Virus genome (UHGV): UHGV-1377823 | Direction: 5' to 3' (one strand) | Origin: a virus | Length of the DNA stretch: 44,002 nucleotides | Part shown: positions 1-44,002 of the stretch, one piece after another | Layout: every line of letters begins with the position of its first letter | Position numbering within the stretch: position 1 is the stretch's first letter | The notes under the pieces: generated by a model | The model's database searches: none | Told to the model about the DNA's origin: nothing | The model's input: the letters and a program-made list of their open reading frames with translations, nothing else | Program-made: the position numbers and the translations under genes

Positions 1-124
1 GCTCTGGCCTAACTACGGTATCATCTCACAAGTGCCTTTCCCGGCAGCAGCAGAGCACGGTAAGAGCATGTACGATAAGCAGCATACACCAACAGTGGAG
101 GAGTATTATGCGCAAGGGAATTAA
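1..124 (+). CDS. DNA polymerase, C-terminal fragment (5'-truncated here; continuation of the ORF that runs off the window end at 44002)
   Basis: Joining 44001-44002 (gc) to position 1 (g) keeps the polymerase frame open for 41 more codons, ending at TAA 122-124. The joined peptide ...IAALWPNYGIISQVPFPAAAEHGKSM... resembles the family-A polymerase C-terminal motif (Taq ...VPLEVEVGIGEDW...). This implies the window is a circular permutation of a full genome. Confidence 0.45.
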   Translation, partial: LWPNYGIISQVPFPAAAEHGKSMYDKQHTPTVEEYYAQGN

Positions 125-359
125 ATTGCCCTGGAAGACTTTCTGGTGGCAATCAGGGCGGCCTAAGCGCTGCCCACGCTGTATGAGCAAGGCTATTGTA
201 GAGGATGTAAGAGACTCTCTGGATGTAGGTGTCGGCGTAGGCATACCTATGGAGGTTGAGTACCTTTGCAGTAATTGCGGTAAAAGTTGCGCTTACTGGG
301 CGCACGGGTATTTTGAACCGTTCTACATCATGGATTATGCGGAGATTCCTTATGATTAA
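108..359 (+). CDS. hypothetical protein with zinc-ribbon (CxxC...CxxC)
   Basis: ATG-initiated 83-aa ORF on the coding strand, overlapping the polymerase stop. CPRC ... CSNCGKSC motifs. Confidence 0.5.
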   Translation: MRKGIKLPWKTFWWQSGRPKRCPRCMSKAIVEDVRDSLDVGVGVGIPMEVEYLCSNCGKSCAYWAHGYFEPFYIMDYAEIPYD

Positions 360-558
360 AGTAGGTAGCATCATTGAGATCGTAGACTTCCTGCCGGGCT
401 ATGAGGAACTCTACTCATACCTATACCCTTTAGGCTCTAAGCATGAAGTGCTGCGCTGGCATCCGGAAACTGGGGCGGTTGAGGTGCATTACGACCACAA
501 CCCAGATGAGGGGGAGTGGCACGCCTTCTTCCCCGGCGAGTACAAGCTAGTAGAATAA
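352..558 (+). CDS. hypothetical protein (68 aa)
   Basis: ATG at 352 overlaps the upstream stop (ATGATTAA), indicating translational coupling. The ORF track extends the ORF upstream to 256, but the first in-frame ATG is at 352. Confidence 0.45.
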   Translation: MIKVGSIIEIVDFLPGYEELYSYLYPLGSKHEVLRWHPETGAVEVHYDHNPDEGEWHAFFPGEYKLVE

Positions 559-633
559 TGCTTGACATTGCAGCAGAACTCTGAAACTGCTGCAATAGAA
601 GTAACACGTATAGGACAACACAGGAGAATCCCC

Positions 634-1611
634 TTGGCTAAAGTATCTCTAATTAAGTTATTCACTAAAGAGCAGCATGAGCAGATTCTTAAAGAGTACC
701 CAGATAACTTTGATGCCTCATTAGCCTATACTGAGCGCACAGGTTATCAACACACAGTATCCCGTCAGTTAGTACGGTACTGGCGCAGCATCTTCATTGA
801 GAACGGTGGTAGTAAGAGCAAGGCTAACCATGGGCTACAGGAAGCGCGTAAGATTATCCAACCCTCTCCCACTGATGATATCGGGGATACTTTTGTGCCT
901 GACGTCTGTCGTCGTATTCTGGTTGTTGGGGATTTACATGCTCCTTATACTCATCCCGATGCGATTGCTTTCCTGCGTAGTGTCCGGGATGAGTACTCGC
1001 CGGACATGGTTATTCAGATGGGCGATGAGACTGATGGTCATGCTATTAGTTTTCATGATGCTGACCCAAATTTAGATAGTGCTGGCGTAGAGCTTGAGAA
1101 GGCTAAGCTAGTGCTGGAGGAGGTATATGCGCTGTTCCCGAACCTACTTGTATGCGATTCCAATCACGGGAGTCTTGTGTATCGCCGCGCCAAGGCTCAC
1201 GGTCTACCAGTGCAGTTTATCAAAAAGTACCGCGATATCTTATTCCCTGAGCACGGTGCTCCAGGTTGGTCGTGGGCCGATGCTTGGGTACTCAATACAC
1301 CGCTCGGCTGTGTACGCTTCCAGCATCAGGTCAGCGGTGACTTCATGCTTAATGCATCGCACGAACGCACTTCATTGGTGCTGGGGCATGAGCATGGGCG
1401 CTTCGAGGTCCAGTATGCAGCTAGCAGCACGGCGCTGTACTTCGGCGCGTATGCCGGATGCCTGATTGACCGTAAGAGCATGGCCTTTGCCTACGGGAAG
1501 CTGCATCGCAAGAAGCCAATCCTGGGCTGTATGGTAATCACTGAAGGCTGCCCACAGCTCATCCCGATGCTGATGGATGAAGATGGGCGCTGGGTTGGTC
1601 GTAAGAAATAA
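634..1611 (+). CDS. calcineurin-like metallophosphoesterase
   Basis: Carries motifs GDLHAPYTH, GDETDGH and DSNHGS, matching the metallophosphoesterase motifs GD-x-H, GD-x-x-D and GNH[DE]. There is no in-frame ATG before the conserved region. The likely start is TTG 634, preceded by AGGAGA at 622-627; the track start TTG 562 is an alternative. Confidence 0.75.
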   Translation: MAKVSLIKLFTKEQHEQILKEYPDNFDASLAYTERTGYQHTVSRQLVRYWRSIFIENGGSKSKANHGLQEARKIIQPSPTDDIGDTFVPDVCRRILVVGDLHAPYTHPDAIAFLRSVRDEYSPDMVIQMGDETDGHAISFHDADPNLDSAGVELEKAKLVLEEVYALFPNLLVCDSNHGSLVYRRAKAHGLPVQFIKKYRDILFPEHGAPGWSWADAWVLNTPLGCVRFQHQVSGDFMLNASHERTSLVLGHEHGRFEVQYAASSTALYFGAYAGCLIDRKSMAFAYGKLHRKKPILGCMVITEGCPQLIPMLMDEDGRWVGRKK

Positions 1612-1622
1612 CTGGAGAGATT

Positions 1623-1802
1623 ATGAATAATTTAGATGCTACGCTTACTAAAGTAGGCGAGCCTGTTTGGGATGAAGAGTTCCAGACTTGGCGTGTTCCG
1701 GTAGAGTACAACTGTTGGGGAAGTATTAGCAGTACGGAGAAGTGGTTCAAATCCGAGGAGTCTGCTAACGCCTTAAAGGTTGGAGACACTATTATTGTTT
1801 AA
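1623..1802 (+). CDS. hypothetical small protein (59 aa)
   Basis: ATG ORF MNNLDATLTKVGEPVWDEEF...GDTIIV with a GGAGAG SD 6 nt upstream. It fills the gap between flanking genes and is below the ORF-track length cutoff. Confidence 0.4.
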   Translation: MNNLDATLTKVGEPVWDEEFQTWRVPVEYNCWGSISSTEKWFKSEESANALKVGDTIIV

Positions 1803-1864
1803 CGCAGGCTCGCCCTGCATCTGCACGTAAATAATACATTAATCACACGAGAGAGCTAATCTAT

Positions 1865-2731
1865 ATGACTATTCTTAATAACATCGCTGCACTGGTAAAC
1901 GAAACCGTAGAAACTCAGGGCGTAGACCATAGCATTACACAACAAGGCGGAGGTAACTTTGAGGACGTGCTGCTGCCGCGCGGTACTTACTATGGTCGCA
2001 TGGTTGAGTACATTGAGCTTGGCAAGAAGATTCCAATGAACGCTGGTAAGCCTACGGGTAAGCCAGCGGTGCTGAACGTCCGCACAGGCTTCATCATCTA
2101 CACCCCTGACGGTGGTATCAAGCGTATTAACCCGTTCCCTATGGCTGTGTCCAGCTTCGAGAAAGCTAAGTTCAAGCAGCTGTTCGACAAGATGAACGTA
2201 GATGGCACCATGAAGCACTTAGCGCAGGCACTTGGTAAGCCTATGGCGTTCGAGGTGGAGCAGCACACTACTAAGGCTGGCAAGACCTTGAACGTTATTG
2301 AGTTCTCCAGTACTCGCCCTCTGCCTAAGTTCGACCCTAACACTGGTGCACCTATCGTACTGCCTGAGCTGGACGAGCAGTTCCTGCGACTGTTCCTGTG
2401 GAACAACCCAACTAAAGAAACCTGGGAGAGCCTGTACATTGAGAAGAACAACTTCATCCAAGAGGACATCCTCGCTGCTGTGGACTTCGAAGGCTCCGCG
2501 CTTCAGCAACTACTTATGGGCGGTGTTCCATCGCCAGAAGCTCTTGCACCTGCTGGGGCGGGTGTACAAGCGCCTGCGGGACAGCCGAGTGCAAGCGCTC
2601 CTGCTAATGCCGCAGCACCAGTGGGAGCACAAGCAGCGCAGGCTCCTGCGGCTCCAGTGGCTCCTGTTGCGCCTGTTGCGCCAGTAGCCCCGCAAGCTCC
2701 GGCAGCACCTATCGCTCCTCCGGTAGCCTGA
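1865..2731 (+). CDS. hypothetical protein, possible gp2.5-like ssDNA-binding protein with Pro/Ala-rich C-terminal tail
   Basis: 288-aa ORF with strongly biased (highly-expressed-like) codon usage. Weak resemblance to T7 gp2.5 (GNxxxxxPRGxY...). The C-terminal 70 aa are low complexity (APVAPVAPVAPVAPQAPAAPIAPPVA), encoded by 9-nt tandem repeats around 2640-2720. Confidence 0.6.
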   Translation: MTILNNIAALVNETVETQGVDHSITQQGGGNFEDVLLPRGTYYGRMVEYIELGKKIPMNAGKPTGKPAVLNVRTGFIIYTPDGGIKRINPFPMAVSSFEKAKFKQLFDKMNVDGTMKHLAQALGKPMAFEVEQHTTKAGKTLNVIEFSSTRPLPKFDPNTGAPIVLPELDEQFLRLFLWNNPTKETWESLYIEKNNFIQEDILAAVDFEGSALQQLLMGGVPSPEALAPAGAGVQAPAGQPSASAPANAAAPVGAQAAQAPAAPVAPVAPVAPVAPQAPAAPIAPPVA

Positions 2732-2781
2732 ACGCCAGCGCAGTTAGACTTTGAAACCTACCCAATGCAATAGGAGTTACT

Positions 2782-2979
2782 ATGCGAGAGCTAGATAAAC
2801 GCCCCGAGCCTGCTGTACAACAGTGGGTGGAGGTGTGGGAATACAACGGTAAAGTGTGGTGCAATACGTACCGTCTATCTGGCGGTGTTGAGGAGATGTA
2901 CGACCCGGTTAAGGACTTATGGCGTGAACCGGATATCAAAGGTGACCGCGTAAAAGGCACCCACTACTACACCGTTTAA
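2782..2979 (+). CDS. hypothetical protein (65 aa)
   Basis: ATG ORF with a GGAG SD; Trp-rich. Confidence 0.45.
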   Translation: MRELDKRPEPAVQQWVEVWEYNGKVWCNTYRLSGGVEEMYDPVKDLWREPDIKGDRVKGTHYYTV

Positions 2980-2986
2980 ATTTAAT

Positions 2987-3002
2987 AGGCCCTGCGGGGC
3001 CT
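2987..3002 (+). other. GC-rich hairpin AGGCCC-tgcg-GGGCCT without U-tract
   Basis: Perfect 6-bp stem with a tetraloop directly after the 2979 stop. No T-run follows, so it may be an RNA processing or stability element rather than an intrinsic terminator. Confidence 0.4.
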
Positions 3003-3011
3003 CTAAGGATT

Positions 3012-3401
3012 ATGATGACCGCTACTATGATTCAAGAAGCTACCCCAACCATCCAGTTCCAGAACCTATCCTATGAGGTAAGCCGCTTCATTGTGGACCT
3101 GTACAATGATACAGAGCCAATGGTTGACGGTATTAAGTCAGACTTAGCGCAGCTAGCTAAGCTGTATGGCGCGGACCTGGCTCTGGTGGAGGAGCAGATG
3201 CAACAGCACAACGATATCCCAGCTAAGGCTGAGAAGCTGCTGGAGGACCCGCTGGTGTACCTGCGCATTGTGGGTAGTCTCTCAGCGCACCTTGGGAATA
3301 TCGCTGCGGTGCTGTATGACCCTGAGCAGGGTCTGGTTGCCGTAGAGGTAATGGGGGAGCTGCTGGGTACGTTGCTGGTCCTACAGGAAGCAGGTTACTA
3401 A
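3012..3401 (+). CDS. hypothetical protein (129 aa)
   Basis: ATG ORF with coding-strand codon bias; no recognisable motif. Confidence 0.5.
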   Translation: MMTATMIQEATPTIQFQNLSYEVSRFIVDLYNDTEPMVDGIKSDLAQLAKLYGADLALVEEQMQQHNDIPAKAEKLLEDPLVYLRIVGSLSAHLGNIAAVLYDPEQGLVAVEVMGELLGTLLVLQEAGY

Positions 3402-3402
3402 T

Positions 3403-4362
3403 ATGCAGATACGGGGCATCGACTTATCGGGGCTGCCTGAGCAACTGGTTGCCCCTGCTGTATCAGACAAGGTGCTGCTGCTGGACGGGGATTTCATGGT
3501 CTACAAAGCAGCAGCCACAGTAAAGCGCCTGGACACAGCAATCCGGCGCTTCTACCAGCTAGTGCTGGAGGAGATGTTCTATGCTAACGTCAAAGAGTGT
3601 CTGGTGTATCTTACTCCTTCTAATTGTGCTAAGTGCGGTAGATACCTCTTACCGACTGTACGGCCTTACCAGGCGCAGCGTACTACGCGCCCGGAGCTAC
3701 CTCTCAAGCAACCGCTGAAACAGCATCTGCTGAGCAATCCTAACGAGTACAGTCAGCACGGTATAGAGGTGCTGGGGAGTTATGAGTATGAAGCTGACGA
3801 CCTTATCGTTATGGATTCGTATAAGTTCGGAGTTCGGTGCATCGTCAGCAGCGGGGACAAGGACCTCAGACTATCCCCCGCGTCACGTCTGGAGATGCCC
3901 ACTGGAACTATACTCCCCCCAGTATCTGACAGCTTCGGCTACATCGAGTGGGACGAATCGCACTCATTCCCAATAGTCGGGCAGGGGACAAAGTTCTTCT
4001 TCGCGCAGTTACTGGCTGGAGATGCAGCAGACAACATCAAAGGCATCCTCACGCTCAATGGGAAGCCCTGTGGGGCTACGAAAGCCTTCGAGGTAATCAA
4101 CCCTATTGTCTCAGCAGAGGAAGCCGCAGAGCGCGTTCTAGGAGCTTACGCAGCCATAGGGCAGGATGTACTGGCAGAAGCAGAAGCACTCTGGCTGAGA
4201 AGGCATGAACAGGATTCAGCGTATGAGTACCTAATGTCTTTGGTAACTACTCCAGAATACAGGAGCTGGTTAACCCAGCTCAGGGATTATCATAAGCAGT
4301 ACCGAACCTATATTCTGGAGCAAAGCAATGAAGAAACAATCAATGAAGCAGATGCGCCTTAA
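3403..4362 (+). CDS. 5'-3' exonuclease (T7 gp6-like)
   Basis: VLLLDGDFMVYKAAAT aligns with T7 gp6 ILVMDGDWLVFQAMSA, and SSGDKDLRLSP with ISCDKDFKTIP. Its position in the DNA-metabolism module fits. Confidence 0.85.
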   Translation: MQIRGIDLSGLPEQLVAPAVSDKVLLLDGDFMVYKAAATVKRLDTAIRRFYQLVLEEMFYANVKECLVYLTPSNCAKCGRYLLPTVRPYQAQRTTRPELPLKQPLKQHLLSNPNEYSQHGIEVLGSYEYEADDLIVMDSYKFGVRCIVSSGDKDLRLSPASRLEMPTGTILPPVSDSFGYIEWDESHSFPIVGQGTKFFFAQLLAGDAADNIKGILTLNGKPCGATKAFEVINPIVSAEEAAERVLGAYAAIGQDVLAEAEALWLRRHEQDSAYEYLMSLVTTPEYRSWLTQLRDYHKQYRTYILEQSNEETINEADAP

Positions 4363-4525
4363 GGCCTGGGAGTTATTCTATGCAGACGAATTCACTAAGC
4401 TGGAACTGCTTATGCTTGATATGGCAGAGCAGTACCCAGAGCAGCATCGAGAGCTTACTAAAGCTATGGCTGCTGCGATTCACGAGCAGCATGACCTGGA
4501 TTGCTTAGAGGAGATTGGGCTATGA
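4328..4525 (+). CDS. hypothetical protein
   Basis: 65-aa ORF overlapping the exonuclease 3' end; an alternative start is ATG 4343. Confidence 0.35.
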   Translation: MKKQSMKQMRLKAWELFYADEFTKLELLMLDMAEQYPEQHRELTKAMAAAIHEQHDLDCLEEIGL

Positions 4526-4923
4526 GCACCGTTACCAAAGAACGCATTGCAAACCTCCTCCAGTTCAATTCTGAAGGTAGTGATTGTCAGGCCAATGCAG
4601 AGCAGTGGGAAGTTCACGAGCTGGCGCGTATCGCGCTGGCATCGCTCGAAGCGGAGCCTGTGATTACCGTCGGCGATGATGGTGGTGATGCGCTTGCTTA
4701 TCGCCGTCTTATTCAAACGTTCGCACCAGGAACGAAGCTATACACCGCCCCGCCAGCGCCAGCCAATGCCGAACCCGTAGCATGGTTATGGTCACACAGG
4801 CAGCACCTGAGCGTAGTTACGCTTGTTCGCCCTGAAGATGATGAGCAAGCAGAAGGTGCTCACTGGTCAGGGTGGAGTTGTCAGGCGCTTTATGCAGCAC
4901 CGCCAGCGCCGGAGGTCAAATGA
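4522..4923 (+). CDS. hypothetical protein with internal LY(T/A)APPAP repeat
   Basis: ATG 4522 overlaps the upstream TGA (ATGA). The track gives 4501 as start, via an alternative start codon. Confidence 0.45.
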   Translation: MSTVTKERIANLLQFNSEGSDCQANAEQWEVHELARIALASLEAEPVITVGDDGGDALAYRRLIQTFAPGTKLYTAPPAPANAEPVAWLWSHRQHLSVVTLVRPEDDEQAEGAHWSGWSCQALYAAPPAPEVK

Positions 4924-5360
4924 GTGATTGTATTGACCACGGCTGCAAAGGCTACGGGCTGGGGTATGCTACTGCGCGTCTGAAAGTAGACGGGGTTGTA
5001 GTGAATACGACCAAGCATCGTATCGTATTTTATAAACAGCACGGGTTCTTCCCAGAGGTAGTCGAGCATACCTGTAACAATGCTAGGTGTATTAACATAG
5101 AACACTTACAGGCGGGGACACACAAGAGCAATGCGGCGTATAAGCATGCATGTGGACGCGGCAACGTCGAAGCCTCGAAGCGTGTAGGTTCAGACAATGG
5201 CAGAGCTAAACTGGACGCGGGTATGGTTCGGTACTTGCGGCAAATGCACATCCCCAATGACAGAGATTGGGGAGCATCCGCCATTTCTAAACGGTTAGGT
5301 ATGGGCGTGTCCTGCATCCACCGAATGCTCACGGGGGTTTCATGGTCTCACGTAAAATAA
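4920..5360 (+). CDS. HNH homing endonuclease
   Basis: HTCNNARCINIEHLQAGTHKSNA is an HNH motif. ATG 4920 overlaps the upstream stop. It is a paralogue of the HNH at 41338-41811 (HTCDNPRCINPDHLVPGTRADNN). Confidence 0.8.
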   Translation: MSDCIDHGCKGYGLGYATARLKVDGVVVNTTKHRIVFYKQHGFFPEVVEHTCNNARCINIEHLQAGTHKSNAAYKHACGRGNVEASKRVGSDNGRAKLDAGMVRYLRQMHIPNDRDWGASAISKRLGMGVSCIHRMLTGVSWSHVK

Positions 5361-5770
5361 CTCGCGGGCAGGTGCGTGCAGTTACTATGAAGTTGTTAAA
5401 GGAGCAGGGCGGGTTATGCCCTGTATGTGCCAAGCCTATAAGCCTAGCCCAGAGAAGTACCTCCGGAGACGGCCCCGCGCTTGACCACGACCACCGCACC
5501 GGGCATATTCGAGGCGTGCTGCATCGCTCCTGTAATGGGGGTATTGGCAAGGCTGAGTCTATCGTAGGGCGCTGGATTACAGGCTCTATGCAGGACGAGC
5601 AGGCTATAATCCAGGATATGCAGCGCATGGTTAACTACCTGCTACAACCAAACACTGACCTTATCTATTACTCGCACAAGACCGAGGAAGAAGCTAAGGC
5701 AGCACAGAACGCTAAGCGCCGCAGGGTGCGAGCACAACGTAAGGCTAGAGAGGTGATTAAGAATGGATAA
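5342..5770 (+). CDS. endonuclease VII (Holliday junction resolvase, T4 gp49 family)
   Basis: CPVCAKP...LDHDHRTGHIRGVLHRSCNGGIGKAE matches the endo VII signature C..C...DHDH.TG..RG.LC..CN. An alternative start is ATG 5387 (MKLLKEQ..). Confidence 0.85.
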   Translation: MVSRKITRGQVRAVTMKLLKEQGGLCPVCAKPISLAQRSTSGDGPALDHDHRTGHIRGVLHRSCNGGIGKAESIVGRWITGSMQDEQAIIQDMQRMVNYLLQPNTDLIYYSHKTEEEAKAAQNAKRRRVRAQRKAREVIKNG

Positions 5771-6065
5771 CAGTGTATGTGCTACATGTTTAGGTACTGG
5801 GTGCGAATACTGCAACCCCATCGCTGGCCGCGCAAAAGCAGCAGCCCCAGACCCAGTGAACCAGCCGCAGCACTACGCCTCCGGCGAGATTGAGTGCATC
5901 GACGCTATCCGGGCTAGTATGACCAAGGAAGCGTTCTGCGGTTACTTGAAGGGTTGTGCACAGAAATACTTATGGCGCTACGAGAAGAAGATTAACCCTG
6001 TAGAGGATATCAAGAAGGCTCGCTGGTACTCTGAGCGCTTGATTAAGGAGCTTGAGGATGCCTAA
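5763..6065 (+). CDS. conserved phage protein (DUF3310-like, YLWR motif)
   Basis: GCAQKYLWRYEKK...EDIKKARWYSERLI resembles the widespread DUF3310 phage family. The family assignment is from memory, not from a search. Confidence 0.55.
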   Translation: MDNSVCATCLGTGCEYCNPIAGRAKAAAPDPVNQPQHYASGEIECIDAIRASMTKEAFCGYLKGCAQKYLWRYEKKINPVEDIKKARWYSERLIKELEDA

Positions 6066-6225
6066 GATTGCCGCAGTGATTGAGCTTGATACGGATAACC
6101 TGGACGATGCAGAGGAGTTCATGCAGAACCTTCTGCACGTTGGATACCTTGAGGGTGTCGTTACTAAGGACATCGACTTCTACTTGATTGAGCACTCAGA
6201 GAGTGCCGGGGAGACTTTGCATTAA
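6058..6225 (+). CDS. hypothetical small acidic protein (55 aa)
   Basis: ATG 6058 overlaps the upstream stop (ATGCCTAA). Translation is MPKIAAVIELDTDNLDDAEEFMQNLLHVGYLEGVVTKDIDFYLIEHSESAGETLH. It overlaps the track ORF 6188-6376, and only one of the two can be correct. Confidence 0.35.
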   Translation: MPKIAAVIELDTDNLDDAEEFMQNLLHVGYLEGVVTKDIDFYLIEHSESAGETLH

Positions 6226-6377
6226 GGACGAACAGGAACCTTTAGTACCTAGTGCATGGTGCAGACAGCGTTACGAGGAAGCGCTGGAGCGCGGTGACGC
6301 TGCATCTGCACAGGCTTATTTGAGTATGCACGAGCTTTGGGTAAGACGCGAACAGGAAACTAAGAAAGGTGATTAGC

Positions 6378-6584
6378 ATGACAGGTAAATGCGGAGCAGA
6401 TTGTACTAACCGTTGCAGCATCGGGGCTTGCCCTAAAGCGGAGCCTAAGGATGAGTTTGATGGATTCATCCTGGACTTCGATGAAGAAGCTGTAGCAAAG
6501 CGTAATGCTGAGCGTGAGCAGGCTCAAACAGAGAGCGCCTACAAGCTCAGCGATGACGGTACGTGCGACGGTTGTACTATTTAG
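6378..6584 (+). CDS. hypothetical Cys-rich small protein
   Basis: ATG 6378 with an AAAGGTG SD. N-terminal CGADCTNRCSIGACP and C-terminal CDGCT cysteine clusters; acidic middle. Confidence 0.45.
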   Translation: MTGKCGADCTNRCSIGACPKAEPKDEFDGFILDFDEEAVAKRNAEREQAQTESAYKLSDDGTCDGCTI

Positions 6585-6637
6585 TAGCACTTAGGATTAA
6601 CCTCAGAAACGTCACGATTAACGTAGAGGGCAGCGAA

Positions 6638-9082
6638 TTGAAATTAGAAACCTTAGAAGAACGCACAGAACGTCAGCTCCAGCTTGAGCAGCAGTACCGT
6701 ACACGCAGCTTAGAGCGCAGCAAGAGCCTGGTGCAGAAAGCTCTGGACTCTGGTAGCCTCAGCACCCTGCCACCAGTGCAGCGCATGATTGCTGCCGCGT
6801 ACGACACTGTATGCGCAGGCATCAACAGCACTAAGCAGGAGAAGACTGCTGGTGTAGGCGCTAAGTACCGCGCGTTCCTGCGCTTAATTCCTACGGATGT
6901 ACTGGCTGTGCTGGCGCTGACAAAGTGCTTCGATTCGCTATTCTCTAACGTAGGCACTAACAGTGCCAGCTCGGCACAGGCTGTACTGTCCGGCTTAGGC
7001 CGTCAGGTTCAGGCTGAGCTACTGGCTGTGCAGCTTCAGGCTGTAGCCCCAGCGTACATGAACCGGGTGCATGAGTACCTGAAGGAGCGCAACACCACCA
7101 GCCCATCGCACATCCTCAAGACCCTGCGTGCTTCTGCTGAGAACGTGCATTACCAGCACGAGCCTTGGTCGAACTCGCAGTGCATCTCCGTGGGTAAGCT
7201 CTTGATGCAGGCAGTGTGGGATACAGGGCTGTTCGTATGGAGCAAGCGCGACCGCACGCAGTTGCAGTACCTAACCCCAGCTCCGGCGCTGGAGCAGGTC
7301 CTGTCTGAGCTGGTAGAGCACGCTGATACAGTGCAGCTGAAGCCACCGATGCTTATCCCGCCGCAGCCGCACGATACTATGTTCTCTGGCGGATACCTTA
7401 CGGACATTGATAGACGCGGTACTTACAGCAACTCCCAGATTCAGCGCAGTATGAAGCGCGAAGTAGCTGAGGCGTTCAAGCAAGCACCGGAGCTTCGGAG
7501 CGCTCTGAACCGTGCTCAGGAGGTTCCTTACCGCATTAACAAGACCATGCTGAGGCTGGTGCAGCAGGCCCGCGCCCTTGGCGTAAGCACAGGTATGCCC
7601 AGCAGCAACCCAGCACCTAAACCAGAGTGGCGCTTGGATGGTGTACCGAAGGAAGAGTACACCGAGCGCGAGCTTGAGGAGTTCCAGGAGTGGAAAATGC
7701 ATATGCGCCAGTGGTACGCGGATGAGCGTACTCGCGTAGGGCAGCTGCGTGCTCTGGTTACAACCGTAAGTATGTGCGAGGAGTTCAAAGATGAAACAGA
7801 GCTGTACTTCCCGACTTGTGTGGATTGGCGATACCGCCTGTACTTCAAGTCCAGCCTGCACCCCCAAGGTTCTGATTTGCAGAAAGCTCTGCTTGAATTC
7901 GGTCGCGGCAAGCCGCTTGGGGAGCGTGGGCTGTTCTGGCTTAAGGTGCATGTCGCCACTTGCTTTGGTTATGACAAAGCCTTATTCGAAGACCGTGCAG
8001 CTTGGGCTGATGCGAACTATGACGCAATTAGACGCCTGGTATCTGACCCATTTAATTCGGACGCTTTTAAACAGGCGGATAGCCCGTGGTGCTTCCTGGC
8101 AGCAGCAATCGACCTTGTTAATGCACTTAGCTCTGTGGAGCCGACAGAGTATGTATCGCACGTACCGGTCGCTATGGACGCTACAAACTCAGGCTCTCAA
8201 CATTACAGCGCAATGCTCCGGGACCCAATCGGCGGGCGATTAACGAACCTGTTCTGGGAAGGTAACGCAGAGAAAGCGGATATGTACATGGACGTGAAGG
8301 AGCGTACGGACTCTAAGGTAATCATGGACCTCACTGACCCAGAGCACGTAGTGCAGGCTACGTACTGGAGAGAGAACCAGATTACTCGGAGTATGACCAA
8401 GCGCCCCTGCATGACCTACGTGTACTCCGCTACTGTACGTAGCTGCTCTGAGTACATCCTTCTGGGTGCTAAGGACGAGGGGTATGAACCCACTGAGGAG
8501 TACAGCCTGTTTAAGCTCGCGGGGTACTTAGCTCCGCGTATGCGTGCTGCTGTAGAAGAGGCTAACCCTGCGGCTGCTGAGGCTATGCGCTTTGCTCAGC
8601 AGATTACGGGACGTGTACCGACTAAGCGGCACTTGCAGTGGAAGACTCCGCTGGGGGGTCTGGTAATTAACCGATACACGGAGTCAGATGAATGCCGGGT
8701 TAAAGTTCAGAGTATGAACCTGACGTACCTGCTCAGTTACAACCGTAACTATGAGCAGAACAATCGCCGTAAGGCTAAGTCTGGTATAGCTCCGAACTTC
8801 GTGCATTCACTGGATAGTACGCACCTGATGATGGTACTGAACGCCTTCGACGGTGATATCCTACCTATCCACGACTCTCTGGCTACGCATGCCTGTGATG
8901 TCGATGCAATGCACAAAGTAATCCGGGAGCAGTTCCTGAAGCTGTACACCGAGCACGACCCACTGCAAACGCTGGCTGACGCAGCGGTGGAGTGTGGTGC
9001 TGACCTGGAAGGTTTAGATATGCCTGAGAAAGGTACTCTGGACTTGACGCAAGTACTTGAATCACCTTTCTTTTTCTGCTAG
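6638..9082 (+). CDS. single-subunit DNA-dependent RNA polymerase (T7 RNAP family)
   Basis: Alignable to T7 RNAP along its length, for example C-terminal PEKGTLDLTQVLESPFFFC against T7 PAKGNLNLRDILESDFAFA, and motif DSLATHACD. The likely start is TTG 6638 with a GAGGG SD 7 nt upstream. The track's 6563 start overlaps the upstream gene. Confidence 0.93.
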   Translation: MKLETLEERTERQLQLEQQYRTRSLERSKSLVQKALDSGSLSTLPPVQRMIAAAYDTVCAGINSTKQEKTAGVGAKYRAFLRLIPTDVLAVLALTKCFDSLFSNVGTNSASSAQAVLSGLGRQVQAELLAVQLQAVAPAYMNRVHEYLKERNTTSPSHILKTLRASAENVHYQHEPWSNSQCISVGKLLMQAVWDTGLFVWSKRDRTQLQYLTPAPALEQVLSELVEHADTVQLKPPMLIPPQPHDTMFSGGYLTDIDRRGTYSNSQIQRSMKREVAEAFKQAPELRSALNRAQEVPYRINKTMLRLVQQARALGVSTGMPSSNPAPKPEWRLDGVPKEEYTERELEEFQEWKMHMRQWYADERTRVGQLRALVTTVSMCEEFKDETELYFPTCVDWRYRLYFKSSLHPQGSDLQKALLEFGRGKPLGERGLFWLKVHVATCFGYDKALFEDRAAWADANYDAIRRLVSDPFNSDAFKQADSPWCFLAAAIDLVNALSSVEPTEYVSHVPVAMDATNSGSQHYSAMLRDPIGGRLTNLFWEGNAEKADMYMDVKERTDSKVIMDLTDPEHVVQATYWRENQITRSMTKRPCMTYVYSATVRSCSEYILLGAKDEGYEPTEEYSLFKLAGYLAPRMRAAVEEANPAAAEAMRFAQQITGRVPTKRHLQWKTPLGGLVINRYTESDECRVKVQSMNLTYLLSYNRNYEQNNRRKAKSGIAPNFVHSLDSTHLMMVLNAFDGDILPIHDSLATHACDVDAMHKVIREQFLKLYTEHDPLQTLADAAVECGADLEGLDMPEKGTLDLTQVLESPFFFC

Positions 9083-9469
9083 CAGTTTCATATGAAAGGG
9101 TTTTAGCGGTAGATGATTGACGTATAGAAGAAGACAGATAAGGCGTAAAGCCAATAGGTACTAAGATACCTCAAATAATAAACAGTCTCAGGTAAGCAGT
9201 AAGGGCATAAGATAGCGGTTGGGCTAGCGCAACGCAGTGTATCCAGTTACGGGGATGCTGCGCCATGCTACGCCTGTATCCGCTTGGGGAACCCTAAGCA
9301 AGCGCCTGGGTAGTCACCTTCTTCCGTCTTGCCTGAGTATTGCTAGCAACAAGGTGCAGTGGTAACTACACGGCCTTGTATGCGGTGCTCAGCTAAGATG
9401 CGCTAAGACCCTTTCGAACAAAACATAAACACTAGAGGTTGCACGTATAGAACAAGGGGCAAGCAAAGC

Positions 9470-9895
9470 ATGAGCCAAACAAAGAAAACACTGTATAATA
9501 CTAGACTCTATAACTGGAGTAACTCTAGTGATTATATAATTAGTTTAGCTAAGGAGTTCCATATCTATGGTATAGGTATGAAACTAGGTATGCCCGAGGA
9601 AGAGCACTTCCAGAAGGTAGTGCAGGAACTACAGGGTGATTCTGTATTAGTTGTATTCAGCGAGGATGTACCTGTAGGTGTAGTTTCTCTTGACCCTATA
9701 CTGTTCCAGAACAGCCACTACCCGGGTAAGGCTATGCTTACGGGATTTATAGTGGTCGAGCCTGGCTACACCAAAGCTGGGGCTGTGCTAATGCGCGACG
9801 CTAAACGCATCGCTAAAGAGAACGGTGCGGATTGGCTTATCGTGACTCGCGCTGTAAACGACACGGATTATCTTCAAAGAGGGTGGGAGTTATAA
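9470..9895 (+). CDS. GNAT-like N-acetyltransferase (putative), moron in AT-rich island
   Basis: The C-terminal half fits the GNAT motif A / beta4-alpha3 pattern (VVEPGYTKAGAVLMRDAKRIAKENGADWLIVTRAVNDTD...RGWEL). The gene and its upstream region are markedly AT-rich relative to the ~54% GC genome. Confidence 0.45.
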   Translation: MSQTKKTLYNTRLYNWSNSSDYIISLAKEFHIYGIGMKLGMPEEEHFQKVVQELQGDSVLVVFSEDVPVGVVSLDPILFQNSHYPGKAMLTGFIVVEPGYTKAGAVLMRDAKRIAKENGADWLIVTRAVNDTDYLQRGWEL

Positions 9896-10155
9896 TGGGA
9901 AGCCTCAAAAAAGGTTTAAGCTCTATCACTGACATGGTAGGGTTAACGGATACAGCATCTCTGGAAGCACAGCAGAAGCAGTATGAGGAGCAGCAGAAGC
10001 AGCTTGCAGCGCAAGCACAGTTAGACGCGGATACCTCAGCAGAGAATATCAACACAGTAGACTCAGGCGGTGCAGCGCAGGCTTCGGCTAGCGATATCAC
10101 TGCATCACAGAAAAAGCGTCGTGCGGGGGCGGTATCCACAGCGCTCGGCATTTAA
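9895..10155 (+). CDS. small virion-associated protein (T7 gp6.7-like position)
   Basis: ATG 9895 overlaps the GNAT stop (TAATG). 86 aa, Q/A-rich with a basic C-terminus KKRRAGAVSTALGI. Sits immediately upstream of portal. Confidence 0.5.
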   Translation: MGSLKKGLSSITDMVGLTDTASLEAQQKQYEEQQKQLAAQAQLDADTSAENINTVDSGGAAQASASDITASQKKRRAGAVSTALGI

Positions 10156-10164
10156 GGAGCTAAG

Positions 10165-11733
10165 ATGCGTGGAACCAAAGAACCTTTAGCAGGGCTGTTC
10201 ACGAAGTTACAGGACAGCTCTACTCTTACCGCAGCAGAACAGTTCGCGAAATGGTCGCTCCCGACAGTATTCACCAAGGACTTGTCCGGTATGGACGGTA
10301 AGCGCTCGGCGCTGCACCGGGACTACCAGAGCCTCGGAGCTATCCTGATTAACACCGCCAGTACCAAGGTGGTTAAATCGCTGTTCCCTCAAGGAGCACC
10401 GTTCTTCCGCTTCGTAGACAGTGATGAGCTGGCTGGCGTAGTTGGTGAGCTTGGTATCCAGGGGGAAGTACCAAGTGTACAGGCAGAGATTGAGCTGGCT
10501 GCGTCGGCACAAGTCTACAAGGACGAAGAGTACGCTGCGAAGCTGCACGCTACGAAGCTGCTGATGGTTACAGGGAATGCCCTGGAGTACAGGGATAAGC
10601 AGCGTCAGCGCTCTCATATCTACAGCATCCGAGACTATGCGGTTAAGCGTAATGGCTCTGGCGATGTAATGCTGATCGTCCTAAAGGAGCGTATCTGCGT
10701 TGGTGATTTACCTGATGAGTACCGCATCCAGTACGACAACAAAGCTGACTATGAGGACCTGGAACTCTATACGGGTGTATGCCGTGAGGTGCGGGAAGGT
10801 GGTGCAGTAGTCTACAAGGTGTACCAGGAGGTTGATAATAAACCTGTTGGGGAACCTAGTTACTATCCGGAGAAGCAGTGTCCTTACACAGTGCTGGTCT
10901 GGAACCGCGTTAACTCTGAGCACTACGGGCGTGGTCTGGTTGAGGACTATGCTGGGGAGTTCGCTAAGCTCTCTGAGCTGAGTAAAGCCCTGACGCTGTA
11001 TGAAGTCGAAGCTATGCGCTTTGTGAACATGTCCAACTCTGCATCCGGTGTAGACATTGACGCGTTCAACGATGCTGCTGTAGGCGACATCATCCAGACC
11101 AATGCCCCAGCCGGTACTACTGGGCCTGGTATATGGGCCTACGAAGGCGGTGTCTACCAGAAGATTCAGGTCATGCAGGCTGAGATTGCCAGCATTGAGC
11201 AGCGTCTTGCCAGAGCGTTCATGTACGGAGGCAACACCAGGGATGCAGAGCGTGTCACGGCGTACGAGATTCGTCAGAATGCTCAGGAGGCACAGGAGGC
11301 TCTGGGGGATGCGTACAGTCAGCTAAGCAGCGTATGGCTTACTAAGCTGGCGTACCTGTACTGCCTGGAGCTGTACCCGCAGATGCAGCCGCTGTTGGAC
11401 CTGCAAGCTATGACGCTGAACGTTGTAGTAGGTACAGCAGCTCTGGCTAAAGCAGCTCAGAATGACCGCTTACTGGAAGCTACACAGTCCCTGCAGTTGA
11501 TTGCACCAGTGCTCTCGCAGCTTACTAAGCGCACTAACATGGATGCCTTGATTGATACGGTGTTTGATAGCTTCGGCATCAACAGCAGCAAGTTCTTCTA
11601 CACGGAAGAGCAGTTGAAGCAATTGCAGGAGCAAGAGGATACACGAGCAGCTCAAGCAGCGCAGCAGCAGCAACAGGCGCTCCAGGCAGCAGACCCTAAC
11701 CAAGCGGCTCAGCAACTAGGCTTAATCGCATAA
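10165..11733 (+). CDS. head-tail connector (portal) protein, T7 gp8-like
   Basis: 522 aa with an AAGGAG SD. Size and position are right for portal ahead of scaffold and capsid. Confidence 0.88.
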   Translation: MRGTKEPLAGLFTKLQDSSTLTAAEQFAKWSLPTVFTKDLSGMDGKRSALHRDYQSLGAILINTASTKVVKSLFPQGAPFFRFVDSDELAGVVGELGIQGEVPSVQAEIELAASAQVYKDEEYAAKLHATKLLMVTGNALEYRDKQRQRSHIYSIRDYAVKRNGSGDVMLIVLKERICVGDLPDEYRIQYDNKADYEDLELYTGVCREVREGGAVVYKVYQEVDNKPVGEPSYYPEKQCPYTVLVWNRVNSEHYGRGLVEDYAGEFAKLSELSKALTLYEVEAMRFVNMSNSASGVDIDAFNDAAVGDIIQTNAPAGTTGPGIWAYEGGVYQKIQVMQAEIASIEQRLARAFMYGGNTRDAERVTAYEIRQNAQEAQEALGDAYSQLSSVWLTKLAYLYCLELYPQMQPLLDLQAMTLNVVVGTAALAKAAQNDRLLEATQSLQLIAPVLSQLTKRTNMDALIDTVFDSFGINSSKFFYTEEQLKQLQEQEDTRAAQAAQQQQQALQAADPNQAAQQLGLIA

Positions 11734-11748
11734 TAGAACGAGGTTAAT

Positions 11749-12600
11749 GTGACAGACACTACTACCGCCGCAGCAGCGGCACCAGAGACAACGGTACTAG
11801 AGAACGTAGGCGGCCCTAAGATTCCTGGCGGCCCCGGTCCTAAAGCCCCGAACATGCAGGGCGTACCGCAGGAACAAGCAGCTACGGCAGCAGCCCCAGC
11901 ACCGGGTGCCGAGCCCCCCGCCTTTGATGTGGAGGCGTTAGCTGCGGCTCTGGCTAAGCACGGTAAAGATGCCGCAGCACCTCGAGCTGAAGCAGCAACA
12001 GAACTCGCAGAAACAGGGAACCCGGCTATCGACGCTGGTATCGCCATGTTGAAGCAGGTGTCAAAGCTCAATGATGCGGACATGGTTCGCGCTATTGGGA
12101 AAGCAGTGGAGTATAACGACCCGAATCTCATTGACTCGGCCTTCATCAAAGAGCGCTTTGGTGAGCATGCACAGTACGCTGAGCTGCTTGCAAAGGCATA
12201 CCTCGATGATCAGATAGGCCAGGCTCGGCGGGCGGTTACAGCGGCATATGACCTCGTAGGCGGCAAGGAGAACTGGGAGACAGCATCGCAACTGTTCAAC
12301 GCGAAAGCGCCTGAGCATGTACGTAATGCTGCCCGTGCCCTCGCCAACTCCGGGGACGTAGCTGGCGCTGCTAAACTGGTTGTTGAGACTGTACAAGGTC
12401 TGGGTTTAATCGCTAAGGAAGCTGGTATCCTCAAGGGGGGCGCTGCTCTGGACGGTGCATTGTCCGCAGCAGACTTCTCTAAAGAATACCAGGCACTTCG
12501 CAAAGAGGCAGGGAATCGTAGCTTAGAATCTCCTAAGTTCTCCCAGCGCTATCAGAATCTGTTATCACGCCGTCAAGCTGGAAAGGCTAAAGGCATCTAA
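11749..12600 (+). CDS. capsid assembly scaffolding protein (gp9-like)
   Basis: GTG start after a GAGG SD. 283 aa, Ala-rich and helical, lying between portal and major capsid. Confidence 0.7.
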   Translation: MTDTTTAAAAAPETTVLENVGGPKIPGGPGPKAPNMQGVPQEQAATAAAPAPGAEPPAFDVEALAAALAKHGKDAAAPRAEAATELAETGNPAIDAGIAMLKQVSKLNDADMVRAIGKAVEYNDPNLIDSAFIKERFGEHAQYAELLAKAYLDDQIGQARRAVTAAYDLVGGKENWETASQLFNAKAPEHVRNAARALANSGDVAGAAKLVVETVQGLGLIAKEAGILKGGAALDGALSAADFSKEYQALRKEAGNRSLESPKFSQRYQNLLSRRQAGKAKGI

Positions 12601-12623
12601 ACTTAATACTAAGGATATAAATT

Positions 12624-13619
12624 ATGGCGAATACCGCTTACACTGGCAACCTGACTCGTCCACACTGGGGCGGAGCTGCCTCTGACTCAGATATCCATCT
12701 TGAGGTCTACCAGAACGAGGTCGATACACGTTTCCAGTATCAGGCCATCTTCCTGGGTCTGTCTACCCAGCGCTCTACCGCTGACCGCTCTAACACGTAC
12801 CGTATTGACCGACTGAACACCAGCACCGTCAAGGGCCGTACCTCTGGCGTAGCGCTGGACCCGACCCCAGTACGTAACGACAAGATGATTATTGTTGTCG
12901 ATACCGTGCTGTACATTCGTAACCCTATCGACTACCAGGACGATTGGACTGCGCCGGACTTCCTGACCGAAATGGGTCAGAACAACGGCTCTGAGTTCGC
13001 AGAGACCTTCGACCAGGCGCACCTGATTCAGCTCATCAAGGGCCGTTCTTGGGTTGCCCCTGCGCACCTTAAGCCTGCGTTCAACGACGGTATCGAAATC
13101 CCAGTGACTGTAGATGCTAGTCCAGCCTCTCAGGCGGAGCGCGAAGCTAACGCAGAGGCTATCAACCTCGCGCATAAAGCTGGTATTGATGAGCTGATTA
13201 AGCGTAAGGTTCCGCTGATGGATATGGTTACTCTGGTTGACGTAGACACCTACTCTATGCTGCTGGAGCATCCGAAACTGTTCGACCGTGAGTTCGGTAT
13301 GACCAACGATGACGGTTACAAGAACCGCCGCGTAGTTAAAATGAATGGCGTGCCTGTTGTTGAGTGCACGGAGTTCCCCACTACTGCTGGGGCGCACCCA
13401 CTGGGTTCTGCGTTTACTGTTACCGCAGACGACGCTAACTGCCGTATGGTTACGTTCAGCAAGTCTAAGACCCTGGTAACTGTCGAAGCTAAGCCATTCA
13501 CCTCCCGTATCTGGGATGATGAGCTGAACTTCGCGAACGTACTGGACTGTTACGCTATGTACACCGTTGGTGAGCGTCGTCCTGATACTGCCGCTGTAGT
13601 TAAATTCACCTTCTCTTAA
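12624..13619 (+). CDS. major capsid protein (gp10-like)
   Basis: 331 aa with a strong SD (TAAGGA) and very strong codon bias. Position matches the T7/phiKMV major capsid protein. Confidence 0.9.
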   Translation: MANTAYTGNLTRPHWGGAASDSDIHLEVYQNEVDTRFQYQAIFLGLSTQRSTADRSNTYRIDRLNTSTVKGRTSGVALDPTPVRNDKMIIVVDTVLYIRNPIDYQDDWTAPDFLTEMGQNNGSEFAETFDQAHLIQLIKGRSWVAPAHLKPAFNDGIEIPVTVDASPASQAEREANAEAINLAHKAGIDELIKRKVPLMDMVTLVDVDTYSMLLEHPKLFDREFGMTNDDGYKNRRVVKMNGVPVVECTEFPTTAGAHPLGSAFTVTADDANCRMVTFSKSKTLVTVEAKPFTSRIWDDELNFANVLDCYAMYTVGERRPDTAAVVKFTFS

Positions 13620-13631
13620 TAGGGGGCTTGT

Positions 13632-13850
13632 ATGGCTGTATTAGCCAGCTTCTCCTCTAAGCCGGGTTCTACTAAGGATGCAGCGCTGCGTGCGCTGCGT
13701 CAGCTCCCAGAGGCAATTAAGAAGTTGCCAAAGGATGCTGGTGCAAGCGCAGTACTCTCCACTGTAGAAGAGGCTTTGAGTAAAGCTATGGGCGCAGAGC
13801 TTGCGCCAGTTCAAAAGAAAGCTAAGAAGGCTGCTAAAGCCTCAGAATAA
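13632..13850 (+). CDS. small Lys/Ala-rich protein downstream of capsid
   Basis: 72-aa ORF in the same frame as the capsid gene but separated from it by TAA TAG. Lies before the terminator. Basic C-terminus VQKKAKKAAKASE. Confidence 0.5.
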   Translation: MAVLASFSSKPGSTKDAALRALRQLPEAIKKLPKDAGASAVLSTVEEALSKAMGAELAPVQKKAKKAAKASE

Positions 13851-13857
13851 ACCCGGG

Positions 13858-13896
13858 CCCCGTGCTTCCTTAACTGGAGGTGCGGGGCTTTTTTCG
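13858..13896 (+). terminator. rho-independent terminator after capsid operon
   Basis: GCCCCGTGC ... GTGCGGGGC forms a 9-bp stem (with 2 G.U pairs) followed by TTTTTT. Its position is analogous to T7 Tphi downstream of gene 10. Confidence 0.6.
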
Positions 13897-14146
13897 TTTC
13901 TGGGCCTCGGAGACTACAACAGGTAAGAGCATTGACTACACCAGATAAATCCTCGGATGTAATGGTAAAACCATGCAGTGCTCTTTCCGTTGTGGTGCAT
14001 ACGCAACGTTGTTAAATGGTTCAGGGGTGCAATCTTGTTCAAAGAGGCAAGACACTGTTGGTCCCTGGTAATAGGTCCCCCGGAATGCGGGGAGTAGTAA
14101 AGTAACTTCCAGCCACAACCCTTTTAATCAAACAGGAGATGCCCTA

Positions 14147-14707
14147 ATGAGGGAGATTGATGCTGTAAACGTCACTATCGAAGCCCTCGGGGAATCTCGT
14201 ATAGTTGATATCAATACGAGTAACCCCACCGCTGGGCTTGCCCGTGCGGCCCTGAGCCGTACCCGTAAGGGCTCTATTGCCACTGGTTTCTGGTTCAACA
14301 CTATATTCCGGGAAGCTACCCCAGTGCCCCCGGCTAATCAGATTAAAGTACCCTGGCCTCAGCTAAGTATCTACGATACCTGCACGAACGAGAAGTACGG
14401 GGAGCGGGATGGCGTGCTTTACAACCTCGTAGAGCAGACTAAAGTATTTACGGACACCGTGCATTTAAAGGTTACTCTGGATATTGAGTTCGAGGACTTA
14501 CCAGAGCACTGCGCTATGTGGGTAGCATACGCTACCGCAGCAGAAGTGTACCTGAACGACTTAGGCGCTGATGGGAACTACCAGCAGCTACTTGCTAAGG
14601 CTGCCGAGTATGAGTCCCTGAACTATCGTGAGCACCTGCGTAATCAGAAGTACAGCACTGCTCGTACCCGTACAGCCGGGCGCATCGCCTACGGCTTCCG
14701 CATTTAA
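14147..14707 (+). CDS. tail tubular protein A (gp11-like)
   Basis: 186 aa with a GGAGA SD; order gp11-gp12 as in T7. Confidence 0.85.
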   Translation: MREIDAVNVTIEALGESRIVDINTSNPTAGLARAALSRTRKGSIATGFWFNTIFREATPVPPANQIKVPWPQLSIYDTCTNEKYGERDGVLYNLVEQTKVFTDTVHLKVTLDIEFEDLPEHCAMWVAYATAAEVYLNDLGADGNYQQLLAKAAEYESLNYREHLRNQKYSTARTRTAGRIAYGFRI

Positions 14708-14722
14708 TTAGGAGATACACCC

Positions 14723-17080
14723 TTGGCGAAAACCTTCGAAGGTGTTATGCCCAGTTTGCTACAGGGCGTATCCCAACAGATTCCAAGAGAGCGTCAACCT
14801 GGGCAACTGGGGGCGCAGCAGAACCTGCTCAGTGACCCTGTTACTGGGTTGCGCCGTAGGCCTGGAGCACGCTACGTTAACACTCTGAGTATGCAGGCTC
14901 CTGCCGGGGACGATTATCTGTTCACGGCTTATATTGAGCGTGGTACTGATGGGCGACACCTGCTCATCAACACGGAAACCGGGGCCTGGCGTTTATACAG
15001 TAAAGATGGTTTAACCGCTAAGAACACAGGTCAGAGCAACTACTTTATAGCTAGTGCAGGCGCAACCAGTATTCAAACTGCTAGTATTAACGGCCTGACT
15101 TATATTCTCAACACTGAGAAGGCCCCTAGTACTAGTGTAGATAATACAGGCAAGATAAATCCAACAACCACGGGCTTCTTCCGAGTAAATACTGTAGCCT
15201 TCGGTAAGTCCTGGTCTGTCAAGGTATCGTGGACCGGGGGTAGCGCCACCGCTCAATATGATGTTCCTGTATCTGGTAGTGCTAGTGATGCTGCTGCAGA
15301 TACAGTTATAGGTCGTCTGGTTAACGGGGGTGCTAACACCACGGGGAGTTTAAGCGCGGGGATTACTGCCGCAGGGGGTACTGTTGTATATGATGGCGCA
15401 GCCCTCTTTGTTTATGGACTCCCTAATGTAGCAGTAACCTCTAGCTCCGGGAGTACTTACGGGACTGCCTCTAATCAGATGCGGGTATCTCAGGAGTCAG
15501 ACCTGCCTGCGGCGCTCCCCGGTGCAGCTGACGGTTGTATGTGCGCAGTAGGGCAAGCAGGTTCAGACGCTACGTGGTATCAGTATGATTACCCTAATCG
15601 CACCTGGAACGAGGTAGGCGCTTATGGTAGCATCAGCAGCATTACGAACATGCCACTGGAGCTGGCGGCCGATGATAACATTATTGTACGGGCATTTGAG
15701 GGTCGCTTAGCTGGCGATGATGATACCAATAAGGACCCAGCTTTCGTAGAGAACGGGTACATCACAGGTATCTGCGCATTCCAGGGACGTTTAGTTCTGC
15801 TATCCGGGGCTAGTGTATGCATGAGCGCCAGCGGGTTGTATCAACGCTTCTACCGCAGTACAGTAACATCCTTGCTGGATACAGACCGTATTGATATTGC
15901 GTCTGCGTCGGCTCAGGACTCTGTGTTCCGTACAGCCGCACAGTTCAACCGGGACTTGGTTATCTTCGGGGATAGTATGCAGGCGGTTATTCCAGGAGGG
16001 GCTGCGCTTACTCCTACTAACGCAAGCGTAACCCTAACCTCAGAGTTTAGCTGCGATAGCCGGGTACAGCCTGTTGTAACAGGTCAGACCCTGCTATATC
16101 CTAACAGACGCAACAACTCCTACGCGGGCATCCTGGAGTTTATACCATCTGCGTATACATCCTCACAGTACGTATCACAGGATGCTACGGTGCACTTGCC
16201 GCGTTACATCCCAGGTAGGATTATGCGTATGCACGTATCCTCAGTTACCAACACAGCTTTTATCCGGGCATCCGGGGAGCGCGGGACTTTGTTGGTGTAC
16301 GACTTTATGTGGGGTGCCGACAACCAGAAGGCACAGGCGGCTTACCATAAATGGACACTCCCTCGCAATATCCTGAACATGCACTCAGTATCAGAGATTA
16401 TGTATGTGTTCGTGCGGGAGCCTAGTGGGCTTGTTCAGATACTGAGTATTGACCCACGCGAGGGATTCGTGGCTGGCGGTGTTTACGATTACCCGTACCT
16501 GGATATTCTGCGTACTGTTACAGTAGTCTCTGGGCAGTTCTACCTGCCGAATGAGTTACGGTCTCCTGGTATTTCGCTGGACAATATAGCGTTGGCTTAT
16601 ACTGAGGGTAGTACTGCAGCGGGGTCTGAGCTGGGCTTAGCCAGCATGGACAGCTCGTACCTGGTTAAGACTGTGCGCGGGGTTCCTGACGGTACGTACT
16701 ACATAGGACAGCGTTTCCTCTCTACGGTAACACTAACCCCACCTATGCTGAAGGACCAGAATGACCAGTTGGTAGGTTCAGGACATGTACGCCTACTGCG
16801 TCTGGATACGGCAATCCGTAATAGTGGGGTGTTTGACGTGCGCATACAAGATACTACACGGGATATAGATGCCGCTGACACAAAGTCTGGGGTGCTGATG
16901 AACTCTAAAGAACTGGCCCCCGGGCTTCCGCTCAAGGCAGATTTAGGGAACATTATAATCCCGTGCCGTACTAACTCCGATACAACTGATGTAACCCTGA
17001 GTACATCAGGTACACAAGAAATGAACGTGCTGGATGTATCTTACATCCTGCGCTACAATCAACGCAGACAGAGGGTGTAG
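14723..17080 (+). CDS. tail tubular protein B (gp12-like)
   Basis: The N-terminus MAKTFEGVMPSLLQGVSQQIPRERQPGQ...GLRRRP aligns with T7 gp12 MALISQSIKNLKGGISQQPDILRYPDQG...GLQKRPP. TTG start with an AGGAGA SD. Confidence 0.9.
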   Translation: MAKTFEGVMPSLLQGVSQQIPRERQPGQLGAQQNLLSDPVTGLRRRPGARYVNTLSMQAPAGDDYLFTAYIERGTDGRHLLINTETGAWRLYSKDGLTAKNTGQSNYFIASAGATSIQTASINGLTYILNTEKAPSTSVDNTGKINPTTTGFFRVNTVAFGKSWSVKVSWTGGSATAQYDVPVSGSASDAAADTVIGRLVNGGANTTGSLSAGITAAGGTVVYDGAALFVYGLPNVAVTSSSGSTYGTASNQMRVSQESDLPAALPGAADGCMCAVGQAGSDATWYQYDYPNRTWNEVGAYGSISSITNMPLELAADDNIIVRAFEGRLAGDDDTNKDPAFVENGYITGICAFQGRLVLLSGASVCMSASGLYQRFYRSTVTSLLDTDRIDIASASAQDSVFRTAAQFNRDLVIFGDSMQAVIPGGAALTPTNASVTLTSEFSCDSRVQPVVTGQTLLYPNRRNNSYAGILEFIPSAYTSSQYVSQDATVHLPRYIPGRIMRMHVSSVTNTAFIRASGERGTLLVYDFMWGADNQKAQAAYHKWTLPRNILNMHSVSEIMYVFVREPSGLVQILSIDPREGFVAGGVYDYPYLDILRTVTVVSGQFYLPNELRSPGISLDNIALAYTEGSTAAGSELGLASMDSSYLVKTVRGVPDGTYYIGQRFLSTVTLTPPMLKDQNDQLVGSGHVRLLRLDTAIRNSGVFDVRIQDTTRDIDAADTKSGVLMNSKELAPGLPLKADLGNIIIPCRTNSDTTDVTLSTSGTQEMNVLDVSYILRYNQRRQRV

Positions 17081-17081
17081 C

Positions 17082-17693
17082 ATGTGGGGTTATGTTGCTG
17101 CTGTAGCAGGTAAAGCTCTGCTGGGTGCCTTTGATGCCGGGACTCAGCAGAAGGCTGCTATGAGTCAGAACAAGGCTGCTATGACGCAGCTAGCTAAAGG
17201 CATTACACAGATTAACCTGCAACGCACTGCATCACGCCAGCGTACTGCACAGGCCCTGTATAACACGCAGCTCCAGTCCGAGCAGGCTCAATCCCAGATT
17301 GGGCTGCAAGCTGCGGCTTCTGGTACTATAGGGGCATCCGTACAGGATGCCGTTAGTACTGTGAACGTACAGTCGGATAGACAGGAAGCTAGTATCTGGC
17401 AGCAGCAGATGCAGCAGGAAGAATCTTTTAGATTACAATCAGAGAAGGCTATCGATAGCACTAAGTCCAGTATGGTGTGGCAGAGCGGTGAGGATATGCT
17501 GTTCAATAACATGCTCAGCCTGTTCGGTAGCGAAGTAGGTAGCGTAGCTGCCAAGTACCTGGCTGAGGACGAAGACCCAAACAGCACTACCTCAGATAAG
17601 AACAGCCCGGACAGTAAGAGCTTCGGGTATGACCTGTGGGGTAGCAAAGGCGAGCAAGTGCTCAATTCCTGGAAGAGTTATTTAGGGGGCTAA
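17082..17693 (+). CDS. internal virion protein A (gp13/14-like)
   Basis: ATG 17082 follows the gp12 stop with a GAGGGTG SD. 203 aa, Q-rich. Confidence 0.65.
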   Translation: MWGYVAAVAGKALLGAFDAGTQQKAAMSQNKAAMTQLAKGITQINLQRTASRQRTAQALYNTQLQSEQAQSQIGLQAAASGTIGASVQDAVSTVNVQSDRQEASIWQQQMQQEESFRLQSEKAIDSTKSSMVWQSGEDMLFNNMLSLFGSEVGSVAAKYLAEDEDPNSTTSDKNSPDSKSFGYDLWGSKGEQVLNSWKSYLGG

Positions 17694-17694
17694 C

Positions 17695-20382
17695 ATGCCG
17701 ATTAACCAGAACCCGCAGCGACAGGGTTTGAATATTGGTGCCGCGCAGCTTCAGTCTAGCGACGCCAATTTCATGGTGGGTACTGGACCTATTCAGGCTG
17801 ACCAGTCTAGTACAGCACGCCGTCAGGCTATCCAGAAGTTCCTCGGGGACTTCGGCGTAGGGTTCAAGCAAGAACTAGAAGTACAAGGCGCTAAGGCCGC
17901 CGTGCGCGGCGCTATGGATGCACAGAATACCCTGGATGCTGCCGCTGGTATGAGCGAGCAGGTAGCTAAACAGAAGCTGCTACTGCGTGAATACTACCAG
18001 GATGGGTACGTACAGGCTGCTGCAGGTGGTGAGCTTGCGCAGTGGAAGACGGACTCCCTGGCCCGCGCTAAGAGTGCTGCTGAGTCTGGTATGTCAGACC
18101 AGGAGTTCCAGCAGCAGGAGCAGAAGTACGTACAGCAGATGCAAGACAAGCTCGGGCAGTATCTCCCGCATATGGAGAAGCAGTCCGCTGTTGCTACGCT
18201 GAAGCAGCTTCAGATTACTAGCGCAGGTAACTACGCAGCCTTCCAGAAAGGGCGCGCACAGTTCGCTGTAGTCCAGGCTGACCGTGCCTTGGATAAGAAC
18301 CTGAGTGCTAGCTCTGATGAGTTCTATGCTCGTATTGAGCAGGGGCAAGCAGGGGCTGCTGAAGGCGCTGTGATGGGCGGTATGGAAGCTATCCTGGGTG
18401 CTGCGCACCTGGACAAAGATAAGAAACTGGACCGTGCTAAGAACTACTTGGTCAGCATTGCCCAGAACACCACAGACCCTATGCTCATTGACAAGCTACA
18501 GCAACTTGCTACACGGGAGCTGGGCGTTAACGCGGTTGAGGTTAATAAGGCTCTGTACTCCGAGTTTAAGCGCGCAGGTTCCCAGCTTGAATCTGAAGTC
18601 CGCTTTAATATCTCAGACCAGTTGCAGACTCTGCAAAATGCTTCCCCGGAGGAGCAGGAGCAGGGTATGCAGAGTATTCGTGCAGAACTAATTAAGTACG
18701 GGCAGATGGATGTGCTCAGCCCAGGTACTCAGATGGAAATCTGGGATAGTGCCAATAAGTTGCGTGAGCAGGCGTCTGCTAAGTACGCACTAGAGAATGT
18801 AATCTCTAGCAATGCGCCTACTACGGTACTGGCGGGTATGTTCGGCGGGGATGTTGACAAGGCGCGTAATCAGGTGCTGGGGAAGTTCCCTGACACTGCT
18901 CAGGGTAACGTACTGCTAGCGCAGTATGGTGCGTCCAGTAAGGACCCTTGGGCTATTCAGACTGCGCAGTCCCGTATGTCTAAGAACTTGTCTAACACCT
19001 TAGCTAGTCTGGACCAGCTTGGAGAGGATGGGCAAATCTCCACAGAGAACCAAGCCACCATCGCTACGTGGGTGCAGATGTACCAACAGAGTACGGACGT
19101 AGGTAAGATGGCACTGCTGGATTCTGTACCTGGGGATTGGAAGGGCGTAGTACAGCGTGCGGCTTCTCAGGGACCTAGTAATGCCAGTAACATCATGCTG
19201 GATGATATCCGTAGACTATCTCAGAACAAGGCGTCGGGACGCTACAACAACCTAGCAGTGAATCCTACCGAGGATATGCTGGATGCTAAGGGTACTGCGA
19301 ACTGGTTCAGCTTCGGAGACACTGCGGATATGCAGCGTCAGGAAGGTCGTGCCGCTATGGAGGCGGAGTACCGCTACCTGTATCGCACTAACCCAGAGGC
19401 GCTGGTAGGTAAGAGCGCTGAGGACATCAGTACCATGCTAGCCGGGAACATCCAGGCGCGCAAGCTAGAGATTGACGTAGCAGGTAAGCCTCGGCATGTG
19501 TATCTACCAGCAGGCTCCTCTATGAAGGACCTCATGGGTAGTTATCAGGGCGACACGCAGCAGTACACCACTGCGTTGCAGCAGACTGTGCAAGGTGCTG
19601 TAGATGGTGTAGTTGATCCCAGCAAGGTGCAGAAGGTTATCATTCAGGCAGGTACAGCGGGCTCTCGTGGGCAGAACCTTACAGCCACTGTAATCGATAC
19701 TGACGGGCTTATGCATAACGTTAGCATCAATAACGCACAGGTACAGGAGCTGGCTCAGGAAGGGTATGACAAGGCTCTAGCTGGCGGTGTCAAGATTGGT
19801 AGTACTGCTGTAGGCTCTAGACCAGCAACCTTCTATGACCATGACAATGGGCGCACTGTGCAGATGAACGTGGATGGGAAGAACACTATTGGTGTAGACC
19901 CGAACCTGTTCTCTGAGATTACAGCTAATACTATGCAGTTCGAAGGGTACAGAGCTAAGAAGGGCAATGGCAGCGTAGGCTTTGGCCTGCATGACAAGTC
20001 CGGTATGCCTGTTCCTAAAGAGCTTACGCCAGCCTGGGCTGTGTCAGTGCTGAAGACCAGCATGGAGAAGCAGTACCTTCCGGCTGTGCAGAAGCAGCTT
20101 AAGTCTAACGCTTTACCAGCAACAGACGAAGCCATGAAGGTTATGTTTGACCTGAATTATCATGGTGGTAACGGTAGTTCTGCTCCCGTAGCAGAAGCAG
20201 TAGCGCAGGTTCGTAAGGCGCAGAAGCAACCTGTAGGGGCTTACCAGTACCCGGTCTCCGAAGCCGAAGGTAAGGCCTGGCAGACTCTGCGTGCACAACC
20301 AGCGTACAAGCAGGCGCAGCCATCACGTAAGAAGTACTTGGAAGAGAACTTCCGCAGTTGGCTGTACGGAACCCGCTTCTAA
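17695..20382 (+). CDS. internal virion protein B (gp15-like) with C-terminal lysozyme-like domain
   Basis: 895 aa. The C-terminal EGYRAKKGNGSVGFGLH...DEAMKVMFDLNYHGG resembles the T4 lysozyme-fold motif EGYYTIGIGH...LINMVFQMG. phiKMV gp36 is reported to carry a C-terminal muralytic domain of this kind. Confidence 0.8.
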   Translation: MPINQNPQRQGLNIGAAQLQSSDANFMVGTGPIQADQSSTARRQAIQKFLGDFGVGFKQELEVQGAKAAVRGAMDAQNTLDAAAGMSEQVAKQKLLLREYYQDGYVQAAAGGELAQWKTDSLARAKSAAESGMSDQEFQQQEQKYVQQMQDKLGQYLPHMEKQSAVATLKQLQITSAGNYAAFQKGRAQFAVVQADRALDKNLSASSDEFYARIEQGQAGAAEGAVMGGMEAILGAAHLDKDKKLDRAKNYLVSIAQNTTDPMLIDKLQQLATRELGVNAVEVNKALYSEFKRAGSQLESEVRFNISDQLQTLQNASPEEQEQGMQSIRAELIKYGQMDVLSPGTQMEIWDSANKLREQASAKYALENVISSNAPTTVLAGMFGGDVDKARNQVLGKFPDTAQGNVLLAQYGASSKDPWAIQTAQSRMSKNLSNTLASLDQLGEDGQISTENQATIATWVQMYQQSTDVGKMALLDSVPGDWKGVVQRAASQGPSNASNIMLDDIRRLSQNKASGRYNNLAVNPTEDMLDAKGTANWFSFGDTADMQRQEGRAAMEAEYRYLYRTNPEALVGKSAEDISTMLAGNIQARKLEIDVAGKPRHVYLPAGSSMKDLMGSYQGDTQQYTTALQQTVQGAVDGVVDPSKVQKVIIQAGTAGSRGQNLTATVIDTDGLMHNVSINNAQVQELAQEGYDKALAGGVKIGSTAVGSRPATFYDHDNGRTVQMNVDGKNTIGVDPNLFSEITANTMQFEGYRAKKGNGSVGFGLHDKSGMPVPKELTPAWAVSVLKTSMEKQYLPAVQKQLKSNALPATDEAMKVMFDLNYHGGNGSSAPVAEAVAQVRKAQKQPVGAYQYPVSEAEGKAWQTLRAQPAYKQAQPSRKKYLEENFRSWLYGTRF

Positions 20383-20435
20383 CGGAGGTGGTCCATATCT
20401 TGGCTGCTAGGAACTAGACTAGTTTAATTAAAGCA

Positions 20436-20451
20436 AGGGGCTTCGGCCCCT
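20436..20451 (+). other. GC-rich UUCG-tetraloop hairpin AGGGGC-ttcg-GCCCCT
   Basis: Perfect 6-bp stem in the 100-nt gap between internal virion proteins B and C. Followed by gctcttatcacaattctttt. Confidence 0.4.
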
Positions 20452-20482
20452 GCTCTTATCACAATTCTTTTGAGGGAATACA

Positions 20483-23400
20483 ATGGCTCAGTTCTTGAAT
20501 CCAGAAGCTAATCCACAAGAAAAGGATTCTGCTAAGAGCGTAGCACCAGTACAGGCACCAGAGAAGCTGGACTGGAACAGTGCTACGGACATGGGAGTGA
20601 ACGCCTTAGAGCGTGCCACTATTCAGGCATCAGGCAAGACCCCTGCTGTTACAGCGGGCGAGAGTTTCGCTGCGGGGATGGGTAATAGCATCATCGCTGC
20701 GGCTATCCGTAAAGCTGATGCGCCGAACTTCGAGACAGACTACAACTGGGATGCTCGTAAGGTTATGCCGCAGGACCAGAGTATGCGTCTGCTTGCGCCT
20801 AATCAGGACGAGATTGAGTATCTGCATGACTCTGTGAGTCAGGATGATTATCAGTACCGTATAGAGCAAATGCTAGAACAACGACAGAGGGACCAGGAAG
20901 TTTCCAAGAATATGCTAGCCGGGATAACTGGTAGCGTGCTGGGAGATGCTCCTATCATCATGGCACCTTTTGCGGCTGCTGGTATAGCTGGGCGTACTGG
21001 ATTAGCAGTTCGTACAGCGTTGCGTGCGGCGGACGTAGGTTCTGCTGTATACGCATCTGACCAGCTAGGGCAAAGCAAGGGGGTGGCAGCCTTAATTGCA
21101 GGCATCTCCGGCGTAGACCAACTTTGGGACATGGCACGCGTAGCTAAGGCTGTGGGGCGTGCAGAAGCCGCATCTGGACGTGCAGGAAGGTTCGACCCGG
21201 ATGCTCCTACTATTCGTACTGCCAGGGATTCCGAGTTTGTAGGGCCTGTAGATAATTTGAGTACACGCCCGCTATCGGAACCTATCCCAGTCCGTAAAGG
21301 GCAACAGGCTAAGGTGGTTGTACGTGCTGTAGATGTTAAACAGCACTTAGCTGCTAGTGCACATCTTAACGAAGGCCAGAAAATGCTCCTGCGTACTCTA
21401 GACGGTGTTGCAGATGATATGCCTGTGCATTTAGTTGGTGATACGAACCTGCGTAGCTCCTACTGGAAGATGCCGGACTCCGCTAGTGATTATATTAGCT
21501 TACGGGCAGGGGTTACTTCTAAAGGTAAGACCTGGGCTACTGTAGGGGATGCCTTAAACAGTATGGACTCTAGCACCGCTAAAATAGCTTTGCACGAGCT
21601 TGTGCATGCAGCTACAGTGCGCAGCCTCAGCAGCACTGTGCCGGAAGCGGTCGCTGCACGAGCTAGTTTAGAGGATTTATCTAAGGGTCTACTGGCCCGT
21701 ACTGATATCCCAAGGAACCTACGTTACTATGCTAACTCTCCGGAGGAGATGCTGGCAGGGTTAGCGGATAGTTCAGACTGGGTTAAGTATCTGGATGGTA
21801 TTAAGGTCGGAGATGTCTCTGTACTGCGCCGTATCGGAGAGGCTGTACTTAAAGCCTTCGGATTCAAATCCCAAGACACGGCATTAGCTAAGGTGCTGGA
21901 CGCTTATGAGAGTGTAGTTAAAGTGTCTGCTGAGGATGCAGCTAACCCCATGTTTAAAAGCGGGGCTATGTCCAGCTTCAGCGAGGGTATACGCTTCAAT
22001 GCCCCGGCTGCTAACCAGACCTTACTGGATAATGTCAAGCGCGGCTTCCGTACTAACTTCGCACTGTACGACAACATCGCGCAGGGGAACAAAGACCTGG
22101 CAGACCTTTTAGTGTCTGATGGAGCTGCTGTAGGTGCCCGCAGGCCTTCTGTAGCAGATTATAAGCGTAACCTAACTCTGGAGATGGATGGTGCCGCTAC
22201 GATAGTAGAGGATGCTATTGTATCTGAGCTAAAGAGTCGCGGCGTTGGTATGCTGGACCGATTCTTCCACCGCCAGAACTTTATTGCTGCTAGACGTGAT
22301 TTAGAGGAGCAGGTGGGTAAGTACCTTGATGATGCTTATGAGGCTGAGCTGGCGGGGCGTTCTGTACCTGTCCCGAGCCCGGAGATAGCCCCAATCATTA
22401 AAGCGTACAAGGACTCTGGCTGGGCCGGGCGCTGGTACGACCACATGCAGGCATCCGGACTTACAGACCCCAATGCTATTGCACGTTCAGATTATTACTA
22501 TCCTAGACAGTACAGCTATGACAAGATGCGTCAAGGGTTAGCGGATGGTAAGACCTTGGATTCCTACAGGAACCTGTTCAGACAGGCCTTGAGGGAGACT
22601 TATCCGACTATGGATTCTGCGGTAGTTCAGAGAGTGTCTAAGGAAATCGTAGACGGTATCTATAATGGTCGCTCTGGCTCCGACGGTGCCGCTTGGAAGC
22701 AACTAATCAACGGTATGGATAATACTGAACTAGCTGCCGCTATGAAAGCATCCGGGATTAGCGATGCTGATGTAACCGCCTTCCTTACTGCAAATACACG
22801 TACATCCAGCACTACAAGCCCAGCTAAGAACCTTCGACAGCGAAACCGTTTCAATATGACTAAAGAGTATATTGTAGACGGTCAGCCTATGCGCTTGGTG
22901 GATTTATTAGACACTAACGTAAGTAAGGTTATGCACGGGTATACCAACCGTATGTCGGGACGTGTAGGTATGTCTTACGCAGGTATCTCTGACCTTAAGC
23001 AGCTTGAGACTATGATTAACGAGGGTAAACATAGTCTGGCCGACCCTGGCAAGTGGGAGCAGGCTGTTAATGATACCATCGACTTCATGCTAGGCGGTGT
23101 AGCAGGTGGTGCAGGGGCGCAACTTCCTGAAATCTTCCGTGCAGCAGGGAACCTTGCTAACGCAACCATGCTCAAGAACTCCGCATTGTACCAGATTACC
23201 GACACGGCCCTAGTCATGAAAGAGTTCGGTATGGCTCGAGTACTTAGGAGTATGCGCGAACAGCCTTGGTTCAAAGAGGGTGGTGTTGTTCTCAATAGCA
23301 AGGATATGTCTGCCAGATTAGACGCTATCTTAAGAGGCTCCGTGCAGCGGGATATGAAATTCCGTTGGCTCAATACCTATGCTGACGATAACTTGGATTT

Positions 23401-24187
23401 GACACGCAGTAGCAATTGGTTCAACGTTACACAGAATATAGGCCAGGCTGCTCGGCACGTTAATGGGATGTCCATGGTGCACAGGGCGCAGGTTAACTGG
23501 AACTCTGGTATTGTTATGGACGAATTGCAGAGCATGCTCAACGGGTCTGCCGATGCAGTTAAGCGTCTGGAAAGATGGGGTCTCGACTCCAATCTAGCTA
23601 AGCAGATGCAAGCTGCATACGCCAAGAACCCTGGTAAGATGCTACCACCGGACCTGCAAATGCAAATGGAAGTTGTAGGCTCACGCTTAATGGATTATGT
23701 AGTGCAGCAGGTACGTACAGGCGAAACCAGTCACTTTGCACAGTTCAGCCCGGTAGGGAAAGTTGTTGTAGGCTACCAGAGCTTTGCTATGGCTGCTACG
23801 AACAAGATTCTGCGCCGGGAGATGAATGATGCAGGTTGGATTGGCTTAGCCCATATCGCTGCGTATCAGTTCCCTATGATGCTGCTTATGACGCAGGCTA
23901 AGTACGCTATGGACGGTAAAGCTGGAGAGCATTCAGACAAGAAACTCATTACTGATGCAGTGATGGGTATGTCCGTGCTTGGTGGCCTTACCCTGATTCA
24001 GGGTGTATTCGGGGACCAATCCCCTCGTCATAGCCTGGCTGGTATGGGCTACATCATGGGTATGCTTGGCCTAATGCAGGACGTGGCTAGCGGTAACGTA
24101 GATGCCAAGGGTCTGTCTAAGCAGATGCCTTTGATTCAGGAGTTCGCGCCTACGCGAGCCATCATTAATAACTTTGGAGATGATTAA
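20483..24187 (+). CDS. internal virion protein C (gp16-like ejection protein)
   Basis: 1234 aa, the largest structural ORF, placed before the tail fibre as in T7 and phiKMV. Confidence 0.8.
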   Translation: MAQFLNPEANPQEKDSAKSVAPVQAPEKLDWNSATDMGVNALERATIQASGKTPAVTAGESFAAGMGNSIIAAAIRKADAPNFETDYNWDARKVMPQDQSMRLLAPNQDEIEYLHDSVSQDDYQYRIEQMLEQRQRDQEVSKNMLAGITGSVLGDAPIIMAPFAAAGIAGRTGLAVRTALRAADVGSAVYASDQLGQSKGVAALIAGISGVDQLWDMARVAKAVGRAEAASGRAGRFDPDAPTIRTARDSEFVGPVDNLSTRPLSEPIPVRKGQQAKVVVRAVDVKQHLAASAHLNEGQKMLLRTLDGVADDMPVHLVGDTNLRSSYWKMPDSASDYISLRAGVTSKGKTWATVGDALNSMDSSTAKIALHELVHAATVRSLSSTVPEAVAARASLEDLSKGLLARTDIPRNLRYYANSPEEMLAGLADSSDWVKYLDGIKVGDVSVLRRIGEAVLKAFGFKSQDTALAKVLDAYESVVKVSAEDAANPMFKSGAMSSFSEGIRFNAPAANQTLLDNVKRGFRTNFALYDNIAQGNKDLADLLVSDGAAVGARRPSVADYKRNLTLEMDGAATIVEDAIVSELKSRGVGMLDRFFHRQNFIAARRDLEEQVGKYLDDAYEAELAGRSVPVPSPEIAPIIKAYKDSGWAGRWYDHMQASGLTDPNAIARSDYYYPRQYSYDKMRQGLADGKTLDSYRNLFRQALRETYPTMDSAVVQRVSKEIVDGIYNGRSGSDGAAWKQLINGMDNTELAAAMKASGISDADVTAFLTANTRTSSTTSPAKNLRQRNRFNMTKEYIVDGQPMRLVDLLDTNVSKVMHGYTNRMSGRVGMSYAGISDLKQLETMINEGKHSLADPGKWEQAVNDTIDFMLGGVAGGAGAQLPEIFRAAGNLANATMLKNSALYQITDTALVMKEFGMARVLRSMREQPWFKEGGVVLNSKDMSARLDAILRGSVQRDMKFRWLNTYADDNLDLTRSSNWFNVTQNIGQAARHVNGMSMVHRAQVNWNSGIVMDELQSMLNGSADAVKRLERWGLDSNLAKQMQAAYAKNPGKMLPPDLQMQMEVVGSRLMDYVVQQVRTGETSHFAQFSPVGKVVVGYQSFAMAATNKILRREMNDAGWIGLAHIAAYQFPMMLLMTQAKYAMDGKAGEHSDKKLITDAVMGMSVLGGLTLIQGVFGDQSPRHSLAGMGYIMGMLGLMQDVASGNVDAKGLSKQMPLIQEFAPTRAIINNFGDD

Positions 24188-24189
24188 GC

Positions 24190-25926
24190 ATGGCTTTCAG
24201 TTGGAGTGAGCTTAACTACCCGGCTGGCACAACCTCTGTACCCGTAGATATAGAGTACCTTGACAAGTCCTATATTTACGTGTACCTGGACGGTGTACTT
24301 ACTACGGACTACACCTGGAGCAGTGATACTGTTATTCAGTTTAACACTGCCCTGGCTGCTGCTACGGATGTACTGCTTGTACGCCGCACAGATAAAGAGT
24401 TCTTGTACATTATGTTCGCAGAGGGCGCTGCCTTTATCCGGGAGAACATTGATACTCAGAACAAGCAGTTCCTGCATCTTGCTCAGGAACTAACCGAGGG
24501 GCGCTCTATTGAGGGCTTCTACGGGGACTTGAGCATGAACGGGTTCCGCATCACCAATTTAGGCGCTGGGGTTAACCCTGGGGATGCAGTTAACAAGGGG
24601 CAGTTGGACGTAGTGGACCAGCGCGTAGTGAACCTGGAGCAGGCGTTTATTCAGGACACTACGAGTTATCCTTGGTACACTATTACTTCTACTGTAACAG
24701 ATACCCTGGACCCACCTTTCAACTTCACTAAAGCTGCGCTGTACATTAACGGCGTATGCCAGGTGCCTGGGTATAGTTATGAGGTTGTATCGAACCAGAT
24801 ACTACTGGCTGACCCTGTACCTATTGGCACCTTAATCTTCGCTCGTCTAGGTGAGGATGTTGGTACCGGGGACGAGTACGCTACGGCAGAGCAGTTAGCT
24901 GCTGCTATCAGTGCCGCCGAACTAGCGCACGTGCAGTTACAGAACAACATTGACCTAAAGCTAGACGCTACAGCTAACGCAGTATCAGCTACTAAGTTGC
25001 AGACTGCACGTACAGTGCAGACTAATTTAGCCAGTACTAGCCCATCTAGTTTCGACGGTACAGCTAATATCTCCCCCGGTGTTACAGGGATTCTGCCAAC
25101 CACTAACGGGGGCACGGGTAATGTCAACGGGACTGTAGCGGCATTAACTACTGCGCGTACCTTTCAGACAAACCTTGCCAGTACTAGCTCAGCTAGCTTT
25201 GATGGTTCCGCTAACGTAACTCCAGGGGTGACGGGTACTCTACCTATTGCTAACGGGGGCACAGGTAATACTACTGGGTTAGCTGCTACTGCTACGGCTC
25301 TCGCCACGGCCAGGACCTTCCAGACTAACTTAGCCAGCACTGCAAGCGCTAGCTTCAACGGCACTGCTAACGTTACGCCCGGCGTTACTGGTACACTGCC
25401 GTTGAGTAATGGGGGTACAGGGGGTACTACAGCAGTCTCTGCGCGTGATTCTCTAGGCGCTGCTGCATCTGGTAGTAACTCTGATATCACGGCCTTGACC
25501 GCGCTCACAGGCGGTATTACGGGGCTTGTTGGGGGTACTGCTGCTGCTGCTGGTGTAGTTGGGCAGATTCTGGAAGCCGTCAGCGGCTCCGCTGTAGCGT
25601 TAACTTCCGGAACCACTACTAACCTGACTAGCTTAGCGCTGCCTGCGGGTGAGTGGTTGGTTATGGGTAGCATCCGTATTGACAGTTCCGGGGGGAGTAT
25701 CACATCCCGAACCTTAGCTATTAATGACGTGTCCGCTACTACCCCAAGCGCTTGGTATCATGACTATATATCCCAAGCCAACACCGGGGCGGGGGTTAAC
25801 GTTTATGTCGTACCCCTTAGGTACTTTAGCTTGACAGGCACTACTACTCTCTACGCGGTAGCTAACGTCGAAGGTTCAGGGACTCTGACCGGACGGGGAT
25901 ACATTAGAGCGATACGTATACGTTAA
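24190..25926 (+). CDS. tail fibre protein with T7 gp17-like N-terminal tail-attachment domain
   Basis: N-terminal ~150 aa resemble T7 gp17 (DIEYLDKSYIYVYLDGVL...LLVRRTDKEF...). Central region has three tandem ~46-aa repeats; C-terminal domain is Gly/Thr-rich. Confidence 0.85.
   Translation: MAFSWSELNYPAGTTSVPVDIEYLDKSYIYVYLDGVLTTDYTWSSDTVIQFNTALAAATDVLLVRRTDKEFLYIMFAEGAAFIRENIDTQNKQFLHLAQELTEGRSIEGFYGDLSMNGFRITNLGAGVNPGDAVNKGQLDVVDQRVVNLEQAFIQDTTSYPWYTITSTVTDTLDPPFNFTKAALYINGVCQVPGYSYEVVSNQILLADPVPIGTLIFARLGEDVGTGDEYATAEQLAAAISAAELAHVQLQNNIDLKLDATANAVSATKLQTARTVQTNLASTSPSSFDGTANISPGVTGILPTTNGGTGNVNGTVAALTTARTFQTNLASTSSASFDGSANVTPGVTGTLPIANGGTGNTTGLAATATALATARTFQTNLASTASASFNGTANVTPGVTGTLPLSNGGTGGTTAVSARDSLGAAASGSNSDITALTALTGGITGLVGGTAAAAGVVGQILEAVSGSAVALTSGTTTNLTSLALPAGEWLVMGSIRIDSSGGSITSRTLAINDVSATTPSAWYHDYISQANTGAGVNVYVVPLRYFSLTGTTTLYAVANVEGSGTLTGRGYIRAIRIR
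25004..25430 (+). repeat. three tandem ~140-145 nt coding repeats inside tail fibre gene
   Basis: Repeat units start at 25004, 25149 and 25306 (TARTxQTNLASTSxxSFDGxANxxPGVTGxLPxxNGGTGN). Protein identity is ~80% but DNA identity is lower, through synonymous changes. They produce the spurious minus-strand ORF 25164-25703. Confidence 0.7.
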
Positions 25927-25938
25927 GGTAGGTTAATT

Positions 25939-26238
25939 ATGGCAAAGGCGGCAACTAAAAGCCGCCTCAGCGAACTTCACAGGATGTTTACTGAGGCGCT
26001 AATTAGCGAACTCAAGCAGGCGGGGGAAGAGGAGATTCCTTTACCCGCTGCGGATAAGTCTGTTATCGCCAAGTTCCTCAAGGATAACGAAATCACTGCT
26101 GATGCAGACTCTACGGAGATGCAGGAGCTGCGGGACGAGTTCGAGGATGAGCTGGCAGCTAAGCGTAAAGCACGGGCTGAGGAACTGCTGGCTAAGGCTG
26201 GGGCAGACCCAGAGGATGATTTAGCAGGGATTATTTAA
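25939..26238 (+). CDS. terminase small subunit (DNA maturase A, gp18-like)
   Basis: 99 aa, acidic and helical, immediately upstream of the large terminase subunit. Confidence 0.7.
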   Translation: MAKAATKSRLSELHRMFTEALISELKQAGEEEIPLPAADKSVIAKFLKDNEITADADSTEMQELRDEFEDELAAKRKARAEELLAKAGADPEDDLAGII

Positions 26239-26239
26239 G

Positions 26240-28090
26240 ATGATAAGCCAAACTACACTGAGCAGACTCAAGCTCATCAGTGCTCGTACAACGGTAATGA
26301 ATGATAGCCCGAGGACTATCCCGAAGGACCAGCGTGAGGAAGTAGCGCTGATGATGGCTGTGACTCTGAAGGACTTCCGAGAGTTCGCATACTTAGGTAT
26401 GAAGTTCCTCGGATTCAACCTCACAGAGATGCAGGCTGATATAGCAGAGTTTATGCAGAAAGGCCCGCGCAAGCGCATGGTTGCTGCTCAGCGTGGTGAG
26501 GCTAAGACTACTCTGGCAGCGCTGTACGCTACATGGAGACTCATCCAAGACCAGAGCTGTCGCATCCTGATTGTATCAGCAGGTGAAAAGCAATCCTCAG
26601 ATACAGCGGTACTCATCATCCGTTTAATTGAGACATGGCCCCTGCTCTGCTATTTACGAGCAGACCCAAGCAAGGGCGACCGCACCTCATACGAAGGTTA
26701 TGACGTACACTGCGACCTGAAGCCTCTGGACCGTTCAGCTAGCGTAGCCTGCGTAGGTATCACTGCGTCCCTTCAGGGTAAGCGCGCGGACTTACTAATC
26801 CCGGACGATATTGAGAGTACCAAGAACGGTATGACCCAGACTATGCGTGAGCAGTTACTGGCATTGTCTAAGGACTTCGCCGCTATCTGTACGCACGGGG
26901 ACACGCTGTACCTAGGAACGCCGCAGACTAAGGACAGTATCTACAAGACCCTACCGGGACGTGGCTTTGAAGTGCGCGTATGGCCCGGTCGTATACCAAG
27001 TGAAGATATGGAGGAACGCTATGGCGATACACTTGCTCCTTATATCCGTGAGCTTATTGAGCGCGGGTATAAACGTACAGGATTCGGAATAGATGGAACA
27101 TTAGGAGAGTGCTCAGACAAGGGGCGGTATGATGAGGATGCCCTGCTAGAGAAAGAGCTGGACTTCGGCCCAGAGGGTTTCCAGTTGCAGTATATGCTCG
27201 ACACAACCTTATCTGATGCAATGAGAACAAGGATTAAGCTCAGTGACTGTATGGTCTACTCGGGTTCCCATGATGCAGCCCCAGACCGCCTCAGCTACAT
27301 AGCGGACAAGCGCTACCTCTATACAGAGGAGCACGAGGGTATCCGTGGGCAGTTGCTGTACCAGCCAGCTAGCTATGGTGAGCTGATGCTTCCGTACCAG
27401 CACAAGCTCATGGTCATTGACCCGGCGGGTTGTGGTGGGGACGAGGTGTCCTATGCAGCAGGCGGTGCAGCGAACTCGTACTTGCACCTGTTCTCTGTAG
27501 GTGGGTTCCAGGGCGGTATCAGTACTGAGAACATCGATAAGCTCATTGACCTGGCTATTGAGCTGGGTATCTCGGACTTGTTCATTGAGAGCAACATGGG
27601 GCATGGTACAGTAGAGATGCTGTTCATGAACCGACTGCGTGAGCGTAAGATTCCCGGTATCGGCGTTAGAGGGGGCTACAACACCTCACAGAAGGAGAAG
27701 CGTATCATTGATACCATCTCCCCAGTGACTCGTCGGCATCGCCTTGTAGTGCATTCTAGGGCGCTTACAGATGACATTCAGAGCTGCATGGCCTATAGCC
27801 GCGATAAGCGATGGTTGTACAGTGCATTCCAGCAGCTCCAAAGCATTACCTACGACCGTGGTAGCTTAGCAAAGGACGACCGTGCCGATGCCGTAGCTAT
27901 GCTCGTAGCAGAACTCAACGGCTTCTTGGTTGAGGATGAGAAGGTTTCGGCTGAGAAAGAGCAGCAGAAGCAAGCTCAGAAGTTCATGGATAATCCCATG
28001 GACTGGAAGCAAAGCATGGTTGCTCCGCGCAGCCGTGGTACTCAGGCCCGGATTGACCGGGGTTTAACTAGAAGAAAAGGAAGGTACTAA
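26240..28090 (+). CDS. terminase large subunit (DNA maturase B, gp19-like)
   Basis: 616 aa with an ATPase N-terminal region and a nuclease C-terminal region. Position and size match T7 gp19. Confidence 0.92.
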   Translation: MISQTTLSRLKLISARTTVMNDSPRTIPKDQREEVALMMAVTLKDFREFAYLGMKFLGFNLTEMQADIAEFMQKGPRKRMVAAQRGEAKTTLAALYATWRLIQDQSCRILIVSAGEKQSSDTAVLIIRLIETWPLLCYLRADPSKGDRTSYEGYDVHCDLKPLDRSASVACVGITASLQGKRADLLIPDDIESTKNGMTQTMREQLLALSKDFAAICTHGDTLYLGTPQTKDSIYKTLPGRGFEVRVWPGRIPSEDMEERYGDTLAPYIRELIERGYKRTGFGIDGTLGECSDKGRYDEDALLEKELDFGPEGFQLQYMLDTTLSDAMRTRIKLSDCMVYSGSHDAAPDRLSYIADKRYLYTEEHEGIRGQLLYQPASYGELMLPYQHKLMVIDPAGCGGDEVSYAAGGAANSYLHLFSVGGFQGGISTENIDKLIDLAIELGISDLFIESNMGHGTVEMLFMNRLRERKIPGIGVRGGYNTSQKEKRIIDTISPVTRRHRLVVHSRALTDDIQSCMAYSRDKRWLYSAFQQLQSITYDRGSLAKDDRADAVAMLVAELNGFLVEDEKVSAEKEQQKQAQKFMDNPMDWKQSMVAPRSRGTQARIDRGLTRRKGRY

Positions 28091-28279
28091 ATGGCAATTG
28101 CAGCACAAACTGAAGTAGTACAGCAGGAGCTTCTGCGTCAGCTCAATATCGTAGCCAAGGCTATGTACCAGTTGAAGACGCAGCCACAGTCTATGGCGTC
28201 CAATGGTCCTGCGTTTGATACGCTCATGACCCCAGCCCTGGCTGCTATTAAAGCGGCTGGCTACACTCTGCCTGCATAA
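28091..28279 (+). CDS. hypothetical protein (62 aa)
   Basis: ATG directly after the large terminase stop; no transmembrane segment. Confidence 0.4.
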   Translation: MAIAAQTEVVQQELLRQLNIVAKAMYQLKTQPQSMASNGPAFDTLMTPALAAIKAAGYTLPA

Positions 28280-28692
28280 TGCGTAACCTGGTCGCTGGGT
28301 TACTGCTAGCAGTTATGCTCTCTGGTTGCTCAGCGACCTCTGCACTGACTGGACTCATCGGCTCTAAGCCGGACGTGTCTGCTCAGGTGGGGGCCGAGAA
28401 CACCAAGCAAACTGTTGGCCTCAATAACAAGGTGGACACCAGCACCACCAACAAAACAGACATTCAAGATTCTACCGTAGGTTCTCTGGATACCTCAAGT
28501 AAAAAGCAAGTCCAGACTATCAGCACGGGGACTATTACTGCTGATAAACTACAGGTAGTTAACAATGACAGCAGCAGCTTAATTTTAGCAGCAGCAGTAG
28601 GCGCAGCTATTCCTATCTTGATTCTAGTGATTGTGCTACTGTTCCGCAGATTCTCTCGCGGTAAGGATAAGGTTTATGATTCGACTCTCTGA
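28279..28692 (+). CDS. putative unimolecular spanin (outer-membrane lipoprotein with C-terminal TMD)
   Basis: N-terminal signal with lipobox LSGC (MRNLVAGLLLAVMLSGC), and a Ser/Thr/Asn-rich periplasmic region. A single C-terminal TMD LILAAAVGAAIPILILVIVLLF is followed by RRFSRGKDK. This architecture resembles the T1 gp11 u-spanin. No Rz/Rz1 pair was detected. Confidence 0.55.
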   Translation: MRNLVAGLLLAVMLSGCSATSALTGLIGSKPDVSAQVGAENTKQTVGLNNKVDTSTTNKTDIQDSTVGSLDTSSKKQVQTISTGTITADKLQVVNNDSSSLILAAAVGAAIPILILVIVLLFRRFSRGKDKVYDSTL

Positions 28693-28924
28693 TGTACCTG
28701 CTGACCTGGCTACTCGGGCAGGTGTAATGGCTACAGGGGTAGCTACGAGCGGCGGTTGGTTAGCAGAGATTATGTCCTGGAACTGGAGCGCTATCAGCTT
28801 CATTACAGCAACAATCTGCGCTATCCTTACCGCTGCATGGAATGCTTATATTGGACACAAGCGCCTGAGGCTTCAGGAGGAGGCTGTACGTAAAGGTATC
28901 CCATTCTATGAGATTAAGAAATAA
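28676..28924 (+). CDS. holin (probable pinholin, 2 TMD)
   Basis: 82 aa. TMD1 is weakly hydrophobic and Gly/Ala/Thr-rich (AGVMATGVATSGGWLAEIM, SAR-like); TMD2 is AISFITATICAILTAAWNAYI; the C-terminus is charged. Overlaps spanin end and endolysin start. Confidence 0.55.
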   Translation: MIRLSDVPADLATRAGVMATGVATSGGWLAEIMSWNWSAISFITATICAILTAAWNAYIGHKRLRLQEEAVRKGIPFYEIKK

Positions 28925-29450
28925 GATTATAGGTGCCCTTGCCGGGGCATCTCTCCTGGGCGGAGGCATCACCACCGTAATCCAGAACAATGAAGGGTAT
29001 AGTAGCACTGCTTATCGAGATAGCGCTGGAGTACCTACAATCTGCTACGGTGAGACCAAGGGCGTTCAGATGGGCCAGAAACGCTCTCTAAGCGATTGTC
29101 AGAAGCAATTGATACAGTCAGCAGGGGAACATGCCAAAGCGCTTGTAGGGCTTCCTGAGTCGATTCCTGACGTGGTTCTGCTGGGTAGCCTGGATATGGC
29201 TTATAACGTAGGTGTATCTGGGTTCTCAAATAGTGCAGTGAAGCGTAAGCTGGCACAAGCAGATTACCAGGCAGCAGGCCAAGCTGTGCTGCAATGGAAG
29301 TACATTACCCTGAACGGTAAGGAGTATGATTGCAGCATCAAAGGAAACAAGGTCTGCTATGGCTTGTGGAAGCGCAGGCTCTGGCAGAGCAAGGCAATTG
29401 GTAATGAATTTAAATCAGTGCAGGAAGCTGTAGCAGCCCTGCCAAAGTAA
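28908..29450 (+). CDS. SAR endolysin (T4-type lysozyme, GH24)
   Basis: N-terminal SAR-like segment IIGALAGASLLGGGITTVI followed by the catalytic triad E-8aa-D-5aa-T (EGYSSTAYRDSAGVPT). This is the architecture reported for the phiKMV, P1 and phage 21 SAR endolysins. Confidence 0.85.
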   Translation: MRLRNKIIGALAGASLLGGGITTVIQNNEGYSSTAYRDSAGVPTICYGETKGVQMGQKRSLSDCQKQLIQSAGEHAKALVGLPESIPDVVLLGSLDMAYNVGVSGFSNSAVKRKLAQADYQAAGQAVLQWKYITLNGKEYDCSIKGNKVCYGLWKRRLWQSKAIGNEFKSVQEAVAALPK

Positions 29451-29460
29451 GGAGCAAGTA

Positions 29461-31170
29461 ATGTCTTTAGTAGACTTAACAGTAGCACGGCACCCGGTTG
29501 TAGATACGGGTAGCCAGACGATTACTACGATAGCTGCCTTGCGCACTACCGAGCCTAGCTCAGATAGGCAACGTGTTACGCTTCTGGAGCATACCGCAGG
29601 AACCCGTAAAGGTGGTGGCCAGTTCCGCGCCGTTTTGGCAGGTTCGTCATACACCGACAATAATGGCACCGTCATTAAAACGCCAGGCGGCGCGGCATGG
29701 GTTCGTATAAACGCCGATATCGTGAACCCGTTGATGTTTGGAGCTTTAGGCGATGGAGCGACAAATGACAGTGTTGCACTTAACCGTGCGGGTACATATG
29801 CTACTCGTGTGATTGACCTGTTAGGGCTTACATATGGCGTAGGATCAACATGGTATTTAGAAGCTACAACCCCAAAAGTTGTTAAAAATGGGGGTTTAAA
29901 ATATCTAACAGCTCTGGGCACGGGGCCAATGATGCGTTATAAAAACGCGGCCCATGAGATGTATAATGTGGATTTTGACGGGGGCGGCAGCACTACATCC
30001 ACAGGGCTTATCTGGGAGGGTGGGAACGCCCTTCGCGGGGTTCGCGGCGGTGTAGTTCAGGACTGTAGTTTCCGCTACACAGGTGGTTCGGGTATTGCCG
30101 TTTCTTATGACGGAGCTAATAATACCGTTGGTTCCTTTGGTGTGATTAAAAGAGTTACCTTCAATCATTGTGGCCTTACTGGCGTGGGTAATGGCCGTTG
30201 TTGCCTTCTGCTGGACGGTGTTAGTAACTTCACGGTCTCGGACATTGTGGGTATAGACTGCAACTGGGGTATTTATGTCCGCAACGACTTTAATAATCCT
30301 TTATTGTCTCGTGCGACAAACAATACAATTTCCCGTGTCAATCTTAAAGGGCAGGGACTGAACAGCACGGCATATCCAGATGCTCAGGGTATTTCCTGTT
30401 CTTATCAGGATAACCTACAAATTACTGATGTTACAGTGGATGGCTTCCCAGGTAATGGTATTGATATGCAATACTGCGACGCGAGTATAGTCACGAACTG
30501 GAGAGCTACTGCTTGCGGTGATGGTGTCTTTATGGGTGACAGGGCGTGTCGTAGGCACACTATCAGCAATGGCATTGCTATTGACTGTAACCGCGCTATC
30601 CGTCTTATCACCGACGGCGGCTCCTTCATAATGAACTCTGTGGTGCCAGCTCTTGCGCATATTAAAATTACCAACGTTCATGCGTACAATTCCAGACGCC
30701 AGGCTTTTTACCTTGTTAACTCTGGTAGAGCCGCATATGGGTCTTCTATGACTAATGTGCAATTAGATAACTGCTCGGTGGACGGTACAGGGTCTCTCTC
30801 CCTAACCACTCATACGCATGGATTCCATATAGAGGGTGGCGTTAACGTAACGCTTATGAACTGTAACACCTTCAACATTCGGCAACACGGGGTCTATGTC
30901 AAAGATAGTGAGTTTGTCCGTATATTGGGCGGGGCGCACCAAAACGTAGACCAGGTTGGCGCTGGGAACCAGGGTGTTTATGTATCCTCCGATTGTAACC
31001 GCGTTAGCGTCTCTGATGTGTCTGTCTACGGTTTCGCTACTGCTGGTGCAGTTACTTTAGCTGGTGGGTCTGGACATTCAGCTAAACATATTCGCTGGCG
31101 TAGTATTGCCAGCGGCGTAACATCAAGTGGGGCTTCCTCCCCTTATCTGTTCGATAACCAGTCGTTCTAA
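29461..31170 (+). CDS. tailspike / capsule depolymerase (pectate-lyase-like right-handed beta-helix)
   Basis: FGALGDGATNDSVAL is typical of the pectate lyase/tailspike beta-helix superfamily. Repeated G-x-N/D beta-helix rungs follow. 569 aa, with no T7 gp17-like N-terminal anchor. Located after the lysis genes at the genome right end. Confidence 0.85.
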   Translation: MSLVDLTVARHPVVDTGSQTITTIAALRTTEPSSDRQRVTLLEHTAGTRKGGGQFRAVLAGSSYTDNNGTVIKTPGGAAWVRINADIVNPLMFGALGDGATNDSVALNRAGTYATRVIDLLGLTYGVGSTWYLEATTPKVVKNGGLKYLTALGTGPMMRYKNAAHEMYNVDFDGGGSTTSTGLIWEGGNALRGVRGGVVQDCSFRYTGGSGIAVSYDGANNTVGSFGVIKRVTFNHCGLTGVGNGRCCLLLDGVSNFTVSDIVGIDCNWGIYVRNDFNNPLLSRATNNTISRVNLKGQGLNSTAYPDAQGISCSYQDNLQITDVTVDGFPGNGIDMQYCDASIVTNWRATACGDGVFMGDRACRRHTISNGIAIDCNRAIRLITDGGSFIMNSVVPALAHIKITNVHAYNSRRQAFYLVNSGRAAYGSSMTNVQLDNCSVDGTGSLSLTTHTHGFHIEGGVNVTLMNCNTFNIRQHGVYVKDSEFVRILGGAHQNVDQVGAGNQGVYVSSDCNRVSVSDVSVYGFATAGAVTLAGGSGHSAKHIRWRSIASGVTSSGASSPYLFDNQSF

Positions 31171-31290
31171 CCAGAGCTTCTAACCAGTCGCTCTAAGGAT
31201 AGCCTTGGGGATAGCTTAGGGAGTGCTAGTAGGGGATGCTGGTGTATACTTGCTCCCTAAAAATATTATACTTACTAATTGGAGATATCT

Positions 31291-31740
31291 ATGAACGTTA
31301 AATATGATACAAACTCCGCCAGCGGTCTGACCTGGTTAACTGGTAGACGCGCTGGTGCTGTAGCAGGAACCCTGAACGCTAAGGGCTACTGGGTTGTGCA
31401 GATGCAAGGCAAGAAGATGCAAGTGCATCGTATTATCTGGGAGATGCTGAATGGGCCTATACCAGATGATAAAGTGATTGACCACATAAACCAGAACCCT
31501 GCTGATAACCGCATTGAGAACCTGCGCCTAGCCAGTGTCAGCGATAACAACTGCAATGCTAGACGTGATAGCCGAGAGTATCCTCGTGGGGTATACTATA
31601 CAGGTTCATGCTGGCGCGGAGAGTTCTGGAAGGATGGCAAGCGCTATATGCGAAAGCACAGCTCATACGAAGTAATCTGCCAGTGGGTTCTCAGTGAACG
31701 CGCTAGGCTTCACGGGGAGTTTATCCCTGAGCAGGTGTAA
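31291..31740 (+). CDS. HNH homing endonuclease (HNH_3 + AP2-like)
   Basis: IDHINQNPADNRIENLRLASVSDNNCNA matches the HNH_3 motif. It is a paralogue of the HNH at 40064-40534. ATG 31291 has a GGAGA SD 5 nt upstream. Embedded in the GATAGC repeat array. Confidence 0.8.
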   Translation: MNVKYDTNSASGLTWLTGRRAGAVAGTLNAKGYWVVQMQGKKMQVHRIIWEMLNGPIPDDKVIDHINQNPADNRIENLRLASVSDNNCNARRDSREYPRGVYYTGSCWRGEFWKDGKRYMRKHSSYEVICQWVLSERARLHGEFIPEQV

Positions 31741-31773
31741 ACCTGTTAGTCAAAAATGATATACTTGTGTCAG

Positions 31774-31864
31774 CCTCACCCTCACCCTCACCGCCCCTCG
31801 TTTCCCCCATAGGGGGTGCCTCAGCCAGAACTATGGCCTGGGTGGGGTGGGGGCCTGGGCCTGT
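31774..31864 (+). repeat. (CCTCAC)x3 - CCCCCATAGGGGG palindrome - G-tract run (GGTGGGGTGGGGGCCTGGGCCTG)
   Basis: Three tandem CCTCAC hexamers at 31774-31791. A perfect 5+3+5 palindrome at 31804-31816. A run of five G-tracts at 31836-31864. The C-rich to G-rich strand switch gives G-quadruplex potential on both strands. Confidence 0.6.
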
Positions 31865-32198
31865 TCAGGGATAGCCTGGGGCCTCTACGAGGCTCTGGGA
31901 GCTTCTCTAAGCGCTTCTACCGGATAGCCTATAGGATTGCATAGGGATAGCCCTGTGATAGCCTTAGCGTGGCTCTGGTTGGCTCTGAGTGATAGCTCTG
32001 AGTAGCTCTGTGTGGTAGCGGAGGTGGGCGCAGGCTTACCTCTTTTCGTCCTCTATGTGTGCCTAGAGATAGCTTAGGGATAGCTGTAGAATCCTCACGT
32101 ACAGGCCGGAGATAGCTATTGGATAGCTCCAGTGTTAGCCGGTAATGGGTATAGCTAGAAGCTAGAGGTTGCATGATAAGGTATGCTGACTGTATGCA

Positions 32199-32227
32199 TT
32201 GACTAGGTATGACCATACTGCTACTAT
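32199..32227 (+). promoter_or_regulatory. candidate sigma70 promoter TTGACT-17-TACTAT
   Basis: -35 TTGACT at 32199-32204, a 17-nt spacer, and -10 TACTAT at 32222-32227, in an AT-rich region 170 nt upstream of the 32397 gene. Confidence 0.4.
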
Positions 32228-32396
32228 TGGTCATAGCTACTGTATATACTGAGTGCATACTGAGTATATAGCTATATAGAGTTGGTCACAGCTAATGGTA
32301 GTTGATGGGGTGTAACCATAGGTCACACCTCTGTAAGTACAGGGAATATAAGGAGTTGTTTGATTGAGTATAAATCAGTTAATAGAGGGTTTAAGT

Positions 32397-33095
32397 ATGA
32401 GTGTTCACAGCTACAGTACAGGTTTCGGTACACAGTCTGTTACGCTGAATGTACAGAGCCTGGTGGATACACTGGATAAATCCGGTTCGAGGCAGCAGCT
32501 GGTACAAACAGCGCTTAAGGCTGCCAGGGCACTGAGTAATGAACTGTACGGTGAAAGGAATATACTGAAGTGCATGCAGCTTGTGCTGGCTGCTATAGAT
32601 ACAGAGCGGTATCGTTCCGGTACAGAGGTTATCGATGCTGTACTGGATGCTGATACCGCGAAGTGGTTCAAAGCGTACCGGGTTACTCCGGCTCTGCAAG
32701 CACTGTTACCTGCTGGAGTATCAGCAGGGCGTTGTAAGGCTGCGGTTAACGCAGTGTTTAAGCTACAGGGCGGTACAGTAGCTGGTAGTAAGGCTGGTAA
32801 CGTTGTAGCTGCTGCGGATGGCTCTTACAGCGTTGATACAGTAGACCTCTGCGTAGAGTTATATGACCGAGGGTTAAGTGCCGAGGATATTCGGTTCATG
32901 CTACAGCATTATGGCTACAGTCTCACCGAGTGGGAGGTACTGGAGATACTTAATCGTGAGTGCGGCTACCTGGAGAAGTTTATCTATATAGGTAACGGAG
33001 AGGTAGTGCACGCTCAGTGCAGTAGCCTGGAAGGTCTGGAGCAGTGGCAGGACGTGGTGGTAGCTGCTGAGCAGCGTAAATGGCGGGGGATGTAA
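32397..33095 (+). CDS. hypothetical protein (232 aa)
   Basis: ATG with an AGAGGG SD 7 nt upstream. The track's 32364 start uses an alternative codon. No recognisable domain. Confidence 0.6.
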   Translation: MSVHSYSTGFGTQSVTLNVQSLVDTLDKSGSRQQLVQTALKAARALSNELYGERNILKCMQLVLAAIDTERYRSGTEVIDAVLDADTAKWFKAYRVTPALQALLPAGVSAGRCKAAVNAVFKLQGGTVAGSKAGNVVAAADGSYSVDTVDLCVELYDRGLSAEDIRFMLQHYGYSLTEWEVLEILNRECGYLEKFIYIGNGEVVHAQCSSLEGLEQWQDVVVAAEQRKWRGM

Positions 33096-33277
33096 TGCGA
33101 ACTTATGAGGTAGTAGACTTTGCGGTTGGTGCAGTAGATTATGAGTGGGGCTTGAATCTTTGTGGTAGAGAGTTTGATGAACTGACTGCTGCTGTAGAGC
33201 GTAAAGTCTCAGCGGGGCACACGCTCTGCGAGGATTTGATTCTGGATACATTGATGAAGCTTAGAGAGAGGGTTTAA
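33095..33277 (+). CDS. hypothetical small acidic protein (60 aa)
   Basis: ATG overlaps the upstream TAA (TAATG), so the two genes are translationally coupled. Confidence 0.45.
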   Translation: MRTYEVVDFAVGAVDYEWGLNLCGREFDELTAAVERKVSAGHTLCEDLILDTLMKLRERV

Positions 33278-33290
33278 GCGGTGGGAGAGA

Positions 33291-33323
33291 GGGAAGCGCT
33301 ATACAGCTAGTGCTTCCCTTTTT
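33291..33323 (+). terminator. rho-independent terminator
   Basis: GGGAAGC(GCT)-loop-(AGT)GCTTCCC stem followed by TTTTTG. Lies directly after the 33277 stop and before the early promoters. Confidence 0.65.
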
Positions 33324-33353
33324 GCTTAATAGAGAATTATTTTAAATTAAGTG

Positions 33354-33382
33354 TTGACATTCTGAATCAGGACTAGTAGAGT
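33354..33382 (+). promoter_or_regulatory. strong sigma70 early promoter (TTGACA-17-TAGAGT) with AT-rich UP element
   Basis: Consensus -35 TTGACA at 33354-33359, a 17-nt spacer, and -10 TAGAGT at 33377-33382. Upstream is AATAGAGAATTATTTTAAATTAAGTG (UP-element-like). Analogous to the T7 A1 promoter. Confidence 0.6.
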
Positions 33383-33578
33383 TAGACACATCGAGAGGCA
33401 AGGAGCCGCCCGGTAACGGGGAGTAGCGCCAGGGCATACGAAACCTGGATAATCGATAAGCAGGGTAAGAGATTAAGGTATTACTCCTCCGCGAAACCCT
33501 CGAAAGAGACCAGCTAGCGGGAACCTGGAAGAGGTTCGATAACTGGAAGTGACCGACATCACTGCGAAGAAACAGAGC

Positions 33579-33607
33579 TTGACAAGTACAGCAAAACGCA
33601 GTAACTT
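33579..33607 (+). promoter_or_regulatory. second sigma70 early promoter (TTGACA-17-TAACTT)
   Basis: Consensus -35 TTGACA at 33579-33584, a 17-nt spacer, and -10 TAACTT at 33602-33607. Confidence 0.5.
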
Positions 33608-33851
33608 AGATAGCAAGCAAGACAAGTTCACGAGTACGAAGTAAGTCGGGAGCCGTTACAAGGATTGTAGCAAGCGCGACTATAAATATCTGCGGGCTGG
33701 CGTGCTGAGAGACTGCGCCTTTATAGAAGAGTCTCGAACGTTGTAGAGCGTCCACGGTTATGCAGTGGGAATCTACACTAAGACACGCTGTACAAGGCGT
33801 GACCTTAGTTAAGCACCCTCTCTGTGAGGATGCAGAATTAAGGGGTATATC

Positions 33852-34022
33852 ATGAAGAAGATTAAAATTGGGTCATACGTACTGGTTAAGCACGAGTATA
33901 AATACACATCCCCTGTGAGCTTACATCGTACTCACACAGTAATCGACGTTCGCGGCGCAGAGTTACTTTTAAAGGGGTGCACTGATTATCTCCCGTTGAG
34001 CATGTTCGAACTCCACCGATAG
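33852..34022 (+). CDS. first early ORF, hypothetical (56 aa)
   Basis: ATG with an AAGGGG SD. Translation is MKKIKIGSYVLVKHEYKYTSPVSLHRTHTVIDVRGAELLLKGCTDYLPLSMFELHR. Below the ORF-track size cutoff. Confidence 0.4.
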   Translation: MKKIKIGSYVLVKHEYKYTSPVSLHRTHTVIDVRGAELLLKGCTDYLPLSMFELHR

Positions 34023-34031
34023 GGACGTGTT

Positions 34032-34268
34032 ATGGGCTACTTAAAACTCTGTAAGAAGCGCGAGCAGTCAATCAAAGCACTGGTAGCTGCTGCGCAGACT
34101 CCGGAAGGCTCTGAGGAGCGCAAGCGCCTTAAGAAGCTTCAGACCTTTGAGGCTACTGACCGGGCAAGACCGCAGGGCTTCAGTACGAACGTACGCAGTA
34201 TCGGTAATAAGACCGATAGCAAGATTAACAGCTACTACGCGGCTAAGAGCCGTACACCTAAATTCTAA
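34032..34268 (+). CDS. hypothetical basic early protein (78 aa)
   Basis: ATG ORF; Lys/Arg-rich. Confidence 0.5.
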   Translation: MGYLKLCKKREQSIKALVAAAQTPEGSEERKRLKKLQTFEATDRARPQGFSTNVRSIGNKTDSKINSYYAAKSRTPKF

Positions 34269-34280
34269 GAGGAAACAATC

Positions 34281-34511
34281 ATGGCTAAATATAACGGACA
34301 CAAAAACTGGAATCACTGGAATGTATCTCTGTGGATTAACAACGATGAGGGGCTGTATCGCTTAGCTGTGGAGCAGGTTGAGAAGTGCCGGACCCGTGAG
34401 CGCGCAGCGGAGAATATTGTGCATGAGCTTGCTAGTGCAGGCATTACTCACACCTCAGACGGTGCCCCTTACTCTAAATCAGCAGTTCGCGCTGCTCTGG
34501 TAGGTATGTGA
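34281..34511 (+). CDS. hypothetical early protein (76 aa)
   Basis: ATG with an AGAGGAAA SD. Confidence 0.5.
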   Translation: MAKYNGHKNWNHWNVSLWINNDEGLYRLAVEQVEKCRTRERAAENIVHELASAGITHTSDGAPYSKSAVRAALVGM

Positions 34512-34609
34512 TGGAGTGGTGCACGGAGTTCTACGTATTCTTCTTCCTGGTGTTAATGCCAGCATGGTTCTGGTTAGTATCTCCAACCTCTAAAGGTGGC
34601 AAGAAATGA
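34511..34609 (+). CDS. small hydrophobic membrane peptide (32 aa)
   Basis: MEWCTEFYVFFFLVLMPAWFWLVSPTSKGGKK. Both its start and its stop overlap neighbouring genes in ATGA fashion (TGATG and ATGA). Confidence 0.35.
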   Translation: MEWCTEFYVFFFLVLMPAWFWLVSPTSKGGKK

Positions 34610-34845
34610 TTCAGACAATTACTATCGCGGTTAAGTCCGCTGTGCTGCTGCTTAGCAGCAACGTAGCAGAGCCTATCCTGTATTGCACCGTAGAAGTCAC
34701 AGGGCAGCCCGGCTATGAGCTTTATGAGGCCCCAGAAGGTGGTTGCAAGGGCTTAGGCAAGCGCCTGCTACAGAGCTTCCAGGGCGCTTATCCTGATAAG
34801 CCTGTACTGCTTATCGTTGACGGTAAATCCAACCAGGGGATTTAA
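34606..34845 (+). CDS. hypothetical early protein (79 aa)
   Basis: ATG ORF coupled to the upstream peptide. Confidence 0.5.
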   Translation: MIQTITIAVKSAVLLLSSNVAEPILYCTVEVTGQPGYELYEAPEGGCKGLGKRLLQSFQGAYPDKPVLLIVDGKSNQGI

Positions 34846-34846
34846 T

Positions 34847-34993
34847 ATGTTAACCTACTGCGGGGTGCTAATTCTTTTGGCTGGGTTCTATGCTTTTACG
34901 CGTGGCTGCTGGGTTGGCGGTGGCTGGCTGTTTGCTTGGGTAGGGGTTGCGCTTGTGTATATCCTAACCGCCATGACCATTTTAAATATTTGA
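34847..34993 (+). CDS. small 2-TMD membrane protein (48 aa)
   Basis: MLTYCGVLILLAGFYAFTRGCWVGGGWLFAWVGVALVYILTAMTILNI, starting 2 nt after the upstream stop. Confidence 0.4.
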   Translation: MLTYCGVLILLAGFYAFTRGCWVGGGWLFAWVGVALVYILTAMTILNI

Positions 34994-35001
34994 GGTGCAA
35001 G

Positions 35002-35172
35002 ATGAACAACCAGACAGTTGAGACAGAGTGCAAGCGCGAAGCAGATATGTTCGCGCTGTTCCAGTTCCTGATGAAGCGGCCTGATTTGGCTGCGAACGAG
35101 GACAAGGGCGGCGACGAGGTACGCGCCGCTACTAACGCTAACTTTTACAGAGGGCTTGGTGATGCGATTTAA
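35002..35172 (+). CDS. hypothetical early protein (56 aa)
   Basis: ATG 35002 with a GAGGTG SD. The track ORF starts at 34936 with an alternative codon. Confidence 0.45.
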   Translation: MNNQTVETECKREADMFALFQFLMKRPDLAANEDKGGDEVRAATNANFYRGLGDAI

Positions 35173-35362
35173 GATTAAGGTTAACTATGCAGATACTACT
35201 CAGACGCATTGGTGGTCTGAGCCTGATGGTTCGGTGCCTTGCGAGAGCGATGCTACGGTGTACACCCCTGCGCAGGTAATAGACAAAACCAAGTCTAGCT
35301 GGTTCAACGAGGACCGGGACGCCGGGCGCGATTGCTGGTTATCCCTGAAGCTGGTGCCATAA
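35156..35362 (+). CDS. hypothetical early protein
   Basis: GTG 35156 or ATG 35162 (MRFKIKVNYADTTQTHWW...); Trp-rich. Confidence 0.45.
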   Translation: MVMRFKIKVNYADTTQTHWWSEPDGSVPCESDATVYTPAQVIDKTKSSWFNEDRDAGRDCWLSLKLVP

Positions 35363-35469
35363 TGTTCTGGCTAACGTTCTCCCTGGTCATGGCAGCTATA
35401 GTGCTACTGCCTTATATCTGCGACGGCATAGCGCGGTTGATTCTGTGCTTGCTGGAGCTGTTCCGATAA
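35362..35469 (+). CDS. small hydrophobic membrane peptide (35 aa)
   Basis: MFWLTFSLVMAAIVLLPYICDGIARLILCLLELFR; ATG overlaps the upstream TAA. Confidence 0.3.
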   Translation: MFWLTFSLVMAAIVLLPYICDGIARLILCLLELFR

Positions 35470-35499
35470 CTAAGAACATACAACATGAGGTCGAAGAGA

Positions 35500-35658
35500 A
35501 TGCGTATTCAAGTACACCTTAAAGAATCAGAACTGGCAGAAATGGAGATGACAAAAGAAGAGCTTCGCCAATCTATTATTGCTGATTTGGATAACAGTGA
35601 TGTGGATGGCGAATATGTTGGCTTTACCGTGACTGTGTATGTTACGGAGGGCATTTAA
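35500..35658 (+). CDS. small acidic protein (52 aa), locally AT-rich
   Basis: MRIQVHLKESELAEMEMTKEELRQSIIADLDNSDVDGEYVGFTVTVYVTEGI. An alternative start is ATG 35485. Confidence 0.4.
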   Translation: MRIQVHLKESELAEMEMTKEELRQSIIADLDNSDVDGEYVGFTVTVYVTEGI

Positions 35659-35775
35659 ATGACTATCCAGAGCATCGCATTCCAGTACATGCAGTACCTA
35701 CTCGCTAACGGCTTCAGCGCTGAGTCAGCCTGGGGCCGGGCAATGAAACTTATTGAAGAAGGGGGCAAGAAATGA
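35659..35775 (+). CDS. small hypothetical protein (38 aa)
   Basis: ATG abuts the upstream TAA, and its stop overlaps the next ATG (ATGA). Confidence 0.3.
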   Translation: MTIQSIAFQYMQYLLANGFSAESAWGRAMKLIEEGGKK

Positions 35776-35999
35776 TTAAAGGTCAGCAGATTCGTTACTT
35801 AGGCCGCAAAGGCCGCGCGGTTTTAGACTTAACGGTTGGGCGTGAATACACAGTTACAGCCGGGGCAGGTGATATAGATAGCGCTTGTGGTGGTCTGGTT
35901 GGGGATTACGGCTGTAACATCATAAACGACGTAGGGGATGTGCTGTATGTAACCTTCAGCGGCACATCCCTCTGGGGTGATTGGGAGATTGTATCATGA
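35772..35999 (+). CDS. hypothetical early protein (75 aa)
   Basis: ATG ORF; Gly-rich. Confidence 0.5.
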   Translation: MIKGQQIRYLGRKGRAVLDLTVGREYTVTAGAGDIDSACGGLVGDYGCNIINDVGDVLYVTFSGTSLWGDWEIVS

Positions 36000-36175
36000 C
36001 AGCACAGAATCCAGAGGTTATCCTGATTAAGCAGGAGCAGCCAACTATCGAGGGCTTAGCGCGGGAGCGCGCAGCTAAGCAAGGACTTAAGCATTACTAC
36101 CAGGTACGGGCACGCCAGCTAGGGCTGAGCCTGCGCACGTACTGCGAGCGCTTTAATGTTAAGGGGGTTGTATGA
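35996..36175 (+). CDS. hypothetical early protein (59 aa)
   Basis: ATG 35996 overlaps the upstream TGA (ATGA). Confidence 0.45.
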   Translation: MTAQNPEVILIKQEQPTIEGLARERAAKQGLKHYYQVRARQLGLSLRTYCERFNVKGVV

Positions 36176-36504
36176 GCAACATCGACAAACGCGCATTACG
36201 TGAAGCGGCAGAGAAGGCTATCTCAGAGGAAGGAGAGACTTGGTGGAGTGAAGAGCAACTGGCTAGCGACTATGGTCTTGCGTTGCATAAGGCAGACGCC
36301 AAGTTCATCGCCGCAGCCAATCCCGCCACTGTGCTGGCGCTGCTGGATGAGCTGGAATCCGCAGAGAAGCGGATTGCTGAGCAGCGGGAAACCTTGCTTG
36401 CAGCACGCAGTCACGTAATGCACTGTGCGCACCTTGGTGATGCCCATGCAAGCGGTGTGCTTCAGGCTATCGACCGCGCCGCAGTCGCTAAAGGGGTTAT
36501 CTAA
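36172..36504 (+). CDS. Ead/Ea22-like protein
   Basis: AANPATVLALLDELESAEKRIAEQRE matches the conserved core of the Ead/Ea22-like phage early-protein family. The assignment is from memory, not from a search. Confidence 0.6.
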   Translation: MSNIDKRALREAAEKAISEEGETWWSEEQLASDYGLALHKADAKFIAAANPATVLALLDELESAEKRIAEQRETLLAARSHVMHCAHLGDAHASGVLQAIDRAAVAKGVI

Positions 36505-36830
36505 TGCTCACCCCCGCTGAGACCGCCGCGCTGTACTGGGATATGCTCGAGCAACAGCGCAGTATGGGCCTGAAGTCCCTGCGGGATATCCCGGTGCAGC
36601 TACGGAAGCTAGCGCCCTTGCAGTGGAGAACAGGCTTCGAGTACCGCGAGGGGCTGCGCTTACTGCAAGGCTGGTACGCATATAGCCCTGAGATCGCACA
36701 GGAAGCCCTAGGAGAGCTTAAGTTCGACGTGGTAGGGCAACTACAGCGCTTAGGGTACAAAGGCGCTCAGAGAGCGTTCTACGCAGCCGTACAAGACTAT
36801 TACGATTGGAGAGTGAGTTATGCAGCTTAA
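36504..36830 (+). CDS. hypothetical early protein (108 aa)
   Basis: ATG overlaps the upstream stop; Trp/Tyr-rich. Confidence 0.5.
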   Translation: MLTPAETAALYWDMLEQQRSMGLKSLRDIPVQLRKLAPLQWRTGFEYREGLRLLQGWYAYSPEIAQEALGELKFDVVGQLQRLGYKGAQRAFYAAVQDYYDWRVSYAA

Positions 36831-37008
36831 AGAGACAGACATTTGTTGGCCAGTTAAATTAGAGGTGGATACGTACGGGGGCACAACCTTGGATTTGGTT
36901 GAGGTTGACGACGCGTTCAGAGTCGCCCTGGACCGTGAACAAGCACAGCAGCTACTGCCAATCCTGGAGCATTTCATTAAGACGGGGGAATTACCTGATG
37001 CAAGTTAA
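36820..37008 (+). CDS. small acidic protein (62 aa)
   Basis: ATG ORF with a high Asp/Glu content, a candidate DNA mimic. Confidence 0.45.
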   Translation: MQLKETDICWPVKLEVDTYGGTTLDLVEVDDAFRVALDREQAQQLLPILEHFIKTGELPDAS

Positions 37009-37267
37009 CGCTGAGACGTTGCAAAAGCGTATTAAGAGCCTGCAAGTGCGGGGTAATGCTGAGTATGCCCTGCCTCTGACTCTTAACGAGGAGTATCAGC
37101 TAGAGGCTTACAAGATGCTGCTGGGGTACTTGGTAAAGGAACCCTCTGTCTTTATGGGCGTGTTCCATGACGGGCGCGGTGTTGCTTACTATCACACTGC
37201 AAAAGCAGCGGTTAAGGACGGGGTATATGAGGTTGTACCTTTGTATGAGGACGCCTTAATTGACTAA
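36998..37267 (+). CDS. hypothetical early protein (89 aa)
   Basis: ATG 36998 with a GGGGGAA SD 7 nt upstream. The track start at 36899 sits in an overlap region. Confidence 0.5.
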   Translation: MQVNAETLQKRIKSLQVRGNAEYALPLTLNEEYQLEAYKMLLGYLVKEPSVFMGVFHDGRGVAYYHTAKAAVKDGVYEVVPLYEDALID

Positions 37268-37499
37268 GCAAACACAGCACAGACTGGACATCCAGGTAAT
37301 GCCGCCCCTAGGGCCGCTGGGCAAGAGTATCTACAAGCTCCAGCAAGCCTGGGGGCCTGAGGATAACCCAAATGTAGACACAGTGTGGCTCACAAGCTAC
37401 GATGTAGAAGCACTTTGGGAATTATATCAACGTGAACAAGCTCTGGCTGCTGCTAGCGCTGCCAATGCTGGCTGTTTCAACACTAAATATGAGGGGTAG
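37260..37499 (+). CDS. hypothetical early protein
   Basis: TTG 37260 or ATG 37299. Confidence 0.4.
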   Translation: MTKQTQHRLDIQVMPPLGPLGKSIYKLQQAWGPEDNPNVDTVWLTSYDVEALWELYQREQALAAASAANAGCFNTKYEG

Positions 37500-37502
37500 G
37501 GT

Positions 37503-37979
37503 ATGACTAAGTTTAAAGTTGGTGATATGGTTGTTGGTAATCAAGGTGACGAGCTGAATGATGTTGAGGAGGGACAACTGTACACTGTACTGGAAGTGGA
37601 TGAATTACTTGATGGGTGCTTCTTAAAAGTAGACAACGATAAAAGGTGCTGGGTATGCTCTTGGCGCTTTGACCTGTATAAGGCAGTCCCTTACCAAGAA
37701 GCGCAAGATGACCCGCTCCCGCCAGCGCCGGAGAGTGTACGATACTACACAGTGCCAAGTAAGACACAATACTTAGACATTCTCACTAATGAGTTTGGTG
37801 AGGTTGAGATACGTTCAATACTCCCAGATTTCGCCAGTTACAACTACCTTACACCCGACGCAGCCTTGCAGCTAGCGCATGACCTGAACAGAATGGCTAA
37901 CGAAATCAAGCGTAAGGAGACGCAGCAGGAGCGTAAGACTACGCTAAGCCCCGCCATTGTACACCTTTACGGAGAGTAA
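37503..37979 (+). CDS. hypothetical protein (158 aa)
   Basis: ATG with a GAGGGG SD. The N-terminal KVGDMVVG..G.LYTV is SH3/KOW-like. Confidence 0.55.
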   Translation: MTKFKVGDMVVGNQGDELNDVEEGQLYTVLEVDELLDGCFLKVDNDKRCWVCSWRFDLYKAVPYQEAQDDPLPPAPESVRYYTVPSKTQYLDILTNEFGEVEIRSILPDFASYNYLTPDAALQLAHDLNRMANEIKRKETQQERKTTLSPAIVHLYGE

Positions 37980-37981
37980 CT

Positions 37982-38821
37982 ATGGATGCCCCCTGGCTAC
38001 AAGCATGTAAGCGCCTGGCTGTGGGGCAAACTGCCAGGTTCAGATGCTGCGGTAGAACTCCTGCTGCCGTGCTTTTTAATAAACCCGATACGTGGCAGAT
38101 GTATTGTCACAGGTGTCACACGTCGCTCAGTGAGCGCAAACAATACGTATCCCTGGTGCAGCCGGAAGTGCTGCCTAGGGTGCTGCCTGCGCCTGCACAG
38201 CTAATACAGATTCACCAGACGAGCGCTGAATTGCAGGCACAGCTTTACGGATTCTTAGTATCTAAGGGCATCATGCCAGAGATGGCTGGTGCAGTTTACT
38301 ATTCAGAGCAACTAAAGAGGTTAGTATGGGATTTACAGAATGGGACTTACCTGGCGAGAGCGCTGCATCAGTATCAACAACCAAAGTGGGTAATGCTGGG
38401 GCAGCCCGCTCAGTATGCTATGGTACAGACCCCCTGGCTGAGCACGCCCAAGACTACGCAGAGCTTGAGCGAATCTTCTGCGCAGTCTACGCAGACAGCG
38501 TCGAGCGCCGTAGTACTGACCGAGGACTGGTTGAGCGCCCTAAAAGTCTCCTGGGTAGCTGGGAAATACTCTTCGGAACCAGTTACGGCGGTAGCCTTAC
38601 TTGGGACCAGGTTGTCGCTGCCTCTAAAAGCGAAGCTGATTCAGCTTGGTAAGTCAGTGCTGCTGATGCTGGACGGAGACAGCGCCGGGTACACCGGGCG
38701 GGACACTATACAGCGCACCTTGAAACCGTTCTTGCAGACACGCAGTTACACAATCGACGGGTTAGACCCGAAGGACATGACCTGCCAACAAATCCTGGAG
38801 GGTTTAAATTGGATTACTTAA
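37982..38821 (+). CDS. DNA primase (zinc-ribbon + TOPRIM)
   Basis: N-terminal zinc-binding CC....C..C.H cluster and a TOPRIM DxD motif, MLDGDSAGYTGRD. Encoded separately from the helicase, as in phiKMV. Confidence 0.85.
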   Translation: MDAPWLQACKRLAVGQTARFRCCGRTPAAVLFNKPDTWQMYCHRCHTSLSERKQYVSLVQPEVLPRVLPAPAQLIQIHQTSAELQAQLYGFLVSKGIMPEMAGAVYYSEQLKRLVWDLQNGTYLARALHQYQQPKWVMLGQPAQYAMVQTPWLSTPKTTQSLSESSAQSTQTASSAVVLTEDWLSALKVSWVAGKYSSEPVTAVALLGTRLSLPLKAKLIQLGKSVLLMLDGDSAGYTGRDTIQRTLKPFLQTRSYTIDGLDPKDMTCQQILEGLNWIT

Positions 38822-40080
38822 TCTGCCGCGCTATGTGTGAGCGCAAGGTCTATGACAGGCTGCACGACCAGATACCAAAATCCATGCTTGCGCCCGATAC
38901 TGTAGCTCTTCTGGGTTGGATTCAACTCTACTATGCAACCTACACTGACAGCAACGCTGTGCAGTGGGACGCTATGCAGACGCTCCTTGGGATGCGCGGG
39001 CAGCATCTACAGAAAGAGCAAATGGATATCCTGAAGCACATGCTCAAGCAGGTGCAGCAGGTTCCTGAAGAAGCAGTAGCCGGGGTAGTGCGTACTCTGA
39101 ATGAGATGGCCTACTCCGGCGAGATGGCGTCGCTGGTGCAGCAGTACCAGGACGGTGCAGAGATAGACTTTATCGCAGAGGCCAAGCAGTTAGAGCGCAA
39201 GTACAGCAGCGTAGCGACAGCGCAGGACTCTTTACTTAACTGGGAAGATGGGGGTGTAGATGATATACTTGCAGCGACTGACGAAAGTGGTGGCCTTAAG
39301 CTTAATGTGTTTCCCGAGCTTGCTGATAATGTTCGTGGCTTACGTGGGGGTGATTGTGTCGCTGTTGCTGCCCCTGTCGATGCAGGAAAGACTAGCTTGC
39401 TGGCTGCAACGGTTGTGGGACTTACCGAACAACTTGTTAATCAAGATGCTTACGCAGATAGACCGGTTCTATGGCTCGTGAACGAATCCCTGGCAAAGCG
39501 TACTGTACCGCGCATCTACCAGGCAGCTACCGGGCTGACCCTGCATGAGATTGTAGAGCAGCACAAGCAAGGTAAGTTCGCAGAGAAGTACCTGGCTAAG
39601 GTGGGCAGCTGGGACCGCATCAGAGTTAAGGATGCGCACAGCATCACTATGCCTCAGATAGCTACGCTAATGGAGGAGATGCGCCCGGCTGTGCTGGTTG
39701 TGGATATGGTTTCAAATATACGGGGCGGCACTCTGGAGTCTGAGCATCAGAACCTGGAAGCCAAGTGGCAGGAGCTGCGCGTGCTGGGCTGTGAGTACGA
39801 TTGCATCATCATTGGCACCATGCAGCTATCAGTCGAGGGTTATGATATGCTGTACCCGCCGCTGACAGCGATGAAGCAGAGCAAGATCGGTGTACAGGGG
39901 GCGCTGGACCTGTGCATTATGATGGGCAGGTTAGACCCTAGCACAAGGCCGGACATGCTGAACATCCGGGGGATATCCACCCCGAAATGTAAGTTGGCTA
40001 AATCCGGCAGTCCTAGTTATTTGCAATTTCAAGTGGAGTTTGACGGTGGTAGATGTCAATTTAATGCAGGCCTTGTATAA
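38809..40080 (+). CDS. replicative DNA helicase (DnaB/gp4 helicase-domain family)
   Basis: Walker A motif AAPVDAGKTSL and a RecA-like core. TTG 38809 has a GGAGGG SD 7 nt upstream; ATG 38833 is an alternative start. Confidence 0.88.
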   Translation: MDYLICRAMCERKVYDRLHDQIPKSMLAPDTVALLGWIQLYYATYTDSNAVQWDAMQTLLGMRGQHLQKEQMDILKHMLKQVQQVPEEAVAGVVRTLNEMAYSGEMASLVQQYQDGAEIDFIAEAKQLERKYSSVATAQDSLLNWEDGGVDDILAATDESGGLKLNVFPELADNVRGLRGGDCVAVAAPVDAGKTSLLAATVVGLTEQLVNQDAYADRPVLWLVNESLAKRTVPRIYQAATGLTLHEIVEQHKQGKFAEKYLAKVGSWDRIRVKDAHSITMPQIATLMEEMRPAVLVVDMVSNIRGGTLESEHQNLEAKWQELRVLGCEYDCIIIGTMQLSVEGYDMLYPPLTAMKQSKIGVQGALDLCIMMGRLDPSTRPDMLNIRGISTPKCKLAKSGSPSYLQFQVEFDGGRCQFNAGLV

Positions 40081-40534
40081 CGGTTACACAGTCCGCTCGG
40101 ATGGTGTAGTCCTGAACCCGAAGGGGAAACAGGTGGGGTGGCAGCGTGATGATGGTTATGTGTTTGTGTTCATCAAGAAAGAACGCTGGCGTTTGCATAG
40201 GCTTATGTGGCACACGCTAGTGCAGCCGTTGGAGGAGGATACCGTAATCGACCACGCGGACGGCAACCCCGCTAACAACAATCTCAGTAACCTGCGGGCG
40301 TGCTCTCGCAGTGAGAATCAATACAATCGTAGGGCCAAGAAGGGTAACACTGCGGGAGGTTTAAAGGGTGTATACCGCAGGGATACCAAGAGCGGCCCGC
40401 GTTACGTAGCAAGCTACACAAATAAAGGGGCGGTGATTTATATCGGCACATACCGCACCCCAGAGGAAGCTCATGCGGCGTACCGCTCAGCAACGGCGGC
40501 TATGCACGGGGAGTTCTCAGATTTAAATAGGTAA
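40064..40534 (+). CDS. HNH homing endonuclease (HNH_3 + AP2-like)
   Basis: IDHADGNPANNNLSNLRACSRSENQYN is an HNH_3 motif. It is a paralogue of the HNH at 31291-31740. Its start overlaps the helicase 3' end. Confidence 0.8.
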   Translation: MQALYNGYTVRSDGVVLNPKGKQVGWQRDDGYVFVFIKKERWRLHRLMWHTLVQPLEEDTVIDHADGNPANNNLSNLRACSRSENQYNRRAKKGNTAGGLKGVYRRDTKSGPRYVASYTNKGAVIYIGTYRTPEEAHAAYRSATAAMHGEFSDLNR

Positions 40535-40541
40535 CTACTAA

Positions 40542-40578
40542 GCCAGCTTCCAGCAGAGGCTGGCGTGTTGGTTGTCTC
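40542..40578 (+). terminator. possible intrinsic terminator / hairpin
   Basis: GCCAGC-11nt-GCTGGC stem followed by the U-rich stretch GTGTTGGTTGTCT. Confidence 0.3.
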
Positions 40579-40613
40579 AATTATCCCCTATTATATAGAG
40601 TGTGGAGGTTAGT

Positions 40614-40850
40614 GTGAATATAACTAAACAGCGGTTGCGTGTAGCTTATAACCCAAAGCATAAATACTTCAAGCCTTGGGAAGTGTGGTGTGAGCAGGGT
40701 TACTGCATCCCGGATAGCGGGGACCCTCAGTATGCTCTGGATTATTATGGTGAGCACAGCTTTGTGGTGGATGCTTTCGCAACCAAGCAAGGCGCACAGA
40801 ACCTGATTAGCATGCTCGGGGATTCTATGGTGATTAAAAATGCTAACTAA
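40614..40850 (+). CDS. hypothetical protein (78 aa)
   Basis: GTG 40614 with a GGAGG SD 5 nt upstream. The track's start at GTG 40602 is an alternative. Confidence 0.45.
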   Translation: MNITKQRLRVAYNPKHKYFKPWEVWCEQGYCIPDSGDPQYALDYYGEHSFVVDAFATKQGAQNLISMLGDSMVIKNAN

Positions 40851-40995
40851 AGACGACGTTACGGACCGGGACTACGAGGTCATCAAGGCCTACGCTGCAT
40901 CTGCACGTACTTCCAGTAAAAGCTACGCGCTTGAGTCAAGCCAGCTCATAGTGCATCTAGCAATTAACAAGGCTCGGAGGGCTAAGTGGAAATGA
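40840..40995 (+). CDS. small hypothetical protein (51 aa)
   Basis: ATG ORF MLTKDDVTDRDYEVIKAYAASARTSSKSYALESSQLIVHLAINKARRAKWK filling the 40850-40986 gap. Its stop overlaps the downstream ATG (ATGA). Confidence 0.35.
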   Translation: MLTKDDVTDRDYEVIKAYAASARTSSKSYALESSQLIVHLAINKARRAKWK

Positions 40996-41348
40996 AAGCT
41001 AAGCACATCAAGATTAATGTGCCTATCTATGGTACTGAGGTATTTGTAACCTCTGAGACAGACGAGTGCACTAGGCTGGCTAAGAAGCATTGCGGCATAG
41101 AGATGGACCCCGAGGATTACTATGCTAATGGTATGGTTGTGTATGCACACGATACGCAGATAGTCTGGCTGCCTGAGCAGGCCGGGTTGCGTACGATAGC
41201 CCATGAGTGTACGCACGTAGCAATGAATATGTGCCGTTACAAGGGGTTAGTAATCGACACCAAGAATCAAGAGCCGTTCACCTACCTAATGGGTTATCTG
41301 GTGTACGAAGTAAACAAGGCGCATACGAGGCTAAACAATGACGACTAG
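40986..41348 (+). CDS. small putative zinc-metallopeptidase-like protein (HExxH)
   Basis: Contains IAHECTHVAMNM, an HExxH motif, in a ~120-aa protein. A GGAGGG SD lies 5 nt before GTG 40986; ATG 40992 is an alternative start. Confidence 0.45.
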   Translation: MEMKAKHIKINVPIYGTEVFVTSETDECTRLAKKHCGIEMDPEDYYANGMVVYAHDTQIVWLPEQAGLRTIAHECTHVAMNMCRYKGLVIDTKNQEPFTYLMGYLVYEVNKAHTRLNNDD

Positions 41349-41811
41349 CATAATGCACATCGACTGTATTGACCACGGGCGGGAGACTAGCCTTTCCCCG
41401 GAGGGGTACTTGCTGGTGTGTAGACCTGAGTATCGTAAACGCAAAGCTAAAACCTCTAGCATTAGCAAGCACCGTCTAATCCTGCTGGATAAACTAGGTT
41501 TAAACTGGTGGGATGAGCGGGCCTCTGAAATAGTGGCCCGCCATACTTGTGATAATCCACGTTGTATTAACCCGGACCACTTAGTACCTGGCACCCGAGC
41601 AGATAACAATAAGGACCGTGCAGAGCGTGGGCGTAGTGCTAAGCGTGTACCTAGCCGCCAACGTCTGACCCTTAAAGACTGTGAGGATATCTGCGCCAAG
41701 CATCTACCGAGGGTTTACGGCGTTACCCACCTAGCCCGTGAGTATGGTGTGGATACAAACGTCATATACAAGGTCTTAAGAGGAGAGTACCCTTGTCAAC
41801 TACCAGTATAA
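41338..41811 (+). CDS. HNH homing endonuclease
   Basis: HTCDNPRCINPDHLVPGTRADNN; a paralogue of the HNH at 4920-5360. Its stop overlaps the DNA polymerase start (TAATG). Confidence 0.8.
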   Translation: MTTSIMHIDCIDHGRETSLSPEGYLLVCRPEYRKRKAKTSSISKHRLILLDKLGLNWWDERASEIVARHTCDNPRCINPDHLVPGTRADNNKDRAERGRSAKRVPSRQRLTLKDCEDICAKHLPRVYGVTHLAREYGVDTNVIYKVLRGEYPCQLPV

Positions 41812-44002
41812 TGCATATAGATTTAGAGGTTCAAAATTATGAGTACTACGGCTCAAAAGCAAGCCCGTACTGCCCGGATAACTACGTTGTGGAGTCAGCG
41901 TGGCGGGTTGATACAACGCAAGCAGACGGAACAGTCACTGTTGGAACAACTCAGTCGGTGCGGTACAACTCAAGAGCGGAATTCCTTCGCGGAAACTCTA
42001 GAGTGGGCGGTGGTACATGGTTCAATATCCCAGAAGACTGCTGGCTTATTGTCGCACACAATGCTGCGTATGAAATCAGCTGGTTCCTCAAGTACCAGCG
42101 CCAGCAGTTCGAAGCATTCCTTAAGCGCGGCGGTCGAGTGTTCTGTACAATGCATGGACACTACATCGCCTCAGACTTCCAGGACCTGTATCCATCGCTG
42201 GATGAGACGGCTCCTAAGTATGGTGGTACGCACAAAGTAGACGGGGTGAAGCTGCTGTGGGAGCAGGGGGTGCTAACTTCAGACATCGACCCGATGCTGC
42301 TGCATGACTACCTGGTGAACGGGGATATCCCGAACACGGCCCTGTGCTTCTACGGGGAGTGCGCTGTCTTCGCAGAGCGCGGGCAGATGCAAATGGTCTG
42401 GGAGCGTATGGACGCTATGCTGGCCTGGGCGTACTGTGAATTTTATGGCTTGTTTGTTAACATGCCTGTAGCGCAGCGGAACCAAGCTGAGCAGGAGCAG
42501 CGCATTCAGGAGCTGCGTCAGCAGTTGCAGCAGTACCTGCCGAAGGACCTGCCGAAGGAGTTCGAGTTCAACTACGGCAGCAACTATCATATGTCTGCGC
42601 TGGTCTATGGCGGACCTATCCGTTATGACATGAAGGTTCCGTATGACCCACCTAAGTTCGTGAAGGTGGAAGTACAGGACGGCGTGTACAAGGCAGGGAA
42701 GAACAAGGGCCTGCCTAAGTTCATCAAGGTTGATTCGGATGTACCGCTGCTGAAGTGGGGCAAGGGCATCTACAACTTCCCCGGCATCGTGAGTATCCAG
42801 GAGCTACCTCAGCACTTACAAGAGAAGTACGGTGAGCGCGGGGAGTTCAGAGGTGCTCAAACACTTCCGGATGGTTCCCCGGTGTATAGCACCAGCGGCG
42901 ACGCAATGAACGGCCTGGCTGCGCAGGGCTTCGAGTTCGCTAAGTTAGTGAACGAGCTGGCTGCGTTGGAGAAAGATACGGGAACCTATTATCTTAGAAC
43001 GGAGTACAACAAAGATGGCTCAGTTAAGAAAGTGTCCGGGATGCTCCAGTACGTTATCCCTGAGTCCGCAGATGGAAGCGGCATTATCCATCATAGACTC
43101 AACACTTGCAGCACAGTCACAGGACGCCTGTCGGCTTCAAACCCTAATCTACAGAACCTGCCCAGGGACGGAACTAGCCGAGTTAAACAGATGTTTACAT
43201 CTCGTTTTGGAGAGCAAGGCCGCATTACGGAAATCGACTACTCAGCTCTGGAAGTCGTTATGTCCTGTGTGCACACCGGGGACTTGAAGCTGCTGGAGCT
43301 ACTCCAGAAAGACACGGACATGCACTGCTATCGCCTAGCGTTCAAGGAGGGTAAGAGCTACGAGGAGATGTACCAGCTCTGCCACGACGCAAGCGGCCCG
43401 GATTACAAGTACTGGAAGCAGCAGCGTACAGACATCAAGCCTCCGAGCTTCGCAGCGCAGTACGGCGCTACGGCTAAGGGGATTGCGTTTGCTACAGGCT
43501 GTACCGTGGAGTACGCTCAGAGCTTCCTGGATAATGAGGCTAAGCTGTTCCCTACAACCATCGGCTTCCGTGACGTAGTACGCGCCGAGGTTGAGCGTAC
43601 TGGGATGCTGGAACCTGTGCTGCGTGAGCAGTGCGAGGACGGGCAGTGGCGTTTATATCGCCGAGGGTACTGGACCAGCCCAGCGGGTACACGCTACAGC
43701 TTCCGTCAGAAGCTGCAATGGCAAGTACCAGAGGGAGGCGGTCGTAAGGTTCAGGTCATGGACTACAAGGGGACCGAGATTGCGAACTACTGGAACCAAG
43801 GGGAGGCGTTCTTCCTTATGGCTGTGGCAGCGGGGCAGGTTCTGCGCAGACTCATCCAGAAGGACTGGTACGGCGGTAAGGTTGTGCTGGTAACGAACGT
43901 ACACGACGCGCTGTATCTGGATAGCGCGGACGAGGAGACGGCGGTACTAGCAGGTAACTTAGTGAAGGATGCTATGGAAGAAGCCCCGCGCCGTATAGCA
44001 GC
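41811..44002 (+). CDS. DNA polymerase (family A, T7 gp5-like), 3'-truncated at window end
   Basis: Open frame from ATG 41811 to the window end with no stop, which is why it is absent from the ORF track. Carries exo motifs MHIDLEV and LIVAHNAAYE (T7: DIEAN, LIVFHNGHKYD), polymerase motif KQQRTDIKPPSFAAQYG, and motif C VHDALY. Confidence 0.9.
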   Translation, partial: MHIDLEVQNYEYYGSKASPYCPDNYVVESAWRVDTTQADGTVTVGTTQSVRYNSRAEFLRGNSRVGGGTWFNIPEDCWLIVAHNAAYEISWFLKYQRQQFEAFLKRGGRVFCTMHGHYIASDFQDLYPSLDETAPKYGGTHKVDGVKLLWEQGVLTSDIDPMLLHDYLVNGDIPNTALCFYGECAVFAERGQMQMVWERMDAMLAWAYCEFYGLFVNMPVAQRNQAEQEQRIQELRQQLQQYLPKDLPKEFEFNYGSNYHMSALVYGGPIRYDMKVPYDPPKFVKVEVQDGVYKAGKNKGLPKFIKVDSDVPLLKWGKGIYNFPGIVSIQELPQHLQEKYGERGEFRGAQTLPDGSPVYSTSGDAMNGLAAQGFEFAKLVNELAALEKDTGTYYLRTEYNKDGSVKKVSGMLQYVIPESADGSGIIHHRLNTCSTVTGRLSASNPNLQNLPRDGTSRVKQMFTSRFGEQGRITEIDYSALEVVMSCVHTGDLKLLELLQKDTDMHCYRLAFKEGKSYEEMYQLCHDASGPDYKYWKQQRTDIKPPSFAAQYGATAKGIAFATGCTVEYAQSFLDNEAKLFPTTIGFRDVVRAEVERTGMLEPVLREQCEDGQWRLYRRGYWTSPAGTRYSFRQKLQWQVPEGGGRKVQVMDYKGTEIANYWNQGEAFFLMAVAAGQVLRRLIQKDWYGGKVVLVTNVHDALYLDSADEETAVLAGNLVKDAMEEAPRRIA

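Follow-up and report, generated by a model that had tools for sequence, protein, structure and literature searches.

The window analysed here, a stretch of 44,002 nucleotides, is a permuted complete Koutsourovirus genome with an identity of about 91% to Enterobacter phage phiKDA1. Its layout is like that of phiKMV and KP34 and not like that of T7, with the gene for the single-subunit RNA polymerase (RNAP) closing the middle genes. The RNAP is 97% identical to cluster P0037; its start codon is uncertain, and the RNAPs of relatives are 813 to 816 aa long. The RNAP open reading frame ends at position 9082 and is followed by a gap of 387 nt (9083-9469) and an open reading frame for 141 aa (9470-9895), exactly where the initial annotation had placed them. 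The next product, of 86 aa, is homologous to gp29 of LUZ19 (37% identity, E = 2e-8). The features of the locus are collected in Table 1.

Table 1. Features at and around the junction of the RNAP gene and the late genes (positions of the window)
Feature	Position	Strand	Remarks
Third promoter-motif copy	596-613	+	7-bp hairpin before it; followed by RBS and TTG start at 625
Single-subunit RNAP gene	6563-9082	+	Last in DNA-metabolism module; Pfam RNA_pol E = 1e-90; PHROG 414
Closing stem, 5' arm (predicted)	9093-9108	+	GAAAGGGTTTTAGCG; pairs with 9401-9416; inverted repeat I1; only in read-through transcripts
P2, upstream promoter-motif copy (candidate)	9110-9127	+	Putative +1 at G9127; direct repeat D1
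RNA domain 1 (predicted)	9127-9324	+	Long irregular hairpin closed by GAAGAAG/CUUCUUC; two small 5' hairpins; GC-rich apex
RNA hairpin 2 (predicted)	9325-9400	+	18 + 7 + 4 bp (29 bp); stacks directly on closing stem
Closing stem, 3' arm (predicted)	9401-9416	+	CGCTAAGACCCTTTC; interphage sequence conservation ends here
Hypervariable spacer, cassette to P3	9417-9432	+	Several unrelated alleles in alignments A4 and A8
P3, late promoter-motif copy (candidate)	9433-9450	+	Putative +1 at G9450; conserved block upstream of GNAT gene
AT-rich tract downstream of P3	9451-9600	+	Leader and first ~44 GNAT codons; 31-36% GC, the genome's lowest
RBS	9454-9459	+	AAGGGG; after P3
141-aa GNAT-fold protein gene	9470-9895	+	First gene of late operon; syntenic counterpart of LUZ19 Rac (gp28)
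86-aa virion structural protein gene	9895-10155	+	Start overlaps GNAT stop; PHROG 3112 E = 1.5e-22
Fourth promoter-motif copy	32087-32104	+	ACGTACAG variant; early non-coding region, inside GATAGC array; equals phiKDA1 nt 358-375

The region had been described as an AT-rich island in a genome of about 54% GC. The genome GC content was computed as 51.8% instead. The island itself was real at the scale of 9083-9895, with 46.1% GC (0.4th percentile of all 813-nt windows), and the first 100 nt of the 141-aa open reading frame, at 31% GC (0.05th percentile), were essentially the lowest 100-nt window of the genome. The intergenic region had also been called much more AT-rich than the rest, which applied to parts of it but not to the whole. 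The complete gap had 47.8% GC (11th percentile) and was heterogeneous, with 37.7% in 9083-9212, 56.4% in 9216-9410, above the genome mean, and 42% in 9411-9469. The genome minimum, about 36%, was found at 9411-9600.

A candidate promoter motif behind the RNAP gene

The genome has four copies of the motif TAGA-N6-ACGTATAG, and phiKDA1 has it at the same four places. Three alleles of the N6 segment were found. A search with a 16-mer promoter and 3 mismatches returned a single site, and a shorter core was required to recover the copies; exact k-mer repeat mining gave only noise from coding repeats. The KP34-type promoter motif was absent in a motif search, and neither sigma-70 promoters nor intrinsic terminators were found on the + strand in 8800-10300.

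P3 is present in nearly all relatives, with one to three changes in Entb_48, L006 and SDFMU_Pec. It is equivalent in position and sequence to the EM1 ORF45 promoter TCAGAAGTCACACTATAA (2933-2950 in L009), and in position to the strong promoter of KP34 behind its RNAP gene. The EM1 RNAP promoter has been biochemically validated and lies between the genes for the RNAP and an N-acetyltransferase; the EM1 RNAP shares 71% identity with that of the window. KP34 has a further promoter at nt 475-490. As in the window, EM1, KP34 and LUZ19 have few phage-RNAP promoters per genome, the strongest of which lies right behind the RNAP gene and before the acetyltransferase or late genes. One or two promoters lie directly behind the RNAP gene in KP34 and LUZ19, and in LUZ19 they are two in tandem, 197 nt apart. 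The motif of the window matches the EM1 promoter in part and is unrelated to the motifs of KP34 and LUZ19. We regard TAGA-N6-ACGTATAG as a candidate promoter for Koutsourovirus RNAPs, with P2 and P3 assigned by homology. The three "phiKDA1 promoters" that were tried with the EM1 RNAP, in published attempts that failed, are other sequences.

A variable slot and its non-coding cassette

The junction between the RNAP gene and the late operon is a hot spot for variable cargo. The gap measures only 56 to 61 nt in the close relatives SDFMU_Pec, EhYP, L009, L013 and L014. The junction holds an HNH endonuclease in Entb_48 and L006, and also in Peggy, a DUF3850/ASCH protein in KKP 3828 and a NinX protein in L008, and the non-coding element was found at 15 loci. 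When L027 was compared with KKP 3828, the difference came down to a single inserted unit, with a promoter copy on either side. The cassette of the window (9110-9432) is one unit of about 323 nt between two copies of the promoter motif. Both its presence/absence pattern and its promoter-repeat boundaries were shown by the comparison of relatives, several of which, although close, lack P2 and the 290-nt core. Presence or absence among close relatives, by which a moron is recognised, was therefore found for the non-coding cassette: the variable "moron" slot is the intergenic region, not the GNAT open reading frame.

In all databases searched, the cassette was confined to one locus in one genus. 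A host or plasmid source of the GC-rich core was sought by blastn against 5,426 E. coli genomes and 72,556 plasmids and by a pattern search of 185,579 GTDB genomes, and neither gave a match. Among 50,697 GenBank phages and IMG/VR, only phiKDA1 matched; the element is unannotated in its deposited record. One JGI metagenome contig also matched the cassette, and additional copies came from Logan/ENA contigs.

The core of the cassette (9127-9414) showed a mean pairwise difference of 3.5% between phages, as against 24% at third codon positions in the 3' end of the RNAP gene and 13% in those of the GNAT gene. Its evolutionary rate equalled that of codon positions 1 and 2, and its conservation was about 4 to 7 times stronger than that of neighbouring synonymous sites. 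The constraint covered nearly every nucleotide of the core, loops included. A pseudogene or small protein was considered and rejected, as six-frame translation of the cassette gave no long frame and none resembling the HNH, DUF3850 or NinX cargo. The sole open reading frame (42 aa) is not credible as coding, for it lacks an RBS and its approximately 14 substitutions are nonsynonymous throughout. With the 4,227 models of Rfam, no match reached the gathering score in the whole window and nothing relevant appeared at E <= 10 in 9050-9520; ARAGORN found no tRNA or tmRNA, and antisense matches in the phage genome were at chance level.

Both strands fold well thermodynamically (9083-9428, minimum free energy fold, z = -4.97; - strand, z = -4.4), and the strand was therefore chosen by counting G-U against A-C pairs. 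Of the 103 pairs of the structure, which was predicted from the same sequences used to judge the pairing, 99% were canonical. Variable pairs kept canonical numbered 14 of 23 on the + strand versus 4 on the - strand. Among the pairing cells, 173 were G-U and 5 were A-C, which indicates selection on the + strand RNA. At the level of the aligned sequences, the base-pairing pattern thus points to an RNA of the + strand only. The covariation score was reached by 3 of 500 shuffles. Only two compensatory pairs were found (columns 102/141 and 108/135 of alignment A6, both in domain 1), a count reached by 110 of 500 shuffles; covariation is thin because the divergence among the copies is low, at most 5%.

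The predicted fold of the core is a three-way junction. In alignment A8, 14 pairs of the closing stem were retained in 12 of 12 copies; three pairs were altered in one or two of the sequences, and a single cell was broken. The left arm is missing from L027, which keeps the core; the closing stem can therefore be dispensed with. Hairpin 2 had a predicted folding energy of -34.2 kcal/mol (z = -3.9), and none of 200 shuffles was as stable; it has five polymorphic G-U/A-U pairs, with pairing kept in all.

In T7, the primary replication origin lies in the intergenic region between genes 1 and 1.1, and the RNase III site there is named R1.1. [quoted passage not shown] The T7 hairpin is about 60 nt long and the promoters are 75 nt apart, whereas here a three-way junction of about 290 nt lies in the 323 nt between the promoters. 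Set against the R1.1-type criterion for RNase III, about two turns of double-stranded RNA, hairpin 2 offers an 18-bp helix interrupted by one bulge, and the closing stem of 14 to 16 bp stacks on the 7-bp helix. Unlike the T7 region, the cassette is optional among close relatives. The RNAP gene belongs to the early genes in T7, whereas here it is the last of the middle genes, and the two regions have no alignable homology, just three shared 9- to 11-mers.

The 141-aa GNAT-fold protein

The product of the 141-aa open reading frame had been called GNAT-like. This was borne out at the level of the fold by an AF2 model (pLDDT 90.4, pTM 0.83), for which the top 50 Foldseek matches in the PDB were without exception GNATs or proteins annotated as acetyltransferases (TM about 0.6, E down to 4e-7). 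The support from the sequence was weak. The score with Pfam PF00583 (Acetyltransf_1) was 18.2 bits, below the cutoff of 20.7. Of 25 homologues, no more than 4 matched Acetyltransf_1 at E <= 0.1, and a profile search of PDB sequences gave no match. The acetyl-CoA loop site (Q/R-x-x-G-x-G/A after strand 4) reads PGYTKAGAV in the window; most homologues have a degenerate loop (PYHPKAVA), and A103 is the sole invariant residue. According to the predicted model, the 141-aa protein has a GNAT fold.

The atypical base composition noted for this gene was confirmed. It has the lowest GC content of 38 open reading frames (44.6%, z = -2.8), because of its first 132 nt (34% GC, GC3 36%). The AT-rich 5' end (31-36% GC) was found in 13 of 13 relatives checked, including ones with 66 to 70% protein identity; the GC3 of the AT tract was 0.30 to 0.36, and 0.46 in L009/EM1. 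The initial annotation had taken the composition as a sign of a horizontally acquired moron. However, every relative examined has the gene at this position, with its odd composition conserved too, and therefore it is not a moron. Its homologues have 52 to 94% identity and form 36 clusters (PHROG 5167, E = 1e-47).

In LUZ19, the GNAT acetyltransferase Rac (gp28) causes the alpha subunit of the host RNAP to be cleaved when transcription passes to the phage RNAP (PMC7552054). Like Rac, the protein of the window is a small protein with a predicted GNAT fold, encoded downstream of the phage RNAP by a gene that has an overlap with that of the first small virion protein; after the latter comes the portal gene. 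A comparison of the two by hhalign was marginal (probability 46.6%, E = 2e-4, 15% identity over 88 columns), and Foldseek matched models of Pseudomonas phiKMV-like GNATs at E of about 1e-6. Unlike LUZ19, which infects Pseudomonas, the phage studied here has an Enterobacter host. Among the best viral structure matches were also models of the T7 gp7-like "host range / host specificity protein A" (E = 2e-7, TM 0.65-0.69), and the T7 gene order 7, 7.3 and 8 is mirrored here by the genes for the GNAT, the 86-aa protein and the portal. A sequence-profile link of the GNAT to T7 gp7 and of the 86-aa protein to gp7.3 was tried and was not significant. By analogy of position and fold, the 141-aa gene is the counterpart of the LUZ19 Rac gene. 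A role as a modifier of host proteins, proposed earlier, is plausible by this analogy, since the open reading frame sits exactly at the Rac position.

Possible nature of the cassette

In our estimation, with a probability of roughly 60%, the gap is a promoter-bounded accessory cassette at a hot spot, its cargo being a non-coding RNA of about 290 nt, and the gene downstream is a Rac-position GNAT. T4-type phages have promoter-flanked mobile cassettes (PeSL), in which recombination between the repeated promoter motifs at the borders shuffles the accessory cargo; these cassettes carry early sigma-70 promoters with a stem-loop together with protein genes. Unlike in PeSL cassettes, the repeats here are candidate promoters of a single-subunit RNAP and the cargo is RNA. 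In the literature, we found no report of a strongly constrained RNA cargo in a lytic Autographiviridae genome.

Such a cassette would move or be lost through homologous recombination between the promoter copies. The RNA would be made both from P2, with +1 at 9127, and by read-through from the RNAP gene. In the read-through transcripts, the closing stem would stack on hairpin 2 and hold P2 in a loop, and the long helices would be cut by the host RNase III, as at T7 R1.1 or in the excision of rRNA from long-range stems. Cleavage would free a stable structured RNA and separate the RNAP message from the late message, and the 141-aa gene would be transcribed from P3, with +1 at 9450, as the first late gene. 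The released RNA may stabilise mRNA or control dosage in cis, or it may act in trans. Besides the thin covariation, the good folding of the - strand and the missing left arm of L027, further points weigh against this reading. The high conservation could come in part from recent spread by recombination rather than from constraint; T7-type promoters do not usually vary in their specificity region, as N6 does here; and without a terminator after the element, transcripts from P2 may be merely a long leader of the late mRNA.

It is possible, though rather unlikely, that the cassette is an accessory RNA gene in its own right: a self-contained, promoter-equipped and recombination-mobile gene of about 290 nt, whose RNA, made from P2 or excised in an rRNA-like manner via the long-range stem, would target host or defence components in trans, as other cargo of phage accessory hot spots does, and would do more than organise the phage mRNAs. 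The element has its own promoter copy, it is present or absent in a slot that otherwise holds accessory proteins, and the constraint over nearly every nucleotide exceeds the need of a mere RNase III helix. Against a trans-acting RNA, no target was found among the antisense matches to the phage genome, no Rfam family and no terminator were detected, and the element occupies a single locus in one genus only. We consider it distinctly unlikely that the region is a primary replication origin of the T7 type, as the initial annotation had proposed, where DNA synthesis would be primed by transcripts that run from tandem phage promoters into an AT tract that melts easily. Promoters assigned by homology do follow the RNAP gene and precede AT-rich DNA (38% GC after P2, 31-36% after P3), in the feature order of T7 (phi1.1A, R1.1 and phi1.1B, then an AT-rich tract). 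GC is low at all three positions of the first 44 GNAT codons and remains so in 13 relatives, which suggests a constraint at the nucleotide level, but AT-richness after a strong promoter and start codon may also serve promoter clearance or translation initiation. Moreover, only P3 and the AT tract are universal among the parts of the promoters and cassette, the core has a high GC content, and the imbalance of G-U over A-C in it agrees with selection on RNA and not on DNA. No iterons were found in the region, whereas an iteron-like GATAGC array near 32 kb, close to the left end of the genome, competes as an origin candidate; the phiKMV/KP34-like layout also speaks against a T7-type origin. No inflection of the skew was seen in the genome, and none is expected in such genomes. 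The origin and RNA explanations are not mutually exclusive.

Selfish DNA or debris, either a MITE-like element or a decayed protein-coding insertion with no function for the phage, is very improbable. The insertion is indeed bracketed by an inverted repeat of 15 nt, of which 14 are complementary, and the site attracts homing endonuclease genes. However, the terminal inverted repeats come with no target-site duplication, unlike those of a MITE, and in L027 the element has moved through promoter recombination in the absence of the left repeat. One locus only was found, with no copies in the bacterial genomes, plasmids and other phages searched. The evolutionary rate is that of nonsynonymous and not of neutral sites, and the lack of a long or cargo-like frame argues against a decayed gene.

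Accessory hot spots of phages have been mined for proteins that act against defence or in host takeover, and non-coding cargo has rarely been described in this group. The cassette offers a simple system for its study: the phage has 44 kb and a known type of RNAP, and variants that carry or lack the cassette occur in nature. As a promoter prediction, TAGA-N6-ACGTATAG is concrete and distinct from the phiKDA1 candidates that failed. The GNAT gene moves from a "moron" or toxin to a conserved gene at the Rac position, and by this analogy, acetyltransferase-mediated host shutoff may extend beyond the phages of Pseudomonas.

The junction behind the RNAP gene

A blastn search with 8500-10500 matched phiKDA1, an Enterobacter phage (Autographiviridae, Slopekvirinae, Koutsourovirus), over the full query at 91% identity, and several other Koutsourovirus genomes were also matched. 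The window is a circular permutation of the whole ~44-kb genome, and its ends appear to lie in the DNA-polymerase region, which would account for the apparent ORF-free stretches (42241-44002) in the mechanical ORF list. All ORFs are on the + strand. The layout differs from that of T7 and matches that of phiKMV/KP34, with RNAP as the final gene of the middle region, directly next to the structural genes. Near 31.7-33.8 kb are the early region and the area presumed to hold the terminal repeats.

Features of the window around the RNAP/GNAT junction and elsewhere
Feature	Coordinates	Strand	Remark
RNAP gene	6563-9082	+	after DNA-metabolism genes
Gap			387 nt between RNAP gene and 141-aa ORF
141-aa ORF (GNAT gene)	9470-9895	+	then 86-aa virion protein, portal, scaffold
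Promoter motif	596-613	+	
Promoter motif, P2	9110-9127	+	predicted +1 at 9127
Promoter motif, P3	9433-9450	+	predicted +1 at 9450
Promoter motif, early	32087-32104	+	
Left arm	9094-9108		GAAAGGGTTTTAGCG
Right arm	9401-9415		CGCTAAGACCCTTTC
Long irregular hairpin	9127-9324	+	predicted
Hairpin 2	9325-9400	+	predicted
AT-rich tract	9451-9600		
GATAGC(C/T) array	31870-32127		258 nt
Second AT-rich minimum	32143-32442		39% GC; coincides with early/presumed terminal-repeat area
Stretch without long ORF	13851-14146		296 nt, behind small gene downstream of major capsid gene; phiKDA1 25956-26184, its counterpart, is a gap too

Alignment with relatives revealed five states between the RNAP stop codon and the conserved block TAGAGGTTGCACGTATAGAACAAGGGGCAAG..ATG. 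The junction was empty (a gap of 56-61 nt) in SDFMU_Pec, EhYP, EM1 (L009) and the related loci L013 and L014; it held a 215-aa HNH endonuclease in Entb_48 and the relative L006, an 82-aa DUF3850/ASCH protein in KKP 3828, a 134-aa NinX protein in the relative L008, and ~330 nt of non-coding DNA in the window and phiKDA1. Cronobacter phage Peggy has an HNH gene at the junction as well. Judged from this alignment, the junction is a cargo hot spot whose variable part is the intergenic region and not the GNAT gene. In L027 (573-1200; ENA ERZ15185071), the element stands in tandem with the DUF3850 gene known from KKP 3828; a DUF3850/ASCH (RNA-binding-type) gene next to an RNA cassette indicates that the slot can stack cargo. 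Compared with KKP 3828, L027 has exactly one extra unit (core, spacer and promoter), placed after TATAGA, and by this comparison the cassette is mobile through recombination at the promoter.

Direct repeats of TAGA-N6-ACGTATAG, spaced 323 nt (P2 and P3), bound the non-coding insert. The motif has four copies in the genome, at the same four places in phiKDA1, and is most likely a phage RNAP promoter, as predicted from the following comparisons. EM1, with an RNAP that shares 71% identity with the phiKDA1 enzyme, has a sole strongly active, biochemically validated promoter, TCAGAAGTCACACTATAA, between the RNAP and N-acetyltransferase genes (PMC9596486). It can be aligned with P3 (AGA-RGT..CAC.TATAR, then A.AAGGGG and a start codon). 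In KP34 the strong promoter sits 5 nt downstream of RNAP, and the genome carries three copies of it, one of them near nt 475, and one weak promoter (PMC6834552). LUZ19 has four promoters, two in tandem directly behind RNAP (PMC10914365), which we located in the sequence 197 nt apart; T7 phi1.1A and phi1.1B are 75 nt apart behind gene 1. From the alignment with T7 and EM1, +1 would be the G of TATAG.

Three N6 alleles (GGTTGC, AACCAC and TGATTG) were found, in all combinations at P2/P3 across different phages. At P3, each allele has a complementary 4-6-mer 6-17 nt upstream (AACC..GGTT, GGTT..AACC, AATC..GATT; 6 bp in KKP 3828), a rule seen in the window (9417-9442) and in the equivalent regions of the relatives L001, L004, L005, L008, L011-L013 and L017-L028, and one that does not hold at P2. 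Such pairing would place TAGA in a hairpin loop, and the complements may be a small covarying hairpin or co-inherited haplotypes. Around the first motif copy (556-640), the stop of the upstream ORF is followed by a 7-bp GC hairpin (GCAGCAG..CTGCTGC), the motif, the RBS AGGAG and a TTG start codon (625); the ORF called mechanically at 562 is probably overlong.

The GNAT gene and the origin question

The initial annotation had described 9083-9895, with correct coordinates, as an AT-rich island carrying a GNAT-like moron and a candidate T7-like origin. Genome GC is 51.8%. The island stood at the scale of the whole region (46.1% GC, 0.4th percentile of same-size windows) but not for the gap itself, where GC is just slightly reduced (47.8%, 11th percentile) and uneven: 37.7% in 9083-9212, 56.4% in 9216-9410, and a return to AT-rich sequence from 9411 onwards, extending into the ORF. 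The atypical composition of the ORF was borne out: it has the lowest GC among 38 ORFs (z = -2.8), an effect of the first 132 nt, and its first 100 nt form the genome minimum (31%).

The GNAT-like fold was likewise upheld. The AF2 model (pLDDT 90.4) had only GNATs or annotated acetyltransferases as its top 50 PDB matches; the protein was sub-threshold against Pfam, and most homologues have a degenerate acetyl-CoA loop. BFVD matches included the LIMElight, KP-Rio and PP90 homologues (TM 0.79-0.88), Pseudomonas phiKMV-like GNATs and T7-gp7-like 'host specificity protein A' models. The moron reading was not supported, since the gene is present in every genome of the junction comparison and the variable slot is the intergenic region. 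The gene also belongs to PHROG 5167, and its homologues, 52-94% identical, make up 36 protein clusters, many on 40-45-kb contigs. In LUZ19, the GNAT Rac (gp28) is encoded downstream of the phage RNAP, overlaps the first structural gene and causes cleavage of host RNAP alpha (PMC7552054). The LUZ19 order of RNAP, gp27, Rac, gp29 (virion) and portal matches that of the window, and the 86-aa protein is 37% identical to gp29; the profile comparison of Rac with the 141-aa protein was marginal (probability 47%, E = 2e-4). The GNAT gene is a conserved late-operon leader gene and most likely a Rac-like host modifier, rather than a moron of recent origin or a toxin that acetylates tRNAs. The GNAT model is matched (E = 2e-7) by structures predicted for T7-gp7-like 'host range / host specificity protein A' proteins, and the order of T7 genes 7 / 7.3 / 8 (L033) parallels the GNAT region; the T7 gp7 sequence profile gave no significant match to the 141-aa protein. 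Judged from the structural matches and the gene order, T7 gene 7 may belong to this GNAT-fold family as a diverged member.

As for the proposed origin, P3 and the AT-rich tract form the universal module, which resembles the T7 origin architecture, and the P2/core half is dispensable in nature. The tract has low GC at all codon positions, conserved in 13 relatives, which suggests nucleotide-level constraint; the tract could just as well assist promoter clearance or the start of translation at the first late gene. Flanking the early promoter copy, the non-coding early region has nine same-strand copies of GATAGC(C/T), including three pairs spaced 11 nt. This iteron-like array could be a candidate origin or a regulator-binding site, and as an origin candidate it is at least as good as P3 with the AT-rich tract.

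Constraint, structure and strand of the non-coding core

The element, recovered via cluster members of the GNAT protein, was found in 15 loci representing 11 distinct sequences; all searches placed it in a single genus and at a single locus, and the phiKDA1 record leaves it unannotated. The 288-nt core is 95.8-100% identical to that of the window, against 85-96% for the flanking sequences (RNAP 3' end, GNAT gene, 86-aa gene, portal 5' end). Nine phages compared pairwise differed on average by 3.5% in the core, by 24% (RNAP 3' end) and 13% (GNAT gene) at third codon positions and by 2-3% at positions 1-2, so the core evolves like nonsynonymous sites. Conservation starts at the RNAP stop and ends abruptly at 9415-9416, followed by a hypervariable spacer. 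No reading frame in the core is credible as a gene: the longest ORF, of 42 aa, begins with GTG, lacks an RBS and remains open across copies, with its ~14 substitutions all nonsynonymous. Neither Rfam nor ARAGORN gave a match for the element. L027 lacks the left arm and its core is still 97% identical, which argues that promoter and core are the essential unit. As read from these alignments, the cargo is a constrained non-coding RNA.

The RNA from +1 was predicted to form a long irregular hairpin closed by GAAGAAG/CUUCUUC, followed by hairpin 2 (-34 kcal/mol, z = -3.9). A 15-nt inverted repeat surrounds P2 and the core; with both arms, 9083-9428 was predicted to fold into a three-way junction (-125 kcal/mol, z = -4.97) whose closing stem, retained in 12/12 copies having the left arm, abuts hairpin 2. 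The alignment covers 103 pairs, which are 99% canonical. Changes on one side that preserve pairing, mostly G-U to A-U, occur at thirteen pairs; at one further pair both sides change, always with pairing preserved. Two pairs are compensatory, G-C becoming A-U in four sequences and C-G becoming U-A in one, with A-C intermediates. The covariation score was reached by 3/500 shuffles and the compensatory-pair count by 110/500, evidence limited by low divergence and by a structure derived from the very sequences compared.

The - strand folds well too (z = -4.4, -113 kcal/mol). Helices are canonical in 99.0% on the + strand versus 82.7% on the - strand, and 14/23 variable pairs stay canonical on the former versus 4 on the latter. 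There are 173 G-U cells versus 5 A-C cells, an asymmetry that neither DNA-level nor - strand constraint would give; the + strand holds all genes and promoter copies. The element is optional, promoter-bounded, strongly constrained and structured, and belongs to the + strand.

Proposed working of the RNA

The RNA would be made from P2 and would also be part of transcripts reading through from the RNAP gene. The + strand showed no terminator after the element, so discrete RNA ends would need processing. RNase III could plausibly act on two helices, the 18-bp one in hairpin 2 and the closing stem, which stacks on that hairpin. Transcription from P2 and read-through would yield roughly the same ~280-320-nt RNA. 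T7 carries its R1.1 RNase III hairpin at the corresponding position, flanked by phi1.1A and phi1.1B. Three words, ATGATTGAC, ACCTTCTTCCG and TAAGACCCTT, are common to the T7 gene 1/1.1 intergenic region (L029; nt 5886-5954) and the window (9113-9121, 9316-9326 and 9404-9413), more than in mononucleotide shuffles (P about 0.001-0.01); the two regions have no alignable homology. Constraint at nearly every position exceeds the needs of a cleavage helix, which makes a binding partner or a specific tertiary fold likely for the core RNA. Structured RNAs that lie between tandem phage promoters downstream of RNAP are already known in kind, as are phage 5'UTR-derived ncRNAs; new here are the size of the element, its accessory and promoter-mobilised nature, and the degree of constraint.

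What the first reader, a model, noticed from the sequence alone, without database searches (positions are those of the whole stretch)
28279..29450. Lysis cassette built from a u-spanin-like lipoprotein, a pinholin and a SAR endolysin
The usual two-component Rz/Rz1 spanin is replaced by a single 137-aa protein. It has a lipobox (LSGC), a low-complexity S/T/N/K periplasmic domain and a C-terminal TMD, the architecture known from the T1 gp11 unimolecular spanin. It precedes a two-TMD holin whose first TMD is Gly/Ala-rich (pinholin-like) and an endolysin with a signal-anchor-release N-terminus and the T4-type E-8-D-5-T triad. This is a complete SAR/pinholin/u-spanin lysis pathway in a T7-like phage. 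The 62-aa ORF just upstream (28091-28279) has no obvious role.
Basis: partly seen in the sequence, partly recalled or inferred. Interest (0 to 1): 0.6.

Follow-up and report, generated by a model that had tools for sequence, protein, structure and literature searches.

The report
Known KP34-type phage lysis cassette
The three genes are a real host-lysis module (single-protein spanin, small holin, membrane-tethered lysozyme), but this module in this gene order is a published hallmark of KP34/phiKDA1-like phages, so it is ordinary.

Summary
Window 28279-29450 carries three overlapping + strand genes.

- **137-aa lipoprotein:** lipobox LSGC, Cys17, Ser at +2, and a C-terminal membrane helix at 101-120.
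- **82-aa holin:** a weak Gly/Ala/Ser/Thr-rich first hydrophobic segment and a strong second one.
- **180-aa lysozyme:** a weakly hydrophobic, uncleaved-looking N-terminal anchor and the triad E29-8-D38-5-T44.

No second lipoprotein ORF exists in any frame of the cassette or anywhere in the 44-kb genome.

The 137-aa protein is a homologue of T1 gp11, the tested unimolecular spanin (39% identity, E 3e-24), not only an architectural look-alike. The lysozyme is homologous to the phage 21 SAR endolysin R21. The holin family is distantly related to the phage 21 pinholin S21.

It is not new. The window is a phiKDA1-like genome (Koutsourovirus, Slopekvirinae). Its spanin is 99% identical to those of phiKDA1 and Entb_48, and the Entb_48 one is annotated 'U-spanin'. 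The u-spanin, holin, SAR endolysin order was described as a defining feature of 'Kp34likevirus' in 2015. phiKDA1 is listed in the T1 gp11 family of the 2018 spanin census. The pinholin call alone remains inferential.

The parts
28279..28692 (+). Unimolecular spanin (u-spanin) of 137 aa. It has a lipoprotein signal peptide (residues 1-17, lipobox LSGC, Cys17), a Cys-free periplasmic domain (18 to about 100), a C-terminal membrane helix (about 101-120) and a short basic cytoplasmic tail.
   Evidence: ORF. Lipobox and hydropathy. It is 39% identical to T1 gp11 over 122 aa, E 3e-24. It is 99% identical to the phiKDA1 and Entb_48 proteins and 75-78% to KP34 and Minorna. It matches phrog_1804 at 1e-49. 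Relatives carry the annotations 'U-spanin', 'unimolecular spanin' or 'Rz-like spanin'.
28676..28924 (+). Holin of 82 aa, probably a pinholin. It has a weak G/A/S/T-rich first hydrophobic segment (about 15-33), a strong second TMD (about 37-57) carrying S41-x3-A45-x3-A49-x3-A53, and a basic C-terminal tail.
   Evidence: ORF. Hydropathy. It matches phrog_20 'holin' at 6e-12. Pfam PF04971 (P21 holin S) scores 20.8 bits, below the cut-off of 26. 14 of 17 family members match PF04971 at E up to 0.01, best 2e-7. hhalign against S21 gives probability 62%, aligning both TMDs. Orthologues are annotated 'holin' in Minorna and many Klebsiella phages.
28908..29450 (+). SAR endolysin of 180 aa. It has a basic N-terminus (MRLRNK), a signal-anchor-release domain at residues 7-25 without Cys, and a GH24 lysozyme domain with the catalytic triad E29/D38/T44.
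   Evidence: Pfam PF00959 at 3.7e-20 and phrog_7 'endolysin' at 3.8e-35. Best solved relatives are 3HDE/3HDF and 4ZPU, with the alignment starting inside the N-terminal hydrophobic segment. It is 31% identical to phage 21 R21 and 30% to T1 gp12, including the N-terminus. The triad is invariant in alignment A4.
28091..28279 (+). Conserved 62-aa ORF of unknown function directly upstream. Its stop overlaps the spanin start. It is not shown to belong to the cassette.
   Evidence: phrog_7375 (unknown function) at 8e-30. No Pfam or NCBIfam hit. No hydrophobic segment of TMD strength. It is present in 262 phage records, the same KP34/phiKDA1-like set that holds the holin (264 records). It was not found in the T1-like phages that share the spanin.

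Best explanation
This is the standard late lysis module of a KP34/phiKDA1-like podophage. It has three translationally overlapping genes in the order u-spanin, holin, SAR endolysin, and they act on the three envelope layers.

1. The endolysin is exported by the host Sec system. It stays tethered and inactive on the periplasmic face of the inner membrane through its weakly hydrophobic N-terminal SAR domain.
2. The small holin accumulates in the inner membrane. At a programmed time it triggers, most likely forming small pinholes of the S21 type that collapse the proton-motive force.
3. Depolarisation lets the SAR domain leave the bilayer. The lysozyme (E29/D38/T44) refolds and degrades the peptidoglycan. 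The SAR domain has no Cys, so control is expected to be of the R21 refolding type and not the P1 Lyz disulfide type.
4. The 137-aa protein is lipidated at Cys17 and sorted to the outer membrane (Ser at +2), while its C-terminal helix stays in the inner membrane. It therefore spans the periplasm as a single chain. About 83 residues lie between the anchors, enough only if largely extended. Once the murein is removed it can collapse and oligomerise, fusing or disrupting the outer membrane and releasing the virions.

What is shown here is the sequence features, the homologies and the absence of any other lipoprotein gene. Export, triggering, pinhole size, lipidation, dual-membrane topology and outer-membrane disruption are inferred from the homologous T1 and phage 21 systems.
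For: - **ORFs and overlaps:**
- **u-spanin architecture:** lipobox, +2 Ser, C-terminal TMD and a Cys-free periplasmic domain.
- **Spanin homology:** full-length match to the tested u-spanin T1 gp11 (39% identity, E 3e-24). 44 columns are invariant across six family members. phrog_1804 matches at 1e-49. 1171 phage records carry relatives, including T1-like phages at 50-57% identity, and many are annotated u-spanin.
- **Endolysin:** Pfam lysozyme at 3.7e-20. Best PDB relatives are 3HDE/3HDF, which share sequence with phage 21 R21. The triad is invariant. The N-terminal segment is 65% G/A/S/T with a KD mean of 1.54, comparable to T1 gp12 at 1.68.
- **Holin:** phrog_20. PF04971 is hit by 14 of 17 family members. 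The hhalign alignment superposes both hydrophobic segments on the S21 TMD1 and TMD2. It places the invariant S41/A45/A49 on S21 G40/S44/G48. Its first segment (KD 1.06) is more hydrophobic than the S21 TMD1, which is an established membrane segment (below 0.6 in the same scan).
- **No other spanin candidate:** no other lipoprotein ORF in the cassette or the genome.
- **Literature:** PMC4411677 (u-spanin, holin, SAR endolysin in KP34-like phages). PMC6139136 (gp11 complements lambda Rz/Rz1; the T1 family includes phiKDA1 and KP34; almost all members pair with pinholin and SAR endolysin; no u-spanin has a periplasmic Cys). PMC6554615 (Minorna). PMC6115819 (same cassette order in PhiM1-like phages).
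Against: - Nothing here is experimental for this phage or, as far as I found, for any KP34/phiKDA1-type protein of the three.
- The holin scores below the Pfam gathering threshold for PF04971 (20.8 against 26 bits).
- Its similarity to S21 is weak (BLASTP E 3e-4 pairwise, hhalign probability 62%).
- KP34 gp55 and the Minorna holin are described as having one TMD (PMC4411677; PMC6554615), so the two-TMD pinholin topology is not settled.
- I could not run SignalP or LipoP. Signal-peptidase cleavage of the endolysin N-terminus is therefore not formally excluded.
- A single-sequence AlphaFold model of the spanin was poor (pLDDT 58) and did not model the periplasmic domain.
Confidence: 0.9

Rival explanations
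1. The cassette is the same, but the 82-aa protein is a canonical single-TMD (class III-like, N-out/C-in) holin that makes large holes. The first hydrophobic segment would then be periplasmic or peripheral and not a releasable TMD1. The SAR endolysin would still be activated by the loss of membrane potential that any holin causes.
For: KP34 gp55 is annotated as having one transmembrane domain by PHOBIUS and TMHMM. [quoted passage not shown] The Minorna announcement reports one TMD (PMC6554615). The first segment has a KD mean of only about 1.0. The PF04971 hit is below the gathering score.
Against: In the same hydropathy scan the proven TMD1 of S21 scores lower than this segment, so weak hydrophobicity is expected for a pinholin TMD1. 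Both segments align with the S21 TMD1 and TMD2. The G/A/S/T-rich segment with GGW is conserved across the family. 14 of 17 relatives hit the S21 Pfam family. Kongari 2018 classes these cassettes as pinholin plus SAR endolysin (PMC6139136).
Confidence: 0.2
2. The 137-aa protein is not a spanin. It would be another phage lipoprotein, for example a superinfection-exclusion or receptor-blocking lipoprotein of the Cor or Llp type. Outer-membrane disruption would then be done by something else or not needed.
For: There is a very weak hit to phrog_1119 'Cor superinfection exclusion protein' (E 0.013), confined to the signal peptide at residues 1-34. No functional test exists for the KP34/phiKDA1-type protein.
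Against: It is homologous over its full length to T1 gp11, which complements lambda Rz/Rz1 (PMC6139136). It has the C-terminal TMD that Cor and Llp lipoproteins lack. It is embedded by overlapping reading frames in the holin-endolysin cluster. It matches phrog_1804 at 1e-49. The genome has no other spanin candidate.
Confidence: 0.03

Closest known systems
Lysis cassette of Enterobacter phage phiKDA1 (Koutsourovirus) and Klebsiella phage KP34 (Drulisvirus), Slopekvirinae: u-spanin, holin, SAR endolysin
   Same: The gene order and overlaps are the same, and so is the position between the large terminase (plus the small conserved ORF) and the tailspike. The spanin is 99% identical to phiKDA1 gp59 and 78% to KP34 gp54. 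The holin is 98% identical to a metagenome-derived orthologue, about 98% to the Entb_48 holin and 63% to KP34 gp55. The endolysin is 93% identical to phiKDA1's and 67% to KP34 gp56. The nucleotide identity across the cassette is about 89-93%.
   Different: Differences are at species level only. Genome-wide identity to the nearest records is about 87-90% over 71-82% of the first 25 kb and 33-39% of the remainder. The window lacks the extra 95-aa ORF that phiKDA1 has after the terminase. Its endolysin, like phiKDA1's, lacks a roughly 20-aa insertion present in KP34, Minorna and Entb_48.
Phage T1 lysis cassette: gp13 holin, gp12 SAR endolysin, gp11 u-spanin
   Same: All three proteins are homologous. 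The spanin is 39% identical (E 3e-24) with an identical LSGC lipobox. The endolysin is 30% identical including the SAR N-terminus. The holin is weakly similar over TMD2 and the tail (E 6e-5). gp11 is the experimentally validated prototype u-spanin (PMC6139136).
   Different: The gene order is holin-endolysin-spanin in T1 and spanin-holin-endolysin here. T1 is a siphovirus (Drexlerviridae) and the window is an Autographiviridae podovirus.
Phage 21 pinholin S21 and SAR endolysin R21, the prototype pinholin/SAR pathway
   Same: The endolysin is homologous, with the same E-8-D-5-T triad and a Cys-free SAR domain. The holin has the same two-segment layout, and its small-xxx-small positions align with those of S21.
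   Different: Phage 21 uses a two-component embedded spanin, Rz/Rz1. S21 has a dual-start holin/antiholin motif, which is not evident here: there is a single N-terminal Met and the next Met is at residue 18. Holin similarity is marginal.
phiKMV lysis cassette: pinholin gp44, SAR endolysin gp45, Rz/Rz1
   Same: It is the same subfamily-level phage type, with the RNA polymerase gene next to the structural genes. It also uses a pinholin/SAR endolysin strategy (PMC4411677, citing Briers 2011).
   Different: phiKMV has a two-component spanin placed after the endolysin. Its overall cassette similarity to KP34 is about 30% over 22% coverage according to PMC4411677. I did not compare it directly here.

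Membership tests
T1 gp11 unimolecular spanin family (Kongari 2018) | N-terminal lipoprotein signal with a lipobox and an invariant Cys | tested here: met
   MRNLVAGLLLAVMLSGC: Arg2, hydrophobic h-region, LSGC, Cys17. The lipobox is identical to that of gp11, and the Cys is invariant in alignment A1. SignalP and LipoP were not available.
T1 gp11 unimolecular spanin family (Kongari 2018) | Outer-membrane sorting, meaning no Lol-avoidance Asp at +2 | tested here: met
   Residues after Cys17 are Ser-Ala-Thr-Ser. Actual localisation cannot be tested here.
T1 gp11 unimolecular spanin family (Kongari 2018) | C-terminal transmembrane domain followed by a short basic tail | tested here: met
   Residues 101-120 have a KD mean of 3.0 and are followed by RRFSRGKDK. 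AlphaFold models a helix at 99-132.
T1 gp11 unimolecular spanin family (Kongari 2018) | Periplasmic domain without cysteine | tested here: met
   There is no Cys in residues 18-104. PMC6139136 reports that none of 58 u-spanins has a periplasmic Cys.
T1 gp11 unimolecular spanin family (Kongari 2018) | Sequence relatedness to family members (at least 40% identity over at least 40% of the length) | tested here: met
   Identity is 39% over 89% of the length to gp11 itself. It is 50-57% over about 70% to other T1-like phage proteins. It is 99% to the phiKDA1 protein, and phiKDA1 is listed as a member in Table 5 of PMC6139136.
T1 gp11 unimolecular spanin family (Kongari 2018) | Periplasmic domain predicted as a short helix followed by four or more beta elements | tested here: inconclusive
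   The single-sequence AlphaFold model gives a short helix at 19-27 but leaves residues 28-98 unstructured at pLDDT of about 50. No alignment-based prediction was made.
T1 gp11 unimolecular spanin family (Kongari 2018) | Function: complements a lambda Rz/Rz1 lysis defect and disrupts the outer membrane | not testable with these tools
   This needs an induction experiment with lambda Rz-am/Rz1-am lysogens.
SAR endolysin (R21 / P1 Lyz type) | GH24 lysozyme domain with the E-8aa-D/C-5aa-T catalytic triad | tested here: met
   PF00959 at 3.7e-20. E29, D38 and T44 are invariant with R21 and T1 gp12.
SAR endolysin (R21 / P1 Lyz type) | N-terminal weakly hydrophobic TMD rich in Gly/Ala/Ser/Thr, preceded by basic residues | tested here: met
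   MRLRNK followed by IIGALAGASLLGGGITTVI. Residues 7-23 are 65% G/A/S/T with a KD mean of 1.54. The phmmer alignment with 3HDE starts at residue 9, inside this segment.
SAR endolysin (R21 / P1 Lyz type) | Sec-dependent export without cleavage, and release on membrane depolarisation | not testable with these tools
   This needs expression without holin, with and without azide or an energy poison, plus N-terminal analysis.
Pinholin (S21 family, Pfam PF04971) | Sequence membership in PF04971 | tested here: inconclusive
   The window protein scores 20.8 bits, below the cut-off of 26. 14 of 17 relatives match at E up to 0.01, best 2e-7. Precomputed PF04971 hits are on record for the KP34-type orthologues. 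hhalign against S21 gives probability 62%.
Pinholin (S21 family, Pfam PF04971) | Two TMDs, the first being a weakly hydrophobic, releasable SAR-like helix | tested here: inconclusive
   There are two hydrophobic segments. The first has a KD mean of 1.06 and is 53% G/A/S/T, stronger than the S21 TMD1 in the same scan. Published predictions for orthologues report one TMD (PMC4411677).
Pinholin (S21 family, Pfam PF04971) | Paired with a SAR endolysin | tested here: met
   The holin gene overlaps the start of the SAR endolysin gene by 17 nt.
Pinholin (S21 family, Pfam PF04971) | Forms small (about 2 nm) holes that cannot release a cytoplasmic endolysin | not testable with these tools
   This needs a complementation test with lambda R or a similar soluble endolysin.

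The most novel reading that the evidence does not exclude
The conserved 62-aa ORF (28091-28279) may be a fourth, unrecognised component or regulator of this lysis module. Its stop overlaps the spanin start, and it occurs in essentially the same set of phages as the KP34-type holin. It might, for example, be a soluble timing factor acting on the holin or spanin. If so, the spanin-first gene order of Slopekvirinae would reflect a functional unit and not history alone.
Probability: 0.07. Interest if true: 0.4.

Novelty: already known. Interest (0 to 1): 0.1.

Why it matters
It matters little beyond correct annotation. The result confirms that a phiKDA1-like phage carries the complete three-step lysis set: SAR endolysin, probable pinholin and u-spanin. 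That is useful for phage-therapy dossiers and for people mining endolysins. It also flags an annotation gap. Some recent descriptions of close relatives still call these genes 'hypothetical' or state that no spanin is present (for example PMC13214457; several records). The open questions are how a u-spanin disrupts the outer membrane and whether the KP34-type holin is truly a pinholin. These are questions about the whole family and are not made newly testable by this window.

Tried and rejected
- **Embedded or separate o-spanin.** I scanned all six frames of 28200-29460 for lipobox ORFs with a start codon. I then scanned the whole window for ORFs with a lipoprotein signal. Only the 137-aa ORF was found, so I rejected a two-component spanin.
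- **Weak Pfam hits of the 137-aa protein.** The RIFIN and Stevor hits (E 0.007-0.05, far below their cut-offs) reflect the Ser/Thr/Asn-rich segment plus the TMD, so I rejected them. NCBIfam spanin2_3 scored 23 bits against a cut-off of 80 and matched only the signal-peptide and N-terminal region. It is not informative.
- **Cor-type exclusion lipoprotein.** The hit covered the signal peptide only, so I rejected it.
- **Single-sequence AlphaFold of the spanin.** The model had pLDDT 58 and left the periplasmic domain unmodelled. It says nothing about the beta-strand prediction. I ran no further search on building an alignment, because the family assignment was already secure.
- **Profile of holin relatives against PDB sequences.** Nothing meaningful came back (E 3.9).
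- **Sigma-70 promoter and terminator scan of 25500-32500.** No convincing signal lies inside or flanking the cassette. These phages use their own RNA polymerase, so this says little.
- **The J Virol 2018 paper on gp11 localisation (PMC6206483).** It is not held in the library. Mechanistic statements about gp11 rest on PMC6139136.
Full report
**What is in the sequence**

Between the large terminase gene (26240-28090) and a 569-aa tailspike-like gene (29461-31170) lie four + strand ORFs:

- orf62 at 28091-28279;
- a 137-aa ORF at 28279-28692;
- an 82-aa ORF at 28676-28924;
- a 180-aa ORF at 28908-29450.

The 137-aa ORF starts on the stop codon of orf62 (TAATG). The next two genes each overlap their predecessor by 17 nt. 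This is the compact, translationally coupled layout typical of a phage late operon. A consensus scan found no convincing host-type promoter or terminator inside or around the cassette.

**The 137-aa protein**

It begins MRNLVAGLLLAVMLSGC. This gives a basic residue, a hydrophobic core and the lipobox LSGC ending at Cys17. Ser-Ala-Thr-Ser follows, so there is no Asp at +2 that would retain it in the inner membrane. Residues 101-120 are strongly hydrophobic (Kyte-Doolittle, KD, mean 3.0) and are followed by RRFSRGKDK. The 87 residues between the two anchors contain no cysteine and are 61% S/T/N/K/Q/D.

This region is not low-complexity filler. In an alignment with the phiKDA1, Entb_48, KP34, Minorna and T1 proteins, 44 columns are invariant. 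One of them is the block P-x-V-x-AQVGAENTKQ. Against T1 gp11 the protein is 39% identical over 122 residues, E 3e-24, and has the identical lipobox. It matches PHROG 1804 ('Rz-like spanin') at 1e-49.

A tblastn search finds relatives in 1171 phage records. About 250 of them are KP34-like podophages at 80-90% identity. Hundreds are T1-like siphophages at about 50-57% identity. Many are annotated 'U-spanin' or 'unimolecular spanin'.

No other ORF with a start codon and a lipobox exists in any of the six frames of 28200-29460. A stricter scan of the whole 44-kb window finds exactly one ORF with a lipoprotein signal, the 137-aa gene. There is therefore no hidden Rz1-type o-spanin.

**The endolysin**

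The 180-aa protein is a GH24 lysozyme (Pfam PF00959, 3.7e-20; PHROG 7). Its closest solved relatives by sequence are 3HDE and 3HDF, followed by RrrD (4ZPU). The alignment to 3HDE starts at residue 9, inside the N-terminal hydrophobic segment.

It is 31% identical to the protein annotated 'SAR endolysin' in phage 21 and 30% identical to T1 gp12 from residue 1. E29, D38 and T44, spaced 8 and 5 residues apart, are invariant in an alignment of seven relatives.

The N-terminus reads MRLRNK followed by IIGALAGASLLGGGITTVI. Residues 7-23 are 65% Gly/Ala/Ser/Thr with a KD mean of 1.54, similar to T1 gp12. It has no cysteine. I therefore infer control of the R21 refolding type and not the P1 Lyz disulfide type.

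**The holin**

The 82-aa protein matches PHROG 20 ('holin', 6e-12). It has two hydrophobic segments:

- residues about 15-33, with a KD mean near 1.0 and 53% G/A/S/T;
- residues about 37-57, with a KD mean of 1.6-1.9, followed by a basic tail.

Its hit to Pfam PF04971 ('Bacteriophage P21 holin S') is below the gathering score (20.8 against 26 bits). However, 14 of 17 aligned relatives hit that family at E up to 0.01, the best at 2e-7.

I confirmed the S21 sequence in the phage 21 record, where it is annotated as pinholin and antipinholin. A profile of the window's family aligns with it at hhalign probability 62%, pairwise E 7e-5. The alignment superposes both hydrophobic segments. It places the family-invariant S41, A45 and A49 on S21 G40, S44 and G48. 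From my own knowledge, that small-xxx-small face is the helix-packing surface of the S21 pinhole.

Published annotations of orthologues report a single TMD (PMC4411677; PMC6554615). In the same hydropathy scan, though, the established TMD1 of S21 scores lower than the window's first segment. Weak hydrophobicity is thus what a pinholin TMD1 looks like, and it does not count against one. I find no dual-start motif like that of S21. The pinholin reading is the likeliest but remains inferential.

**Identity of the genome and what is already known**

The window is a complete, circularly permuted genome. It is about 87-90% identical to Enterobacter phages phiKDA1, Entb_48, SDFMU_Pec and SDFMU_EhYP and to Salmonella phage KKP 3828. 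The match covers 71-82% of its first 25 kb and 33-39% of the remainder. phiKDA1 is classified in Autographiviridae, Slopekvirinae, Koutsourovirus.

The cassette itself is 89-93% identical in nucleotides to these phages. The orthologous genes are annotated as follows:

- 'U-spanin' in Entb_48;
- 'Rz-like spanin; putative RzlA', transmembrane protein and endolysin in phiKDA1;
- 'unimolecular spanin', 'holin' and 'endolysin' in Minorna.

Four papers already describe the arrangement.

- **Eriksson et al. 2015 (PMC4411677)** described it as a defining trait of 'Kp34likevirus'. The genes are 'successively: spanin - holin - endolysin', with a u-spanin, a SAR endolysin and hence an inferred pinholin. 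They contrasted this with holin-endolysin-Rz-Rz1 in phiKMV.
- **Kongari et al. 2018 (PMC6139136)** place phiKDA1, KP34, F19, NTUH-K2044-K1-1 and LIMElight in the 28-member T1 gp11 family. They state that all members except two lie in pinholin/SAR-endolysin cassettes. They report that gp11 complements the lambda Rz/Rz1 defect and that no u-spanin has a periplasmic cysteine.
- **The Minorna announcement (PMC6554615)** describes the same kind of cassette.
- **The CB5 paper (PMC6115819)** describes the same order in PhiM1-like phages.

**Mechanism**

The following steps are inferred by homology. None was tested here.

1. The SAR endolysin is exported by Sec and held inactive on the inner membrane.
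2. The holin triggers and depolarises the membrane.
3. The SAR domain leaves the bilayer and the lysozyme degrades the murein.
4. The u-spanin is lipid-anchored in the outer membrane at Cys17 and anchored in the inner membrane by its C-terminal helix. Once freed from the murein mesh, it disrupts the outer membrane.

About 83 residues separate the two anchors. That is enough to cross the periplasm only if the chain is largely extended, which fits the beta-rich extended model proposed for gp11 in PMC6139136. My single-sequence AlphaFold run did not resolve this domain (pLDDT 58).

**The upstream 62-aa ORF**

It belongs to PHROG 7375 (unknown function, 8e-30). It has no Pfam or NCBIfam hit and no membrane-strength hydrophobic segment. 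It occurs in 262 phage records, essentially the set that carries the KP34-type holin (264 records). It was not found in the T1-like phages that share the spanin. Its first 44 residues are well conserved. Co-occurrence cannot be separated from shared ancestry, so its role stays open.

**Verdict**

Three corrections apply:

- the spanin is a true gp11 homologue;
- its periplasmic domain is conserved and not low-complexity;
- the phage is KP34/phiKDA1-like and not T7-like in the narrow sense.

The finding is already known in the literature and in database annotations. Interest is low.

Noticed in passing
window 28091-28279: The conserved 62-aa ORF (PHROG 7375, unknown function) has a stop that overlaps the spanin start. 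It is found in 262 phage records, the same KP34/phiKDA1-like set as the holin, and not in the T1-like phages that share the spanin. Its N-terminal 44 aa are conserved and its C-terminus is variable.
   Followed up: partly
window 29310-29330 (endolysin residues about 135-141), compared with L001, L003 and L005: The endolysin of the window and of phiKDA1 (180 aa) lacks a roughly 20-aa insertion between 'YI(T/S)...' and 'DCS'. KP34, Minorna and Entb_48 (200-202 aa) have it. The nucleotide match to Entb_48 ends near window 29225, which suggests mosaic exchange within the C-terminal part of the enzyme.
   Followed up: partly
window 28090/28091, compared with L002:2206-2493: phiKDA1 carries an extra 95-aa hypothetical ORF between the large terminase and the orf62 homologue. 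In the window the terminase stop is followed directly by orf62.
   Followed up: no
window 29461-31170: A 569-aa ORF immediately follows the endolysin. It sits in the position of the tailspike or depolymerase of relatives (annotated 'tail spike protein' in phiKDA1 and 'pectate lyase superfamily protein' in Minorna). The nucleotide matches to relatives end at or just before its start (window ~29455-29460 at the furthest), so it is probably the host-range cassette that differs between these phages.
   Followed up: no
whole window: The window appears to be a complete, circularly permuted phage genome with all large ORFs on the + strand. Relatives match window 1-25000 and window about 31000-44002 as two separate places, with their genome ends falling near window 31200-31900. 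Some published descriptions of close relatives state that no spanin is present (PMC13214457), which looks like an annotation gap.
   Followed up: partly

Follow-up and report, generated by a model that had tools for sequence, protein, structure and literature searches.

A predicted second receptor-binding tailspike, probably docked on the tail fibre, in an exchangeable locus of a Koutsourovirus-like podophage

Introduction

How would a phage tailspike that carries no gp17-type tail anchor of its own be held on the virion, and which host sugar would it act on? Both questions are raised by a reading frame in the window, by which we mean the whole stretch of DNA analysed here, the 44,002-nucleotide virus genome UHGV-1377823. 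An earlier note on this DNA, made from the sequence alone, had read the frame as a capsule depolymerase like those of Klebsiella podoviruses of the KP34 type. In KP34 two receptor-binding proteins (RBPs) work as a pair, the anchor-branch protein gp49 and the depolymerase gp57 with its MALxxLV motif (Latka et al. 2019, PMC6872550; 2026, PMC13352976). We consider it probable that the spike of the window is the RBP2 of a Koutsourovirus-like podophage of the Enterobacter cloacae complex, docked on the fibre by a peptide, cleaving a glycan, and encoded in an exchangeable cassette.

Results

A genuine spike gene at the right end of the phage genome

Positions 29461–31170 are a genuine gene for a second tail spike, predicted to cut sugars.

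29461..31170, plus strand: spike, the second receptor-binding protein, a 569-aa beta-helix tailspike (predicted glycan depolymerase)
29449..29454, plus strand: ribosome-binding site AAGGAG, read from the sequence, 6 nt 5' of the spike ATG

The reading frame is uninterrupted over its 569 codons and starts with ATG, and its AAGGAG site overlaps the stop codon of the endolysin gene. An identical protein (P0001) was called on independent assemblies of one human gut metagenome run (ERR1190733). A spurious ORF was considered and rejected, the ribosome-binding site, 189 homologues and a high-confidence fold all arguing against it. The spike DNA had no megablast match among 50,697 phage records, and protein-level searches alone were informative. 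A scan for sigma-70 promoters and terminators around the gene gave weak consensus matches only, which were left unused.

The gene order is fibre, terS, terL, a 62-aa ORF, spanin, a holin-like ORF, endolysin, spike, and HNH, so that the RBP2 gene is set apart from that of RBP1 by the terminase and lysis genes. Because the window comes from a contig (the longest, at 44129 bp) that was circularised by removal of a 127-nt k-mer overlap, it represents a permuted phage genome, and the physical end has to be located by comparison with phiKDA1.

31291..31740, plus strand: HNH homing endonuclease between the spike and the terminal repeat (Pfam HNH_3, E 1.2e-19; PHROG 99)
31780..32051, plus strand: equivalent of the phiKDA1 direct terminal repeat (DTR) by blastn, at the physical end of the genome and collapsed by circular assembly

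Nucleotides 1–284 of phiKDA1, which include its left DTR (1–267), align to 31780–32051 at 84% (blastn), and the right end of phiKDA1 aligns to 31735–32033, placing the physical right end just 3' of the HNH gene. The far-right-end position claimed for the spike thus stands, but only once the permutation is allowed for. Between the spike and the terminal-repeat equivalent lies only the HNH gene, itself an insertion relative to Entb_48, whose post-spike flanks match 31207–31275 and 31731–31976.

The phage is related to Enterobacter Koutsourovirus

The 9.5 kb upstream of the spike, from the internal virion protein to the endolysin, are 84–87% identical to Enterobacter phages of the Koutsourovirus type (Entb_48, phiKDA1, SDFMU_EhYP, SDFMU_Pec) and to Salmonella phage KKP 3828; those relatives that have a genus assignment belong to Koutsourovirus, Slopekvirinae. 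The best matches cover 77–92% of this query, whereas Klebsiella phages reach 70–75% over 16–19% of it and match the terminase region only, at about 74%. By sequence comparison the phage is Koutsourovirus-like (phiKDA1-type) and not a Drulisvirus. The gene arrangement that had suggested a KP34-type Klebsiella podovirus is real, but the attribution to Klebsiella and Drulisvirus has to be given up in view of this backbone. The Enterobacter cloacae complex (kobei, hormaechei, soli, and cloacae) is the source of almost every named spike homologue, which makes Enterobacter very probably the host.

The spike is predicted to fold as a beta-helix preceded by a small beta module

29527..29715, plus strand: small beta module before the helix (CBA120 TSP2 D3'-type; Pfam PF27114 Phage_tail_beta), residues ~23–85
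29716..31167, plus strand: beta-helix body, receptor-binding and presumed catalytic domain, residues ~86–569

The proposed pectate-lyase fold was borne out by three lines of evidence. Pfam Beta_helix (PF13229) matches residues 249–423 at E 4.8e-11. An AF2 monomer model built from an alignment of 63 homologues is nearly all beta, with mean pLDDT 92.1 and pTM 0.89; beta structure runs from about residue 19 onward, a short capping helix lies near residue 90, and pLDDT falls below 50 in residues 1–16 only. A Foldseek search of the PDB put phage tailspikes on top, CBA120 TSP2 first (E about 1e-13), with further matches to the K1 lyase, Acinetobacter and cyanophage tailspikes, WceF, and AlgE epimerases. 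These models confirm the body as a right-handed parallel beta-helix of the pectate-lyase-like tailspike fold. Beta-helix proteins may also serve as binders only.

The N-terminal module is close to TSP2 in sequence. It matches TSP2 residues 269–352 by phmmer (E 9e-29), and spike residues ~23–107 are about 60% identical to that segment, which covers the D3' module (defined as TSP2 residues 270–328; PMC7506556) and the helix start. PF27114 is a precomputed match on the protein identical to the spike. The two proteins differ in that TSP2 alone is extended by XD2/XD3 and a D1 head upstream and by a D4 domain downstream. Their helix bodies share only about 20% identity. TSP2 (PDB 5w6p, 6w4q; ORF211) is a trimeric glycosidase that acts on O-antigen and has an inter-subunit Asp pair; its catalytic residues are unmappable onto the spike from sequence. 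In the 63 homologues D335 never varies, and conservation is 98% at D354 and D360; N288, Q309, N332, R378, and R381 are also conserved and sit on successive rungs. All eight are candidate catalytic or ligand-binding residues, with the three aspartates foremost.

A gp17-type anchor on the fibre and none on the spike

24190..25926, plus strand: first receptor-binding protein, a 578-aa tail fibre with anchor, branching domain, and distal repeats
24661..24855, plus strand: fibre branching/docking beta domain (T4gp10-like), about residues 158–222

The gp17-like nature of the fibre, as first described, was upheld: its T7 gp17-type anchor (about residues 1–150) matches PF03906 at E 5.4e-15. In the spike, no PF03906 match was found in residues 1–140 even at E<=10, and BLASTP against the phage's own fibre gave E 0.36. 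Profile-profile comparison of the spike and fibre families with hhalign returned a single weak match (probability 19%), made of N-terminal extension columns contributed by longer homologues, at which the spike itself is gapped. A cryptic gp17 adaptor in the spike was rejected on these searches. In addition, the cap motif of the beta-helix begins by residue 89, which leaves no room for a 150-aa adaptor. PHROG matches had given a first hint that the spike is without the upstream part of related proteins, since they are confined to its residues 21–130 and land on internal positions of much longer tail-fibre and depolymerase families. The spike had been described as lacking an adaptor, and this is correct for gp17, but its N-terminus does hold a predicted docking peptide and the D3'-type module.

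A conserved N-terminal peptide

29461..29508, plus strand: predicted docking ('conserved') peptide MSLVDLTVARHPVVDT, residues 1–16, a variant of the MALxxLV heptapeptide

The heptapeptide was described for KP34-type second RBPs (PMC6872550), and KP34 gp57 itself begins MALTKLV. The spike begins MSLVDLT, in which M1, L3, and L6 match MALxxLV and S2 and T7 deviate; the K2-2 tailspike aligns to it from residue 3 (LVDLV...). Residues 1–16, which coincide exactly with the stretch that is disordered in the AF2 model, are identical at 14 of 16 positions in Entb_48 and in P0065, although the whole proteins are only 47% and 35% identical, respectively.

We surveyed the motif at 46 IMG/VR loci, for which the endolysin served as bait. 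Of these loci, 38 had a gene of at least 150 aa that begins 12–21 nt 3' of the endolysin, and together with three GenBank relatives and the spike of the window they gave 42 slot proteins that fall into 22 clusters with unrelated bodies. The N-terminus is M[AS]L in 16 of the 22 clusters and M[AS]Lxx[LIV][VIT] in 14, T at position 7 having been added to the pattern to admit the cluster of the window spike, which deviates without it. S2 occurs in three of the 22 clusters, and T7 only in that of the window spike, which has V at position 8. In sequence terms MSLVDLT is thus a recognisable variant of MALxxLV and not an exact copy.

The fibre as the most likely docking partner

The N-terminal half of the fibre is homologous to proteins that carry spikes in other phages. 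Residues 1–232 are 53% identical to KP34 gp49, the T4gp10-like branching fragment included; residues 1–239 match gp44 of Shigella phage HRP29 (Buco) at E 2e-105 (PDB 8es4_G); and the N-terminus matches gp47 of Pectobacterium phage PhiM1 at E 1.5e-62 (PDB 8vbx). The fibre also matches 23sh_r ('tail fiber gp9') of the KP34-like PDB entry 23sh, which holds a 'tail spike gp1' as well, both being homologous to the window proteins. Beyond the branching segment, which is kept in all relatives, the fibre is variable, and in the window its distal part carries three ~50-aa repeats; Tandem Repeats Finder detected none at the DNA level.

In the literature on HRP29, gp44 is called a tailspike adapter and was purified as a gp44/gp52 complex. 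PhiM1 gp47 is a full-length fibre, and the six trimeric fibres of that phage also carry spike trimers (PMC11440229). For KP32, experiments in which K11- and KP34-derived parts were placed in a KP32 scaffold established that the branching domain is needed, as is the conserved peptide, and an engineered KP32 phage whose RBP1 had lost the branching domain no longer incorporated RBP2 (PMC13352976). By analogy with these systems, indirect docking through the fibre, as the earlier note had supposed, is the best-supported model, and the spike most likely clips onto the fibre through its short N-terminal peptide.

Alternatively, the fibre could be uninvolved, the spike being attached to the tail itself (at the nozzle or head-tail adaptor) or to some other virion protein. 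The conserved peptide is very short, and the HRP29 and PhiM1 deposits, in which about 130–135 adapter residues are modelled, leave the interface itself outside the model (HRP29 gp52 has no deposited chain), both of which would suit direct attachment. This is nevertheless improbable given the adapter homology of the fibre N-terminal half, the loss of RBP2 from the engineered KP32 phage, and the contrast between a variable distal fibre and a branching segment conserved in every relative.

The spike gene lies in an exchangeable cassette

DNA homology of 88–90% to phiKDA1, EhYP, and Pec ends at 29452–29460, at the spike ATG, and restarts at about 31731. Entb_48 gives a different pattern, with 76% DNA identity over 29346–29771, which spans the peptide and the D3' module, followed by a break until 31141. 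These breakpoints define exchange units of two sizes, one inside the other: the entire gene beyond its first few codons, and only the helix body. The idea of an exchange hot spot beside the HNH gene and the terminal-repeat region is thus well founded, with homology stopping at the ATG and 22 unrelated bodies found in the slot. GC3 of the spike body is 0.44 against 0.50–0.58 in adjacent genes, which is compatible with import of the body, though weak on its own.

The nearest homologue of the body is found in another kind of phage. Spike residues 23–569 (547 residues) are 87% identical to P0002, a 773-aa tailspike of an epsilon15-like, Uetakevirus-type prophage of Enterobacter kobei. In P0002 an epsilon15-type virion anchor of 230 aa stands where the spike has its 22-residue N-terminus, and the prophage is temperate. 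P0002 residues 1–222 share 76–78% identity with the N-termini of the epsilon15 and TL-2011b tailspikes, and an Acyl_transf_3 gene adjoins it. Other proteins carry the spike module behind a P22 Head_binding domain (P0013), behind the TSP1/gp66 Tail_spike_N domain (P0009), or behind a T7 gp17 anchor plus Tail_spike_N (P0046). A 35%-identical version of the spike occurs in eight ~40-kb Enterobacter phage records (e.g. EcpYZU01 and IME278) and in a 5-kb fragment labelled Enterococcus phage IME_EF3; wherever those records have annotation, it is annotated as a tail fibre.

The same distribution bears on whether the protein belongs to the virion at all. It might be a soluble enzyme released at lysis, for instance one that helps progeny to escape or strips biofilm, or else an adhesin without catalytic activity. 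The occurrence of the same module in other phages in fusion with genuine virion anchors, the presence of the N-terminal peptide in 14 of 22 otherwise unrelated spikes, which points to an assembly function, and the invariant or near-invariant polar and acidic residues that line successive rungs make either of these very improbable.

O-antigen or capsule as the target

The identity of 87% to P0002 implies that the two spikes very probably share their glycan specificity, to judge by the alignment. An acyltransferase gene beside an epsilon15-type spike, as found next to P0002, is an arrangement typical of O-antigen-modifying temperate phages. Published work on related systems is in keeping with such a target: Uetakevirus RBPs are described as probably specific for O-antigen, the receptor target of PAS7, a phage of the Slopekvirinae, is the O103 O-antigen (PMC11522302), and TSP2 of CBA120 cleaves the O157 O-antigen (PMC7506556). 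We found no receptor data in the literature for Koutsourovirus, IME278, or EcpYZU01.

As originally proposed, the spike would be a capsule (K-antigen or exopolysaccharide) depolymerase that, like those of Klebsiella KP34-type phages, fixes which capsular types can be infected. Capsules are indeed produced by Enterobacter strains (PMC9041515). However, the spike does not resemble KP34 gp57 in sequence (E 0.62), its nearest modules are on epsilon15-like and P22-like prophage spikes of Enterobacter, classes that usually target O-antigen, one of these modules adjoins the acyltransferase gene, and TSP2, the nearest solved relative of the N-terminal module, cleaves an O-antigen. A capsular substrate is therefore possible but rather doubtful, and the label 'capsule-targeting' is unsupported. 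We regard O-antigen as at least as likely a target as capsule, with a slight lean toward it, on the basis of context (the epsilon15-type and P22-type module carriers, the Acyl_transf_3 neighbour, PAS7, and TSP2) and not of chemistry. Similarity of fold does not tell capsule from O-antigen substrates.

Discussion

In the model that we favour, in which physical docking, trimer state, enzymatic activity, and substrate identity are what we infer, the spike would form a beta-helix tailspike, presumably a trimer, with no tail anchor of its own. Its flexible residues 1–16 would plug into the small beta-jellyroll branching domain of the fibre (about residues 158–222), and each of the six tail vertices would bear one fibre and one spike. 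The beta-helix would bind and cleave a host surface polysaccharide, O-antigen rather than capsule, with D335, D354, and D360 as candidate site, and the virion would reach the outer membrane through this cleavage. The spike gene would be a replaceable cassette, of which related phages keep the first few codons and the flanks only, and its body would have been exchanged with that of an epsilon15-like Enterobacter kobei prophage.

Functionally and architecturally, the system in the window is the KP34-type anchor-branch system in a sister genus. It shares with KP34 the order of fibre, terminase, lysis genes, spike, and terminal repeat, a fibre N-terminus homologous to gp49, a beta-helix spike beginning M-[A/S]-L-x-x-L, and a spike locus that is a variable cassette. 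In contrast to KP34 (Drulisvirus, Slopekvirinae), the window phage is Koutsourovirus-like with an Enterobacter host, its RBP1 is a full-length 578-aa fibre with distal repeats where KP34 gp49 is a 307-aa stub, its spike is unrelated to gp57 in sequence and has an HNH gene 3' of it, and its peptide, MSLVDLT, is conserved over about 16 residues in its subgroup. A full-length fibre as RBP1 is also found in 'group B' KP34viruses and in PhiM1.

The closest backbones are those of phiKDA1 (NC_027980) and Entb_48 (PV067696), which at the nucleotide level are 84–87% identical to the window phage and encode at the same locus a protein starting MALV..., gp62 and the last gene, respectively. The Entb_48 protein shares the 16-residue peptide and a D3'-type module, and its body is only 47% identical, whereas gp62 of phiKDA1 (460 aa) is unrelated to the window spike past the first four residues. 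Unlike the window phage, neither relative has an HNH gene at the post-spike position. The phiKDA1 record annotates a 'tail spike protein' at this locus, similar to a CBA120 tailspike. In HRP29 (gp44/gp52) and in PhiM1 (gp47/gp39) a separate spike trimer hangs on an adapter or fibre whose N-terminus is homologous to that of the window fibre, and PhiM1 resembles the window phage in having a full-length fibre; their spikes are Sf6/P22-like with another N-terminus (MAAVSSL in HRP29 gp52), and HRP29 gp44, unlike the window fibre, is truncated at 260 aa.

A more tentative proposal, to which we give somewhat less than even credence, is that this virulent phage recently acquired the body from a temperate, epsilon15-like E. 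kobei prophage and that a tag of 16–22 residues is a sufficient, portable address for the fibre. Such a tag would exceed the published heptapeptide and address the XD-type domain of the fibre, and it would suffice even with a full-length fibre that bears its own receptor-binding tip. If this is true, the phage would have two independent receptors, one for the fibre tip and the O-antigen for the spike, and the tag could offer a means of loading any trimeric spike onto phages of Enterobacter.

The docking design has already been described for KP34-type phages, and our finding leaves the workings of such spikes unchanged. It provides a clean Enterobacter example that extends the anchor-branch and conserved-peptide design to Koutsourovirus. 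The exchange boundaries are precise, from the ATG to about codon 22 upstream and at the stop codon downstream, and are useful for re-targeting phages of the Enterobacter cloacae complex. Finally, the 87%-identical prophage spike of E. kobei hints at the glycan type of the host and could help to match this uncultured gut phage to its host.

Terminal repeat and the region downstream of the spike

The window corresponds to the human gut metagenome contig ERR1190733 k127_30134 (44129 bp) less a 127-nt terminal overlap, and is a circular assembly; its direct terminal repeat of ~270 bp has been collapsed into one copy. Between the last codons of the beta-helix tailspike gene and the equivalent of the phiKDA1 terminal repeat (31780-32051) lie:

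31155-31203, three tandem 13-nt units (TAACCAGNNGNTC), starting within the spike's last codons and extending beyond its stop codon
31291-31740 (+), HNH endonuclease gene

The tandem units coincide exactly with the point where homology to the related phage Entb_48 resumes (31141). Relative to Entb_48, the HNH gene is an insertion (region 31207-31780). Entb_48 nucleotides 58-125 after the spike align with 31207-31275 of the window, and nucleotides 88-334 with 31731-31976, so that ~38 nt occur in duplicate, flanking the gene. In the related phage phiKDA1, by contrast, an HNH gene sits elsewhere, flanked by the internal virion protein and fibre genes, where the window is empty (24187/24190).

Around the terminal-repeat equivalent, 12 plus-strand copies of GATAGC cluster at 31198-32127, one of them (31567) within the HNH gene, and the count for the whole window on both strands is 49 versus 30.5 ± 5.5 expected. 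These copies may be short repeats related to packaging or replication, similar to the arrays on either side of the terminal repeat in T7.

Relatives of the spike and virion anchors

The closest homologue of the spike (87% identical) lies in a prophage:

8001-11452 of an Enterobacter kobei contig, part of an epsilon15-like prophage, with the spike homologue and its neighbours

The homologue's gene adjoins an Acyl_transf_3 gene of divergent orientation, with a holin/endolysin cassette downstream, followed by a SIR2_2 and DUF87 gene pair that is possibly a defence system. Two other matches to the spike, GenBank PQ520381.1 and MN871475.1 ('Enterococcus phage IME_EF3' and 'Pseudomonas phage Pa-sanjiao'), probably both carry wrong host labels: the 5140-bp IME_EF3 record carries the gene for an Enterobacter T7-like tail fibre, which shares 34.5% identity with the spike, and Pa-sanjiao looks like a Kuttervirus.

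When the spike and fibre family alignments were compared by hhalign, the epsilon15-type N-terminal extension of the spike homologues matched the gp17-type fibre anchor weakly (probability 19%, E 0.0012), which hints at a distant relationship between the two virion anchors. Among homologues of the fibre, PDB chains 8es4_G (HRP29 gp44) and 8vbx_R (PhiM1 gp47) have only ~130-135 residues modelled per chain, so that the branching domain and its spike contact are absent from the resolved part. A first view of the domain and this contact may come from the 2026 PDB entry 23sh (tail fiber gp9 and tail spike gp1).

A variable fibre tip

The fibre contains a repeated segment:

~25006-25434, three ~50-aa repeats (ARTFQTNLASTSxxSFDGxANVTPGVTGTLPxxNGGTG), fibre residues ~273-415

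Across 26% of its length the fibre is 70% identical to an 858-aa protein. Pfam matches of that protein include PF12571, which we take to be a family of tail-fibre repeats. The window and Entb_48 have the fibre's distal half in common (91% nucleotide identity), whereas phiKDA1, SDFMU_EhYP, SDFMU_Pec and KKP 3828 carry a different and shorter one. This distribution identifies the fibre tip as a putative second host-range module that varies among these phages.

What the first reader, a model, noticed from the sequence alone, without database searches (positions are those of the whole stretch)
31190..32160. Dense GATAGC(C/T) short-repeat array near the putative genome end
Eleven exact GATAGC copies plus several partial copies fall within about 0.9 kb of mostly non-coding DNA. 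A 13-mer GATAGCTTAGGGA recurs exactly at 31210 and 32068. A related longer unit (AGCTTCT..CTAAG..GGATAGCCT) recurs at 31176-31206 and 31899-31930. One copy would be unusual here by chance. T7 carries arrays of short imperfect repeats adjacent to its terminal repeats, so this array may mark the concatemer-junction / DNA-end region. It could also be a titration or binding array for a phage or host DNA-binding protein on the first DNA to enter the cell, or a cluster of phage-RNAP promoter-like elements.
Basis: seen in the sequence. Interest (0 to 1): 0.75.

Follow-up and report, generated by a model that had tools for sequence, protein, structure and literature searches.

The report
Short-repeat array flanking phage terminal repeat
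The GATAGC cluster is real and sits in and beside the predicted terminal repeat of a T7-family phage genome, so it is this lineage's version of the short-repeat arrays long known next to T7's ends, whose function is still unproven.

Summary
Confirmed. GATAGC occurs 12 times on the + strand and never on the - strand in 31190-32160. About 0.4 copies would be expected, and it is the most locally clustered hexamer in the window. The window is a permuted Slopekvirinae (Koutsourovirus-like) genome with T7-type terminase and RNA polymerase. Homology to the annotated 267-bp repeat of phage phiKDA1 places a single collapsed direct terminal repeat at about 31780-32033. Five copies lie in its right half and four lie just to its right, before the AT-rich promoter-like stretch that precedes the first large ORF. 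Two lie to its left, separated from it by an inserted HNH gene. Copies are often 11-12 nt apart. All four readable Koutsourovirus relatives keep 8-9 copies. 24 Drulisvirus-type contigs carry the same extended motif (CTAGGGATAGC) at the same place but on the opposite strand. T7 (CCTAAAG), SP6 (CTTAGT) and, less clearly, phiKMV have arrays at this position with their own motifs. I read it as the counterpart of T7's SRL/SRR arrays. It is most likely a phased protein-binding platform at the concatemer junction, probably for the maturation and packaging machinery. That mechanism is inferred, not shown. It is a new member of a known kind and of moderate interest.

The parts
31155..31196 (+). Tandem repeat of 13 nt, 3.2 copies (TAACCAGTCGTTC). 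It overlaps the tailspike stop codon and leads into the left-flank GATAGC copies.
   Evidence: TRF score 56, family D4.
31193..31222 (+). Left-flank copies (GATAGC at 31198 and 31210, 12 nt apart). By position these are the counterpart of T7 SRR, the array before the right-end repeat. An inserted HNH gene now separates them from the DTR.
   Evidence: Relatives without the HNH gene (Pec, EhYP, Entb_48) carry GATAGC-like copies at this place directly before the DTR.
31238..31273 (+). Distal copy of the pre-DTR element GGTGTAwACyTG...AAAAATrwTATACTT. It is identical over 33 nt to the single copy in phage SDFMU_Pec.
   Evidence: (family D6).
31291..31740 (+). HNH endonuclease gene, inserted about 10 nt before the DTR left edge. 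It is absent from the four Koutsourovirus relatives aligned and present at the same place in Drulisvirus.
   Evidence: PF13392, E 1e-19.
31731..31766 (+). Proximal copy of the pre-DTR element, directly before the predicted left terminus. Similar elements precede the repeat in KpV71, SP6, phiKMV and T7.
31780..32033 (+). Predicted direct terminal repeat, present as a single collapsed copy of about 254 bp. The left edge is uncertain by +/-6 nt because of a (TCACCC)n run.
   Evidence: Alignment to the left (1-267) and right (43538-43804) repeats of phiKDA1. The window holds only one copy.
31804..31821 (+). Conserved box CCCCCATAGGGGGTGCCT, about 25 nt inside the left terminus.
   Evidence: The same box is in T7 (nt 26-43), KpV71 and phiKDA1. 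SP6 has CCCCATAGGGTGCCT.
31865..32019 (+). Array inside the DTR: exact GATAGC at 31870, 31923, 31946, 31957 and 31991, plus degenerate copies at 31935, 32001 and 32014.
32034..32046 (+). T-rich box GCTTACCTCTTTT directly after the DTR right edge. T7 and SP6 have the class II pause signal ATCTGTT at this position.
   Evidence: The T7 concatemer-junction pause/terminator is described in bioRxiv 10.64898/2026.02.12.705533.
32063..32155 (+). Right-flank array, the counterpart of T7 SRL: two pairs at 32068/32079 and 32111/32122, each 11 nt apart, plus degenerate copies at 32134 and 32150.
32162..32363 (+). AT-rich stretch (37-41% GC) that I read as the early-promoter region. It contains a sigma-70-like site TTGACT-17-(TG)TACTAT at 32199-32227 and the conserved AGAGGTTGCAyG box at 32162.
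   Evidence: consensus matches only.

Best explanation
What it is. The segment is the concatemer-junction region of a Koutsourovirus-like phage of the T7 family. [quoted passage not shown]

The array. The right half of that repeat, the 130 nt to its right, and the DNA to its left (now displaced by an HNH gene insertion) carry copies of (A/T)AGGGATAGC(C/T). All copies are on the same strand and are commonly 11-12 nt, about one helical turn, apart. By position and architecture this is the Slopekvirinae counterpart of the SRL and SRR short-repeat arrays that flank T7's terminal repeat.

Proposed mechanism (inferred, not shown). The copies are docking sites for a phage-encoded DNA-binding protein that assembles cooperatively on one face of the helix. 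This marks the junction and organises it for maturation, meaning the sequence-specific cuts at the repeat edges and the duplication of the repeat. The most likely binder is the T7-type terminase (TerS 25939-26238 with TerL 26240-28090) or an accessory protein. The comparison is with other multi-site packaging signals (lambda cosB, the P1 pac hexamers and SPP1 pac).

Confidence. About 0.85 for the anatomy (an array associated with the DTR, equivalent to T7 SRL/SRR). About 0.35-0.4 for the specific role as a terminase or maturation platform.
For: Shown:
- Enrichment and strand purity: 12 copies on +, 0 on -, against 0.42 expected. It is the most clustered hexamer in the window.
- DTR position by homology to phiKDA1's annotated repeats. 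In a Drulisvirus relative the termini are blunt and a 222-bp DTR was shown experimentally (PMC7291057). The window has one DTR copy, as expected for such assemblies (PMC10438801).
- T7-type packaging and transcription genes are present: TerS PF11123, TerL PF22530 and the RNA polymerase.
- Conservation: phiKDA1, SDFMU_Pec, SDFMU_EhYP and the IMG/VR contig L024 each keep 8-9 GATAGC copies on the + strand. Individual positions turn over, including an exact one-unit (11-nt) indel between the window and phiKDA1.
- 24 distinct Drulisvirus-type contigs carry GCTATC 5-9 times, and GATAGC at most once, in the 800 nt from the DTR box, and the two genera share the extended consensus GCTATCCCTAG / CTAGGGATAGC. 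A matrix trained only on the Drulisvirus sites finds 8 sites in 31193-32118, against 9 in the other 43 kb on both strands.
- Spacing peaks at 11-12 nt and at 21-23 nt in both genera.
- Family-wide architecture: T7 has CCTAAAG in its repeat, at 175-355 with a 13-nt period, and at 39621-39700 before the right repeat. SP6 has CTTAG(T/G) at 225-341 with a 12-nt period and at 43408-43442. In SP6 as in the window, the most clustered hexamer of the whole genome lies here (this genome-wide scan was not run on T7).

Inferred: that a protein binds, and that it belongs to the packaging machinery. The grounds are the position on both sides of the cut sites, the lineage-specific motif, and the one-turn phasing.
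Against: - No binding or genetic data exist for this array. To my knowledge (from memory; I could not find the primary papers in the library) the function of T7 SRL/SRR was never established.
- Small terminases generally bind DNA weakly and with little specificity in vitro (review PMC9611059).
- The motif is on opposite strands in the two genera. That is awkward for any reader that tracks along the DNA in one direction, such as a translocating motor.
- In Drulisvirus most copies lie outside the DTR, directly upstream of a likely early promoter, which suits a transcription or DNA-entry role as well.
- The ends of this genome have not been mapped physically.
Confidence: 0.5

Rival explanations
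1. The array acts at the entering end of the DNA or on early transcription. Its copies bind a host protein (RNA polymerase accessory or nucleoid protein) or a virion-delivered or early phage protein. That protein protects the first DNA to enter, or activates or shuts off the first early promoter.
For: By analogy with T7 (established knowledge), the left end enters first. The right-flank array ends 30-40 nt before the conserved AGAGGTTGCAyG / TTGACT promoter-like sites. In Drulisvirus, pairs of GCTATCC sit directly upstream of TTTACA-type -35 boxes. One pair in the window overlaps a TGTAGAAT extended -10-like site.
Against: Copies also lie deep inside the DTR and before the right-end DTR, where no promoter is expected. 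T7, SP6 and the Slopekvirinae all infect Enterobacteriaceae but use different motifs, which argues against a shared host factor. The promoter matches are consensus hits no more frequent than in shuffled sequence.
Confidence: 0.2
2. The array has no function. It is a by-product of replication slippage or unequal recombination in non-coding DNA at the concatemer junction.
For: Copy number and positions vary between close relatives, including whole-unit indels. Other small tandem repeats occur nearby (13-nt x3.2 at 31155, TCACCC x3.8 at 31770).
Against: The same 10-nt extended motif is kept in two genera whose array regions otherwise do not align. Copy number is held at 5-9 in 27 distinct genomes. 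Strand purity is complete within each genus. Copies are dispersed with one- and two-turn spacing rather than forming one simple tandem block. Arrays also recur at this position in T7, SP6 and, less clearly, phiKMV.
Confidence: 0.1
3. The copies are iteron-like repeats of a secondary replication origin next to the AT-rich region, comparable to the T7 left-end secondary origin.
For: Direct repeats lie next to a 200-nt stretch of 37-41% GC. From memory, T7 has a secondary origin near phiOL, next to SRL.
Against: The units are 11-12 nt with a 7-10-nt core, shorter than typical iterons. No Rep-type initiator is known in this family. Copies lie on both sides of the DTR and inside it. T7-type origins depend on phage promoters, not iterons (established knowledge).
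Confidence: 0.07
4. The copies are a cluster of phage RNA polymerase promoters or pause/termination signals.
For: T7 has phiOL and phiOR near its ends and a class II pause site at the junction.
Against: The core is only 7-10 nt. The extended motif is not found ahead of gene clusters elsewhere: matrix hits outside the junction are scattered at 9 in 43 kb. Its orientation is reversed in Drulisvirus although all genes are on the same strand. A candidate phiKDA1 promoter inside the DTR (CCTCAGCCATAACTAAGG) was inactive, though it was tested only with a related polymerase (PMC9596486).
Confidence: 0.03

Closest known systems
T7 SRL and SRR, the short-repeat arrays next to the 160-bp terminal repeat (Teseptimavirus T7)
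   Same: It is a family member with T7-type terminase and RNA polymerase. A short core is repeated on one strand only. Copies lie inside the repeat, just right of it before the early promoters, and just left of the right-end repeat, with a period close to one helical turn (T7 13 nt, here 11-12 nt). The CCCCCATAGGGGGT(A/G)CCT box is shared near the left terminus.
   Different: The motif is different (CCTAAAG against GGATAGC). In T7 the copies inside the repeat are in its left part, here in its right half. Here the left-flank copies are separated from the DTR by an HNH gene. Function is unproven in both.
SP6 (Zindervirus) CTTAGT array right of its 174-bp terminal repeat
   Same: CTTAGT is the most clustered hexamer in the SP6 genome. 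It shows a 12-nt period, one strand only, and extra copies before the right repeat.
   Different: The motif is different. Only one copy lies inside the repeat.
Drulisvirus (KP34-like) GCTATCC array
   Same: The extended motif is the same (GCTATCCCTAG is the reverse complement of CTAGGGATAGC). The phasing is the same, 11-12 nt. The place is the same, between the DTR box and the early genes. An HNH gene precedes the DTR in KpV71, the one Drulisvirus record whose right end I read, and the window's HNH gene has about 71% identical DNA matches in many other Klebsiella phages. Motif and phasing.
   Different: The motif is on the opposite strand. Most copies lie right of the DTR rather than inside it. 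The surrounding sequence does not align with the window.
Multi-site terminase recognition signals (lambda cosB R sites, P1 pac hexamer repeats, SPP1 pacL/pacR)
   Same: [quoted passage not shown]
   Different: Those belong to cos or headful packaging systems and their binding was tested genetically or biochemically. Here binding is only inferred and the packaging type is T7-like short DTR.

Membership tests
T7-type short-repeat arrays flanking the terminal repeat (SRL/SRR-like) | The genome is an Autographiviridae genome with T7-type terminase, a single-subunit RNA polymerase and short direct terminal repeats. | tested here: met
   Pfam gives TerS PF11123, TerL PF22530 and RNA_pol PF00940. The closest relatives are Koutsourovirus. 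The DTR was mapped by homology to phiKDA1.
T7-type short-repeat arrays flanking the terminal repeat (SRL/SRR-like) | The array lies directly right of the repeat, or overlaps it, at the left genome end, before the early promoters. | tested here: met
   Five copies lie at 31870-31991, inside the predicted DTR. Four lie at 32068-32122, just right of it. The AT-rich, promoter-like region follows from 32162. The physical ends themselves were not mapped.
T7-type short-repeat arrays flanking the terminal repeat (SRL/SRR-like) | A second group of copies lies before the right-end repeat. | tested here: met
   Copies lie at 31198 and 31210, next to the pre-DTR element at 31238-31273. In relatives without the HNH gene such copies abut the DTR, except in phiKDA1, which has none there.
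T7-type short-repeat arrays flanking the terminal repeat (SRL/SRR-like) | A short core is repeated on one strand only, with a period of about 11-13 nt. | tested here: met
   12 of 12 copies are on the + strand. Spacings of 11-12 nt account for 11 of 26 intervals in Koutsourovirus and 57 of 164 in Drulisvirus. T7 shows 13 nt and SP6 12 nt.
T7-type short-repeat arrays flanking the terminal repeat (SRL/SRR-like) | The repeat unit is sequence-homologous to the T7 unit CCTAAAG. | tested here: not met
   The motif is GGATAGC(Y), and no CCTAAAG enrichment is seen. Membership is therefore by position and architecture, not by unit sequence.
Terminase recognition site (pac/cosB-like) | The small terminase, or the terminase holoenzyme, binds the repeats specifically. 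| not testable with these tools
   This needs EMSA or footprinting with the product of 25939-26238, with and without that of 26240-28090.
Terminase recognition site (pac/cosB-like) | The sites are required in cis for concatemer cutting and packaging. | not testable with these tools
   This needs a plasmid-transduction assay or a mutant phage.
Phage RNA polymerase promoters | A conserved motif of about 17-23 nt recurs upstream of gene clusters in a fixed orientation relative to transcription. | tested here: not met
   The conserved core is at most 10 nt. The motif is confined to the junction region. Its orientation is reversed between genera that are transcribed in the same direction.
Structured RNA (Rfam families) | The region matches a covariance model. 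| tested here: not met
   No match at E up to 1 in 31000-32500.

The most novel reading that the evidence does not exclude
Oriented, helically phased short-motif arrays around the terminal repeat may be a family-wide 'end-marking' element of Autographiviridae. Each lineage would have its own motif (GGATAGC in Slopekvirinae, CCTAAAG in T7, CTTAGT in SP6), each read by a co-evolving and so far unidentified phage protein. That protein need not be the terminase. It could, for example, be an end-binding or junction-organising factor needed for repeat duplication or for protecting the entering end.
Probability: 0.25. Interest if true: 0.6.

Novelty: new member of a known kind. Interest (0 to 1): 0.38.

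Why it matters
The short-repeat arrays next to T7's terminal repeat have been in the sequence since the genome was first read, and to my knowledge no function was ever assigned.

This work shows three things that make the question easier to test.
- An equivalent array exists in Slopekvirinae.
- Its 10-nt motif is kept across two genera while positions, copy number and even strand change.
- The one-turn phasing is shared with T7 and SP6.

Together these give defined motifs and natural variants, and they argue against a reader that depends on direction.

There is also a practical use. The array and the CCCCCATAGGGGGT(A/G)CCT box locate the true genome ends in permuted assemblies of therapeutic Klebsiella and Enterobacter phages.

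Tried and rejected
- Literature. Searches for the T7 SRL/SRR arrays and for the SP6 and phiYeO3-12 genome papers found nothing usable. Statements about what is known of SRL/SRR function therefore rest on my memory.
- Pre-DTR element as a promoter. I tested whether AAAAATrwTATACTT is a general phage promoter. It occurs only at the two junction-proximal places, no more often than chance elsewhere, so it is not a promoter consensus.
- Motif dimer scan. It was not informative beyond the Slopekvirinae loci.
- Salmonella phage KKP 3828. It is the closest relative for the early region, but its record stops at the CCCCCATAGGGGG box and restarts at AGAGGTTGCA, so the array region is missing, probably from assembly trimming. 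It cannot be used as evidence of absence.
- Segmental inversion. I looked for one that could explain the strand flip between genera. Only motif-sized matches appear on the minus strand and there is no extended homology.
- Motif versus spacer conservation. Comparing the two within Drulisvirus was uninformative because the whole region is about 83% identical.
- Other rejected readings. Rfam found no RNA family. The minus-strand ORF 31929-32258 (109 aa) and the + ORF 31816-31944 are unlikely genes, because relatives differ there by 11-nt and larger indels.
- A resemblance of GCTATCCAC to a DnaA box holds for a single Drulisvirus copy only, and I dropped it.

Full report
**Observation**

Reading 30900-32500 and counting GATAGC on both strands gives 12 copies in 31190-32160. 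All are on the + strand. One of them, at 31567, lies inside a gene.

The rest of the window holds 37 copies on both strands, or 0.43 per kb per strand. That predicts about 0.42 copies for the region (Poisson P about 4e-14). For the core 31860-32130, 9 copies are seen against 0.12 expected.

A scan of every hexamer shows that GATAGC is the most locally clustered word in the whole window. The exact 13-mer recurrence at 31210 and 32068 is real. The 'longer unit' is only a loose resemblance. Repeat finders report short families with spacings of 11-12 and 23 nt.

**Context**

All long ORFs are on the + strand. Pfam identifies these genes:
- a T7-type small terminase (25939-26238, PF11123)
- a T7-type large terminase (26240-28090)
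- a single-subunit RNA polymerase (6563-9082)
- an endolysin (28908-29450)
- a beta-helix tailspike (29461-31170)
- an HNH_3 endonuclease (31291-31740)

The closest genomes are Koutsourovirus (Slopekvirinae): phiKDA1, SDFMU_Pec, SDFMU_EhYP, Entb_48 and Salmonella phage KKP 3828.

The window is therefore a circularly permuted assembly of a T7-family genome. The finding lies between the last late gene and the first large ORF after it (32364-33095), which I take to be the first early gene.

**Where the ends are**

phiKDA1 is annotated with 267-bp left and right direct repeats. Both align to window 31780-32033 at about 85% identity. The left edge falls in a (TCACCC)n run and the right edge falls at ...GGAGGTGGGCGCAG.

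The window contains this stretch once, and its own ends do not overlap. That is how assemblers usually treat T7-type genomes (PMC10438801).

In the sister genus Drulisvirus the equivalent repeat is annotated in KpV71 at 246 bp. It was demonstrated experimentally, with blunt ends, in fHe-Kpn01 at 222 bp (PMC7291057).

The ends of this particular genome remain an inference from homology.

**Anatomy relative to the predicted repeat**

- Five exact copies (31870, 31923, 31946, 31957, 31991) and three degenerate ones lie in the right half of the repeat.
- Directly after the right edge comes a T-rich box, GCTTACCTCTTTT.
- Two pairs of copies, each 11 nt apart, follow at 32068/32079 and 32111/32122, with degenerate copies up to 32155.
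- From 32162 the sequence becomes AT-rich (37-41% GC). It carries sigma-70-like sites, for example TTGACT-17-TACTAT at 32199-32227, ahead of the ORF that starts at 32364.
- To the left, copies at 31198 and 31210 follow a 13-nt tandem repeat at the tailspike stop codon.
- Next comes a 36-nt element (31238-31273) that recurs at 31731-31766 just before the repeat (family D6).

In the four Koutsourovirus relatives aligned, which lack the HNH gene, this element occurs once, directly before the repeat. In Pec, EhYP and Entb_48 it is preceded by GATAGC-like copies. The HNH gene is therefore an insertion about 10 nt before the left terminus, and it has pushed the left-flank copies 490 nt away. The element occurs nowhere else in the window.

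**Conservation**

phiKDA1, Pec, EhYP and the IMG/VR contig L024 each keep 8-9 GATAGC copies on the + strand and none on the - strand at this place. Entb_48 also carries them on one strand only, but its record begins and ends inside the repeat, so its copies cannot be counted cleanly. Individual positions are gained and lost, including an exact 11-nt one-unit difference between the window and phiKDA1.

I then scanned IMG/VR with the box CCCCCATAGGGGGTRCCT, which lies about 25 nt inside the left terminus. This returned 24 distinct Drulisvirus-type contigs. Each carries GCTATC 5-9 times, and GATAGC at most once, in the 800 nt from the box.

The extended consensus there, GCTATCCCTAG, is the reverse complement of the Koutsourovirus consensus CTAGGGATAGC. 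A weight matrix trained only on the 193 Drulisvirus sites finds 8 sites in 31193-32118 of the window. It finds 9 in the other 43 kb on both strands.

The two genera align only over the pre-repeat element and the first 42 nt of the repeat. The array regions share nothing but the motif. Spacings peak at 11-12 and 21-23 nt in both genera.

So the motif, the copy number, the phasing and the strand purity within a genus are maintained. The arrangement and the strand are not.

**Comparison across the family**

I read T7 directly.
- CCTAAAG occurs at 17, 41 and 60 inside the 160-bp repeat.
- Together with close variants, it recurs eleven times at 175-355 with a 13-nt period. This is SRL.
- CCTAA(A/G)G occurs four times at 39621-39700, before the right repeat. 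This is SRR.

In SP6 the most clustered hexamer of the genome is CTTAGT. It lies at 225-341 with a 12-nt period, just right of the 174-bp repeat, with more copies at 43408-43442.

phiKMV has several clustered G+C-rich heptamers at 224-790, inside and to the right of its 414-bp repeat.

T7, SP6, Drulisvirus and the window also share the CCCC(C)ATAGGG(GG)T(A/G)CCT box. They share an AAAAT..ATATA..GTGT element just before the left terminus as well.

This is the same kind of feature with a lineage-specific unit.

**Mechanism**

Nothing here shows binding. The case for a protein-binding array rests on four points:
- the same 10-mer is maintained across genera whose surrounding sequence has diverged beyond alignment;
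- the copy number is stable despite turnover of individual copies;
- the spacing is one helical turn;
- the orientation is uniform within an array.

Two points suggest a phage rather than a host protein. The motif is lineage-specific in phages that share Enterobacteriaceae hosts, and the arrays sit on both sides of the two cut sites.

I therefore favour a docking platform for the maturation machinery, meaning the T7-type terminase or an accessory protein. It would mark the junction and position the cuts and the duplication of the repeat, in the manner of other multi-site packaging signals. The review PMC9611059 describes SPP1's multiple contacts flanking the cut. [quoted passage not shown]

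The strand flip between genera argues against readers that depend on direction. These include phage RNA polymerase promoters or pause sites, primase sites, Chi-like signals, and recognition by a translocating motor. The flip is compatible with a duplex-binding protein.

A role in DNA entry or early-promoter control remains a serious rival. In Drulisvirus most copies lie outside the repeat, immediately upstream of promoter-like sites. Neutral slippage and an origin function are less likely, for the reasons given under the rival explanations.

**Verdict**

The feature is a new, well-conserved member of a known but functionally unexplained class. I rate the interest as moderate. The comparative facts found here, especially the same motif on opposite strands in sister genera and the family-wide one-turn phasing, make the old question about T7 SRL/SRR more testable. 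The feature itself is not surprising for a T7-family genome.

Noticed in passing
window 31804-31821; L011 (T7) 26-43; L009 (KpV71) 25-42; L062 (SP6) 29-43: A palindromic box CCCCCATAGGGGGT(A/G)CCT lies about 25 nt inside the left terminus and is shared by T7, Koutsourovirus and Drulisvirus. SP6 has CCCCATAGGGTGCCT and phiKMV has CCCCCGTAGGCCCT. It is a handy marker of true genome ends in permuted assemblies and is probably part of the end-processing signal.
   Followed up: partly
window 31238-31273 and 31731-31766, flanking the HNH gene 31291-31740: The HNH gene is flanked by two diverged copies of the pre-DTR element. The distal copy is identical over 33 nt to the single copy in SDFMU_Pec. 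The proximal copy matches the KKP 3828/phiKDA1 type. This suggests the gene arrived with its downstream flank by recombination or homing, inserting about 10 nt before the packaging cut site. KpV71 has the same arrangement.
   Followed up: partly
window 32034-32046; L011 (T7) 161-167; L062 (SP6) 173-179: In T7 and SP6 the class II pause signal ATCTGTT sits exactly at the right edge of the terminal repeat. The window (GCTTACCTCTTTT) and KpV71 (CCTTGCTTATTTT) have a different, mutually similar T-rich box at that position. It may be the pause signal for their own polymerase.
   Followed up: no
window 31155-31196 and 31770-31792: There are two further small tandem repeats. One is 13 nt x3.2 (TAACCAGTCGTTC) across the tailspike stop codon. 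The other is TCACCC x3.8 exactly at the predicted left terminus, which makes the left edge uncertain by 6 nt.
   Followed up: no
L006/L007 (OR067835.1, Salmonella phage KKP 3828), record end and start: The GenBank record ends at ...CCCCCATAGGGGGTC and restarts at GAGGTTGCACG. It therefore lacks most of the terminal repeat and the whole array, which looks like an assembly or trimming loss rather than biology.
   Followed up: partly
L004/L008 (PV067696.1, Enterobacter phage Entb_48): The record is deposited in reverse orientation. It begins and ends inside the terminal repeat, with part of the repeat present at both ends.
   Followed up: no
L009 (KpV71) 56-66; L017, L019, L050, L051 (IMG/VR Drulisvirus-type contigs): Drulisvirus repeats carry a poly-G run just after the box, 11 G in KpV71. 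It is much longer in several IMG/VR contigs (GGGGGG scores 11-33 overlapping matches in L017, L019, L050 and L051). Some contigs break or are mis-joined there. The window has no such run.
   Followed up: no
window 17446-17459: GCTATCGATAGC, a perfect palindrome made of the motif and its complement, gives the best-scoring motif hits outside the junction. It lies within the long ORF 17034-17693 and is probably a chance occurrence.
   Followed up: no

What the first reader, a model, noticed from the sequence alone, without database searches (positions are those of the whole stretch)
31243..31769. HNH endonuclease gene inserted into the repeat array, flanked by a 15-bp direct repeat
The HNH ORF (31291-31740) is bracketed by AAAAATATTATACTT (31259-31273) and AAAAATGATATACTT (31752-31766), which agree at 13 of 15 positions. 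TATACTTG also occurs again on each side (31246 and 31759). The GATAGC array continues on both sides of the gene. This looks like a free-standing homing endonuclease together with its local regulatory element that has landed inside the repeat region, duplicating or carrying a short flanking sequence. Alternatively the 15-mer is a promoter-like or RNase-site element present in two copies.
Basis: seen in the sequence. Interest (0 to 1): 0.65.

Follow-up and report, generated by a model that had tools for sequence, protein, structure and literature searches.

The report
Homing endonuclease gene at phage genome end
A small selfish endonuclease gene sits just before the terminal repeat of a T7-like phage genome, bracketed by two copies of a conserved ~42-base element that HNH-less relatives almost always carry once; the gene is already annotated at this spot in other phages, so the finding is real but fairly ordinary.

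Summary
AAAAATATTATACTT (31259-31273) and AAAAATGATATACTT (31752-31766) bracket a 149-aa HNH_3 ORF (31291-31740). They are the 3' parts of a longer repeat: 24/33 identical, and about 42 nt when relatives are aligned.

The window is a circularly assembled Koutsourovirus-like genome (Autographiviridae, Slopekvirinae). The HNH gene lies between the tailspike gene and the direct terminal repeat (DTR, ~31779-32033). The GATAGC repeats are the short repeats that surround the concatemer junction, as in T7.

Seven HNH-less Koutsourovirus junctions and nine of ten HNH-less Drulisvirus junctions carry one copy of the element ("E"), 12-13 nt before the DTR. The exception, L138, has an HNH-free tandem duplication. 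All 16 complete HNH+ loci carry exactly two copies.

The left copy matches the allele of relatives sharing that left flank. The right copy contains the HNH stop codon and restores the E-spacer-DTR arrangement.

About 70-74% identical HNH genes occupy the same site in 27 Klebsiella Drulisvirus records, where they are annotated only as "HNH endonuclease". The gene is under purifying selection (dN/dS 0.05-0.1).

Best reading: an old, sporadically distributed free-standing homing endonuclease cassette. E's function (packaging or junction signal versus promoter) is inferred, not shown. It is a new member of a known kind, of moderate to low interest.

The parts
29461..31170 (+). Tailspike gene, the last structural gene. 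It forms the left context of the site.
   Evidence: 569-aa ORF. Its product hits Phage_tail_beta and Beta_helix in the identical Logan contig L151. The same position is annotated as tailspike in phiKDA1.
31155..31240 (+). Short repeats before the junction: 13-bp TAACCAGTCGYTC x3 (31155-31203) and GATAGC copies at 31198 and 31210. These resemble the T7 short repeats left of the terminal repeat.
   Evidence: (family D14). HNH-less relatives have comparable short repeats at the same place.
31232..31273 (+). E_L, the left copy of the conserved pre-DTR element (GGGGATGCTG-GTGTATACTTG-CTCCCT-AAAAATATTATACTT).
   Evidence: Regex hit at 31242 with 0 mismatches. The 32-nt core is identical to the single copy of SDFMU_Pec (L001 262), and the 69 nt from 31207 to 31275 are ~90% identical to Entb_48.
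31274..31290 (+). HNH leader with a GGAG ribosome-binding site (31281-31284). The insertion junction lies 2 nt after E_L (TATACTTAC|TAATTGGAG...).
   Evidence: Comparison with Entb_48 and phiKDA1, where TATACTTAC is followed by GCGAG...+DTR. The leader is 94% identical in L148/L149.
31291..31740 (+). HNH_3 free-standing homing-endonuclease gene (149 aa). The last 4 codons and the TAA stop lie inside E_R.
   Evidence: Pfam HNH_3 E=1e-19. H46, D64, H65, N73, N77, N86 and N89 are invariant in 18 homologues. dN/dS is 0.055-0.107. The AF2 model has pLDDT 87.5, with best PDB fold I-HmuI and an AP2-like C-terminus.
31725..31766 (+). E_R, the right copy of the pre-DTR element (CCTGAGCAG-GTGTAAACCTG-TTAGTC-AAAAATGATATACTT).
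   Evidence: Regex hit at 31735. It is 32/32 identical to E_R of L148/L149 and to the single copy of HNH-less L143, and has 1 mismatch to KKP 3828.
31767..31778 (+). 12-nt spacer (GTGTCAGCCTCA) between E_R and the start of the DTR.
   Evidence: The spacing of 12-13 nt is constant across the 32 junction sequences tabulated.
31779..32033 (+). Direct terminal repeat, present as a single collapsed copy in this circular assembly. It holds CCTCACC repeats, the palindrome CCCCCATAGGGGG (31804-31816) and five GATAGC copies.
   Evidence: Aligns at 84% to the annotated 267-bp DTR of phiKDA1 over its full length. The start is placed by the 25-nt register shared with the annotated KP34 and phiKMV DTR starts and the T7 terminal repeat start (39778, from my own knowledge).
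32034..32330 (+). Region after the DTR. It has the conserved GCTTACCTCTTTT motif at the DTR right boundary, four more GATAGC copies and sigma-70-like early promoters (for example TTGACT-17-TACTAT at 32199-32227).

Best explanation
**What it is.** The region is the right end, or concatemer junction, of a Koutsourovirus-like phage (Slopekvirinae). Relatives have a conserved ~42-nt element E (GGGGnGCAnGTnTAWAYYTG-N6-AAAnnTnnTAnACT) 12-13 nt before the first base of the direct terminal repeat. In this genome a cassette lies 2 nt after the left copy (E_L). The cassette consists of a leader, a 149-aa I-HmuI-like HNH endonuclease with an AP2-like DNA-binding tail, a second allele of E (E_R) and its own spacer. 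The layout E-spacer-DTR is therefore rebuilt on the right side of the gene, and the HNH reading frame ends inside E_R.

**How it probably behaves (inferred).** The protein is a homing endonuclease. It nicks or cuts HNH-less junction alleles during mixed infection. Repair then copies the cassette, using E_L as a short portable left homology arm, which would be useful because tailspike genes differ between phages. E_R plus the DTR would serve as the right arm. Recombination between the two E copies can delete the cassette again. This would explain the sporadic distribution and the mosaic E alleles.

**What E probably does (inferred, weaker).** E itself is most likely a cis-acting signal for concatemer-junction processing or packaging that must sit next to the DTR left boundary. 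That would explain why the cassette carries a replacement copy.

**Shown versus inferred.** Shown: the anatomy, the presence/absence polymorphism, the junctions, the conservation and the purifying selection. Inferred: cleavage activity, the target, the homing mechanism and the function of E.
For: **Copy number tracks the HNH.** Empty and filled alleles are seen. The systematic scan (extended in 65) gives exactly 2 E copies in all 16 complete HNH+ loci (the window, identical to L151, L004-L006, L011-L022) and in L148/L149. Sixteen of the 17 HNH-less junctions have 1 copy.

**Constant geometry.** The E-to-DTR spacing is constant across the 32 junction sequences from two genera plus a third lineage.

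**The same site is used in other genera.**
- 27 Drulisvirus records have a 70-74% identical HNH.
- Their alignments run from E_L to E_R or the DTR start.
- The DTRs are annotated in KpV71, KP34 and phiKDA1.

**The two copies are different alleles.**
- L148/L149 have a phiKDA1-type tailspike end and E_L (94-99% identical to phiKDA1).
- Their HNH is 91.4% identical to the window's at the nucleotide level.
- Their E_R is 32/32 identical to the window's, and the early region of L148 is ~91% identical.
- E_R is more conserved than the HNH gene's synonymous sites (dS 0.42).

**The protein looks functional.**
- Pfam HNH_3 hit and invariant catalytic residues.
- dN/dS of 0.055-0.107.
- I-HmuI is the top PDB fold, and the C-terminus resembles AP2 domains.

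**Other points.**
- The repeat exceeds chance.
- E is not the known KP34 RNA polymerase promoter (PMC6834552).
- The pre-DTR 27 nt of phiKMV match E_R plus spacer at 16/27 in a fixed register (p about 1.6e-4).
- The cut-25 nt-CCCCC(A/G)TAGG register is shared with T7 and phiKMV.
- Together these last two points tie E to end formation.
Against: - No cleavage data exist, and the target is unknown.
- The window's E_R plus spacer is identical to the single copy in HNH-less L143. So E_R is not an HNH-specific 'immune' allele in this genus. L145 shows an HNH followed by the other E and spacer type.
- In window versus L148, the HNH, E_R, DTR and early region all diverge by about 10%. This fits long vertical co-inheritance with tailspike-module swapping just as well as active homing.
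- E_L remains well conserved even though it is uncoupled from the DTR. This suggests E has a function that does not depend on DTR adjacency, such as a promoter for the HNH, or that recombination is frequent.
- No stable conserved hairpin was found, and there is only one covarying pair.
- The packaging role rests on position and conservation only. The analogy to T7 concatemer processing comes from my own knowledge and was not tested here.
Confidence: 0.72

Rival explanations
1. The repeated element is a promoter. This would be a host sigma-70 extended -10 type promoter, or an unrecognised promoter for the phage RNA polymerase. E_L would drive the HNH, and E_R (or the single E) would drive transcription across the concatemer junction. 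Two copies would then exist because each transcription unit needs one. This is compatible with the HNH being mobile; it is a rival only for what E does.
For: - Block B reads T-n-n-TA(T/G)ACT, with the -10 key positions (A-11, T-7) invariant in 39 distinct copies.
- TGn precedes it in the window E_R, phiKDA1, KKP 3828 and some Drulisvirus alleles.
- The geometry is right for E_L: TATACT, about 7 nt, then a 12-nt leader with GGAG, then ATG.
- E_L stays conserved without DTR adjacency.
- The T7 concatemer junction has been reported to act as an extended -10 E. coli promoter (bioRxiv 10.64898/2026.02.12.705533).
Against: - There is no -35 match, and the consensus scan does not call it.
- The G of TGn is not conserved: most Drulisvirus alleles have TAT or TTA.
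- Conserved block A (GTnTAWAYYTG) does not resemble TTGACA.
- E is unrelated to the mapped KP34 RNA polymerase promoters.
- On the injected linear genome it would transcribe only ~250 bp and run off the right end.
- The passages read from the ONT-cappable-seq study of the phiKMV-like phage LUZ19 describe no forward-strand start site before the right end (PMC10914365).
Confidence: 0.25
2. The HNH gene with its two E copies is an ancestral, vertically inherited feature of Slopekvirinae. It has been lost many times by recombination between E_L and E_R, and is no longer, or never was, actively homing.
For: - The same architecture appears in three lineages with saturated synonymous divergence (dS ~2 where it could be estimated).
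- In window versus L148, the HNH, DTR and early region diverge about equally (~90-91%).
- The single copies of SDFMU_Pec and L144 combine an E_L-type body with an E_R-type spacer. This is what an E_L x E_R deletion would leave.
Against: - A frequency of ~10% scattered among otherwise close relatives would require very many independent losses.
- Strong purifying selection on a gene of no benefit to the phage is best explained by selection for mobility.
- In Drulisvirus the E_R alleles were not seen as single copies in any of the 10 HNH-less junctions.
Confidence: 0.2
3. The HNH is a packaging accessory nuclease that helps terminase cut at the adjacent genome end, like HK97 gp74-type HNH proteins, rather than a selfish element.
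For: The gene lies ~40 nt from the DTR boundary. From my own knowledge, HK97-type packaging HNH genes also sit next to the genome end.
Against: - The gene is absent from ~90% of related phages, including all 5 deposited Koutsourovirus genomes, and these package normally.
- It belongs to Pfam HNH_3 and has an I-HmuI-like fold with an AP2-like domain, which is typical of homing enzymes.
- A second paralogue sits elsewhere in the genome, at 40040-40534.
Confidence: 0.04
4. The flanking repeat is a target-site duplication made by a transposition-like insertion.
For: Direct repeats bracket the inserted gene.
Against: - The copies differ at 9 of 33 positions and are distinct alleles with different relatives.
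- The repeat is ~42 nt long, and the ORF ends inside it.
- No transposase or terminal inverted repeats are present.
- HNH homing does not produce target-site duplications (established knowledge).
- L138 shows that the element can duplicate without any insertion.
Confidence: 0.02

Closest known systems
The 'putative HNH endonuclease' annotated at the right genome end of Klebsiella Drulisvirus phages (NTUH-K2044-K1-1 ORF35, KpV71 gp53, BUCT86 ORF44, BUCT631 ORF49)
   Same: - 70-74% aa identity over the full length.
- Same position between the tailspike gene and the DTR.
- Same E_L-HNH-E_R-spacer-DTR layout.
- The stop codon lies inside E_R.

   Different: - A different genus (Koutsourovirus-like) and a different host group.
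- Different E and spacer alleles.
- The papers that mention these genes only list them in annotation tables and do not describe the flanking duplication.
I-HmuI and related free-standing or intron-encoded HNH homing endonucleases of phages (PDB 1U3E)
   Same: - HNH beta-beta-alpha-metal core with an N-terminal beta-sheet.
- Best structural match in the PDB (probability 1.0).
- Small size and phage context.
- Sporadic distribution.

   Different: - Only 22% identity over 95 aligned columns, with Foldseek E=0.017.
- The C-terminal domain is AP2-like rather than the helix-turn-helix of I-HmuI.
- It is intergenic at a genome terminus rather than intron-encoded.
- Activity is untested.
T7 concatemer-junction architecture (terminal repeat flanked by short repeats, with cis sequences beside the terminal repeat needed for processing and packaging)
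   Same: - A terminal repeat flanked on both sides by arrays of short repeats (GATAGC here, CCTAAAG in T7).
- An identical register of 25 nt from the left end to CCCCCATAGGGGG.
- An AT-rich tract just left of the terminal repeat.

   Different: - The T7 pre-repeat sequence does not align with E.
- The requirement for flanking sequences in T7 is recalled from the literature (Chung and Hinkle 1990) and was not checked here.
- No functional data exist for Slopekvirinae.

Membership tests
HNH (beta-beta-alpha-metal) endonuclease, Pfam HNH_3 | Sequence match to the family profile above the curated cut-off. | tested here: met
   PF13392 scores 70.2 bits against a cut-off of 24.8, E=1.1e-19, residues 45-87.
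HNH (beta-beta-alpha-metal) endonuclease, Pfam HNH_3 | Conserved catalytic His and metal-binding Asn/His residues. | tested here: met
   H46, D64, H65, N73, N77, N86 and N89 are invariant across 18 homologues down to 29% identity. The beta-beta-alpha element is modelled at E62-65, E78-81 and H83-89 with pLDDT around 90.
Free-standing phage homing endonuclease | Presence/absence polymorphism at one locus among otherwise collinear relatives. | tested here: met
   16 complete filled loci (plus L148/L149) versus 17 empty junctions at the same position. About 27 of ~263 GenBank junction records are filled.
Free-standing phage homing endonuclease | The enzyme cleaves or nicks the endonuclease-less allele near the insertion site. 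| not testable with these tools
   This needs purified protein and junction DNA from Entb_48, phiKDA1 or KP34.
Free-standing phage homing endonuclease | The gene and flanking markers are co-inherited (co-conversion), and the gene phylogeny is discordant with the host phage. | tested here: inconclusive
   E_R is 100% linked with the HNH in window and L148/L149, while the tailspike plus E_L differ. However, the DTR and early region show the same ~90% identity, so vertical descent with tailspike swapping is not excluded.
Free-standing phage homing endonuclease | A separate sequence-specific DNA-binding domain. | tested here: inconclusive
   The C-terminal three strands plus helix (residues 101-141) resemble AP2 domains (7ET4 probability 0.92, but E=0.5). 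Pfam AP2 is not detected.
Transposon-type target-site duplication | Short, initially identical direct repeats generated from one target copy. | tested here: not met
   The copies match at 24/33 and belong to different allele lineages, each with its own closest relatives.
KP34-type phage RNA polymerase promoter | Match to T(A/G)ATGTTACAGGAGTA, or to the weak promoter mapped in KP34. | tested here: not met
   E shares no similarity with it. The window has no match better than 2-3 mismatches elsewhere.
Sigma-70 promoter | -35 and -10 hexamers with 16-18 nt spacing, or a TGn extended -10. | tested here: inconclusive
   A -10-like TA(T/G)ACT is invariant and TGn is present in some alleles only. There is no -35, and the consensus scan does not call it.

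The most novel reading that the evidence does not exclude
E is an essential cis signal for cutting or processing the left boundary of the terminal repeat, conserved across phiKMV-like phages. The HNH cassette has evolved to exploit it in three ways. It inserts in the 12-nt spacer. It brings a functional replacement copy of the signal, so the host phage still packages. It keeps the displaced copy as a universal ~45-bp homology arm, which lets it home into phages whose neighbouring tailspike genes are unrelated. That would be a homing endonuclease built around a packaging signal at a genome terminus.
Probability: 0.2. Interest if true: 0.55.

Novelty: new member of a known kind. Interest (0 to 1): 0.35.

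Why it matters
As it stands, this is one more free-standing HNH homing endonuclease in a T7-like phage. It is the first complete Koutsourovirus-type genome in the collections searched to carry the gene already annotated at this site in Klebsiella Drulisvirus phages.

Two by-products are of modest use:

1. **A conserved junction element.** The analysis defines a ~42-nt element at a fixed 12-13 nt from the left DTR boundary in Slopekvirinae, with a weaker counterpart in phiKMV. This is a concrete candidate for the still undefined packaging or concatemer-processing signal of this therapeutically important phage group, which includes the KP34-like Klebsiella phages. It is directly testable by mutagenesis.

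2. **A guide for phage engineering.** The cassette shows that about 0.5 kb can be inserted between this element and the DTR if the element is re-supplied. E also marks the right-hand recombination boundary of the exchangeable tailspike module. Both points are relevant to engineering host range.

Tried and rejected
- **15-mer significance.** Testing the 15-mer alone gave a non-significant result. I replaced it with a test of the 33-mer.
- **KP34 RNA polymerase promoter.** I read the mapping paper and searched the window. E is unrelated.
- **Sigma-70 and terminator scan.** The scan of 31000-32500 calls neither a promoter nor a terminator at the element.
- **Conserved hairpin.** RNAalifold on 18 distinct copies found only a 5-bp GTnTA/TAnAC inverted repeat with one covarying pair, at -1.2 kcal/mol. 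I rejected this as a stable structure.
- **Degenerate DTR-start pattern in IMG/VR.** The pattern was too loose, and most of the 120 loci were unrelated. I filtered them afterwards by BLAST and by an anchor motif.
- **Specific E pattern in the collections.** Searching IMG/VR, the metagenomes and the GTDB genomes returned only four matching loci: the already-held phiKDA1 copy L026 plus three new ones, L143, L144 and L145.
- **Literature on T7 pac sites.** The searches returned PacBio noise or unrelated papers. The T7 packaging analogy therefore rests on my own knowledge.
- **Literature on this HNH.** No paper in the library combined Drulisvirus, HNH and homing endonuclease. Papers mentioning the Drulisvirus HNH only list it in annotation tables.
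- **PDB sequence search.** The search with the HNH found nothing. The fold search gave weak but sensible hits.
- **IHF site and class II pause-site similarity.** I considered both by eye and dropped them as unconvincing.
- **Shigella phage Buco.** A GIY-YIG gene lies near the record end. The record does not obviously end at a DTR, so I drew no conclusion.

Full report
**1. The observation**

Reading the sequence confirms the two 15-mers at 31259-31273 (AAAAATATTATACTT) and 31752-31766 (AAAAATGATATACTT). They are the only two matches to AAAAATNNTATACTT in the window.

They bracket an ORF at 31291-31740. It is preceded by GGAG at 31281-31284 and hits Pfam HNH_3 at E=1e-19.

TATACTTG is at 31245 and 31760, one base off the stated positions.

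On its own the 15-mer pair is not statistically remarkable: 9 of 100 shuffles give two matches at <=2 mismatches. The repeat is in fact longer. Positions 31241-31273 and 31734-31766 agree at 24/33. None of 300 simulated genomes reached that score anywhere on either strand.

GATAGC is over-represented in the window, with 49 copies against 30 expected. On the + strand it clusters at 31198 and 31210 and again at 31870-32122.

**2. Where this is in the genome**

The window is a whole phage genome assembled as a circle. The HNH protein and its surroundings are identical to a 44,032-bp Logan contig, ERR1190733_753.

Its closest deposited relatives are the Enterobacter/Salmonella Koutsourovirus phages (Autographiviridae, Slopekvirinae):
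- Entb_48, 88% identity over 86% of a 16-kb query.
- phiKDA1, SDFMU_EhYP, KKP 3828 and SDFMU_Pec, about 85%.

The gene order is terminase, lysis cassette, tailspike (29461-31170), HNH.

Position 1 of the phiKDA1 genome, the start of its annotated 267-bp direct terminal repeat (DTR), aligns to window 31780. The repeat ends at 32033.

The HNH gene is therefore the last gene before the right terminal repeat. The GATAGC copies are the short repeats lying before, inside and after the terminal repeat, an arrangement like the short repeats flanking the T7 terminal repeat. HNH-less relatives have comparable short repeats in the same places.

**3. Empty sites**

Seven Koutsourovirus junctions without the HNH each have exactly one copy, 12-13 nt before the DTR. 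They are phiKDA1, SDFMU_Pec, SDFMU_EhYP, Entb_48, KKP 3828, IMG/VR contig L143 and metagenome contig L144.

For example, SDFMU_Pec reads ggtgtatacttgctccctAAAAATATTATACTTgtgtcagcctcc|ccctcaccc. That is the window's left copy joined to the window's right flank.

Entb_48 shares the window's left flank up to 31275 (90% identity). It then continues ...TATACTTAC gcgagcctat|DTR, where the window continues ...TATACTTAC taattggagatatct ATG. The cassette therefore begins 2 nt after the element, inside the spacer.

**4. The repeat is a conserved ~42-nt element**

I collected 39 distinct copies from Koutsourovirus, Drulisvirus and a third lineage (L017). They give the consensus gggg.GCa.GT.TAtAccTG.acc..AAA.tTatTA.ACT, followed by a 12-13-nt spacer and CCCTCACCC, the start of the DTR. 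I call this element E.

In the loci scanned, E occurs only at this junction:
- Once in 16 of the 17 HNH-less junctions.
- Exactly twice in all 16 complete HNH+ loci and in L148/L149.
- The one exception is IMG/VR contig L138, which has a clean ~50-bp tandem duplication of E plus spacer with no gene between the copies.

**5. The same cassette in other genera**

tblastn finds 27 Klebsiella Drulisvirus records with a 70-74% identical protein. The DNA alignments start at E_L and end at E_R or the DTR start.

In KpV71 the gene ends 33 nt before the annotated long terminal repeat. KP34, which lacks the gene, has a single E that is identical to KpV71's left copy.

In every case the HNH stop codon lies inside the right copy: TAA in GTGTAAACC here, TGA in TATA(C/T)CTGA in Drulisvirus.

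About 263 phage records match the KP34 junction, so roughly one in ten carries the gene. The published papers that mention it only list it as "HNH endonuclease" in annotation tables.

**6. Which copy belongs to what**

Two ENA metagenome contigs, L148 and L149, encode a 95% identical HNH.
- Their left flank and E_L are phiKDA1's tailspike end and phiKDA1's E allele (94-99% identity).
- Their HNH is 91.4% identical to the window's at the nucleotide level.
- Their E_R is 32/32 identical to the window's.
- L148's DTR and early region are ~90-91% identical to the window's.

So E_L travels with the tailspike module, and E_R travels with the HNH and the DTR.

E_R is more conserved than the HNH's synonymous sites (dS=0.42), which indicates constraint on E itself.

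Among Koutsourovirus genomes, two E "bodies" and two spacer types occur in all four combinations. This points to frequent recombination at the site. The SDFMU_Pec/L144 type is what an E_L x E_R deletion would leave behind.

A 239-bp contig, L145, shows an HNH 3' end followed by the other body and spacer type. No single E allele is therefore strictly HNH-specific in this genus. In Drulisvirus, by contrast, the E_R alleles were not seen as single copies in any of the 10 HNH-less junctions.

**7. The protein**

- The catalytic and metal-binding residues (H46, D64, H65, N73, N77, N86, N89) are invariant across 18 homologues.
- dN/dS is 0.055 against L149 and about 0.10 against Drulisvirus homologues.
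- An AlphaFold2 model (pLDDT 87.5) has an N-terminal beta-sheet, a beta-beta-alpha core and a C-terminal three-strand-plus-helix domain.
- The best PDB fold match is the HNH homing endonuclease I-HmuI (1U3E, probability 1.0, E=0.017). The C-terminus resembles AP2 DNA-binding domains (7ET4, probability 0.92). These E-values are weak, but they agree with Pfam.
- A second, 32% identical HNH-AP2 gene lies at 40040-40534.

**8. What E might be**

- It is not the mapped KP34 RNA polymerase promoter, T(A/G)ATGTTACAGGAGTA (PMC6834552).
- A sigma-70 consensus scan does not call it, and it has no -35. Its 3' block does have an invariant -10-like TA(T/G)ACT, preceded by TGn in some alleles only.
- There is no stable conserved hairpin. 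The only feature is a 5-bp GTnTA/TAnAC inverted repeat with one covarying pair.

Position is the strongest clue. The distance to the DTR start is fixed, whereas everything upstream varies.

The DTR start itself is conserved across the family. T7, phiKMV and Slopekvirinae all have exactly 25 nt from the genome end to CCCCC(A/G)TAGG. The 27 nt before the phiKMV DTR match the window's E_R block B plus spacer at 16/27 in that fixed register (binomial p about 1.6e-4).

I therefore favour a cis role in forming the left end or processing the concatemer junction. This is an inference. The T7 precedent, that sequences beside the terminal repeat are needed for processing, comes from my own knowledge and was not verified here.

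The main counter-argument is that E_L stays conserved after losing DTR adjacency. That would fit a promoter for the HNH, or a role as a recombination arm.

**9. Verdict**

This is an old, sporadically distributed, functionally constrained HNH homing-endonuclease cassette. It lies in the spacer between a conserved pre-DTR element and the terminal repeat, and it carries its own copy of that element.

It is not a target-site duplication, and it is not in a repeat array in any meaningful sense.

It is a new member of a known kind, since the same gene is annotated at the same site in Klebsiella phages. The only mildly new point is the conserved junction element and its obligatory re-supply by the cassette. 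Interest is moderate to low.

Noticed in passing
window 40040-40534 (+): A second free-standing HNH gene, 164 aa and 32% identical to the one studied, with a clearer AP2-like tail (GVYRR...YIGTYRTPEEAHAAYRSA). It overlaps the 3' end of the primase/helicase-like ORF 38809-40080.
   Followed up: partly
window 31779-31816; T7 L146 679-716; phiKMV L147 707-741; KP34 L007 995-1032: The left genome end has a register conserved across the family. There are exactly 25 nt from the first base of the terminal repeat to CCCCC(A/G)TAGG(GGG) in T7, phiKMV and Slopekvirinae.
   Followed up: partly
phiKMV L147 680-706 vs window 31752-31778: The 27 nt preceding the phiKMV DTR match the window's E_R block B plus spacer at 16/27 without gaps (binomial p about 1.6e-4). 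The pre-DTR element may therefore extend beyond Slopekvirinae.
   Followed up: partly
window 32026-32046; phiKDA1 L152 260-280; L001 552 and 620; L009 1815 and 1883; L148 847 and 913: A conserved motif, GGGCGCAG|GCTTACCTCTTTT, straddles the right boundary of the DTR. In some relatives it is present twice, ~66 bp apart. Its position is analogous to the T7 concatemer-junction class II pause site.
   Followed up: partly
L138 7050-7160 (IMGVR_UViG contig, Drulisvirus-like): A clean ~50-bp tandem duplication of the pre-DTR element plus spacer with no HNH between the copies. It could be a pre-adapted landing pad or an independent duplication.
   Followed up: partly
window 31155-31203: Three tandem 13-bp units (TAACCAGTCGTTC / TAACCAGAGCTTC / TAACCAGTCGCTC) span the tailspike stop codon and lead into the GATAGC copies.
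   Followed up: no
window 25003-25425 (inside ORF 24190-25926): Three tandem ~147-156-nt repeat units, 66-73% identical, lie within a 578-aa ORF upstream of the terminase gene.
   Followed up: no
Koutsourovirus junctions: L001, L002, L008, L009, L010, L143, L144, L145, window: The element's alleles are mosaics. Two 'bodies' (TATACTTGCTCCCT and TAAACCTGTTAGYY) and two spacers (ACGCGAG.. and GTGTCAGCC..) occur in all four combinations, which implies frequent recombination within ~45 bp.
   Followed up: partly
L153 768-1097 (Shigella phage Buco, Bucovirus, Slopekvirinae): A GIY-YIG endonuclease is the last annotated gene near the end of the record. A different homing-endonuclease family may use a comparable end-proximal site. 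The relation to the DTR was not established.
   Followed up: no
L150 522-1000 (Logan contig SRR22560106_488, 44.6 kb): A 54% identical HNH in a more distant phage is also followed by an E-like sequence (GTACAAAGTTG..TAAAATTGTTATATCC) and a CCCTCCACCC start. The arrangement may therefore be older than Slopekvirinae genera.
   Followed up: no
window 31774-31793: The DTR region begins with three CCTCAC(C) units (CCTCACCCTCACCCTCACC), where the relatives have two. This shifts the element-to-palindrome distance by 6-7 nt relative to phiKDA1.
   Followed up: no
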